A DNA stretch of 64,000 bases from Eledone cirrhosa. Its lineage: Eukaryota. Shown in pieces: positions 1 through 64,000 of this stretch. A program made the position numbers and the translations under genes. The notes beneath the pieces were generated by a model, which worked only from the letters and a program-made list of their open reading frames with translations, made no database searches and was not told where the DNA came from. The stretch lies in the NCBI GenBank assembly GCA_964016885.1, contig OZ024742.1:68076001-68140000 (forward strand). Reading direction: 5' to 3'. Each line of letters opens with the position of its first letter. Positions within the stretch are counted from its first letter, which is position 1.

Positions 1-15
1 GACAAGTATTTGGAG

Positions 16-449
16 TATATTTACGATATTAAATAAATGGAAACTATATTTATAAAACCATATTTATTTCATTATATATATTTCAGGGATATCATATTAA
101 CAATATGCTATGCCTTCGTCAGACAAAATACAATATAGACAGTTTTATAGATAAATAGATTTGACATACCGTTCAACATCGACTTGTATTCTTTCTTTCT
201 TTTCTTTCTTTCCTTTTTTTCTCTCTTTCTTTCTTTCTGTTTACAATTTTTTTCACTGCCAAATCAACTTTTCAAATACAAGTCGATGTTGAACGGTATG
301 TCAAATCTATTTATCTATAAAACTGTCTATATTGTATTTTGTCTGAGGAAGGCATAGCATATTGTTAATATGATATCCCTGAAATATATATAATGAAATA
401 AATATGGTTTTATAAATATAGTTTCCATTTATTTAATATCGTAAATATA
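16..449. repeat. Fold-back inverted repeat (arms ~16-190 and ~275-449, pyrimidine-rich spacer); Penelope-like terminal remnant
   Basis: Arms are near-perfect reverse complements (e.g. gacataccgttcaacatcgacttgtatt vs aatacaagtcgatgttgaacggtatgtc); abuts (TA)n; each arm carries an HHR motif. Confidence 0.9.
337..398 (+). ncRNA. Minimal type I hammerhead ribozyme motif (mirror copy at 67-128, minus strand)
   Basis: ttttgt-CTGAGGA-agg...cct-GAAA-tatata-TA-atgaaa: stem I with wobbles, CUGANGA/GAAA core, palindromic stem III. Confidence 0.65.
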
Positions 450-452
450 TAT

Positions 453-489
<37 letters not shown>

Positions 490-885
490 ATATATATATA
501 TATATACACACATACATACATGCATAGATATATACATACATATATACATACATGCATACATGCATAGATATATACATACATATATACATACATACATATA
601 TACATTTATATACATACATGCATACATATATACATTTATACATACATACATATAGATATTTACATTTCTACATATATACATATGCATTTCTACACGCAAC
701 ATAAAACATGTACGCACTATGAATGTCCGTTGACCTTTCTAATTTCTTCCGATTTTTGAAAGCTGTTTCATACCGTAGAGAGTCTAAAAATCACTCTCCT
801 TACAAAGCATGCTTGGTTGGGATGTAGGGTTATTCGCCGACGACCAAAATATGTCAGAGGTTGTACTTGCTTCAAGAGCGACCAA

Positions 886-954
<69 letters not shown>

Positions 955-1239
955 TGCTTAACGCCTGTTGCCCTGTAATGGAAGACTTTGTCTCTGTTTT
1001 CAGGTTGTTTTCTCCACAGCCTCATGTTAAGTCTCCCAAATGCTCTGCTGGCTTTAGCTAGTCTGATGTCTAATTCCTTGTCGATTCTAGTTTGGGTGGA
1101 TATAACATTCCGAAGTTAGCAGAACTGTTACACAGCCTTTTGCTTGCTTTACTTGATGGAAATATTTAACGGATTGTATATATTCTGGAGAGATAGCTAG
1201 GGGAGGACTTCAGTCCGCGTCAAATTGACATCTAGGTCA

Positions 1240-1860
1240 GAGGCATTTGAAAAGCATATGTCTTGTATCGCTTTCTAACTCACCTCTTGGAGTCGTTCCA
1301 CCAACGTTGTCTGTGCACCATATTAAACATTCACTGGCGTGTCTATGTCACCAACACAGAGGTCCTCGCAAACATTAAGACTACAATTAGCAAGGCCAAT
1401 GTTATGAACATACAGATGCGCCTGGCTGGACATGTTTCAAGAATGGCAGACGATCGACTATCAAAGATTGTACTCAACGGAGAACGGTCTTCTGGCTGTC
1501 AAAACAGCGGATCATCCAACTAACGATAAAAAGACATGCTAAAAAGGACCTTATAATTATGTAACATTGACCCCCACCAGTATACCACCCAGGTTGCTGA
1601 TTGCAATGCTTAGCGTCGTACCATCCGGTGAGCTACCAATTCATTTGAGGAACATCTTGGTATCGGCCTGGATAAGAGAAGAGTCAGGCGGAAGGGTTGA
1701 GTTAGAACGGAGCCAAGCACAACAAAGACATTTCTCTGCGGCTGGTGCGGGCGGATCTACCAATCTCAATCGGTCACATCATCCACAAGTGTGCATTGAC
1801 GCAAAGGGGGAAAAACGGACCCTACCTCGAAGTATCTTCGTATCGAAGTCAATGCCATTA
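1240..1860 (+). mobile_element. RTE-clade LINE, degenerate 3' fragment (ORF2 C-terminus) with (TA)n tail
   Basis: LESFHQRCLCTILNIHW..VTNTEVL..RLAGHVSRMADDRLSKIVL motifs typical of RTE ORF2; frameshifted terminal zinc finger (CGWCGR..SIG..IH); stops and frameshifts. Confidence 0.85.
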
Positions 1861-1875
1861 TATATATATATACAT

Positions 1876-2061
1876 GGGCGGTGAATTGGTAGTATCGGTA
1901 GAGGGTTGGACGCCATGCTTTCTAGCATAGTTACGTCCCTTTACAGTCTGAGTTCAAATCCCGCCGAGGTTAACTTTGCCTTTCATCCTTACGGGGTCGA
2001 TAAAATAAAGTACCAGTAATGTACTGGGTAATTGCTGGCCTTGTGCCAAATGTAGAAACAA
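1876..2061 (+). mobile_element. tRNA-derived SINE (octopus-type family)
   Basis: B-box GAGTTCAAATCCC; body gccgaggttaactttgcctttcatccttacggggtcgataaaataaagtaccag; homologous copies at 33805, 44553 and 51968. Confidence 0.85.
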
Positions 2062-2128
2062 TATATATATATACATGAATACACACGCGCACGCGCCCCT
2101 TCTCTCTCTCTTTCTCTCTTTATTTCTT

Positions 2129-2193
<65 letters not shown>

Positions 2194-2198
2194 AGATG

Positions 2199-2237
<39 letters not shown>

Positions 2238-2325
2238 AGAAGATGAAATATTTAATTTGTTGGAAATTCAACAAATATAGATGTGTATAACTGATTCAGA
2301 GTACTCGACAGATTTCTGAAGTATT

Positions 2326-2535
2326 CAATGATATTAAATAAATGGAAACTATATTTATATACTTTCCAGGGATAACCTGTACTGTTAGGTATATTATCCT
2401 TGGTCATGTCAAATATTTATAAAACATTTTGAATTTTATCTGATGATAGCGTACCAAAGTTTTTGGTACCCTTGAAATATATATAATAGAATAAATATGG
2501 TTTTATAAATATAGTTTCCATTTATTTAATATCAT

Positions 2536-2537
<2 letters not shown>
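2326..2537. repeat. Second copy of the 16-449 Penelope-like terminal family, with short inverted ends and an HHR motif at 2434-2491 (+)
   Basis: Ends caatgatattaaataaatggaaactatatttata and its reverse complement; ttttat-CTGATGA-..gtaccaaa/tttggtac..-GAAA-tatata-TA-atagaa. Confidence 0.75.
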
Positions 2538-2586
<49 letters not shown>

Positions 2587-2789
2587 GGGCGCTGCGGAGT
2601 TGCAAATGGGTTACATATGAAAAAAGTTTGTCCTTCATCAGTGATCTTCCAACTATCATAGGCATTTCATCGCTTTAAAGACCATAAACCTCCGGTTGGT
2701 GCGAGCAACAGCTAAAAAAAGTCGTTGGGACACGTAAATAAAGGAGACGCGAGGGTAAACAAACAAAATGGTAAAGCATATATATATAC

Positions 2790-2920
<131 letters not shown>

Positions 2921-3104
2921 TATTATTAGTTTTTTATGTTAATATATCAGCCGAAATATTCCCTGTTGACCTCAGTTTTTTTATATTCCTTGCCCATTCA
3001 GGCATGTTTATGTTTATAAAAGTAAAACTAAGTTGTGGTAAATTTTCATTGAACAGGAAAATATAATTTAGTAATCGTAGCATAATACTCTCTTTAAATA
3101 TCAT

Positions 3105-3204
<100 letters not shown>

Positions 3205-4751
3205 GAGGGGGGGGGGGGGCTGTTGGAGTTATATTTTCTTTTTACTCATATTTTCAATACTACTAAAACTAATATCATTGTTAACTTTTTTCTATCTTAT
3301 AATTTGTGAAATTAATATTAATGTTGTTTTTGATGCTGCTGAGTGATTTTACTTCTCCTACATAAAGCTTATAAACTGTAGCGTATCAAAATTAAGTAAA
3401 TATCGAAAGCAATGTGAGATGTTTCGTAGAGAAAACAAAAATCAATTTAGAAAATAGTATAAGGTTCAATACATTTCAATACAAATGTCTATAAATTAAA
3501 ATGGTGGAAAACTAAAGAATTTGTATTTCGGTTTGCTTTTCCTATATTGATTTACATAATAGGCATATTTTCCTGTACGTTAAACAATATATTTTCGCTG
3601 GATCAAATGGATTAGTTACTATCTAATGAAGGTCACAGAAGATTTCACTCATAGTGCATTCAGTGTCATATACTATTCATTAAATACAATTAAATACTAG
3701 GGAGGATATTGTATAGAATATATATATACTGCTTTAAGTAGGGTCATCATTTAGATTGTGTAGATATATGACACTATATATAGACTTCATGTTTAACCGT
3801 ACCTTGACTTAATAACTAGCGTCAGTTTTTCATCATTATTGATTATTACAGATATTTTCATGGGCTAGCTCTTACTATATTAGAATTGCATTGGTAAGGG
3901 GCTACAAGTGTTCGACGAATCGAGCAATGTTATAAGTATTCATTTTAATATTTAAAATCTCATTTACATTCATTCACTTTTGAAAAGAATGTTCTGACGT
4001 GGTGTTTGATTTGATTTTTACCGATCATTCGAATCTTAAACAAAAATAAATATTAAAAAGATCTCTACCAAGGTAAAAATAAAAAGAACAAATATTTCGT
4101 CAAATAAAAATATGTTTTATATATTATTATTCAGTGAAAATATTGTAAATTATTTATATTTATTTTTATGATTTGGTGCATTCATTTTAATGTGTAGTTG
4201 CTTTTGCACCACCCTGGATTATAGTTACGATAGAAAGGCGATAGAAAATGTCTATATTGAAACCTTTAATATTATTCTCGACGTGAATTCAAACAATGTT
4301 TTATAGAAAATTGATATTTTGTGTTCATTGTTTATTTAAATTATGTTTCTGTACTTAAAATATTACATTTAAGAATATTTTAAAAGCATTAAATGGGTAA
4401 GAAAAATTACTTAGATACATGCAGGGAAGATGTATCTGTATCTAAGACCAGCATAAAAGAGAAACCCATTAAACGTAGACATTTCGACTTAATTTTTCTT
4501 TGCTTCATTGTACTGACTTTTATGTCAAATCACCAGATCTCTTGAGGTTACCCTGGAACTATAATCGTTTCATCACTACCATTCATCCTTCCTTCACCAT
4601 TTCTCTATTTTCCTGTTCCTTTCATTCACTTTCTCACATATTCACAAGTGTTAATTAAAATAACAAGACTACTAGAGGTAGCCAAGCTTGAAAACCTTCT
4701 ATCATTCGGTTTCTTCTTCTCCATCCTCACTATCGTCGCTACTAATGCTGG

Positions 4752-4757
<6 letters not shown>

Positions 4758-4843
<86 letters not shown>
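4758..4843. repeat. (CT)n microsatellite
   Basis: Pure dinucleotide run. Confidence 0.95.
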
Positions 4844-4844
<1 letters not shown>

Positions 4845-5983
4845 AATACGTCTTACTGCCCTTTGAAATTAGAGTGCTCCTCATATCGTTTCTGAAACTC
4901 ATCGCCCCTGAAAGCCTAGCGCCTTTGAAGACCTCCGGGCTCACTGCCGTGCAAGTTAAGAATTATTGGTATAGTATGTGGAGATTATTTTCATGAATTT
5001 TAGTTGTCTTTCGTGAAAGTGCTATGATTTATAAAAATGTAAGATTATTGTTGTTTTCACTGCTGATAATGATTATTAGGATAATGATGCGGGTAGGGTG
5101 TTAGATATCCCTGATTTTGATGTTGATGAGGTCACTAATGCTGTTGGTATTGTTGTTGTTGTTGGTGCTATTTTAGACATAAGTGAAGGTGATGTTGAAG
5201 CTGGAATGCTACATATAGAAGACACGTAACAAACAGGTAAGAAAAATAAAAAAATAAATAAATACAAAGTTAAACATCACCTAAAAACGGAATAACTAAT
5301 TTTACACGTCATTTAGATCCAATATATAAATAATTCAATCAATAAATGTGATGAAAATGCAAATGAAAAAGAAAGAAAAGAATACATAAACATTATAATA
5401 TAATCGACAGGAAATAGAGAAAATGAGTAGAGAAAAATCCCGGAAAACGGTAAAATGGGGAAAAAACGAGTGAACGGAACATAGCAAATGGAAGAAAAAA
5501 GAAATGAACAACGAAAATTGGAAACGTTGTAGGATGGAAAGAGGAGTTAATGAAGCATATAAATGTATTGGTGAATAACAGAAAAAACAGCGATTGTTCA
5601 TCGGGTGGTGGCGGGGAGACTATATTGCCAAGTTTTATGTTGAGTTTCTGTTTAATATAGATGAGGGTTTGAAGTGGAGTCAATGCAATGTGACTTTTGG
5701 TCAATTTCACCTGTGTTTTCCTTATATGTTTAATCCTCCCCCTCTCACACTTCCCCTCCCTGCACCTCTCTCTCTCTCATATAAGACGTATCTATCCCTT
5801 CACATATTTATGTGTATATATATATGGGGGGGGGGGGGTGTAAGTATATAAATAAGTATGTATGTGTGTATTTAAGTAATATGTGTATGCTTGTGTGTGA
5901 GAGCGCGGTTGTGCTTACTCAAGAACTTTATAGGAATATTCATCATGATAGGAAAACAAAAACACACATACACATTATATGTG

Positions 5984-6054
<71 letters not shown>

Positions 6055-6364
6055 CCAGTGTATATAGGTCACAGACACCCACACATATATATATACCCTC
6101 ACACACACACATACACACATATATTTAATATCATCGGAGATTTATTTACTATCATTGAATATTTACTCCAGAAAACTGTCGAATGCTCTGAATCAGTTAT
6201 AAACATTTATATTTATTTGTTGTATTTCCAACAAATTAAATATCCCTTCTACACATACACACATATATATATATGGGCCTTCCAATTTCATTTTACATTA
6301 TGTACATATCTGTGTATATTCTAATTATGTAAAAATTACTTTTAAGCGAGCGTGATACAGTATA

Positions 6365-6443
<79 letters not shown>

Positions 6444-7966
6444 GGGTACGTATGTATTTACAGAGAGCTGTTCTTCCCTTTCCACTGTACTATACAGACA
6501 TTTATCATAATTATGATTCCACAAGTCTCTGTCTTTTGCAGTATCCCAACAAGAAGATCATGTATTGACTTCTGTCGAGCCCTATATACTCAGATCAATT
6601 TTAATTGCTAGTTTGTATAATGAATTCCCAAGGTAGTCCATTTAAACAGAATGTTGCGTAACATAATGACCTTCCTATATTGTTCTTTATTGTTATTGCT
6701 CAGTAATACTGAAAGATGACACTAACAGGATATATCACTGAAATTAAATGGGATCAATTTTAAAATATATATCATTGGATATCAGGAAGCCAGGGTTACC
6801 TAGTAGGTAGAGAAGGTAGAAATGTTTTGATAAGATGAAAGAATGTTTATTTTTATTTTGAGTTGTTTTGTGTTCATAGAAATAAAAATGTCTTCACAAT
6901 AACAATACTATAATATTATTCTACTTGTGGAACTTATCTTAAACGAATTTAAATGTTTTAAATGTTAGAAAGGTGGACGTAGAAGTAAAGAAAGGGCTGT
7001 GTCGTTAGAGTGTCGTACTAGCAATGGAAGGGTTGATTTCCATACAATGAATGGTGCGGCATTGTGTAGGCTGTATATTTGCTACAGGCCTTGAATAATT
7101 CACGTAACTATATATGTACAATGGCAGCTTACAATGTACCGAACTACAAAACGGGACAACGGCAAATTACATGTAATTAATATATAAATATGTCCCGCGA
7201 TACAATACATAGATATTATCTAAATAGAAATGCATGGGATTTTGAGTATTTACTTAGCTGCAAATAGGCACTATAAATGTAAACAAGGAAGATACAATAT
7301 AATTGATGTTGATCTTTGCTGTCCCACTAGGTTAAAATCCAATTCTGATATTTGTAAAGGCACTCGATGGTGTATTTTGTGGTGCAGCGGTTACCTCATA
7401 ATCTCTGAATATTTTCCACCTTCATGTTTGGATTTTGCAGTTTTAACAATATTTTGAATATTTTGATAAAAAAAATACCGCAAAGCTGCAAATATATCAA
7501 CAACTATATTTCAGATAGGTAAAACTATGTACAATAGTAATGCATACTAATTTTAAATGTATATAGATAACTCATTGAAGTGCACTTTATGTGGTACTAA
7601 ATAAGCACAAAACAGAGGTAAAATTCCCTTAACTATAATTGGGTGCAATTTAGTTCTGAATAGACACCATATCGTTTAGGAACTAACCAATTCTATGTAT
7701 TTGGAGATGTTATAAATTAATTTCTTTTTTCATTGTTTTGGGCAACTGGACTACTATGCCGAAGCACCACCAATTTAAAATAACATAAAAGCTAGTAAAT
7801 GGTATTTTTCACAAATTTTATCGATCTCTGTTTCTTGAATGTGTAAGGTCATCTAGGTATTGAGCTACGAGAATTTTAAGCTGTAAATTTCATAAGGTAT
7901 TTACATTTATTTACATCTATATACGCAAATATGTACACAAACATCGTTTACATATACATGAGGGGT

Positions 7967-8033
<67 letters not shown>

Positions 8034-8051
8034 GTATATATATATATATAT

Positions 8052-8664
8052 GGTATGTCAGGTCACCAGCTGGTGCTACTGGTAATATGTATCCCAGTAC
8101 AACCTGTCTCATGGTCGGGTCGTTGGCGACTAAACTGGCAGCCCCACCAAGGTTTCTTGGTGAGGAGGGTGACTTTGGACATCCTGCAGGACTAAAAACA
8201 AAACCTGTCAAAGGGCAAAGGAGCTCTTAAGAGTCAGTGGCCATCCAAAATCACCGGGAGAGATGACCCTTTAGCCTTTGTCAAGGCAGAATTCTAGGAG
8301 AAGGAAAACTCTGATATAACACCTGCAACTCTGATGGTATCCAATGATGTTGACTTGTTCTTCTTTTTGGTAAATATCATCTTGGTTAAGAGAGTGGGAC
8401 TGGCTTTGTGCAGTGCCTTTGCTCACTATAAAAGCTTCACGGCACAGGCATTGCTTTATGTCTGGAGATCTCTCTGCACTTGTCGTCACATGGTACCATG
8501 GGCCCAGCACTATGTGTCAATAATTGTCACAAGTGTAGTGTTTGTACCAGAGTTTTCATGTCGCTGGCTGGACTAAAAAGTCACACTCGTTCAGCGCATC
8601 CGTAGGGGTTCTCCTACATGGATATAAAGTAGTGGCCGTACTCGAAAACGAGTTGGCAGCCACC
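8052..8664 (+). mobile_element. Internally deleted, non-autonomous RTE-like element (first of 27 copies; last ends at 32455)
   Basis: 5' part resembles RTE 5' UTRs (caccaag/cttggtg hairpin, ggagaaggaaaactctga); 3' part encodes CSVCTRVFMSLAGLKSHTRSAH like the RTE ORF2 terminal zinc finger; terminal hairpin actcg-aaaa-cgagt then (TA)n; no RT or endonuclease sequence. Confidence 0.65.
8498..8605 (+). other. 35-codon micro-ORF encoding a single C2H2 zinc finger (MGPALCVNNCHKCSVCTRVFMSLAGLKSHTRSAHP*), repeated in array units
   Basis: Manual translation; C-x2-C-x3-F-x5-L-x2-H-x4-H spacing; ACCATGG start context; below the ORF-track length cutoff; likely an RTE ORF2 relic. Confidence 0.55.
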
Positions 8665-8718
8665 ATATATATATATAGATAGATGTGAGAAAAACCACAG
8701 ACCCTCCATCTCAACTCA

Positions 8719-8756
8719 CCTTTTGAGAAGCAGAAGAACTGCGAAACCGGTAAAGG
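8719..8756 (+). ncRNA. Minimal type I hammerhead ribozyme motif, U3-A8 core variant; first of 26 copies (others start at 9653, 10567, 11511, 12435, 13365, 14258, 15199, 16089, 17021, 17937, 18836, 19762, 20645, 21536, 22452, 23395, 24294, 25225, 26133, 27042, 27934, 28878, 29776, 30690, 31620)
   Basis: cctt-TTGAGAA-gcag-aagaa-ctgc-GAAA-ccgg-TA-aagg: stem I cctt/aagg, stem II gcag/ctgc, palindromic stem III, GUA cleavage triplet, AATAAA just downstream. Confidence 0.75.
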
Positions 8757-8888
8757 AACCAAATAAATATATATATTTTTTTAAAAAATAAGACTCCAGT
8801 TGCATTTTCGATTTCATCTCTTTTTCTTTATACTTTCACTCGTGTAGGACACCTCGGTTATTTTTCATTTTGTAAAAAAAAACCTCAC

Positions 8889-8988
<100 letters not shown>

Positions 8989-9822
8989 ATGTATGTATGT
9001 ATGTTGGTGCTACTGGTAACATGTATCCCAGTACAACCTGTCTCATGGTCGGGTGGTTGGCGACTAAACTGGCAACCCCACCAAGGTTTCTTGGTGAGGA
9101 GGGTGACTTTGGACATCCTGCAGGACTAAAAACAAAACCTGTCAAAGGGCAAAGGAGCTCTTAAGAGTCAATGGCCATCCAAAATCACCGGGAGAGATGA
9201 CCCCTTAGCCTTTGTCAAGGCAGAATTCTAGGAGAAGGAAAACTCTGATATAACACCTGCAACCCTGATGGTATCCAATGATGTTGACTTGTTCTTCTTT
9301 TTGGTAAATATCATCTTGGTTAAGAGAGTCGGACTGGCTTTGTGCAGTGCCTTTGCTCACTATAAAAGCTTCACGGCACAGGCATTGCTTTATATCTGGA
9401 GATCTCTCTGCACTTGTCGTCACATGGTACCATGGGCCCAGCACTATGTGTCAATAATTGTCACAAGTGTAGTGTTTGTACCAGAGTTTTCATGTCGCTG
9501 GCTGGACTAAAAAGTCACACTCGTTCAGCGCATCCGTACGGGTTCTCCTACATGGATATAAAGTAGTGGCCGTACTCGAAAACGAGTTGGCAGCCACCAT
9601 ATATATATATAGATAGATGTGAGAAAAACCACAGACCCTCCATCTCAACTCACCTTTTGAAAAGCAGAAGAACTGCGAAACCGGTAAAGGAACCAAATAA
9701 ATATATATATTTTTTTAAAAAATAAGACTCCAGTTGCATTTTCGATTTCATCTCTTTTTCTTTATACTTTCATTCGTGTAGGACACCTCGGTTATTTTTC
9801 ATTTTGTAAAAAAAAACCTCAC

Positions 9823-9898
<76 letters not shown>

Positions 9899-10736
9899 GT
9901 GTATGTATGTATGTATGTTGATGCTACTGGTAACATGTATCCCAGTACAACCTGTCTCATGGTCGGGTCGTTGGCGACTAAACTGGCAACCCCACCAAGG
10001 TTTCTTGGTGAGGAGGGTGACTTTGGACATCCTGCAGGACTAAAAACAAAACCTGTCAAAGGGCAAAGGAGCTCTTAAGAGTCAATGGCCATCCAAAATC
10101 ACCGGGAGAGATGACCCCTTAGCCTTTGTCAAGGCAGAATTTTAGGAGAAGGAAAACTCTGATATAACACCTGCAACCCTGATGGTATCCAATGATGTTG
10201 ACTTGTTCTTCTTTTTGGTAAATATCATCTTGGTTAAGAGAGTCGGACTGGCTTTGTGCAGTGCCTTTGCTCACTATAAAAGCTTCACGGCACAGGCATT
10301 GCTTTATATCTGGAGATCTCTCTGCACTTGTCGTCACATGGTACCATGGGCCCAGCACTATGTGTCAATAATTGTCACAAGTGTAGTGTTTGTACCAGAG
10401 TTTTCATGTCGCTGGCTGGACTAAAAAGTCACACTCGTTCAGCGCATCCGTAGGGGTTCTCCTACATGGATATAAAGTAGTGGCCGTACTCGAAAACGAG
10501 TTGGCAGCCACCATATATATATATAGATAGATGTGAGAAAAACCACAGACCCTCCATCTCAACTCACCTTTTGAAAAGCAGAAGAACTGCGAAACCGGTA
10601 AAGGAACCAAATAAATATATATATTTTTTTTAAAAATAAGACTCCAGTTGCATTTTCGATTTCATCTCTTTTTCGTTATACTTTCATTCGTGTAGGACAC
10701 CTCGGTTATTTTTCATTTTGTAAAAAAAAACCTCAC

Positions 10737-10846
<110 letters not shown>

Positions 10847-11680
10847 ATGTATGTATGTATGTTGATGCTACTGGTAACATGTATCCCAGTACAACCTGTC
10901 TCATGGTCGGCTCGTTGGCGACTAAACTGGCAACCCCACCAAGGTTTCTTGGTGAGGAGGGTGACTTTGGACATCCTGCAGGACTAAAAACAAAACCTGT
11001 CAAAGGGCAAAGGAGCTCTTAAGAGTCAATGGGCATCCAAAATCACCGGGAGAGATGACCCCTTAGCCTTTGTCAAGGCAGAATTCTAGGAGAAGGAAAA
11101 CTCTCATATAACACCTGCAACCCTGATGGTATCCAATGATGTTGACTTGTTCTTCTTTTTGGTAAATATCATCTTGGTTAAGAGAGTCGGACTGGCTTTG
11201 TGCAGTGCCTTTGCTCACTATAAAAGCTTCACGGCCCAGGCATTGCTTTATATCTGGAGATCTCTCTGCACTTCTCGTCACATGGTACCATGGACCCAGC
11301 ACTATGTGTCAATAATTGTCACAAGTGTAGTGTTTGTACCAGAGTTTTCATGTCGCTGGCTGGACTAAAAAGTCACACTCGTTCAGCGCATCCGTACGGG
11401 TTCTCCTACATGGATATAAAGTAGTGGCCGTACTCGAAAACGAGTTGGCAGCCACCATATATATATATAGATAGATGTGAGAAAAACCACAGACCCTCCA
11501 TCTCAACTCACCTTTTGAAAAGCAGAAGAACTGCGAAACCGGTAAAGGAACCAAATAAATATATATATTTTTTTAAAAAATAAGACTCCAGTTGCATTTT
11601 CGATTTCATCTCTTTTTCTTTATACTTTCATTCGTGTAGGACACCTCGGTTATTTTTCATTTTGTAAAAAAAAACCTCAC

Positions 11681-11766
<86 letters not shown>

Positions 11767-12604
11767 GTGTATGTATGTATGTATGTTGATGCTACTGGTA
11801 ACATGTATCCCAGTACAACCTGTCTCATGGTCGGGTCGTTGGCGACTAAACTGGCAACCCCACCAAGGTTTCTTGGTGAGGAGGGTGACTTTGGACATCC
11901 TGCAGGACTAAAAACAAAACCTGTCAAAGGGCAAAGGAGCTCTTAAGAGTCAATGGCCATCCAAAATCACCGGGAGAGATGACCCCTTAGCCTTTGTCAA
12001 GGCAGAATTTTAGGAGAAGGAAAACTCTGATATAACACCTGCAACCCTGATGGTATCCAATGATGTTGACTTGTTCTTCTTTTTGGTAAATATCATCTTG
12101 GTTAAGAGAGTCGGACTGGCTTTGTGCAGTGCCTTTGCTCACTATAAAAGCTTCACGGCACAGGCATTGCTTTATATCTGGAGATCTCTCTGCACTTGTC
12201 GTCACATGGTACCATGGGCCCAGCACTATGTGTCAATAATTGTCACAAGTGTAGTGTTTGTACCAGAGTTTTCATGTCGCTGGCTGGACTAAAAAGTCAC
12301 ACTCGTTCAGCGCATCCGTAGGGGTTCTCCTACATGGATATAAAGTAGTGGCCGTACTCGAAAACGAGTTGGCAGCCACCATATATATATATAGATAGAT
12401 GTGAGAAAAACCACAGACCCTCCATCTCAACTCACCTTTTGAAAAGCAGAAGAACTGCGAAACCGGTAAAGGAACCAAATAAATATATATATTTTTTTTA
12501 AAAATAAGACTCCAGTTGCATTTTCGATTTCATCTCTTTTTCGTTATACTTTCATTCGTGTAGGACACCTCGGTTATTTTTCATTTTGTAAAAAAAAACC
12601 TCAC

Positions 12605-12700
<96 letters not shown>

Positions 12701-13533
12701 ATGTATGTATGTATGTTGATGCTACTGGTAACATGTATCCCAGTACAACCTGTCTCATGGTCGGCTCGTTGGCGACTAAACTGGCAACCCCACCAAGGTT
12801 TCTTGGTGAGGAGGGTGACTTTGGACATCCTGCAGGACTAAAAACAAAACCTGTCAAAGGGCAAAGGAGCTCTTAAGAGTCAATGGGCATCCAAAATCAC
12901 CGGGAGAGATGACCCCTTAGCCTTTGTCAAGGCAGAATTCTAGGAGAAGGAAAACTCTCATATAACACCTGCAACCCTGATGGTATCCAATGATGTTGAC
13001 TTGTTCTTCTTTTTGGTAAATATCATCTTGGTTAAGAGAGTCGGACTGGCTTTGTGCAGTGCCTTTGCTCACTATAAAAGCTTCACGGCCCAGGCATTGC
13101 TTTATATCTGGAGATCTCTCTGCACTTCTCGTCACATGGTACCATGGACCCAGCACTATGTGTCAATAATTGTCACAAGTGTAGTGTTTGTACCAGAGTT
13201 TTCATGTCGCTGGCTGGACTAAAAAGTCACACTCGTTCAGCGCATGCGTAGGGGTTCTCCTACATGGATATAAAGTAGTGGCCGTACTCGAAAACGAGTT
13301 GGCAGCCACCATATATATATATAGATAGATGTGAGAAAAACCACAGACCCTCCATCTCAACTCACCTTTTGAAAAGCAGAAGAACTGCGAAACCGGTAAA
13401 GGAACCAAATAAATATATATATTTTTTAAAAAAATAAGACTCCAGTTGCATTTCGATTTCATCTCTTTTTCTTTATACTTTCACTCGTGTAGGACACCTC
13501 GGTTATTTTTCATTTTGTAAAAAAAAACCTCAC

Positions 13534-13593
<60 letters not shown>

Positions 13594-14426
13594 ATGTATG
13601 TATGTATGTTGGTGCTACTGGTAACATGTATCCCAGTACAACCTGTCTCATGGTCGGGTCGTTGGCGACTAAACTGGCAACCCCACCAAGGTTTCTTGGT
13701 GAGGAGGGTCACTTTGGACATCCTGCAGGACTAAAAACAAAACCTGTCAAGGGGCAAAGGAGCTCTTAAGAGTCAATGGCCATCCAAAATCACCGGGAGA
13801 GATGACCCCTTAGCCTTTGTCAAGGCAGAATTCTAGGAGAAGGAAAACTCTAATATAACACCTGCAACCCTGATGGTATCCAATGATGTTGACTTGCTCT
13901 TCTTTTTGGTAAATATCATCTTGGTTAAGAGAGTCGGACTGGCTTTGTGCAGTGCCTTTGCTCACTATAAAAGCTTCACGGCACAGGCATTGCTTTATAT
14001 CTGGAGATCTCTCTGCACTTGTCGTCACATGGTACCATGGGCCCAGCACTATGTGTCAATAATTGTCACAAGTGTAGTGTTTGTACCAGAGTTTTCATGT
14101 CGCTGGCTGGACTAAAAAGTCACACTCGTTCAGCGCATCCGTAGGGGTTCTCCTACATGGATATAAAGTAGTGGCCGTACTCGAAAACAAGTTGGCAGCC
14201 ACCATATATATATATAGATAGATGTGAGAAAAACCACAGACCCTCCATCTCAACTCACCTTTTGAAAAGCAGAAGAACTGCGAAACCGGTAAAGGAACCA
14301 AATAAATATATATATTTTTTAAAAAAATAAGACTCCAGTTGCATTTCGATTTCATCTCTTTTTCTTTATACTTTCATTCGTGTAGGACACCTCGGTTATT
14401 TTTCATTTTGTAAAAAAAAACCTCAC

Positions 14427-14534
<108 letters not shown>

Positions 14535-15368
14535 ATGTATGTATGTATGTTGATGCTACTGGTAACATGTATCCCAGTACAACCTGTCTCATGGTCGGGT
14601 CGTTGGCGACTAAACTGGCAACCCCACCAAGGTTTCTTGGTGAGGAGGGTGACTTTGGACATCCTGCAGGACTAAAAACAAAACCTGTCAAAGGGCAAAG
14701 GAGCTCTTAAGAGTCAATGGGCATCCAAAATCACCGGGAGAGATGACCCCTTAGCCTTTGTCAAGGCAGAATTCTAGGAGAAGGAAAACTCTCATATAAC
14801 ACCTGCAACCCTGATGGTATCCAATGATGTTGACTTGTTCTTCTTTTTGGTAAATATCATCTTGGTTAAGAGAGTCGGACTGGCTTTGTGCAGTGCCTTT
14901 GCTCACTATAAAAGCTTCACGGCACAGGCATTGCTTTATATCTGGAGATCTCTCTGCACTTGTCGTCACATGGTACCATGGGCCCAGCACTATGTGTCAA
15001 TAATTGTCACAAGTGTAGTGTTTGTACCAGAGTTTTCATGTCGCTGGCTGGACTAAAAAGTCACACTCGTTCAGCGCATGCGTAGGGGTTCTCCTACATG
15101 GATATAAAGTAGTGGCCGTACTCGAAAACGAGTTGGCAGCCACCATATATATATATAGATAGATGTGAGAAAAACCACAGACCCTCCATCTCAACTCACC
15201 TTTTGAGAAGCAGAAGAACTGCGAAACCGGTAAAGGAACCAAATAAATATATATATTTTTTTAAAAAATAAGACTCCAGTTGCATTTTCGATTTCATCTC
15301 TTTTTCTTTATACTTTCACTCGTGTAGGACACCTCGGTTATTTTTCATTTTGTAAAAAAAAACCTCAC

Positions 15369-15424
<56 letters not shown>

Positions 15425-16258
15425 ATGTATGTATGTATGTTGGTGCTACTGGTAACATGTATCCCAGTACAACCTGTCTCATGGTCGGGTGGTTGGCGAC
15501 TAAACTGGCAACCCCACCAAGGTTTCTTGGTGAGGAGGGTGACTTTGGACATCCTGCAGGACTAAAAACAAAACCTGTCAAAGGGCAAAGGAGCTCTTAA
15601 GAGTCAATGGCCATCCAAAATCACCGGAAGAGATGACCCCTTAGCCTTTGTCAAGGCAGAATTCTAGGAGAAGGAAAACTCTGATATAACACCTGCAACC
15701 CTGATGGTATCCAATGATGTTGACTTGTTCTTCTTTTTGGTAAATATCATCTTGGTTAAGAGAGTCGGACTGGCTTTGTGCAGTGCCTTTGCTCACTATA
15801 AAAGCTTCACGGCACAGGCATTGCTTTATATCTGGAGATCTCTCTGCACTTGTCGTCACATGGTACCATGGGCCCAGCACTATGTGTCAATAATTGTCAC
15901 AAGTGTAGTGTTTGTACCAGAGTTTTCATGTCGCTGGCTGGACTAAAAAGTCACACTCGTTCAGCGCATCCGTACGGGTTCTCCTACATGGATATAAAGT
16001 AGTGGCCGTACTCGAAAACGAGTTGGCAGCCACCATATATATATATAGATAGATGTGAGAAAAACCACAGACCCTCCATCTCAACTCACCTTTTGAAAAG
16101 CAGAAGAACTGCGAAACCGGTAAAGGAACCAAATAAATATATATATTTTTTTAAAAAATAAGACTCCAGTTGCATTTTCGATTTCATCTCTTTTTCTTTA
16201 TACTTTCATTCGTGTAGGACACCTCGGTTATTTTTCATTTTGTAAAAAAAAACCTCAC

Positions 16259-16352
<94 letters not shown>

Positions 16353-17190
16353 GTGTATGTATGTATGTATGTTGATGCTACTGGTAACATGTATCCCAGT
16401 ACAACCTGTCTCATGGTCGGGTCGTTGGCGACTAAACTGGCAACCCCACCAAGGTTTCTTGGTGAGGAGGGTGACTTTGGACATCCTGCAGGACTAAAAA
16501 CAAAACCTGTCAAAGGGCAAAGGAGCTCTTAAGAGTCAATGGCCATCCAAAATCACCGGGAGAGATGACCCCTTAGCCTTTGTCAAGGCAGAATTTTAGG
16601 AGAAGGAAAACTCTGATATAACACCTGCAACCCTGATGGTATCCAATGATGTTGACTTGTTCTTCTTTTTGGTAAATATCATCTTGGTTAAGAGAGTCGG
16701 ACTGGCTTTGTGCAGTGCCTTTGCTCACTATAAAAGCTTCACGGCACAGGCATTGCTTTATATCTGGAGATCTCTCTGCACTTGTCGTCACATGGTACCA
16801 TGGGCCCAGCACTATGTGTCAATAATTGTCACAAGTGTAGTGTTTGTACCAGAGTTTTCATGTCGCTGGCTGGACTAAAAAGTCACACTCGTTCAGCGCA
16901 TCCGTAGGGGTTCTCCTACATGGATATAAAGTAGTGGCCGTACTCGAAAACGAGTTGGCAGCCACCATATATATATATAGATAGATGTGAGAAAAACCAC
17001 AGACCCTCCATCTCAACTCACCTTTTGAAAAGCAGAAGAACTGCGAAACCGGTAAAGGAACCAAATAAATATATATATTTTTTTTAAAAATAAGACTCCA
17101 GTTGCATTTTCGATTTCATCTCTTTTTCTTTATACTTTCATTCGTGTAGGACACCTCGGTTATTTTTCATTTTGTAAAAAAAAACCTCAC

Positions 17191-17272
<82 letters not shown>

Positions 17273-18105
17273 ATGTATGTATGTATGTTGATGCTACTGG
17301 TAACATGTATCCCAGTACAACCTGTCTCATGGTCGGGTCGTTGGCGACTAAACTGGCAACCCCACCAAGGTTTCTTGGTGAGGAGGGTGACTTTGGACAT
17401 CCTGCAGGACTAAAAACAAAACCTGTCAAAGGGCAAAGGAGCTCTTAAGAGTCAATGGGCATCCAAAATCACCGGGAGAGATGACCCCTTAGCCTTTGTC
17501 AAGGCAGAATTCTAGGAGAAGGAAAACTCTCATATAACACCTGCAACCCTGATGGTATCCAATGATGTTGACTTGTTCTTCTTTTTGGTAAATATCATCT
17601 TGGTTAAGAGAGTCGGACTGGCTTTGTGCAGTGCCTTTGCTCACTATAAAAGCTTCACGGCCCAGGCATTGCTTTATATCTGGAGATCTCTCTGCACTTG
17701 TCGTCACATGGTACCATGGACCCAGCACTATGTGTCAATAATTGTCACAAGTGTAGTGTTTGTACCAGAGTTTTCATGTCGCTGGCTGGACTAAAAAGTC
17801 ACACTCGTTCAGCGCATGCGTAGGGGTTCTCCTACATGGATATAAAGTAGTGGCCGTACTCGAAAACGAGTTGGCAGCCACCATATATATATATAGATAG
17901 ATGTGAGAAAAACCACAGACCCTCCATCTCAACTCACCTTTTGAAAAGCAGAAGAACTGCGAAACCGGTAAAGGAACCAAATAAATATATATATTTTTTA
18001 AAAAAATAAGACTCCAGTTGCATTTCGATTTCATCTCTTTTTCTTTATACTTTCACTCGTGTAGGACACCTCGGTTATTTTTCATTTTGTAAAAAAAAAC
18101 CTCAC

Positions 18106-18171
<66 letters not shown>

Positions 18172-19005
18172 ATGTATGTATGTATGTTGGTGCTACTGGT
18201 AACATGTATCCCAGTACAACCTGTCTCATGGTCGGGTCGTTGGCGACTAAACTGGCAACCCCACCAAGGTTTCTTGGTGAGGAGGGTCACTTTGGACATC
18301 CTGCAGGACTAAAAACAAAACCTGTCAAAGGGCAAAGGAGCTCTTAAGAGTCAATGGCCATCCAAAATCACCGGGAGAGATGACCCCTTAGCCTTTGTCA
18401 AGGCAGAATTCTAGGAGAAGGAAAACTCTAATATAACACCTGCAACCCTGATGGTATCCAATGATGTTGACTTGCTCTTCTTTTTGGTAAATATCATCTT
18501 GGTTAAGAGAGTCGGACTGGCTTTGTGCAGTGCCTTTGCTCACTATAAAAGCTTCACGGCACAGGCATTGCTTTATATCTGGAGATCTCTCTGCACTTGT
18601 CGTCACATGGTACCATGGGCCCAGCACTATGTGTCAATAATTGTCACAAGTGTAGTGTTTGTACCAGAGTTTTCATGTCGCTGGCTGGACTAAAAAGTCA
18701 CACTCGTTCAGCGCATCCGTAGGGGTTCTCCTACATGGATATAAAGTAGTGGCCGTACTCGAAAACGAGTTGGCAGCCACCATATATATATATAGATAGA
18801 TGTGAGAAAAACCACAGACCCTCCATCTCAACTCACCTTTTGAAAAGCAGAAGAACTGCGAAACCGGTAAAGGAACCAAATAAATATATATATTTTTTTA
18901 AAAAATAAGACTCCAGTTGCATTTTCGATTTCATCTCGTTTTCTTTATACTTTCATTCGTGTAGGACACCTCGGTTATTTTTCATTTTGTAAAAAAAAAC
19001 CTCAC

Positions 19006-19097
<92 letters not shown>

Positions 19098-19930
19098 ATG
19101 TATGTATGTATGTTGATGCTACTGGTAACATGTATCCCAGTACAACCTGTCTCATGGTCGGGTCGTTGGCGACTAAACTGGCAACCCCACCAAGGTTTCT
19201 TGGTGAGGAGGGTGACTTTGGACATCCTGCAGGACTAAAAACAAAACCTGTCAAAGGGCAAAGGAGCTCTTAAGAGTCAATGGGCATCCAAAATCACCGG
19301 GAGAGATGACCCCTTAGCCTTTGTCAAGGCAGAATTCTAGGAGAAGGAAAACTCTCATATAACACCTGCAACCCTGATGGTATCCAATGATGTTGACTTG
19401 TTCTTCTTTTTGGTAAATATCATCTTGGTTAAGAGAGTCGGACTGGCTTTGTGCAGTGCCTTTGCTCACTATAAAAGCTTCACGGCACAGGCATTGCTTT
19501 ATATCAGGAGATCTCTCTGCACTTGTCGTCACATGGTACCATGGGCCCAGCACTATGTGTCAATAATTGTCACAAGTGTAGTGTTTGTACCAGAGTTTTC
19601 ATGTCGCTGGCTGGACTAAAAAGTCACACTCGTTCAGCGCATGCGTAGGGGTTCTCCTACATGGATATAAAGTAGTGGCCGTACTCGAAAACGAGTTGGC
19701 AGCCACCATATATATATATAGATAGATGTGAGAAAAACCACAGACCCTCCATCTCAACTCACCTTTTGAAAAGCAGAAGAACTGCGAAACCGGTAAAGGA
19801 ACCAAATAAATATATATATTTTTTAAAAAAATAAGACTCCAGTTGCATTTCGATTTCATCTCTTTTTCTTTATACTTTCACTCGTGTAGGACACCTCGGT
19901 TATTTTTCATTTTGTAAAAAAAAACCTCAC

Positions 19931-19984
<54 letters not shown>

Positions 19985-20813
19985 ATGTATGTATGTTGGT
20001 GCTACTGGTAACATGTATCCCAGTACAACCTGTCTCATGGTCGGGTCGTTGGCGACTAAACTGGCAACCCCACCAAGGTTTCTTGGTGAGGAGGGTCACT
20101 TTGGACATCCTGCAGGACTAAAAACAAAACCTGTCAAAGGGCAAAGGAGCTCTTAAGAGTCAATGGGCATCCAAAATCACCGGGAGAGATGACCCCTTAG
20201 CCTTTGTCAAGGCAGAATTCTAGGAGAAGGAAAACTCTCATATAACACCTGCAACCCTGATGGTATCCAATGATGTTGACTTGTTCTTCTTTTTGGTAAA
20301 TATCATCTTGGTTAAGAGAGTCGGACTGGCTTTGTGCAGTGCCTTTGCTCACTATAAAAGCTTCACGGCACAGGCATTGCTTTATATCTGGAGATCTCTC
20401 TGCACTTGTCGTCACATGGTACCATGGACCCAGCACTATGTGTCAATAATTGTCACAAGTGTAGTGTTTGTACCAGAGTTTTCATGTCGCTGGCTGGACT
20501 AAAAAGTCACACTTGTTCAGCGCATGCGTAGGGGTTCTCCTACATGGATATAAAGTAGTGGCCGTACTCGCAAACGAGTTGGCAGCCACCATATATATAT
20601 ATAGATAGATGTGAGAAAAACCACAGACCCTCCATCTCAACTCACCTTTTGAAAAGCAGAAGAACTGCGAAACCGGTAAAGGAACCAAATAAATATATAT
20701 ATTTTTTAAAAAAATAAGACTCCAGTTGCATTTCGATTTCATCTCTTTTTCTTTATACTTTCACTCGTGTAGGACACCTCGGTTATTTTTCATTTTGTAA
20801 AAAAAAACCTCAC

Positions 20814-20881
<68 letters not shown>

Positions 20882-21705
20882 GTATGTTGGTGCTACTGGT
20901 AACATGTATCCCAGTACAACCTGTCTCATGGTCGGGTCGTTGGCGACTAAACTGGCAACCCCACCAAGGTTTCTTGGTGAGGAGGGTCACTTTGGACATC
21001 CTGCAGGACTAAAAACAAAACCTGTCTAGGGGCAAAGGAGCTCTTAAGAGTCAATGGCCATCAAAAATCACCGGGAGAGATGACCCCTTAGCCTTTGTCA
21101 AGGCAGAATTCTAGGAGAAGGAAAACTCTAATATAACACCTGCAACCCTGATGGTATCCAATGATGTTGACTTGCTCTTCTTTTTGGTAAATATCATCTT
21201 GGTTAAGAGAGTCGGACTGGCTTTGTGCAGTGCCTTTGCTCACTATAAAAGCCTCACGGCACAGGCATTGCTTTATATCTGGAGATCTCTCTGCACTTGT
21301 CGTCACATGGTACCATGGGCCCAGCACTATGTGTCAATAATTGTCACAAGTGTAGTGTTTGTACCAGAGTTTTCATGTCGCTGGCTGGACTAAAAAGTCA
21401 CACTCGTTCAGCGCATCCGTAGGGGTTCTCCTACATGGATATAAAGTAGTGGCCGTACTCGAAAACAAGTTGGCAGCCACCATATATATATATAGATAGA
21501 TGTGAGAAAAACCACAGACCCTCCATCTCAACTCACCTTTTGAAAAGCAGAAGAAATGCGAAACCGGTAAAGGAACCAAATAAATATATATATTTTTTTA
21601 AAAAATAAGACTCCAGTTGCATTTTCGATTTCATCTCTTTTTCTTTATACTTTCATTCGTGTAGGACACCTCGGTTATTTTTCATTTTGTAAAAAAAAAC
21701 CTCAC

Positions 21706-21787
<82 letters not shown>

Positions 21788-22620
21788 ATGTATGTATGTA
21801 TGTTGATGCTACTGGTAACATGTATCCCAGTACAACCTGTCTCATGGTCGGGTCGTTGGCGACTAAACTGGCAACCCCACCAAGGTTTCTTGGTGAGGAG
21901 GGTGACTTTGGACATCCTGCAGGACTAAAAACAAAACCTGTCAAAGGGCAAAGGAGCTCTTAAGAGTCAATGGGCATCCAAAATCACCGGGAGAGATGAC
22001 CCCTTAGCCTTTGTCAAGGCAGAATTCTAGGAGAAGGAAAACTCTCATATAACACCTGCAACCCTGATGGTATCCAATGATGTTGACTTGTTCTTCTTTT
22101 TGGTAAATATCATCTTGGTTAAGAGAGTCGGACTGGCTTTGTGCAGTGCCTTTGCTCACTATAAAAGCTTCACGGCACAGGCATTGCTTTATATCTGGAG
22201 ATCTCTCTGCACTTGTCGTCACATGGTACCATGGGCCCAGCACTATGTGTCAATAATTGTCACAAGTGTAGTGTTTGTACCAGAGTTTTCATGTCGCTGG
22301 CTGGACTAAAAAGTCACACTCGTTCAGCGCATGCGTAGGGGTTCTCCTACATGGATATAAAGTAGTGGCCGTACTCGAAAACGAGTTGGCAGCCACCATA
22401 TATATATATAGATAGATGTGAGAAAAACCACAGACCCTCCATCTCAACTCACCTTTTGAAAAGCAGAAGAACTGCGAAACCGGTAAAGGAACCAAATAAA
22501 TATATATATTTTTTAAAAAAATAAGACTCCAGTTGCATTTCGATTTCATCTCTTTTTCTTTATACTTTCACTCGTGTAGGACACCTCGGTTATTTTTCAT
22601 TTTGTAAAAAAAAACCTCAC

Positions 22621-22730
<110 letters not shown>

Positions 22731-23563
22731 ATGTATGTATGTATGTTGGTGCTACTGGTAACATGTATCCCAGTACAACCTGTCTCATGGTCGGGTCGTT
22801 GGCGACTAAACTGGCAACCCCACCAAGGTTTCTTGGTGAGGAGGGTCACTTTGGACATCCTGCAGGACTAAAAACAAAACCTGTCAAAGGGCAAAGGAGC
22901 TCTTAAGAGTCAATGGCCATCCAAAATCACCGGGAGAGATGACCCCTTAGCCTTTGTCAAGGCAGAATTCTAGGAGAAGGAAAACTCTGATATAACACCT
23001 GCAACCCTGATGGTATCCAATGATGTTGACTTGTTCTTCTTTTTGGAAAATATCATCTTGGTTAAGAGAGTCGGACTGGCTTTGTGCAGTGCCTTTGCTC
23101 ACTATAAAAACTTCACGGCACAGGCATTGCTTTATATCTGGAGATCTCTCTGCACTTGTCGTCACATGGTACCATGGGCCCAGCACTATGTGTCAATAAT
23201 TGTCACAAGTGTAGTGTTTGTACCAGAGTTTTCATGTCGCTGGCTGGACTAAAAAGTCACACTCGTTCAGCGCATGCGTAGGGGTTCTCTTACATGGATA
23301 TAAAGTAGTGGCCGTACTCGAAAACGAGTTGGCAGCCACCATATATATATATAGATAGATGTGAGAAAAACCACAGACCCTCCATCTCAATTCACCTTTT
23401 GAAAAGCAGAAGAACTGCGAAACCGGTAAAGGAACCAAATAAATATATATATTTTTTAAAAAAATAAGACTCCAGTTGCATTTCGATTTCATCTCTTTTT
23501 CTTTATACTTTCAATCGTGTAGGACACCTCGGTTATTTTTCATTTTGTAAAAAAAAACCTCAC

Positions 23564-23629
<66 letters not shown>

Positions 23630-24462
23630 ATGTATGTATGTATGTTGATGCTACTGGTAACATGTATCCCAGTACAACCTGTCTCATGGTCGGGTCGTTG
23701 GCGACTAAACTGGCAACCCCACCAAGGTTTCTTGGTGAGGAGGGTGACTTTGGACATCCTGCAGGACTAAAAACAAAACCTGTCAAAGGGCAAAGGAGCT
23801 CTTAAGAGTCAATGGGCATCCAAAATCACCGGGAGAGATGACCCCTTAGCCTTTGTCAAGGCAGAATTCTAGGAGAAGGAAAACTCTCATATAACACCTG
23901 CAACCCTGATGGTATCCAATGATGTTGACTTGTTCTTCTTTTTGGTAAATATCATCTTGGTTAAGAGAGTCGGACTGGCTTTGTGCAGTGCCTTTGCTCA
24001 CTATAAAAGCTTCACGGCACAGGCATTGCTTTATATCTGGAGATCTCTCTGCACTTGTCGTCACATGGTACCATGGGCCCAGCACTATGTGTCAATAATT
24101 GTCACAAGTGTAGTGTTTGTACCAGAGTTTTCATGTCGCTGGCTGGACTAAAAAGTCACACTCGTTCAGCGCATGCGTAGGGGTTCTCCTACATGGATAT
24201 AAAGTAGTGGCCGTACTCGAAAACGAGTTGGCAGCCACCATATATATATATAGATAGATGTGAGAAAAACCACAGACCCTCCATCTCAACTCACCTTTTG
24301 AAAAGCAGAAGAACTGCGAAACCGGTAAAGGAACCAAATAAATATATATATTTTTTAAAAAAATAAGACTCCAGTTGCATTTCGATTTCATCTCTTTTTC
24401 TTTATACTTTCACTCGTGTAGGACACCTCGGTTATTTTTCATTTTGTAAAAAAAAACCTCAC

Positions 24463-24560
<98 letters not shown>

Positions 24561-25394
24561 ATGTATGTATGTATGTTGGTGCTACTGGTAACATGTATCC
24601 CAGTACAACCTGTCTCATGGTCGGGTCGTTGGCGACTAAACTGGCAACCCCACCAAGGTTTCTTGGTGAGGAGGGTCACTTTGGACATCCTGCAGGACTA
24701 AAAACAAAACCTGTCAAAGGGCAAAGGAGCTCTTAAGAGTCAATGGCCATCCAAAATCACCGGGAGAGATGACCCCTTAGCCTTTGTCAAGGCAGAATTC
24801 TAGGAGAAGGAAAACTCTGATATAACACCTGCAACCCTGATGGTATCCAATGATGTTGACTTGTTCTTCTTTTTGGAAAATATCATCTTGGTTAAGAGAG
24901 TCGGACTGGCTTTGTGCAGTGCCTTTGCTCACTATAAAAACTTCACGGCACAGGCATTGCTTTATATCTGGAGATCTCTCTGCACTTGTCGTCACATGGT
25001 ACCATGGGCCCAGCACTATGTGTCAATAATTGTCACAAGTGTAGTGTTTGTACCAGAGTTTTCATGTCGCTGGCTGGACTAAAAAGTCACACTCGTTCAG
25101 CGCATCCGTAGGGGTTCTCCTACATGGATATAAAGTAGTGGCCGTACTCGAAAACGAGTTGGCAGCCACCATATATATATATAGATAGATGTGAGAAAAA
25201 CCACAGACCCTCCATCTCAACTCACCTTTTGAAAAGCAGAAGAACTGCGAAACCGGTAAAGGAACCAAATAAATATATATATTTTTTTAAAAAATAAGAC
25301 TCCAGTTGCATTTTCGATTTCATCTCTTTTTCTTTATACTTTCATTCGTGTAGGACACCTCGGTTATTTTTCATTTTGTAAAAAAAAACCTCAC

Positions 25395-25468
<74 letters not shown>

Positions 25469-26301
25469 ATGTATGTATGTATGTTGATGCTACTGGTAAC
25501 ATGTATCCCAGTACAACCTGTCTCATGGTCGGGTCGTTGGCGACTAAACTGGCAACCCCACCAAGGTTTCTTGGTGAGGAGGGTGACTTTGGACATCCTG
25601 CAGGACTAAAAACAAAACCTGTCAAAGGGCAAAGGAGCTCTTAAGAGTCAATGGGCATCCAAAATCACCGGGAGAGATGACCCCTTAGCCTTTGTCAAGG
25701 CAGAATTCTAGGAGAAGGAAAACTCTCATATAACACCTACAACCCTGATGGTATCCAATGATGTTGACTTGTTCTTCTTTTTGGTAAATATCATCTTGGT
25801 TAAGAGAGTCGGACTGGCTTTGTGCAGTGCCTTTGCTCACTATAAAAGCTTCACGGCACAGGCATTGCTTTATATCTGGAGATCTCTCTGCACTTGTCGT
25901 CACATGGTACCATGGGCCCAGCACTATGTGTCAATAATTGTCACAAGTGTAGTGTTTGTACCAGAGTTTTCATGTCGCTGGCTGGACTAAAAAGTCACAC
26001 TCGTTCAGCGCATGCGTAGGGGTTCTCTTACATGGATATAAAGTAGTGGCCGTACTCGAAAACGAGTTGGCAGCCACCATATATATATATAGATAGATGT
26101 GAGAAAAACCACAGACCCTCCATCTCAATTCACCTTTTGAAAAGCAGAAGAACTGCGAAACCGGTAAAGGAACCAAATAAATATATATATTTTTTAAAAA
26201 AATAAGACTCCAGTTGCATTTCGATTTCATCTCTTTTTCTTTATACTTTCAATCGTGTAGGACACCTCGGTTATTTTTCATTTTGTAAAAAAAAACCTCA
26301 C

Positions 26302-26377
<76 letters not shown>

Positions 26378-27211
26378 ATGTATGTATGTATGTTGGTGCT
26401 ACTGGTAACATGTATCCCAGTACAACCTGTCTCATGGTCGGGTCGTTGGCGACTAAACTGGCAACCCCACCAAGGTTTCTTGGTGAGGAGGGTCACTTTG
26501 GACATCATGCAGGACTAAAAACAAAACCTGTCAAAGGGCAAAGGAGCTCTTAAGTGTCAATGGCCATCCAAAATCACCGGGAGAGATGACCCCTTAGCCT
26601 TTGTCAAGGCAGAATTCTAGGAGAAGGAAAACTCTGATATAACACCTGCAACCCTGATGGTATCCAATGATGTTGACTTGTTCTTCTTTTTGGTAAATAT
26701 CATCTTGGTTAAGAGAGTCGGACTGGCTTTGTGCAGTGCCTTTGCTCACTATAAAAGCTTCACGGCACAGGCATTGCTTTATATCTGGAGATCTCTCTGC
26801 ACTTGTCGTCACATGGTACCATGGGCCCAGCACTATGTGTCAATATTTGTCACAAGTGTAGTGTTTGTACCAGAGTTTTCATGTCGCTGGCTGGACTAAA
26901 AAGTCACACTCGTTCAGCGCATCCGTAGGGGTTCTCCTACATGGATATAAAGTAGTGGCCGTACTCGAAAACGAGTTGGCAGCCACCATATATATATATA
27001 GATAGATGTGAGAAAAACCACAGACCCTCCATCTCAACTCACCTTTTGAAAAGCAGAAGAACTGCGAAACCGGTAAAGGAACCAAATAAATATATATATT
27101 TTTTAAATAAATAAGACTCCAGTTGCATTTTCGATTTCATCTCTTTTTCTTTATACTTTCACTCGTGTAGGACACCTCGGTTATTTTTCATTTTGTAAAA
27201 AAAAACCTCAC

Positions 27212-27261
<50 letters not shown>

Positions 27262-28103
27262 ATGTATGTATGTATGTATGTATGTTGGTGCTACTGGTAA
27301 CATGTATCCCAGTACAACCTGTCTCATGGTCGGGTCGTTGGCGACTAAACTGGCAACCCCACCAAGGTTTCTTGGTGAGGAGGGTCACTTTGGACATCCT
27401 GCAGGACTAAAAACAAAACCTGTCAAAGGGCAAAGGAGCTCTTAAGAGTCAATGGCCATCCAAAATCACCGGGAGAGATGACCCCTTAGCCTTTGTCAAG
27501 GCAGAATTCTAGGAGAAGGAAAACTCTGATATAACACCTGCAACCCTGATGGTATCCAATGATGTTGACTTGCTCTTCTTTTTGGTAAATATCATCTTGG
27601 TTAAGAGAGTCGGACTGGCTTTGTGCAGTGCCTTTGCTCACTATAAAAGCTTCACGGCACAGGCATTGCTTTATATCTGGAGATCTCTCTGCACTTGTCG
27701 TCACATGGTACCATGGGCCCAGCACTATGTGTCAATAATTGTCACAAGTGTAGTGTTTGTACCAGAGTTTTCATGTCGCTGGCTGGACTAAAAAGTCACA
27801 CTCGTTCAGCGCATCCGTAGGGGTTCTCCTACATGGATATAAAGTAGTGGCCGTACTCGAAAACGAGTTGGCAGCCACCATATATATATATAGATAGATG
27901 TGAGAAAAACCACAGACCCTCCATCTCAACTCACCTTTTGAAAAGCAGAAGAACTGCGAAACCGGTAAAGGAACCAAATAAATATATATATTTTTTTAAA
28001 AAATAAGACTCCAGTTGCATTTTCGATTTCATCTCTTTTTCTTTATACTTTCATTCGTGTAGGACACCTCGGTTATTTTTCATTTTGTAAAAAAAAACCT
28101 CAC

Positions 28104-28213
<110 letters not shown>

Positions 28214-29047
28214 ATGTATGTATGTATGTTGATGCTACTGGTAACATGTATCCCAGTACAACCTGTCTCATGGTCGGGTCGTTGGCGACTAAACTGGCAA
28301 CCCCACCAAGGTTTCTTGGTGAGGAGGGTGACTTTGGACATCCTGCAGGACTAAAAACAAAACCTGTCAAAGGGCAAAGGAGCTCTTAAGAGTCAATGGG
28401 CATCCAAAATCACCGGGAGAGATGACCCCTTAGCCTTTGTCAAGGCAGAATTCTAGGAGAAGGAAAACTCTGATATAACACCTGCAACCCTGATGGTATC
28501 CAATGATGTTGACTTGTTCTTCTTTTTGGTAAATATCATCTTGGTTAAGAGAGTCGGACTGGCTTTGTGCAGTGCCTTTGCTCACTATAAAAGCTTCACG
28601 GCACAGGCATTGCTTTATATCTGGAGATCTCTCTGCACTTGTCGTCACATGGTACCATGGGCCCAGCACTATGTGTCAATAATTGTCACAAGTGTAGTGT
28701 TTGTACCAGAGTTTTCATGTCGCTGGCTGGACTAAAAAGTCACACTCGTTCAGCGCATGCGTAGGGGTTCTCCTACATGGATATAAAGTAGTGGCCGTAC
28801 TCGAAAACGAGTTGGCAGCCACCATATATATATATAGATAGATGTGAGAAAAACCACAGACCCTCCATCTCAACTCACCTTTTGAAAAGCAGAAGAACTG
28901 CGAAACCGGTAAAGGAACCAAATAAATATATATATTTTTTTAAAAAATAAGACTCCAGTTGCATTTTCGATTTCATCTCTTTTTCTTTATACTTTCATTC
29001 GTGTAGGACACCTCGGTTATTTTTCATTTTGTAAAAAAAAACCTCAC

Positions 29048-29111
<64 letters not shown>

Positions 29112-29945
29112 ATGTATGTATGTATGTTGATGCTACTGGTAACATGTATCCCAGTACAACCTGTCTCATGGTCGGGTCGTTGGCGACTAAACTGGCAACC
29201 CCACCAAGGTTTCTTGGTGAGGAGGGTGACTTTGGACATCCTGCAGGACTAAAAACAAAACCTGTCAAAGGGCAAAGGAGCTCTTAAGAGTCAATGGGCA
29301 TCCAAAATCACCGGGAGAGATGACCCCTTAGCCTTTGTCAAGGCAGAATTCTAGGAGAAGGAAAACTCTCATATAACACCTGCAACCCTGATGGTATCCA
29401 ATGATGTTGACTTGTTCTTCTTTTTGGTAAATATCATCTTGGTTAAGAGAGTCGGACTGGCTTTGTGCAGTGCCTTTGCTCACTATAAAAGCTTCACGGC
29501 ACAGGCATTGCTTTATATCTGGAGATCTCTCTGCACTTGTCGTCACATGGTACCATGGGCCCAGCACTATGTGTCAATAATTGTCACAAGTGTAGTGTTT
29601 GTACCAGAGTTTTCATGTCGCTGGCTGGACTAAAAAGTCACACTCGTTCAGCGCATGCGTAGGGGTTCTCCTACATGGATATAAAGTAGTGGCCGTACTC
29701 GAAAACGAGTTGGCAGCCACCATATATATATATAGATAGATGTGAGAAAAACCACAGACCCTCCATCTCAACTCACCTTTTGAAAAGCAGAAGAACTGCG
29801 AAACCGGTAAAGGAACCAAATAAATATATATATTTTTTTAAAAAATAAGACTCCAGTTGCATTTTCGATTTCATCTCTTTTTCTTTATACTTTCATTCGT
29901 GTAGGACACCTCGGTTATTTTTCATTTTGTAAAAAAAAACCTCAC

Positions 29946-30025
<80 letters not shown>

Positions 30026-30859
30026 ATGTATGTATGTATGTTGATGCTACTGGTAACATGTATCCCAGTACAACCTGTCTCATGGTCGGGTCGTTGGCGA
30101 CTAAACTGGCAACCCCACCAAGGTTTCTTGGTGAGGAGGGTGACTTTGGACATCCTGCAGGACTAAAAACAAAACCTGTCAAAGGGCAAAGGAGCTCTTA
30201 AGAGTCAATGGGCATCCAAAATCACCGGGAGAGATGACCCCTTAGCCTTTGTCAAGGCAGAATTCTAGGAGAAGGAAAACTCTCATATAACACCTGCAAC
30301 CCTGATGGTATCCAATGATGTTGACTTGTTCTTCTTTTTGGTAAATATCATCTTGGTTAAGAGAGTCGGACTGGCTTTGTGCAGTGCCTTTGCTCACTAT
30401 AAAAGCTTCACGGCACAGGCATTGCTTTATATCTGGAGATCTCTCTGCACTTGTCGTCACATGGTACCATGGGCCCAGCACTATGTGTCAATAATTGTCA
30501 CAAGTGTAGTGTTTGTACCAGAGTTTTCATCTCGCTGGCTGGACTAAAAAGTCACACTCGTTCAGCGCATCCGTAGGGGTTCTCCTACATGGATATAAAG
30601 TAGTGGCCGTACTCGAAAACGAGTTGGCAGCCACCATATATATATATAGATAGATGTGAGAAAAACCACAGACCCTCCATCTCAACTCACCTTTTGAAAA
30701 GCAGAAGAACTGCGAAACTGGTAAAGGAACCAAATAAATATATATATTTTTTAAATAAATAAGACTCCAGTTGCATTTTCGATTTCATCTCTTTTTCTTT
30801 ATACTTTCACTCGTGTAGGACACCTCGGTTATTTTTCATTTTGTAAAAAAAAACCTCAC

Positions 30860-30955
<96 letters not shown>

Positions 30956-31619
30956 ATGTATGTATGTATGTTGGTGCTACTGGTAACATGTATCCCAGTA
31001 CAACCTGTCTCATGGTCGGGTCGTTGGCGACTAAACTGGCAACCCCACCAAGGTTTCTTGGTGAGGAGGGTCACTTTGGACATCATGCAGGACTAAAAAC
31101 AAAACCTGTCAAAGGGCAAAGGAGCTCTTAAGAGTCAATGGCCATCCAAAATCACCGGGAGAGATGACCCCTTAGCCTTTGTCAAGGCAGAATTCTAGGA
31201 GAAGGAAAACTCTGATATAACACCTGCAACCCTGATGGTATCCAATGATGTTGACTTGTTCTTCTTTTTGGTAAATATCATCTTGGTTAAGAGAGTCGGA
31301 CTGGCTTTGTGCAGTGCCTTTGCTCACTATAAAAGCTTCACGGCACAGGCATTGCTTTATATCTGGAGATCTCTCTGCACTTGTCGTCACATGGTACCAT
31401 GGGCCCAGCACTATGTGTCAATATTTGTCACAAGTGTAGTGTTTGTACCAGAGTTTTCATGTCGCTGGCTGGACTAAAAAGTCACACTCGTTCAGCGCAT
31501 CCGTAGGGGTTCTCCTACATGGATATAAAGTAGTGGCCGTACTCGAAAACGAGTTGGCAGCCACCATATATATATATAGATAGATGTGAGAAAAACCACA
31601 GACCCTCCATCTCAACTCA

Positions 31620-31657
31620 CCTTTTGAAAAGCAGAAGAACTGCGAAACCGGTAAAGG
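31620..31657 (+). ncRNA. Last (26th) array hammerhead motif
   Basis: cctt-TTGAAAA-gcagaagaactgc-GAAA-ccgg-TA-aagg. Confidence 0.75.
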
Positions 31658-31789
31658 AACCAAATAAATATATATATTTTTTAAATAAATAAGACTCCAG
31701 TTGCATTTTCGATTTCATCTCTTTTTCTTTATACTTTCACTCGTGTAGGACACCTCGGTTATTTTTCATTTTGTAAAAAAAAACCTCAC

Positions 31790-31837
<48 letters not shown>

Positions 31838-32453
31838 ATGTATGTATGTATGTATGTATGTTGGTGCTACTGGTAACATGTATCCCAGTACAACCTGTCT
31901 CATGGTCGGGTCGTTGGCGACTAAACTGGCAACCCCACCAAGGTTTCTTGGTGAGGAGGGTGACTTTGGACATCCTGCAGGACTAAAAACAAAACCTGTC
32001 AAAGGGCAAAGGAGCTTTTAAGAGTCAATGGCCATCCAAAATCACCGGGAGAGATGACCCCTTAGCCTTTGTCAAGGCAGAATTCTAGGAGAAGGAAAAC
32101 TCTGATATAACACCTGCAACCCTGATGGTATCCAATGATGTTGACTTGTTCTTCTTTTTGGTAAATATCATCTTGGTTAAGAGAGTCGGACTGGCTTTGT
32201 GCAGTGCCTTTGCTCACTATAAAAGCTTCACGGCACAGGCATTGCTTTATATCTGGAGATCTCTCTGCACTTGTCGTCACATGGTACCATTGGCCCAGCA
32301 CTATGTGTCAATAATTGTCACAAGTGTAGTGTTTGTACCAGAGTTTTCAAGTCGCTGGCTGGACTAAAAAGTCACACTCGTTCAGCGCATTGGTAGGGGT
32401 TCTACTACATGGATATAAAGTAGTGGCCGTACTCGAAAACGAGTTGGCAGCCA

Positions 32454-32509
<56 letters not shown>

Positions 32510-32712
32510 GACAATTATTAAATATATAAATAAATAAATAAATGCCATTGTTAATTAATAAATAAATCAACTAATACCTTAACATGACACACAAAGTAAA
32601 ATATTTCGTTTTAATCATTTTCTAACCAAGAAAAAAAAAAAAAAATAAAAAAGGGAAAAAATATATGTTTCTCCCTAATAATCGTCTTTTTCTCCCTGTT
32701 TTCATATATCTA

Positions 32713-32754
<42 letters not shown>

Positions 32755-33213
32755 GGGGGAGGAGAAACGGAGAGACAGACTGACAAACAGACCAATTTAC
32801 AAACATTGGTATGCTGTGCACACATGTGAGCACGTATGCTTGTATGCGCGCCTATATATGAATGTGCCTGTTTTTGTGTCTGTATATACGTACGCTGTTC
32901 AAATTCAATTTCTCAAGGCTGTGATATGAATGGTTTTATTATCGAAGGAAGATAATGAAGATAACTAAAGATCAGAAATTGAATTAGATTTATATAGTCT
33001 ACATTTGGCACTTAACACCATCCTTTGTGTATTTTTGGACATTTGGTCACGGTTCAATACCAGGTAGTTCCAGTTAGCTTGTTGCAGCATGCCTGTCCAA
33101 TACAATTTAGCTGTAGATTTAAGTAGAGCAAGTTACAATGGCCGACATCGTGCCATATACAAAGAGAATCAATTATACTCACACACACTCACACACACAT
33201 ACACACACATATG

Positions 33214-33251
<38 letters not shown>

Positions 33252-33278
33252 CATGTATATATATATGTATGTAGTATC

Positions 33279-33350
<72 letters not shown>

Positions 33351-33804
33351 CTGTGTGTTTGTGTTGATGTTAGTGTGTGTGTTGATTTTATATGTACTTA
33401 TTTGCATAAACAATACACCAATTAGTAAATTATTGCATATTTATATTTTAGAATTTACATATACACATATGTTGTTATTATTTTAATATGCTAATACAAT
33501 TTATTCTTATGTTACGTATTTTTCAATTTGCAATTATTTCCATATTCTATATTAGCATTGTGTTAATAAGTATGCAAATTCTGTACAAATATGACTTGAA
33601 TGTATAATAAGAACCTACAGTAAGGCAACAATAGGCTTGAAGTTACAATATCTTTTAGTAACTGCCATCTTGTAATTGCTGTCATTATTCTACGACTTCA
33701 GATCAAATCACACGTTTTTATGTTTGTTATATTTTCTATTTGCTCGTTTATGATAAATGACATATATATTCATAACATAACTCATGTGGTTAGTATTACT
33801 AATA

Positions 33805-34015
33805 TTGGTTTCTTATATAAGCACAAGGCCAGCAATTATTTTTTGGGGGGAAAGTCGATTAAATCGACTGGTACTTTATTTCACCGACCCCGTAAGGATG
33901 AAAGGCAAAGTTAACTTCGGCGGGATTTGAACTCAGATCATAAAGGGCCGTATACTCTATGCTGTAAAGCATGACGTCCAAACCTCTACTGATACTGCCA
34001 ATCCACTGCCCTCTT
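33805..34015 (-). mobile_element. tRNA-derived SINE with 12 bp target-site duplication
   Basis: Reverse complement of the 1876 family; gtattactaata at 33793-33804 and 34016-34027. Confidence 0.85.
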
Positions 34016-34642
34016 GTATTACTAATACTCTATTAACATAATGGCTCAATTCATTTATTTGGAGGGGGAGGGTGAAGTTGTCGCTATTGCTGTTGTTATT
34101 GATACTGATATATATATATATATATACAGGTAAGTAAGCATGCCTACACTATCAAATAATTACATACTCGATTTTGCATGGTTACATAATAAATGCAGGC
34201 ATTGGTTGATGTGCACTCTATTGCTGCAATAAAGTGTGGTCAAAACTCAAGTTCGGGTATAGATTTGAGGTACCCATTTACGCGAACGCTTAGATTATAT
34301 AATATATACGAGGCTTAAGACGCGATTCCTTCATCGGGAAAGAAAGATAGAATAGGAAGGGAGAAACAAACGGTCTTTTTAAAAATGAAAAAGAAAAATA
34401 ATTGTTTTTTTAATTAGAGGTGATTAGGGATGGGTGGAGTCATAAAATGTCCCTGAGAGTAAGATTATACGATGGTGCTATTATGTTTGTACAGTTGAGT
34501 CGCATTGGCTGAGTGTGGTGAGGGGGAATTGTGTTTGTATAGCGAGGGAGAGACAGTGTGTGAAAGATACATAGATATTGCCATAGTAACTAACACAACC
34601 TTTAAAGGTCCATAAAAATGCCTATAAACGTCAAAAGGATAC

Positions 34643-35085
34643 CTAAATATGGGATGTTACGCGAAGGGACCCCACAGCCCCGGCGGACAGGATGGAGAGG
34701 GCGTTTCCACGGAGGACGACAACGGAGACGCGCCGGAAAAGCCACTCCAACTCGCGGAGTTCACACCTGCGGCTGGCCAGCTCAGCGCCTATGGTGGTGA
34801 GTAAGGAGGTAGCACTAGGGCCGAGGACACCAGACGTCTCCACTGCCAGGGGTACAACCGCAAACCTATCGGAGAGCGACCGGTATTTGAGGAGTTTGGC
34901 CTCCTCAGCCCGACGGGCAGCAGAACCTGGGTTCGTCGCAGACTGCACCAGGTTGCGGCTGCAGAAAGTGTCGGTGCAAGTAGTATCCCAGACGAGGGGT
35001 TTGCCACCGCGAAACGGGAAGATGGTCATGCCATCTGGCCTTTTGCGGTCCCCTCGGTCCAGCCCCACCGGCTCGAGTTGGGACG
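34643..35085 (-). mobile_element. 5'-truncated CRE-clade non-LTR retrotransposon: restriction-like endonuclease C-terminus
   Basis: ORF 34643-35068: RPDGMTIFPFRGGKPLVWDTTC..AEEAKLLKY..PLAVETSGVLG..SVVVLRGNA; GC-rich island; frame open. Confidence 0.85.
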
Positions 35086-35107
35086 CGGCTTTTTATGTAT
35101 GCTTTTG

Positions 35108-35270
35108 TGTGTGGCTGATTGGTTAGAGAACTGGATTCCCAATCTTGAGGGGATGCGTTATGTCCTTGAGCAAGACACTTTATTTCACGTTGCTCCTTCT
35201 ACCTGGAGTTGCGACCGATAGATAGTATTAGCAATTGGAAAGACCAACGGAAGTCGATCGACTAAGTTAA
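35108..35270 (+). mobile_element. SINE fragment of a second family (related minus-strand copy at ~36975-37088)
   Basis: A-box-like tggctgattggttag; core tccttgagcaagacactttatttcacgttgctcc; inverted homolog ggagcgacgtgaaataaagtgtcttgctcaggga. Confidence 0.65.
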
Positions 35271-36254
35271 ATTTTGTGTGTTTAGAATATTGTATCGTAT
35301 ATATATGTGTGTGTTTGTGTAATATGTATGTATGTATATATGAGTGGGGACATGTGTGCACTATGGATTGTGTTCTGAGTATGTACATAGTTAAAGGGAG
35401 CACTTTAACGTAATCACAGCTGAAGGTTTGAAATCAGTCTGGCTGATCTATTTATTTATGTCCACGAGGATATTGTATTAAAAAAAAACCTGTTTACATA
35501 TGTCGATTTATAAAAGTCTATAAATATATTCTATAGTACGCTCTATCAAGTATGTTTTTTTATGTATGTATATTTGTATGTATGTATATAGGTATGTATG
35601 TATTATGTTTGTATGTATGTATGTACGTATGTGTGTATGGATAGATAGATCGATAGAGTTAGATCGATAGACTTTCATACATATGTCTATTTTTTTACTT
35701 ATTTACACCAGCGACGTATATGTATATTTTGTTCAGGTTAAGCATAAATATATATGTATATATATATATATATGTGTGTGTGTTTGTGTGTGCGGATGTG
35801 TACGAATGTGTACGAATACGTAGGTTTGTACGTGTGTCCGCCTACGTATATATGCACATAGTGTTTTCGTGATCAACTCTATCATACTGTCCATTATATT
35901 TTATAGTCAATTATGAGTTGTATTTGCGAATACTTAAACATATATGTGCGTAGGTATATAGGTATGTGTGTATCCGCAATAATGACTATGTGCTTTCCTC
36001 TGTCTAAACTGTGATGATATCAATATCTTAGGTCATTGATACAATTACATACCCACACACTCACGCACACATATATACACACAATACAGTGTACACAAAT
36101 CGTCGAAGAAATTTTTATGTAGGTTTGTTGAATTTTACTATGCGGAATCTTCATTTTTAATGACTGATTTGAACACCAGCTGGTTCTGTTTACATCGAGC
36201 TATTAAATTCGGAATATCAATATATACCCTAAAATCTGAAGTATGTATATAGGA

Positions 36255-36413
<159 letters not shown>

Positions 36414-36688
36414 AACTGGGCCTGGCTCAGGCGTCAGGAAAGGCGGAAGTTATAGTTCACTTGAAGCATTGTGTAATGAGGTATAAACGTTTGTATTTGT
36501 AAAGCCAAAACAATGCAGGTATGGATATAGAATATAAATGCAAATGCAAAAGATATTGTTGACAATTAGTCTTTTACTTTAAATTTATTTAAATATCCTT
36601 AATTTTCGAGATAATATCTTTTCTTCGGAAGGAAGTAAAGTGGTTAAACCAGCGTTCTAAATAGCTTGCCAAGTCATGCTGACAGGAA

Positions 36689-36971
<283 letters not shown>

Positions 36972-37086
36972 TATATCGACTTTCGTCAAATCGGGCCGAG
37001 GAAACAATTGGTAAAACTATCTATCGGTCGCAATTCCAGGTAGCAGGAGCGACGTGAAATAAAGTGTCTTGCTCAGGGATATAACG

Positions 37087-37212
37087 CAGACTCACTTTAA
37101 GAATAAATCAAGAGAGTAAATACAAACCGGAATTGTGGTAACTACCAATTGTGGTAGTTACCACAATTCCGGTTTGTATTTACTTTCTTGATTTATTCTT
37201 AAACTGAGTCTG
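37087..37212. repeat. Near-perfect ~126 bp palindrome
   Basis: cagactcactttaagaataaatcaag...ccggaattgtggtaactacca / tggtagttaccacaattccgg...cttgatttattcttaaactgagtctg. Confidence 0.9.
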
Positions 37213-37718
37213 GCAAACCCTATTGTCTGTAGTTAGTATTTTTTCACCTTAGCAAATCTGGTCGCATACGATTTGAACACATATATGTATATGTCTGTGT
37301 TCGTTTTTCTTTTTTATTCAGTTATAATATATATATATATGTTTCAGTCCTGGGTGACCTTTTACATCATGGATCTCAGGCCTCGCGCACCAGGACTGAT
37401 CAAAGTCTGATTCACCGCCTTGGGTCCTATTCCCTTCTTGGACTCAATTAACCTCCCCAATTTCTCTAATAGCCCGTCCATTATCACACCCCCTACATTC
37501 CTATTGCTTTGTCTTGATCATTAACATCTTCTCTTACAACTAATACAAACGACTATATATGCTCACTACACTTCTCCCTTCACTCCACTTTTCCCTTCAC
37601 ACATACACACCCTTATATTAACATACTTTTGCTCATAGCTTCGTACTTACATGCACACACACTCTTTTATTCACATATACACACACATTTCTTCTTAGCT
37701 TCGTACGGACTTATAATA

Positions 37719-37749
<31 letters not shown>

Positions 37750-37971
37750 CACATGCAGAAGTATAGCTCTTTTTACAAAACGGTTTTTTTTCCATCTCAG
37801 GTAGACGCGCTCCATCATCCACTTTTCTAAAAAAATAAATCATACACAAAACGCCAGCACCAACAGTTTTGCAAGAGATGTCAACATGAATGGACCTGTT
37901 ATTTTTATCTAAAGACATTTTTTCCAATTCCATCCTGCCCGTCCCCTTAATCTATCTTATTTCTCTTTCTT

Positions 37972-38007
37972 TCTTCTGGTGAAGGACTAGCGTCCGAAAC
38001 ATTAAGA
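37972..38007 (+). ncRNA. Decayed minimal hammerhead motif (A6 to G); related minus-strand copy at ~42835-42873
   Basis: tctt-CTGGTGA-a-ggac-tagc-gtcc-GAAA-catt-aaga; homolog reads tct-ATGATGA-aggacttgtatcc-GAAA-cgttaaga. Confidence 0.55.
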
Positions 38008-38224
38008 CTCTCTTCCTGCTATTTCAAGCCTTAACCTAATATATTCCTTCCATATACTGTACCGATTGTGTTGCTATTTCTGTTTAGCTTTTATATACAT
38101 ATATATATATATATATATATACATATATACATATGTATATATATATGTATGGAGGGGGGGGTATATATATATACATATATACATATGCATATAGATATGT
38201 GTGGGGGGCTGTATATATAAATAT

Positions 38225-38283
<59 letters not shown>

Positions 38284-39734
38284 GGGTTTGAAAAATTTGA
38301 AAAATGCAATGAGATTTTGCCTATTTAGAAGGTTTCTGTATTCATGTGCCAAATAATTTGATGATTAGCTATAATTTTGTTCACTTTTACCGGCTTCAGC
38401 TGTTTTTACAGCATTTTCAACTCCGAAGAGGAATGACTGGTCGCCGTCAACAAAACATGGACCCACAAATCAGAAAGATCCCTCTAAGACAACATATAGA
38501 GAAATGGGGAGGACGAATTCTAGCAACTTTCGATGACTTCCAGTGTAGTGGAAATTTCACACAGAAAAATAATATTAATGAGGAAAATGTCTTCATAAGT
38601 AACTTCCAATCAAAACTCATTTTTTTACACACTTAAAAAATATTTTGTCATTAAACGGAGAAATCAAACCTGAATTACGGTCCTTGTAATGAAGCATATT
38701 CAACAGCAAATCATGGAATGGCATAGAAAGGACTAAGAAAAACATAAGGAAGGCCAAAAATACGAGTGTCATGCTCATTGACGCTACCCCTGGAGGCTAA
38801 CTAGCGTATTGTTTAAAAAAAAACCCTTAGGTTTATAGTAATAGAAAAGCTAGGACTACCATAAAATTCCGGATCAGAAGGACATAACCCTTTAGGAAAA
38901 AACCCTGTACTACTAGAAACTGTATAGTCTGTAAGATAAGCCCACAGATAAACTGTAAATCGAGAAATTCAGTTTATAGGATAAAATGTACAGAGGGACA
39001 ATGCAGAAACAAGAAAATGACATACATAGGAGAGATAGCCCGTAGTATAGAGAAGGATTAAAGGAGAACATAAGGAGAAGAAATGCTGATCATTGTTATA
39101 TCAAAATGCAAAACTAGAACACGAGGGCTCAATAGATAACATAGAAATAAAGATCCTATCCACAACTAGGACTGACGCAACACTGAGACAAATTACAGAG
39201 ACCACTCACATACAGAAGATAGTCTTACTCTGAACAGAAAACACAAATGTAACAAGCAGCAACTTAAAGGCTGAACGCAGAACAGCAAAACAACAATCGA
39301 TACAAACCCACACAAACATGAAATCCACGCACACATGACAAACACATACATACACACACACAAAGGTAAGATGAGGTAGACATTTAAGACTAGGAATAAG
39401 AGAAGGTACAAATCAGATAATCGTTGAGAAGGTCACAGATCGTGTGACGAAAAAAATCTTTGATAAACAAATGAATAACGATCAATAAAGATAAAATGGA
39501 AATTATAGGATATGTTTTTTCTTTCTATTGGTAATATTGGCAACATGACCATCCGCAAATATAGCATATATATATATATAGAAATATATATATATGCTAT
39601 ATTTGTTTGTATATATATATATATTTCTCTCTATATATATGCTATATTTGTTCGTGTATATATATATATATATATATGCTATATTTGTTTGTATATATAT
39701 ATGTTTGTATATATATATATAAAAGAAATTTCAA

Positions 39735-40325
39735 CACATATATGTATATATCTGTGTTCGTTTTCTGTTATATTCAATTATAATATACGGCTCGGAAAAA
39801 TCTCTTTCTTAGAGCTATTTTATTGTAAGAGACTATTTTGAGTTTCTAACTCAATATATACCTTTGATATATTCGGCTCCGTTAATTTGTTGAGCTATTT
39901 CAAATGTCGAATAAACCTGGCTGCTATTTTTAGTGGTGTAATTTTGTGAGACACGCTAAGATACCATGTCCGTTAAAGTACCAGTAATGTACTGGATGTT
40001 TTCTGGCCTTGTGCCTAAAATAGAAACAATTATATATAGCACACTATTCAGTGCCTTAATATACTTAGAAGTGTCTAGGATACTATATCTTCACCTACTG
40101 ATGCGCTACTTAAATTGAGACAGGCAAACCCAATTGTCTATAGTTAGTATTCTTTTCACCTTAGCTAATCTGGTCCCTTGCGATTTGAACACATATATGT
40201 ATATATCTGTGTTCGTTTTTCTTTTATATTCAATTATAATATACGGCTCGGAAATATTTCGTTCTTAGAACTATTTTATTGTAAGAGACTATTTTGAGTT
40301 TCTAACTCAATATATAACTTTGATA
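39735..40325 (+). repeat. Direct repeat of ~135 bp (39735-39870 and 40190-40325); partly shared with 37213-37330
   Basis: aacacatatatgtatatatctgtgttcgtttt...gactattttgagtttctaactcaatata occurs twice. Confidence 0.8.
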
Positions 40326-40352
40326 TATATATATGTGTACATATACACATAC

Positions 40353-40468
<116 letters not shown>

Positions 40469-40568
40469 ATATATATATGTATATATGTATATATATATGT
40501 ATATATATGTATATATATATATATATATGTCATAGATATATACATATGCGCGCGTGTGTGTGTGTGTG

Positions 40569-40678
<110 letters not shown>

Positions 40679-40750
40679 TGAAAGAGAGAGATATGATAGA
40701 TATATAGATAGATAGATATTAAAGATCCCTCGGATTATATGTATATGCGG

Positions 40751-40795
<45 letters not shown>

Positions 40796-41076
40796 TGTGT
40801 AGGTGTGTGTGTGTATGTGTGTTATAGGTTTGATACCGTAGTAACCTGTTTGTTGATTATTACTCTCATCCCATTAACATTTCACCTCTTTATATATGTG
40901 TGTGTGTGTGTTTAAGTGTTCGTGGGTGAATGTGAGTGTGTGTGTTTATAAAGAGTAAATATCTCCCAGACCGGCATGGGGTCATAATGATATATTTATT
41001 TATTAATGATTTACTATGTTCTTCAGCGTCCACAGACACTGGCACGAACACGTATTTATATATGTATATATATATG

Positions 41077-41144
<68 letters not shown>

Positions 41145-41343
41145 TAAACGGAATAGAAAATGCTGACAAATCGTTCACAGTGAAAAATAGTTTAATTAGG
41201 AATAAGTGAGAATTAGTAATTGTATTGGTTAGTATTCAGTTTTGGTTATATATATATATATATACAACGAAGGAAATGTGGTAAGGAACCAGGTGGACCA
41301 TAACGCACCAAAGTACTCAATACTTAGGGTAGTAGAGTGGGTA

Positions 41344-41454
41344 ATAGGAACGAGTAGGACTCCGACGGCTGAGCTCAAGCCGTTTCGACGGCTAATTCAG
41401 TCTAGAATTAGCCGTCGAAACGGCTTGAGCTCAGCCGTCGAGGTCCTACTCGTT

Positions 41455-41506
<52 letters not shown>

Positions 41507-41621
41507 AAAAAGTATGACCCCCACGCAGATCTCAAGCCATTTCGACAGCTATTTCTTCGTCCAGAAATAGCTGTCGAAACGGCTTGAGCTCTGCCGTCGG
41601 GGTTCTGACACTTTTCCTATA
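41344..41621. repeat. Two related ~115-120 bp hairpin palindromes (41344-41459 and 41501-41621) separated by (TA)n
   Basis: ctgagctcaagccgtttcgacggctaattc / gaattagccgtcgaaacggcttgagctcag; the second is a diverged version. Confidence 0.9.
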
Positions 41622-41859
41622 TGTATATATATATATATATATATATTTCGTTTCTGAATTTGTTTAGCAAGATTCTTTATCTGACATCGTGTGTTGAAAC
41701 CGATATTGTGATACTTTGGGAGGGTCATGTTGCCAATAAGAAACACACGCACCAGTTGCTTTCACTTCAATTTATTATATATTTATAAATTTACAAATTT
41801 ATAAATTTATAAATTTCTGGTTGGTTGGTTGGTTCCACAACCAGATAGTTGTTTATATA

Positions 41860-41906
41860 TAGTCATAGTCCTTTCGTCACACACTCTGTGACCTCTTCAG
41901 TGACTA
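41860..41906 (-). ncRNA. Minimal type I hammerhead ribozyme motif
   Basis: Minus strand: tagtca-CTGAAGA-g-gtcac-agagtgt-gtgac-GAAA-ggac-TA-tgacta; perfect 6 bp stem I. Confidence 0.75.
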
Positions 41907-41967
41907 GGGATTCCTTTCTTTGTTTCTGTGCCTCTCCTTTCTCTGTCCTATGCCATTTTGTTTCTGA

Positions 41968-42046
41968 AAGAAGAAGAAGAAGAAGAAGAAGAAGAAGAAG
42001 AAGAAGAAGAAGAAGAAGAAGAAGAAGAAGAAGAAGAAGAAGAAGA
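41968..42046. repeat. (GAA)n microsatellite
   Basis: Pure trinucleotide run. Confidence 0.95.
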
Positions 42047-42978
42047 ATTACTTTGGGATTTTGACATTCGAAATAATGTAATAAATCAAATAGAAAAGGC
42101 AGTAAAGAATAAAGTTAGATAATAAGAATAAAGGTAGATAATAATAAAGGTAAATGAAAATTTAATGCAATGAAATAAAAAAACAAGTTAGAGATGGTAA
42201 AATAACTGAAAAATCTAATATCTAAAATCTAAAATAACAGTTTGAAAATTCAACGTAAAAGTAAAATATAATATAAAAATACATGTTAATAGAAAAAAAA
42301 ACTTAATATAGGAGAGAATAATCCAACACATACAAGCAACACAAAAAATACAAAGATATATTAAGGGTAATTAAAATCTCATAATTCAGCAGACAGAAAA
42401 CCAGAGACAATACGACTAGTTCTACATTACGTCACTACAATTAAATTCACTGAAATAAAAGTACTATGCTTGAACAACCACAATGGTATTGAACTGTGTT
42501 TCATGTGATACGCTGAACCCATGTAAATTTTACCCTAAATACTTGACAGGAATCAAGGTCAGACTTAGAAGAATACAAATGACCCATATATATGTGGGTG
42601 TGTATGTGTGTTTTGTGTGTGTGTATATGTGTATGTGTGCGTGTGTGTCTGTGTGTGTGAGAGAGTGAGTGTGTGTGTTTGTATGTGCGTATGTGTGTGT
42701 GTGTTTGTCTGTGTGTGTTTGTCTGTCTGTGTGTGTGTGTGTCCGTATGTAAAAAGTAAACAGAAATAACAAAGCAAACGACACAGTACATTGAAGAAAT
42801 AATTTAGCTTAACGCTTCAATTAACAGGAAAAGAATCTTAACGTTTCGGATACAAGTCCTTCATCATAGAATTAGAAATAACAAATAAAATAGAAATATA
42901 AAGAGTGAGAAGAGAAAGGAAAGGAAAAAATGAGAAAAAAAACATGTTTATTCAGTCAGCCATTTTTGAGACTATATA

Positions 42979-43069
<91 letters not shown>

Positions 43070-43195
43070 AGAATATTTTCGAAAAAGCGTGTGGGTTTGA
43101 AATTATTAGAAATGTAAGCTATGGCCGTATTTTGACTAAAGAAATTAAAGAAATTATTTAGCCTGATAGTGGGGTTAAGGACCCTCGGAGAAATG

Positions 43196-43382
43196 GAAAA
43201 CACCTCCTTCTCTACCCTGATTTTCCTTTTCAAATGAAATAGTAATAATAATAATTGTGAAGACTAAAATTCGAAGAGGGCTCGGTCAGGGTAATATATA
43301 TATATATATATATATATATGAGTTTCAGAAGATCCTGTCAAGGGTGAAAGCAGCGATTCTTTGCTTAAACTTTAATCTGTTA

Positions 43383-43447
<65 letters not shown>

Positions 43448-43974
43448 TATACATATATATATATATAATATAAGATCAAAAGATGGTTAAAGGAGTTCCA
43501 TGTATTTTATTATGCGCATTTCAAAAACAAACATCATCATGCAATAATATTTGTGTTTTCATCAGATAAAACAGGAGAACATGATATGAAGGCTAAAAAA
43601 CACTTGTGGATAGTGCAGTTTTAAATCAACATATGAAAAGTGGTTTTAGATTGATGTGTGATATTTTTTTTTTTTTTTTTTTTTTTCCCAATATCACACA
43701 TCAATCTAAAACCACTTTTCATATGTTGATTTAAAACTGCACTATCCACAAGTGTTTTTTTAGCCTTCATATCATGTTCTCCTGTTTTATCTGATGAAAA
43801 CACAAATATTATTGCATGATGATGTTTGTTTTTGAAATGCGCATAATAAAATACATGGAACTCCTTTAACCATCTTTTGATCTTATATTATGTATACTCC
43901 AGTCCTACAAACTGTAGAGTGCTTCTTATCCGATATCTGCATTGCTTTATTGTACTACAATAAAACTCACCTCC

Positions 43975-44046
<72 letters not shown>

Positions 44047-44223
44047 TAACAGATTAAAGTTTAAGCAAAGAATCGTTGCTTTCACCCTTGACAAGATCTT
44101 CTGAAACTCATATATATATATATATTACCCTTACCGAGCCCTCTTCGAATTTTAGTCTTCACAATTATTATTATTACTATTTCATTTGAAAAGGAAAATC
44201 AGGGTAGAGAGGGAGGTGTTTTC
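43196..44223. repeat. Nested inverted repeats: outer arms ~43196-43390 and 44040-44223; inner arms ~43465-43665 and 43690-43891
   Basis: Both pairs are near-perfect reverse complements; separated by (TA)n; poly-T loop at the centre. Confidence 0.9.
43783..43853 (+). ncRNA. Minimal type I hammerhead ribozyme motif (mirror copy at 43503-43573, minus strand)
   Basis: tgttttat-CTGATGA-long stem II (acaaatattatt/gatgatgtttgt)-GAAA-tgcgca-TA-ataaaata. Confidence 0.75.
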
Positions 44224-44552
44224 TTCCCACCATTTTGTTGAAAGATGGGTGAGAGAGGCAAGAATGGCCCGAGTGAATGGGCCTACTCTGAGTATGTGCC
44301 TGTAAATTGAAGGTGGAAAATTGGGAGAGGGCACTTGCCCTGGTGGTCAGGGTCACCGTGGCTTTTTTAATGGGCTTTCTCCACGATAGTCCTCGGGAAT
44401 TTTTCATTGTTTCTTTTTTGTTACATCCTCTTTTTTTGTTTTTTTTTACACGCAGACATGCCCATTTGTACCGTCCTTTATTGTCCTTAATGTCTTTCTT
44501 TGTATAAACATTTTTGGTTAAAAAAGAAAGCATTATTACTATTATTAGTAAA

Positions 44553-44763
44553 GGGCGGTGGATTGGCAGTATCGGTAGAGGGTCTGACGCTATGCTTTGC
44601 AGCAAAGAGTTACGCCCCTTTATGGTTTGAGTTCAAATCCCGCCGAGGTTAACTTTGCCTTTCATCCTTACGGGGTCGATAAAATAAAGTACCAGTAATG
44701 TATTGGGTAATTGTTGGCCTTGTGCCAAAAGTAGAAACAATTATTACTATTATTATTATTATT
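44553..44763 (+). mobile_element. tRNA-derived SINE with (TTA)n-like tail
   Basis: Close homolog of the 1876 copy; attattactattatta on both sides (TSD-like). Confidence 0.85.
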
Positions 44764-44953
44764 AATATATATATAATCATGGTTAATGAAGCTGGCGCTG
44801 GTCGATGACAATTCGAGCGGCTATGACTGTTCCTTACTCAGTCACTGAGTTAGAATATTTGTACATAAAAATGTATGACTCCGAGTGGATACTTTACGAC
44901 ACTAGTAGGGAAACGACCGCCAACACGTCGAGTGATCATCCTTAATTCTTATA

Positions 44954-45841
44954 CAGGGTGTCTATAAATTATATTTACAATTTGAAAAATTGACGATAAA
45001 TCTACACGGTTTATTGGACATTTCAATGAGAGCTCCATTGGCTGTATGCAACAAATCTAAACAATACTCAATTTCTGACTATGTGCGTTGGAGCATCTCC
45101 TCGTCAATGATGGATATAGCTTGGCTTATCCTTTCTTCTATATCATTGAAGTCTTGAAAGCTCTTACGATATATTCTGTCTTTAATGTAATCCCATAAGA
45201 ACAAGGCTTGAAGGGTTACATTTGGTTTCTTAGATGACCTGGGAACTGGACCGCTTCTTCCAATCAGCGGTTTGGAAATGTTTTATTAAGAAACTCAGGA
45301 ACTGTCAGCCCCAAACGGAGTGACGCATAATGTTGTCATCTTCCATAGAAAATAACTTCTGCAACACTTTGTGAACTGTTGAACGTGATAAACTTAACTG
45401 TTTAATTATAGTGGACTTAGTAGGATTACGATGAAATGCTGCATTAATGCGCTCAACGTCTTCTACATGTGTTCTCGGTCACCTAGCCCGTTTTCTGTGA
45501 GATGTTTCTTGTTTCCATAATCTTCTAATGCCAAACGTAGATACTACGACCTGGCCGTTGCTCCCCATACTTTATACGATAATTCTGCTGTACCTGATTG
45601 TCTCATTTGGACTCTATCAACCAGGACACATATTACGCTTACTCTTGTGTTGGGGATCAATAATAAGCACCTTTAGCATCTACGTAAAAAAACAAACGAA
45701 AGTCAATTGAATATTAAAGTAAAATTCATACATTAACAGTGATAAAAGCTCTGTAACATACAACGATGTGTATTGATGGTTCTTAACTTTATTAGATACA
45801 ATAAACTGTGAAAGTTGTAAATATAATTTATGGACACCCTG
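44954..45841 (-). mobile_element. Tc1/mariner DNA transposon remnant (~890 bp) with 27 bp TIRs and TA TSD
   Basis: TA-cagggtgtctataaattatatttacaa ... ttgtaaatataatttatggacaccctg-TA; minus-strand relic IGRSGPVP..PNVT..LFLWDYIKDRIY resembles the WPPRSPDLTPLDFFLWG region. Confidence 0.85.
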
Positions 45842-46102
45842 TATATACCCGGATTACTGGTAGATTCCAATTCCCAGTTTTAGTTGCAACTGATATTTGT
45901 AGTAATTATGTTATCTGTGTAGACTTTAGATATACACTTGTTTGATTAATATTTCATGTTTATGCCTGTAATAGAATGACGTAGACCTTGTGTTTATTGT
46001 TACTTTGATTTTTGTTGATGTTGTTTTGTTACAAGTGAGTCATTACTGATTCTGTAGGCCTATGATCAAAAATATCCCTGATTGATATTTGAGGGATATG
46101 AA

Positions 46103-46315
46103 TTCCTAGCACCCCATCCTGGGTACCACCAGGATGGGGTGCTAGGAGAAGGGAAGATACCAAAGGAGATGTGGCACGTCACTTAAAGAAGACTTAAAAC
46201 AGCTTAACATCTCATGGAAAGGGCCAAAATATCGAACACAGAACTAGGATAATTGATTCGATCTTGCTGACTCTTATAAAGTTTGACTAGACAAGACAAA
46301 CTAAATACTAAGTAA
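46103..46315 (+). mobile_element. Short RTE-like LINE 3' fragment with a 5' fold-back
   Basis: Degenerate RRRGRPKxTW..EDLKQLNISW-like coding; cctagcaccccatcctgg/ccaggatggggtgctagg hairpin at the 5' end. Confidence 0.5.
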
Positions 46316-47971
46316 ATAATCAAATATGTTGAAAAGTATCCCAAACGACATTATCCAGTGTGTTAGTTTTAGAATTATATAGTGTGTTGTTTGAGTAGTA
46401 ATTAACTGTTAATGTTAGCAGATCAATCAACCATATATTTGCGATTCGTCCATAGCTGTTGTATTTGTATAGAGCGACATTAATATAATTCCATGTTGTG
46501 TTGGCGTGTCTAAAGCTGCAGTTTTATATTGTGGGTGCTCTGTCTTTGCAGTTATATACGTTTTATAGCAAAATGCAATATACAAATTATCATGCAATCC
46601 AATATAGCTATCATTTAACTTTTCAACATACTTGTTCAATTGACTTAGCTGATGACATCTCTCCCTCTCTTTCTTCGCCTCGTTCTCTCTCTCCCTCACC
46701 TGCTAAAGCTGTGTCTGTCTATTTATTTAAGTATCACCCTATTTATGTAACATCAACTGTCTCTACGATTAAGCATTAAAAATAGACCAGAAACAATATA
46801 TACATTCTATTATACTATTTTGATATAACTTAGGTATGCTGACTTTTTTTTATTCTGTTATTTTCTCACATTACTGTAAGCAACATACAAATGTAACAAC
46901 TACATAACCAACAATTGCATTATGCATGATAAATCAGTCAATACTGTTCCAACGACCAGTAATACTTTAGGCACTTGTGAATAATTATATTGTCTTGAAG
47001 ATTCGACTAATCCAAACTGATTCTGAACAGAATTGATGTTTATATCATGTGATGGAAGAAATTTCTCCATCTGTGTATTTCAGATTCAATAAAAGTACTG
47101 GGCTGGTCTTAATAGATTATATCCTCTCACAAAATGAGTGACCTATTTTAAAATCAGTAATTTCACTCGCCACGACAACTACTATCTTCTTATATTTCGA
47201 TATATCATGCAAGAAATTCTTTGTATTACCTTGTATTCCAGATATTCTTAATAGACAGCTTTTATATTCTCACAATCGCATCACTCTGTATCATGTCACC
47301 TGGAAAAATATTGATATGGAAAATACATTGTAAGCCGTAATGATTGTTATTGTTGTTGTAATTTAATGTTTTCATGTATTAGGTGCGGTGCGTATTGATA
47401 TAGATACCAAATAATACAAATACTGTTAAATCGATAGATTGTAACATTCAGTATGTATTTGATAGGAGGGTACCTACATCTTCTGCGTTCAAATATCGCC
47501 AATGTCAACTGTTGTATTTATTTCTTCTCATTAGTAATACATTAATTCCTCTCGACCTTCTTAGATAAATAGTGTTAATTGATTTAATAAGAATAGACCA
47601 AGATATCCATCAATGGGTGATGAAAACTTCTCAGGCATTCGCAGAAAATCTGGTGAATTAGGTCAGGTCACAAATAGAGCTAAAACAATGTAAGATTAAC
47701 ATATCTCTATTATATGATCTACGTTATCAAGTTCACATAAGGAATAAATACCAAACACAATTCTGTAACTACTTATTCAGCATATTTGCACTGATTCTAT
47801 CTAATCAAAATCCACTTCTGAAGGGGATTAAATATGGACATTGAAGTTTCTCAAACGGAAGAAACATTCATTCTCACGGAATAAACCTACGTGTGTATTA
47901 ATGTGTGTTTACATACATTACACACACATGTGCATACACGCTCACATGCACTCACGAGCACATGCACACAT

Positions 47972-48025
<54 letters not shown>

Positions 48026-48097
48026 ACACATATATATACATAAGCATGTATACGTGATTATATATATATATATATATATATACATACATATATATAT

Positions 48098-48171
<74 letters not shown>

Positions 48172-48479
48172 GTGTGTTTATATGTCTGGCTGTGGGTGTT
48201 TGCGTGTGTACATAACCAATTATTTGCTCATCATTAACGATTAAACGAAAAATATAAAATATATATATATATATATCAAAATCCTGCAAGGATTTCTTTT
48301 ACCTTATTAATAAAACATTGTTTCCAATTGGTTTAACTAACATGTTGCGGTACATTATTTAAAACATTGGCTACGTCTTGTGGATAGAACTCAGCTTATC
48401 ACAACCCTTGTACCAACACCAACACCGCCACTATCTTAACAAACATTATAATACAAACGTAAATTGCAACATGAACCAC

Positions 48480-48668
48480 TGCTACGACTACTACTACGAT
48501 TATTATTGTTTTTATTACTATTACAACTACTACTACTACTATAACAACTACTGCTGATGTTATTACTAAAACGAGAATATAAACGAAAAATGATCACCAA
48601 CAAAACTACCAATAAAAACACTGCCACCATTATGTGCCGAGGCCGACAACCACAACCATAGCCACTAG

Positions 48669-48706
<38 letters not shown>

Positions 48707-48717
48707 CGACAACAACG

Positions 48718-48758
<41 letters not shown>

Positions 48759-49091
48759 AACAACAACAACAACAACAACAACAACGACGACAACAACAAT
48801 AACAACAGCAACAACAACAACAACAACAACAACAATAACAACAACAACAACAATAACAGCAACAACAACGACGACGACCATTGTAACAACTGCATCCAAA
48901 GCAGCAGCAGCAATAGTAACAACACATACAAAAGAAGCAGGCTTTGTGAGAACAATGGAACACAAAAGAACTTAAAATATAAATTAAAGATGGTGAAATG
49001 CAATATATATTTTAAGAAGCTGTAATTACTATTGATTTATGATTATTGTTGTTGCTGATATTGTTATTTTTACTACTACTACTACTACTAC

Positions 49092-49160
<69 letters not shown>

Positions 49161-49349
49161 GGCTGTCTTGGATCTGTGAATGGAATAAGCAATAAGTGAT
49201 AGCAAACCAACAAAAATATATAAAGAAGGAAAGGAGCAGAGAGGGGGGGGGGGGATTAATAAATATGTGAAATGAACTAAGAGACGAAAAATGAAAGAGG
49301 AAGGAAAGAAGGAAGGAATGAAGAAATCGATAAATAATAATAATAATAA

Positions 49350-49380
<31 letters not shown>

Positions 49381-49690
49381 AAGAAGAAGAAGAAGAAGAA
49401 GAAGAAGAAGAAGAAGAAGAAGAAGAAGAAGAAGAAGAAGAAGAAGAAATCAAGTAGACCTTCTTTTAATGTGTGGTTCTGTGAAATTGTGCTCAATTAG
49501 TGTTTAATGAGGCAAAACTATTAAGTTTGGTCGTATCTCACATATAATGTCTACAAGGAAAAACTAGTGAAGCGATATCAAAAATATCTCACTGCTTCAT
49601 TGCAGCTATATCATCAATCACAGAGATCTTTATCTTTATAATGGTGGTGGTGGTGGTGGTGGTGGTGGTGGTGGTGGTGGTGGTAGTCGT
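48480..49690. repeat. Cluster of trinucleotide microsatellites (CTA, CAA, TAA, GAA, GGT)
   Basis: Directly visible runs. Confidence 0.95.
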
Positions 49691-50965
49691 GATGGTGTTG
49701 GCGGTCGTGACGTAGGTTACGGGATATGTGTAAATGGTTGTGTTGAGGATTCGGAAATAGCTGAATTGATATTGGTATAAGGTGATGGTGTAGGTTACGG
49801 GATATGTAGTTTTGTTGTTTCTGGTAGTAGCGGTGCGGGCAGTATTCAAGGCTGGAGTATTTACATTTTGGTGTTGGTGTTATCAGAGGTTATGTTGGTC
49901 GTCATGTTGGTGGTCGTGGTGAAGTTTTTGATCTTGAAGCTCGTTGTTATGTGGTGATTTATAAATGCAGATAGTGATTCAACGTGATACAATGTGTGAC
50001 AAGCCTGTTCTTTTAATTACAAGAACACTACTTTTTTCGTCGGAAGTAGAAAAAAATTAATTGTATTGCTCAAGGATATAGCGCCCCACCTGAAATCAAA
50101 ATGATGCCATTAAGGACGTCAGCCGAGCCACCTGAAATAAACGCTGTCACAAATACACTTCCATATCAACAATTCATGGTAGATATGTTACTGATTATAC
50201 TAACTGTTTCTGAGTAAGTTTGTCATTATACCTAATTCAATTTTTTGAGGGTTTAGTCGTCTACAAGCTGTGTTGTAGAGGAACTTGTTCTGATTGGAAG
50301 GCGGAATCTGAGGATGGCGATGGTGTTTCTTTTCTTGAATGTGTTTATTATACTTTGGGAAAGAAATCTTTGCATGTAAGGGTGTCTGATTCGAACCTAA
50401 ATTTTGTTATAGTGAGAAGGAACTAAAGTGTTCCTTGTGTATATATTATTAAGCAACACTTTCCCACTATTCATATTTCCATCGGTTTTTGTAATTCTCA
50501 TTAGTTAATAGCTTTGGTCCTTTTGTTTGAGCTGGTTTCTAATTTTCTTCAACCGATTTCCGTGAAGAATATTCTATCTTTATATATCACCTCTAGCGGG
50601 TTAATCATCACATCCTTAATAGGTGGAGAAAAGGAACATCTAATGTAAAGACTAATGAGATTTTAGTCCTAATTAAACTGTATCGCACTTTACCGCATGG
50701 GTGTGGGTGTGTGGATGAATGTGGGGGTGTGTGTGTGTGTGTGTGTATGTGGGGGGGGGGTGCGTGTGTGTGTGTGTGTATGATTATGTGCAGAATATCC
50801 GTAAATGAAAGATGAAGGGGAATAATGGTCAATCTGTTGCAAGAGAGCTTATTTAGTACGATGTTTCATACACTTAATATGTATATGCGACCATTGGTGG
50901 CCATAACAGGACGCCGAAACCAATGGTCACATATACATGTTAAGTGTATGAAACATTATTTTTTA

Positions 50966-51015
<50 letters not shown>

Positions 51016-51769
51016 TGTGTGTATATATATATATATACTTTTATGCTTGCATAGACATGCGTGTGAGTGTTAACAGAGTGGCCATTAGCCCGCCGTATAA
51101 ATATTCCTATCGATGCTGGTACGTTCATATTGATTGTAGAATTTTCATATATAATGTTGCATGAAATGTTGGTCAGTTGAAAAGGTTTTATCTATGAGTG
51201 AAATAACCGAATAACTCAGGCGTAACTTGTTAATCCCCTCTTTACGTGTTACACCCGTTTAATATATTCCACACCACGCACATATACACACTAATATTGA
51301 TCGAACATTTCCAAACTGATTAAATGGAAGCCATTTATGATTTTGAATGCTTTCGCAATGTCGTATATCGAACTGAAATATCAATAGATAGACGATAGAA
51401 TTGGTTTGTAATTGAGCAATATAGTTTAGCATTAGGAGAGATATTTACTTAAAAGCATTTTAAAAGAACTGGCTAAGCATCATTTAGCTCCCCACGTTCA
51501 TGGCTTACTCATATGTAATAAAAGAGCGTAACCTCTCTAGTGGCTAATGTCTAGTTGAAAATCTAGCTGAATGAAACCATTAATGGTGTTTCGTGCCGTT
51601 AGAGATCAACAGACGAAGAAATTGTTATCTAAATAGTTTTGTAATATTTCTCTCTGAACAAGGAAAAATAAAATGATTTCAATTAAATATGTATAAGAAT
51701 GTTGAGGACATGTTTCTGTTGGGTTTCCTTACAATCTCTTGCAAATTGTATGTGTAATTACTGTTACAC

Positions 51770-51965
<196 letters not shown>

Positions 51966-51967
51966 GT

Positions 51968-52138
51968 TGGCACAAGGACAGCAATTATCCCAATGCATTA
52001 CTGGTGCTTTATTTCATCGACCTCGTAAAGATGAAAGTTAACCTTGGAGGGATTTGAACTCACTCCGTAAAGGGATGTACCTCTGTGCTGGAAAGCATGG
52101 AATGCGACCCTCTACTGATTCTGCCAATCCACCGCCCT
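51968..52138 (-). mobile_element. tRNA-derived SINE (diverged)
   Basis: gggatttgaactc B-box reverse complement; ctgccaatccaccgccct head. Confidence 0.8.
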
Positions 52139-52997
52139 ATTAATAATAATGATAATAAGGAGGAGAGGGGGAAAAGAGCATGATGACGATGATAATGAAG
52201 AGGAAGATCGGGAGGGAGGAGGAAAGTAGAAGGAGGATAGTGGTGATCAAGGGAAATGTTTCTCAGTTATATAAAACATTTAAGTAAAGCAAGAGAAGAA
52301 TCATCAGATATACTCGAATAACAATATTTTAGCTCGAGGTGAAATATTACATAATCTGTATGTGATCAAAACTGAATTGCCATAGAATAATATAATGATG
52401 GTCTTTCTTTATTTGGCACAAAGGAGTATTATTTCAGGGATAAAAAGAGGTGGATATTGCCACGTTGATGCCTTTCCTAAACACATGAGTTATGAAGGTG
52501 ATGTAGGTTCGTACACGTCATTTAGTAGATATCTAATAACAATAAATACGGAATTTAATAAGAATGTTTCATTATATGAAGGCAACGGGGGCTGTGTTTC
52601 AGTATTATTAAACTTCGTCGACGAAGTATAGTTTAATGGTAACTGCAAAATCTGAAATGGTTACAGAGATATAGGTTTTAACTGAAAGGCTAATGAGAGA
52701 AGTATAAACGGAAATGTATGACTAGTGTCAGGGGCAATAATTCGGGGAGAAACCATCAGCAAAATAGAATCATTAATAGCAAAAACATCTAGTATCATCA
52801 AATACTATGCACTCTTATTTATAATATAAATCGTTATCCGAATGACTAATTAAGGTACGTAAAGGCAAAAAAGTCGTCTAAGGAACTGAAAGCTACAGGA
52901 CTAACACCACACTCTGGATCTGAACATATCAATGGATTAACAAGGTAAAATCCATTACAACATTATGTATTCCTGTTTTTTTCTGTTCAATTTCTTA

Positions 52998-53054
52998 CTG
53001 CCTGATGAGGTCATAGCTGCTGAATAATGGCAATCACTGAAATATATATAGCAG
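52998..53054 (+). ncRNA. Minimal hammerhead motif at the 3' end of a decayed Penelope-like fragment
   Basis: ctgc-CTGATGA-ggt...act-GAAA-tatata-TA-gcag then AATAAA and (TA)n; upstream relic resembles a GIY-YIG C-terminus (ESY..NGL). Confidence 0.6.
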
Positions 53055-53103
53055 CGAATATGAATAAACGAAGCTAATTTTACCCTCTTGACTTACACGT
53101 CTT

Positions 53104-53237
<134 letters not shown>

Positions 53238-53274
53238 GGGGGGGTATGTGTGTGTGTTTGTGTTTGTCACCAGA

Positions 53275-54000
53275 ACTGTGTCGTCGGAAAATTCATCATC
53301 TGATATATTTTTCGCCTTAACTCTCCACCTCTGAGCCAGTGTTACAGTAAAGCCAAAGTCCTGGTGTTTCTCCAGCGCAAGGCGCATACAATAGTCCACT
53401 GCAATGATAAAAGGGTAGGAAAAAGCCAATGTATCTCTCTGAATGACTCCACCCAGTATCTCAAAGAACCCCGTCATCCCATCAGGTGTAATGACTTGGG
53501 CTTTGGTGTTGGTCTAGAGCAGTGATATTAGGTCCACTATTCTCTTGGGGATTCCATAAGCCTGTAAGATCTTCATCAGGCAGTGACGGGGTCCACAGAA
53601 TCAAAGGTCTTCCTAAAGTCACTGAAAACCATGAGAGCAGGAAGGCTCTTTGCTCTAGCTCCGTCGAATCTCCTCCTCAGCATCAGGATGTGACTGGTGG
53701 TTGATCTTCCCTCTCTGAAGCCGTTCTGGTTGTCCCTGAGCTTCCTTTCCATCTCGGGCTGGATCCTGTTAAGAATCATCCTGTTGAGGGTCTTTGCCAC
53801 AAGTGAGATCCCCCTGTAGTTGTTGGGGTTAGAGAGATCTCCCTTCTTTGGCACTGGGACGATGTTACCGATCCTCCACTGATTCGGGGAAACTCCTTTC
53901 TCCAGTGCCTGGTTACAGGATTCCAAGATGATATCATCAAAGTCACACCTCTTCATCACATCTGATGCGACTCCATCTTCTCCTTCCTCACTACCGTAGG
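53275..54000 (-). mobile_element. RTE-clade LINE reverse transcriptase fragment (pseudogenised)
   Basis: IVPVPKKGDLSNPNNYRGISL..QNGFREGRSTTSHI..VFSDFRKTFDSV; continues after a frameshift with GVIQRDTLA..FIIAVDY..FSDD. Confidence 0.9.
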
Positions 54001-54171
54001 ATCAGCATAGAATTAGTCCTTGGCAGCTTTCATGTGTTCTCTGGCTGCACACACTTTCTTTTGGGTCTGCAGAGCTGACGTGCTTCCTCTTCTTCTCTCT
54101 CCTCGGCGCCACGGTCTCACTTGCTTCCGCCACTGCACTGGTGAAGTACCTGTACCTCGTCGTCACACTCT

Positions 54172-54211
<40 letters not shown>

Positions 54212-54818
54212 TTATTAAAATAACATATTCAAGTTTAAGCAAAGAATCGCTGCTTTCACCTTTAACGGGATATTCAGAGTATCCCGTTAAGGGTGAACTT
54301 TAATCTGTTATTTTAATAAATATTTGCTCTATGGTTCTTATATATTTGATATATATATATAGCAATATGCTAATAAATGCATTATATATTGCTATGTACT
54401 AAGACATTAAAGTATACCAGTTATCTGATACATTCCTAATATGACGTACACTACGAAACCTTCTAACTTATCAATTTCACTGATTTCAAATTTTCAAGAA
54501 AAACTTGAACCAAAACACAAATTTCGAGTTAACAATGATCTTACATGCGGTTTATCACAATGTCAAGTGTTTTTGATAGGTTTTATATTTGACGAGATTT
54601 AAAGGATTTATAATGAATTCCTAATCTTTTTATTCAATCTTTGTTTAATCTTATGTTCACTTATTTCACATTTAGGCAACGTTTTTAGATTTCTTTATTA
54701 CTTCGAAATTTATTTATTCTTTTCAGTTTTTATTCATACTGGTTGCTGAAACTTTCTTCAATAGTGATTCAATGTTTTTCACAATTTTTATCAATCATTC
54801 CTCCTTTTAAGTATAATA

Positions 54819-55087
54819 CATCTTATTCCATTTCTCCGAGGGTTCTTAACCCCCACTATCAGGCTATATATATATATATATATAGCCTGATAGTGGGGGT
54901 TAAGAACCCTCGGAGAAATGGAAAAAGATGAGTATGTACGTCAATACTCATCTGTTTCCATTTCTCCGAGGGTTCTTAACCCCACTATCAGGCTAAATAA
55001 TTTCTTTAATTTCTTTAGTCAAAATACGGCGATAGCTTACATTTCTAATAATTTCAAACCAACTCGCTGTTTCGAAAATATTCTTGC
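54819..55087. repeat. Palindrome centred on (TA)n (54819-54930) plus a third copy; reverse complement of 43068-43200
   Basis: ttccatttctccgagggttcttaacccccactatcaggct-(AT)n-agcctgatagtgggggttaagaaccctcggagaaatggaa. Confidence 0.9.
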
Positions 55088-55088
55088 T

Positions 55089-55140
<52 letters not shown>

Positions 55141-55325
55141 AAATGTATATATGCATGTTAGGCTGGAAAGACAGTGTTAAACTGTCGATGCTTTTGTTTA
55201 CATAAATAATTAGGCACGACCACTCCTTCAATATAATTGTAGATGTTAATGAAGTTTTACGGAGAAACTATTTGTATAAATTATAAATTAGATCTTACCG
55301 AAGCACTTGCTTTCATATACATATA

Positions 55326-55487
<162 letters not shown>

Positions 55488-55581
55488 GTCTGTGTGTGTG
55501 TGTGTGTGTATGCCACATAGATTATAATCTAATCTTGACGGAAATACTTGATATATAAATATCTAAATATACACACACACA

Positions 55582-55633
<52 letters not shown>

Positions 55634-55671
55634 TACATATATATGTATATATATGTATATATATATGTATA

Positions 55672-55720
<49 letters not shown>

Positions 55721-55725
55721 GTATA

Positions 55726-55792
<67 letters not shown>

Positions 55793-58785
55793 CCATGCAT
55801 ATATAGAGAGATAGATTGATAGATACGTATATACAAACATACGAGAATGTATATAAATATAAATTTATATATATGTATATATATATGATATATGTATATA
55901 TATGATATATGTGTGTATGTTTGCGTATATATGTCGGTGAATATGTGTGAATGGGGTGGTGGGGTGTACTGCAAGTTTGTTTAAGTGTGAATGTTTGAAA
56001 TAAAGTAATTATCTAGTGGATTGCAAAAATATAAAGCAATTTTGACGATCTAAATTATCTAAATATAGGAAGCTCATTATATAAGTAGGTATGAAAACAA
56101 TAATTACACAATATGTGTGTATATTGAGATATTTTGTTGTTGATTTAATTGCTTAAACCACAAAGACTTGCAGCAAACGTTTGCCTGGAAGCGAGGACAG
56201 GAATGTAACGCACTGATTGATGAAATTTGAATGGGCGGTTTATCTTTTTTGTGGTGATGGTGGTGATGGTGGTGGTGTGGTCGTCGCCGTCGTAGTCGGC
56301 GTGGTCATGGTCATAATCGTGGTGGGTGCGGTGTGTTGGGTGGTGTTTGGTTCGTGCACGTTTGGTGGTTCTGAGTGGTGCTGCTTGTGCTGGGCTGGTA
56401 AATTGTTATGACGGTGAGTGTGATGTTCATGGTGGCAGTCATAGGGGTTATAAAAGTGGTTGTAGTTGCCTTTCAATGGGAGTGACAATGGTGGGGTTTT
56501 ATTGAATGCGAGTGAAATGATGCTGCATAAAAGTTAGTGTTCTTGTTGTTAAAGTATATGTTGGAGTTGGTGGGTGCGGTTCTGTGGTGGAATTGATGAT
56601 GGAACTTTATTGTTGGTTTGTACCTCTTGCAGTTTTCATGGAGGTAGATGTGCGTCAGGTTGCTAATGATGGTTGTTGCGTTTGCCGTGATCTCGTATTT
56701 ATTTATTTATTTATTTATTGCTATGGTTTAGTAGTGGTCGTTATAACAGAGGTCAATGAAATGTTACTTATGTTGTTAGTGAAGGGGGTACTGTTGACTG
56801 GCCGCTGGTTGTGCTGGGTTTGATGTGGTGTGTGAATGTGGTTGTGCTGATGATTGTGAGGTGAGATAAGGGTGGGAAGTGTGAGAAACGGGCTGAATTT
56901 TGGTTGAATATTAAGTCGATTAATAGAAGAGGAGAGGGGAATGTACCTTACTTATTATTTAGGGATAATAATACAGATTAAGACAAGGTAAAATAGGTGC
57001 GCGTAAGGTGTAAGAGACGATTGTGAAAGGGAAGGAATAAGAATAATTTCGACTGTAGACATATGTTAGGGAGAATGAGTTGTACAGAAGTGTGTATGTA
57101 TGTGTGTTTGTGAATGTTTATATATATATATATTTACATACATAAGACCGTCATTGCTCCAACTTGTCTACTCACTTTCAACAACTATCCCAAACTGAAC
57201 GCTAACTTGTCCCAAATAATTCTGCTAAACAAACAGTAATCACCCTCTAAATTCATGAAATCATACGCGGACCACCGATTCTGTCAGATATGACTTACGC
57301 AACCAGGCCTTATTAGTCATCCAATGGGCAAGACACGCATCATCAAGCTGCAACTCTCATATTACGTAGTTTCTATATAATAAAATCAAAGCTATTATTA
57401 TCTGCAGTGACTACAACTACAGTGACTGCATGATAGGCCTTGGTCCACCCTCTCCCGTACACCATTGACCTTAAACTCTCAAATTATCCAGATGACGTGA
57501 TGCCGCGCATCGGGAAGTCAAAAATATATCAGAAAATACGATAACAAAAGGCGGCGCAAAAGGTATAAATCTTAGAGTCATTATTAATACAAAATAAACA
57601 TATTATACACACTCGAATGTAAAACTTAATTAACATTAAATAAAATATATACGAATATACAATTATAAAATATTCAACCAGATAATCATAGATTAGCAAA
57701 ATAAATTAACGAAATCACGACTTACCTATCGGGATCGTTCGGCGAATGCAAAGAAAGTGGGACAGTAAGCACCGAGTCACTCCTATCTGATGCCATCCGT
57801 TCAAATGTTGGTCAAACCAAAATACTAAAAATGTTTTTCAGAATGAGAAAGGGTAACGCCCTACAACATTAAATAACAACTATTCTATAATCCACTGGTT
57901 CAGTGGCATTAAAAACCATAGATTCAAGCTCATTTAATTAGGAATCGTAATGCTTTTTGCCGTTAATTTAAAAACAGCCTCTAAACAAGGAATTCTGTTT
58001 CGGAAAAAAATATACCTATATCAATTGCAAAGATTTCGAAATAATAACGTCAGCTCCTAAAGGGTTTCTTTTCAATAACGTCTTGGGGCTTCTTTCAGCT
58101 TGCGTCAAACATAAATGATACTCCACATATCCAGATAGTTCACGATTTGTTTAACATTTTCCCAAGGTAATTATATTTTCAACACCAAGAATAACTAGTG
58201 TCTAATTCTCAAAGGGCTATTTGGCCGTAGGTATTTACAAACTCATTTGGTCTTAAAATGACAACTCTATCAAAAACACGACGCTTTGTTAAGCATTCTC
58301 AATTGCAGGCTCATGCTTAAGGAAATTCAGGACATATCAGAATTATGTGATGGTTAAATTACCACTATTCTTTATAGGAACCTTATTTTCTTGCCATCCA
58401 AGGGATTCAAAGGAACGTTGAATTCGGTGAAATAGAATTTTGAATACTGCAAGACATTTGTCTAATACGATCTATCGCCATTCACATAGCGGAAAAGAAT
58501 ATTAACCTATTTTATCTCAGCATCGACCGCATCGATGGAGATATGATATGGGAATTTAATGGATTCACCATACATAAGATAAGTAAAGGAAAGTTTTCAT
58601 TGGCACATTCAATAAGATGGTTCTGAATATTTCATTGAATGTTGGGTGCTGAAATGTATTCATTGTATATTATTTGCTTAACGTCATATCAAACATCTAC
58701 CATTCAATTTCATTTCAGAATGTTATACATTATATAATATTGTATATTATCTGGCCAAGATACATACAACACACACACACACACA

Positions 58786-58838
<53 letters not shown>

Positions 58839-59049
58839 AAACATATGGCAACACGTTCCTATGTACAAGGAGTTTCCTGAAGCAAGATGATGCTATTCCT
58901 GCTTCGTTCGTCAGCCAGCAGTAATAATATTCCAATAGCTTGCTTCGAAAAACTCCGAGTACCTAGTAAGTTGATAACCAATTTGCCATGGGTTTTATAT
59001 AATATAATATATTTACCTCTAATGATTTCGTAGTAGTTGGGCTCTAGAG

Positions 59050-59610
59050 GCCACCCCATTGAATATTGTTGTCCACTATGGTCTCTCCTTACGAATCTAA
59101 GTGAAAAGGGAAGCACCTCAATAGCTAATCAGAAAAAAAAGATAGATGGCATAATAGGCCTTCACTATTGCGCTCGACTAGAAAAGCTCAAAATCTACTC
59201 TCTTCAACACCACTGTGAGCGCTACATTATCTGCATGATGAGGAAAATATTCCATCAGCATTGCCCAAATGATGTTGGCATTATCTTTAAAGTACACCTA
59301 AGGCTTTGGCCCCGTGCTATTCACCCACAGCAAATGTCAAACTCGCATCTCATAACAACATTACAGCACGATAACTTCACCTCAACTGGTCTGGCTATGT
59401 TTAATATTACATCAAAGCACATTAAATCAGAAACAGATCCCATAATATTCAAAACGTCTTTGGAAAACATCCCTCCAAGAAATCGAGGATAAACCTCCTA
59501 CACCCGGATATGTCTCGGTAAACAATAACTCTCTACTTGGTCATGGTATCCAAATCCTAATTTGAAAGACTTCGCCAGGTGCTTCTATTAAGTTTGACAT
59601 GCCCTAGCCC
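59050..59610 (+). mobile_element. CR1/L2-like LINE 3' fragment
   Basis: IEYCCPLWS..GLHYCARLEKLKIYSLQHHCERYII matches the LxYxERLxxLxLYSLxRRRERY region; then DKPPTPGY. Confidence 0.8.
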
Positions 59611-60132
59611 AATCGAGCGGGATTTAAATATTTTATTTTCGGTTTTCAAGTGTGAAATATCTTTAAAAAGGATATTTCTTGATCTCAAATATATCTATGA
59701 TATATTATCATTGTATTATCATTAAATCAAGTACATTCATATGAATTTGATGTGAATGTTTTGAACTTATAATTTAGATATGATTTCACCAAATGAAATA
59801 CGCAACTTATTATACATTACGTTTTAATTTAATAGTAATAGAGACAAGCGCACATCTTATATTCGTATCGCAATGTAAACTTATTAGCTTGAAATTTACT
59901 AGTTGTATATAATTAGTATATTTTATCTAAGCTTTCACCATTGATATTGGTAACATTTCATAATATATTGAAAATAAAGATACATTTTGCTATTATTTAA
60001 ATAACTAAAACATTACATCAAAGTTTGAGCATATTACTCAGATCTTTAAGTCGATATCTTTCGATTTTCAATGATTAAAAAACGTAACACTATCAGTTTA
60101 ACTCCACGAACTATCTAAAACCTAAACGAGAC

Positions 60133-60204
<72 letters not shown>

Positions 60205-60259
60205 ATATATATATAAACTAAACGAGACATTTATATATATATTTATATATATATATATA

Positions 60260-60945
60260 TGAAGGACGTAAAATAAGAAAATTATAATAATTAACTTACT
60301 TACTTAAGTTTCATATAATTGTTCTACATTTTTGTATTGAACCACAAAGTTACTAAGACAAAACCTATATCTTGCTAGCATAAGTATATTCTGTATAAAT
60401 ATGTTGGTAGATACTAATTCTTTATAATTATCTCCAAATTATTTGTTGAGCAAAAATTCGCCTGAATTACTGCTATGATTCATAGTAATATTTTGGCTAC
60501 TGTCTTTTTAACACCCCACTCCTCACTGATTAACCTCTATGTCACGTGATTGATTCTTTTGAATTTGCCACTGACCAGGAAGGTAGTGAAATTTTCAGTG
60601 TCTTGAAATTTAGTCCGCGCTTGCTTCTTTTCCATTCACTGAATTATTTTTGTTTGAGATCCCTGTGTCCGCCTATCGCCCGGGATCTTAGCAGAGAATT
60701 GACTCCCTGATGAAGAAAGGAATTCTCCATGGTTTTGAACACTATGTATATCCCCTTTCAGAAACTAATTAGTTTGAGTGAAACTTAAGTAAGTAAGTTA
60801 ATTATTATAATTTTCTTATTTTACGTCTTTCATATAATTGTTCTACATTTTTGTATTGAACCACAAAGTTACTAAGACAAAACCTATATCCTGCTAGCAT
60901 AAGTATACTTCTGTATAAATATGTTGGTAGATACTAATTCTTTAT
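60260..60945 (+). mobile_element. Penelope-like pseudo-LTR structure (inverted plus partial tandem repeat) with an HHR motif at 60702-60779
   Basis: 60262-60313 is inverted relative to 60779-60830; 60310-60425 is repeated directly at 60828-60945; actcc-CTGATGA-a-gaaagg..cctttc-a-GAAA-ctaattag-TT-tgagt. Confidence 0.7.
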
Positions 60946-61254
60946 ATATATATATAAACCGACCGTGGTCCGGCTCCCCAACCTGACCATCACCCTAACT
61001 ATGGGTTAAATAGCCTCACCAACGCCAAGCATGGTGAGTACGGTTACAGCCCCTGGAGAGGTTAAACTCAATGACAATAATACATGTGATGTCACTGGAC
61101 ACATAGCTACGGGGATGGAATGGGTGCTGTGCGTGCACAAGCACGTAGCAGCGCCATCTTTATAAGTCCCACGGTGGTGGAGGAGTGACAAATTAAGCAG
61201 ACTCGACTGGTTAGAATCACATAGTCACAAATCTACACATGGGTGACTCGAGTC

Positions 61255-61490
61255 TTATCCTAACGTCGCGGCACTGTTAACCTGTACAGCAGCATACTTC
61301 GACGATGTTTTGAGCGTCTGGGCAGCTGTTTTTGGGGGGCATTCACTGCTCACCCGTAGCACATGGGAAGGATCTAGACAAGGTGACCTAAACAAAGCCT
61401 GTTCAATTTCAAACTGGCCAACAGCCTTCAGTTGGCAGTAGATCATAACAGCAGGTAATTCATTGAAGAGATGCCCGTCTTCTGTAAAGA
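61255..61490 (-). mobile_element. Probable CR1/L2-like LINE extreme 3' fragment
   Basis: GHLFNELPAVM..VGQFEIE resembles GPxLFNxLP..FK..LD. Confidence 0.45.
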
Positions 61491-61511
61491 AATGACGATT
61501 ATCATCACACT

Positions 61512-61600
<89 letters not shown>

Positions 61601-62007
61601 GTAGCTGCAGTGTGTAAGATGGTGCTACTAACTGGATAATAATCTTCATTTTCAAAGACACAAGAAAGATGATGATTGGAAAATTAATATTTATTGTTTA
61701 AATTCCCAACAATATTTCCTACATCAAGACACACAATGCTTTTATTTACTTCATTGTATCAACCCGCTTCGTCATGTTTTGATTCAGCATATTGGTCTTT
61801 TGTTTAGCGTGGTATGTATTTATGATATGTAATGATGTCTGAATTTTTAATATAGTATATATCTATGAGTATGTGTGTACTTATATATACACATATATGT
61901 GTGTGGGGTGGGGGTGTTCGTGAGTGCGTGCATATGTGTAGTGTAATTTAGAGTGTTGCTGTATTTGCTATTCTATAATTGTGCTCCATGAGTTGATTTT
62001 CATGTTA

Positions 62008-62039
<32 letters not shown>

Positions 62040-62054
62040 GTGTGTATATATATA

Positions 62055-62093
<39 letters not shown>

Positions 62094-62183
62094 GGAAAAA
62101 ATGAAACGAAATTTCATTTCCCACTCTTAGTACGGCTGTTACTTAAATATAAGTGTGTATACGTACATACATATATGTATACA

Positions 62184-62768
62184 GACGTACAGTAGTATGT
62201 ATATATATATGTATATATATATATATATATATATACATACATACATGCACACATATATATATGTACGTATGGATTCACCAAACATTTATTATAATGCTCG
62301 GTGTGTTTGTAAACAAACATCCCGTATTAAGCCGTAGTGTCTAGCAACCACCGTTGCTCGTCTGTTCAACACTAACAAAGGAACGCTGTACTAGTTTCAA
62401 GCGTATTAGCTATCGCCAGCAACGTATACCTTCCTGCCAGATAGTTGAACGTCCGAAAGTATATAGTTTCCTTATGCATATTAACGGCTGAGTAGCCCAA
62501 TTTGCATATCGAGTGGGTTAATCGGCCGGGTGCACCGAAAACGATAAACGGAAGGTATACGTTCCTGATGATAGCTAACAAGCTTGAAACTAGTACAGCG
62601 TTCCTTTGTCAGTGTTGAACAACCGAGCAACGGTGGTGGCTAGACACTACGGCTTAATACGGGATGTTTGTTTACAAACACACCGAGCATTATAATAAAT
62701 GTTTGGTGAATCCATACGTACATATATATATGTGTGCTTGTATGTATATATACATACTACTGTACGTC
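62184..62768. repeat. Fold-back inverted repeat (arms ~62184-62434 and 62550-62768) flanked by (TA)n
   Basis: gtacgtatggattcaccaaacatttattataatgctcggtgtg... and its reverse complement. Confidence 0.9.
62560..62600 (+). ncRNA. Minimal hammerhead motif (mirror copy at 62384-62424, minus strand)
   Basis: cgttc-CTGATGA-tagctaacaagctt-GAAA-ctag-TA-cagcg; mirror reads cgttg-CTGGCGA-tagctaatacgctt-GAAA-ctag-TA-cagcg. Confidence 0.65.
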
Positions 62769-62788
62769 CGATTCAACCCGGAATAACG

Positions 62789-62789
<1 letters not shown>

Positions 62790-62821
<32 letters not shown>

Positions 62822-62834
62822 GTGTGTGTATGTG

Positions 62835-62921
<87 letters not shown>

Positions 62922-62964
62922 ATACGTATGTGTGTGTATATATATGTGTATGTATGTATGTGTG

Positions 62965-63029
<65 letters not shown>

Positions 63030-63078
63030 ATACGTATGTGTGTGTATATATATGTGTATGTATGTATGTGTGTATGTG

Positions 63079-63130
<52 letters not shown>

Positions 63131-63338
63131 GATGTGTGTGTGTATATGTGTCTGTGTATATGTATGTATATATGTATATATGTATTTGTGTGTATATGTA
63201 TACACATGTATATTTGTGTTTGTATGTATGTGTGTGAGTGTATTTATATGTGTATATATGTGTGTGTGTATGTATGTGTATGTGTGTGTGTATGTGTATA
63301 TATATATGTGTGTGTATGTATATATATATACTTATATA

Positions 63339-63411
<73 letters not shown>

Positions 63412-63530
63412 GTGTGTATGTATATGTATGTATATGAATATATTTTTATATATGTGTGTGTGTTTTTATGTGTGTATATGTGTTTGTGTGTGTGTTTATG
63501 GTTGCGCGTAAGTGTGTGAGTGAGTATGTT
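62790..63530. repeat. Compound (TA)n/(TG)n/(TATG)n microsatellite
   Basis: Directly visible; one of dozens of such tracts in the window. Confidence 0.95.
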
Positions 63531-64000
63531 TTTTTGTTTTTTTGTGAATGTGTCTGTTGATTTTTGGCATATAGTTGATTAGTTTAAGAGAAGTTCGAAG
63601 ATAATAGTAAGATATGCACTCAGTATTTTGAATCTGTCTGCAGAATTCTCTAGACCTTTGTCACTTAGTAGAACCTTAATGATTTTAGCTTTTAAAGAAT
63701 CTCCCTTTTCTTTAATTCTATCGACCATGACTGACCCCCCACTGATTTTATAGACATCTGTTAGCTTAAGAGAAACTTAATGACAAGGATTGGTATGCCA
63801 TCCGGAACCTGTTTATAGAATCCTGTCTGCCCTTGTTACTCTAAAAACATAAATAAATATAAATAAAAATAAACTATAGCTTTGTAGAATTAGCTTTTAA
63901 TGAATTCCCTTTTCTATCAACCAATGACCTGCACCCATCCCACTCCCCACCCTCTCCTACCACTTGTAGAGACCTATAAATACCATTTTTATTTTTTGAT

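What the first reader, a model, noticed from the sequence alone, without database searches (positions are those of the whole stretch)
8719..8756. Array ribozyme uses the compensatory U3-A8 core, with polymorphism at the free N7 position
Seen: the core reads UUGANAA rather than CUGANGA, so both partners of the 3-8 pair are changed. N7 is G in the copies at 8719 and 15199 and A in the others. The only other variants noticed are a stem II change (21536 copy, ctgc to atgc) and a stem III change (30690 copy, ccgg to ctgg). Established: C3-G8 is a Watson-Crick tertiary pair, U3-A8 is a known tolerated natural variant, and N7 is unconstrained. Inference: this is a real ribozyme fold that standard CUGANGA searches would miss.
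Basis: partly seen in the sequence, partly recalled or inferred. Interest (0 to 1): 0.75.

Follow-up and report, generated by a model that had tools for sequence, protein, structure and literature searches.

The report
Penelope retrotransposon hammerhead in recombination-born array

Summary
The motif is not a property of the array. It is the fixed pLTR motif of a young Neptune-type Penelope-like element: 6,662 exact genomic matches, full-length copies with RT and GIY-YIG frames between two motifs. Support for a real fold comes from comparison: sister families (58% protein identity, unrelated flanks) keep the core and swap stem pairs; with positions 3 and 8 left free, 30 of 30 hammerheads beside foreign PLE genes are Watson-Crick. 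N7 variation is no evidence: 14 variants at N7 against 17 at position 3 and 10 at position 8. The array is a 213-bp PLE stub between two copies of a 610-bp LINE-derived repeat; inner units are hybrids of the first and last copy, and the unit occurs nowhere else, so DNA recombination, not an RNA circle, likely built it. U3-A8 in PLE hammerheads is published (2014), and this scan met it before on other DNA. Cleavage is untested, likely weak and dimer- or protein-dependent.

The parts
8719..8756 (+). Minimal type I hammerhead motif, first copy: stem I 8719-8722/8753-8756 (4 bp), core U3-A9 8723-8729 (N7 = 8727, A8 = 8728), stem II 8730-8733/8739-8742, G12-A15.1 8743-8746, palindromic helix III 8746-8751, A17 = 8752; predicted cut between 8752 and 8753
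   Evidence: sequence, descriptor, folding
8681..8894 (+). 213-bp pLTR stub of a Neptune-type Penelope-like element (family A); starts at the family's main 5'-end hotspot (-73 to -67 from the cut) and ends at the element's 3' end before (TA)n
8054..8664 (+). First copy of a dispersed about 610-bp non-autonomous LINE-derived repeat (RTE-like); ends in a decayed C2H2 frame (8432-8602); donor of the 3' part of the inner units
8895..9004 (+). (TA)n plus (TATG)n spacer; its length (63-123 bp) accounts for the spread of unit lengths
8054..32455 (+). Whole array: 27 LINE-derived repeats alternating with 26 PLE stubs, about 1% mean pairwise divergence
15199..15236 (+). Second G7 copy; shares a further stub variant with the 8719 copy, so likely the same mutation copied
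21536..21573 (+). Copy with a broken outer stem II pair; predicted to refold away from the hammerhead
30690..30727 (+). Copy with a broken helix III palindrome (duplex -8.3 kcal/mol falls to -6.1 with a normal partner, -3.2 with itself)
31865..32455 (+). Last LINE-derived repeat, with no stub behind it; donor of the 5' part of the inner units

Best explanation
The motif is the pLTR hammerhead of a young, abundant Neptune-type Penelope-like retrotransposon, with U3-A8 fixed in the whole family and its sister families; it is predicted to cut weakly after GUA and only as a dimer or with protein help, and the 26 copies here are likely passengers of a DNA recombination event. Shown: family membership, position in both pLTRs of full-length elements, fixation of U3-A8, compensatory stem changes between families, hybrid inner array units. 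Inferred: (1) transcripts start about 73 nt before the cut; reverse transcription from the element's 3' end to that start gave the 213-bp stub, from an uncut RNA; (2) the stub came to lie in (TA)n between two independent insertions of a LINE-derived repeat; (3) unequal exchange between those two repeats, then between units, expanded the array; (4) two motifs pair through the ACCGGU palindrome to form helix III; U3 can also pair with A17 and extend stem I, which would slow cleavage.
For: 6,662 exact matches, reversed control 0, first 100 listed all U3-A7-A8. Of 8 loci fetched around intact frames, all 8 hold a 775-aa or longer RT frame and at least one motif; L085, L086 and L089 have a motif on each side of the frames, 4.68-4.71 kb apart. 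RVT_1 E 1e-6 (28.7 bits, just under the cut-off 29.6) and GIY-YIG E 2e-6; C-x4-C-x2-C linker visible in the frame. Sister family B: 58% RT-EN identity, no DNA likeness outside the frames, yet the same core and palindrome; stem II pairs 2-3 are C-G, A-U in A and A-U, U-A in B and C; stem I pair 2 is U-A against A-U; N7 is A, U or C between families. In 87 foreign PLE loci, with 3 and 8 free, 30 hits in 28 loci: 23 C-G, 5 U-A, 1 A-U, 1 G-C, no mismatch; reversed control 1 hit; 25 distinct families, permutation p 5e-8 without correction for kinship; U-A needs at least 5 changes on a quick RT tree. 5' ends of 111 copies: 55 at -73 to -67, 6 at 0 to +4 from the predicted cut, 8 in the 56 positions before it (p about 0.001 for 5 of 13 ends in 4 of 60 positions). 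Array: all 7 private variants of the first repeat lie in columns 13-387, 5 of 6 of the last in 427-540 (p 0.011); column 323 joins all 25 inner units with the last copy, column 486 with the first; the composite unit matched full length only at the 26 array places.
Against: No cleavage was measured. No Rfam hammerhead model hits and the monomer folds no better than shuffles. In a longer context stem I has only 0.2 pairing probability. Stem I is 2-3 contiguous pairs in the sister families. Most reverse-transcribed RNAs were not cut (55 ends upstream against 6 at the cut). The excess at the cut rests on 5-6 ends, ends beyond +4 could not be placed in the AT tract, and part of the sample was chosen for an intact motif. 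One private variant of the last repeat (column 153) lies on the wrong side of the inferred crossover, and column 527/528 is mixed among inner units. Within family A no C3-G8 copy was found, so the swap itself is seen only between families.
Confidence: 0.82

Rival explanations
1. The array is a retrozyme-like element: the 0.9-kb unit was transcribed, cut by tandem hammerheads, circularised and reverse transcribed into a multimer.
For: One hammerhead per unit, head to tail, all on one strand; tandem copies would give the partner for helix III; animal retrozymes are described as PLE derivatives (bioRxiv 10.64898/2026.07.22.740005, abstract, introduction and part of methods read).
Against: The array begins and ends with the LINE-derived repeat, not at the ribozyme or the PLE end; inner units are hybrids of the two outer repeats; the unit was not found elsewhere among the scored candidates; described animal retrozymes are 150-450 bp with canonical hammerheads (PMC7229834 passages).
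Confidence: 0.06
2. The fold is conserved for another job (protein binding, pLTR structure, RT stop or start signal) and U3-A8 with A17 has made it catalytically silent.
For: U3 pairs with A17 in the predicted ground state, like the inhibitory C3-G17 pair (PMC3884650 passages); most cDNAs run through the site; in an anole PLE, ribozyme mutants did not affect insertion in vitro and no reads ended at the site (PMC11167929 passages).
Against: All catalytic core letters are kept across families whose flanks share nothing; 3-8 covaries strictly; a small excess of 5' ends lies at the predicted cut; the anole PLE ribozyme did cut with protein help.
Confidence: 0.1
3. The resemblance to a hammerhead is chance, or U3-A8 is double decay in one copy that the array multiplied.
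For: No Rfam hit, no folding signal. A decayed copy of another, C3-G8 family at window 39424 also reads U3-A8, so such doubles do arise.
Against: U3-A8 is the state of all but 27 or so of 6,662 matches, of full-length elements and of 92 of the 100 listed matches of a looser pattern that excludes family A (3,394 matches, control 161).
Confidence: 0.02

Closest known systems
Minimal type I hammerheads (min-HHR) in pLTRs of metazoan Penelope-like elements, including the U3-A8 variant of Schistosoma mansoni Cercyon elements (Cervera and De la Pena 2014, PMC4209133; parts 1-2 of 4 read)
   Same: Place in both pLTRs; short stem I, palindromic helix III, G10.1-C11.1; mostly solo or inverted truncated copies; U3-A8 core (about 1,300 hits reported there); predicted dimer.
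   Different: Neptune-type host rather than Cercyon; short 4-bp stem II without the extra nucleotide after A9; 4-nt palindrome; very young and uniform family; A17 able to pair with U3.
Neptune clade PLEs (Craig et al. 2021, PMC8557442; passages read)
   Same: RT, Zn-finger-like linker, C-terminal GIY-YIG; (TA)n targets; partial tandems and 5' inversions; upstream ORF1 joined by a frameshift.
   Different: Clade placed by motifs only; no named Neptune reference was on the tree. 3' UTR about 1 kb.
Natural U3-A8 hammerheads (Perreault et al. 2011, PMC3088659; passages read)
   Same: Same covariation, there stated to be active in vitro by an earlier study.
   Different: Those are not described there as PLE motifs; activity data are for other scaffolds.
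Animal non-LTR retrozymes (PMC7229834 passages; bioRxiv 10.64898/2026.07.22.740005 first part)
   Same: Tandem units with one type I hammerhead each.
   Different: Unit about 0.9 kb, two thirds LINE-derived; minimal rather than canonical ribozyme; single locus; signature of DNA recombination.

Membership tests
Type I minimal hammerhead of PLEs | Core YUGANRA ... GAAA ... UH with Watson-Crick 3-8 pair | tested here: met
   26 of 26 array copies; family-wide
Type I minimal hammerhead of PLEs | Stem II with G10.1-C11.1 and compensatory changes among relatives | tested here: met
   25 of 26 array copies intact
Type I minimal hammerhead of PLEs | Palindromic helix III allowing a dimer | tested here: met
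   same 6-nt palindrome in families A-D; duplex -8.3 kcal/mol, co-fold -20.3 against -6.4 per monomer; computed only
Type I minimal hammerhead of PLEs | Stem I closing the core | tested here: met
   4 bp in A, 2-3 contiguous bp in sister families, one compensatory change
Type I minimal hammerhead of PLEs | Location in the pLTRs of a PLE | tested here: met
   L085, L086, L089; L144 for family B
Type I minimal hammerhead of PLEs | Self-cleavage at H17 | not testable with these tools
   indirect hint only: 6 of 111 genomic 5' ends at 0 to +4
Canonical hammerhead (Rfam models) | Match to an Rfam hammerhead model; loop 1-loop 2 tertiary contact | tested here: not met
   no hammerhead family at gathering score in the window or at E 10 in 8600-9800
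Neptune-type Penelope-like element (parent) | RT followed by C-terminal GIY-YIG endonuclease | tested here: met
   Pfam; homologs carry RVT_1 and GIY-YIG
Neptune-type Penelope-like element (parent) | CX2-5CxxC linker between RT and EN; (TA)n targets; pLTRs, tandems, inversions | tested here: met
   frame and layouts; definition from PMC8557442; the linker is shared with Nematis
Neptune-type Penelope-like element (parent) | Phylogenetic placement with named Neptune elements | not tested
   tree holds no named reference elements
Non-LTR retrozyme (array) | Tandem units each with a type I hammerhead | tested here: met
Non-LTR retrozyme (array) | Unit mobilised to many loci; 150-450 bp | tested here: not met
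   full-length composite only at this locus among scored candidates; unit 883-944 bp
Non-LTR retrozyme (array) | Expressed as unit-length linear and circular RNA | not testable with these tools
   no raw RNA reads were offered

The most novel reading that the evidence does not exclude
The array is a retrozyme in the making, born at the DNA level: recombination between two LINE-derived repeats put 26 PLE ribozymes in tandem, giving each the cis partner that it needs, so that read-through transcripts are cut into 0.9-kb monomers and circles that carry a LINE 5' end and a PLE priming end; the U3-A17 pair acts as a built-in brake that the PLE protein releases.
Probability: 0.08. Interest if true: 0.6.

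Novelty: new member of a known kind. Interest (0 to 1): 0.2.

Why it matters
As found it is ordinary: a further host for a published hammerhead variant. Its practical value is that three or more Neptune-type families with over 10,000 motif copies in this genome are invisible to CUGANGA descriptors and Rfam, so ribozyme censuses undercount. The family is young, uniform and has intact frames, so it is a clean system for the open question of what PLE hammerheads do; the 5'-end map suggests that only about a tenth of reverse-transcribed RNAs were cut. The array is a neat record of a satellite arising by exchange between two dispersed repeats.

Tried and rejected
Rfam at gathering and E-value thresholds: no hammerhead; the mir-283 hit at 37100 is a fold-back palindrome. 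Folding z-scores of single copies: not significant. N7 as a selected free site: rejected (A7G 9 events against A8G 3, p 0.15; any change 13 against 10, p 0.68). Sequencing runs: no RNA holder listed; the two layings used contigs only and showed no starts or ends, so they say nothing on expression or cleavage. MAFFT misplaces the 5' strand of stem II for short-loop families, so pairs were read by position in a script; no covariance model was built. The window copy at 39424 was tested as within-family C3-G8/U3-A8 covariation: its family (20,611 matches) showed 0 U3-A8 among the 100 listed, so it is treated as decay. A search for longer proteins with the repeat's C2H2 remnant found none. The careful RT tree did not finish; the quick tree was used. 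Papers sought by recalled ids and not held: Lunse et al. on PLE dimers, Przybilski and Hammann on 3-8 exchanges; nothing of them was seen, and their rates for U3-A8 may bear on activity. Searches for A3-U8 or G3-C8 natural variants returned only PMC4209133, PMC7151607 and PMC3884650; this does not show absence from print. Supplements were not read; the bioRxiv supplements are closed and may list such families.

Full report
Observation. There are 26 copies of a 38-nt motif on the + strand between 8719 and 31657, 883-944 bp apart; all have UUGANAA, two have G7 (8719, 15199), one has a stem II change (21536) and one a helix III change (30690). In hammerhead numbering the first copy has stem I 8719-8722/8753-8756, U3 8723, N7 8727, A8 8728, a 4-bp stem II, G12-A15.1 at 8743-8746, the palindrome ACCGGU and the triplet GUA with the predicted cut after 8752. 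On its own the copy is unremarkable: no Rfam hammerhead model matches and it folds no better than shuffles.

What the motif belongs to. The 219-bp stretch around it is a dispersed repeat. A pattern with positions 2.1, 3, 7 and 8 free has 6,662 exact matches in the 3.0-Gb genome, none for the reversed control, and the first 100 listed all read U3-A7-A8. Dispersed copies are 5'-truncated, often head-to-head, and sit in (TA)n. Upstream they lead through about 1 kb of UTR into a GIY-YIG frame. A protein search scored 113 matches at 96-100% identity, most without stops. Of 8 loci fetched, all hold the long RT frame and a motif, and three (L085, L086, L089) have a motif on each side, 4.68-4.71 kb apart. 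The frame has RVT_1 (E 1e-6, slightly under Pfam's cut-off) and GIY-YIG matches and a cysteine linker between them, which PMC8557442 (passages) gives as the mark of Neptune and Nematis elements, with (TA)n targeting ascribed to Neptune. So U3-A8 is the state of a young, probably active Penelope-like family (family A), and the array holds only its 213-bp pLTR stub.

Is the fold real? A looser pattern that excludes family A by stem length gave 3,394 matches (control 161); 92 of the 100 listed are U3-A8. They fall into sister families. Family B also has intact 777-aa frames between two motifs, 58% identical to A, with no DNA likeness outside the frames (flanks score like shuffles). Yet core, G10.1-C11.1 and palindrome are the same, stem II pairs 2 and 3 change on both sides, stem I pair 2 flips, and N7 is A, U or C by family. 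As an unbiased test of the 3-8 pair I scanned 87 PLE loci of other organisms with both positions free: 30 hits in 28 loci, 23 C-G, 5 U-A, 1 A-U, 1 G-C, no mismatch, 28 on the sense strand; the reversed control gave 1 hit. After dropping 5 duplicate hits, 25 families remain (permutation p 5e-8, kinship not corrected). On a quick RT tree of these 25 plus A and B, U-A needs 6 changes, at least 5 forced by strong branches (the careful tree did not finish). The swap is thus real and recurrent.

The N7 argument fails. In family A, matches with a change at N7 number 14 (2 of them in this array), at position 8 10, at position 3 17; none is C3-G8. Differences are not significant. These are background mutations in dead copies. 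Inside the array the motif varies in 3 of 38 columns, the flanking repeat in 41 of 591, and two of the three variants harm the fold. The two G7 copies share another variant and likely stem from one event. N7 freedom shows only between families.

How the array arose. It consists of 27 copies of a 610-bp repeat alternating with 26 stubs and (TA)n spacers, beginning and ending with the repeat. The repeat is itself dispersed; its first 195 bases are 83% like a locus that runs on into endonuclease and RT frames and its end holds a decayed C2H2 frame (below cut-off), so it is a LINE derivative; the label RTE is recalled from motifs. All 7 differences of the first copy from the inner majority lie in columns 13-387, and 5 of 6 of the last copy in 427-540 (p 0.011). 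At column 323 all 25 inner copies share a derived letter with the last copy against 20 of 20 dispersed copies; at column 486 they side with the first. Inner units are therefore hybrids, 5' from the right repeat and 3' from the left, as unequal exchange between two independent insertions predicts. One variant (column 153) and a mixed column (527/528) do not fit neatly. The composite unit matched full length only at the 26 array places; the next best matches cover the repeat alone (candidates are capped, so this is not exhaustive).

How the ribozyme likely works. A monomer cannot close helix III; two copies pair through the palindrome (co-fold -20.3 kcal/mol), the dimer model of PMC4209133 (parts 1-2 read), where such motifs cut weakly. 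In an anole PLE the ribozyme cut only with the element's protein, and uncut RNA was the main template (PMC11167929 passages). Here U3 is predicted to pair with A17, like the inhibitory C3-G17 pair (PMC3884650 passages); this is an inference and predicts slow cleavage. The excess at the cut (p about 0.001) is a hint from few ends, with ends further 3' unplaceable and part of the sample chosen for intact motifs. Read at face value, about a tenth of these short templates were cut. The array's stub starts at the upstream hotspot, so it came from an uncut RNA.

Comparison and verdict. U3-A8 is in print as a natural covariation (PMC3088659 passages) and specifically in PLE minimal hammerheads of Schistosoma. 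The ORF1 frameshift of these elements is also known. Earlier notes of this scan report the same variant on other DNA, one in this genome. The array meets the look of a retrozyme but fails the mobility and size tests. Verdict: new member of a known kind; observation confirmed; interpretation partly supported; interest 0.2.

Noticed in passing
L085:3013 and L144:2505 (also L181, L182, L188, L192): ORF1 (409 and 427 aa, no Pfam match) overlaps the RT frame in the -1 phase with the same U UUU UUA slippery heptamer in families A and B and in 4 of 11 foreign loci checked; likely programmed frameshift, of a kind drawn in PMC8557442 Fig. 1.
   Followed up: partly
L231:117 and L226:1969: Hammerheads beside PLE frames of other organisms with G3-C8 and A3-U8 cores and good stems: all four Watson-Crick pairs seem to occur naturally at 3-8. 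One locus each; three literature searches did not show natural A3-U8.
   Followed up: partly
window 60-122 (-) and 343-395 (+); 43510-43565 (-) and 43791-43850 (+); 53002-53055 (+): Canonical C3-G8 hammerhead-like motifs of other families, two as head-to-head fold-backs typical of PLE ends.
   Followed up: no
window 39424-39456: Decayed copy of a C3-G8 hammerhead family with 20,611 genomic matches; this copy reads U3-A8, unlike the 100 matches listed.
   Followed up: partly
window 37090-37210: Near-perfect palindrome that scores as mir-283 on both strands; likely a fold-back of a repeat end rather than a microRNA gene.
   Followed up: no
window 38418-38618: Remnant of a PLE endonuclease frame (46% to family B over 70 aa).
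   Followed up: no
L055:1949 and 2416; L089:7419 and 7860: Another C3-G8 hammerhead family with a 7-bp stem I and covarying stem II; two copies 467 bp apart in L055, retrozyme-like.
   Followed up: no
L113/L114: Another short tandem of the same 610-bp LINE-derived repeat (full copy followed by a 5'-trimmed copy), suggesting that this repeat duplicates readily.
   Followed up: no
L261-L267: PLE contigs sit inside bacterial metagenome-assembled genomes; probably host DNA contamination.
   Followed up: no
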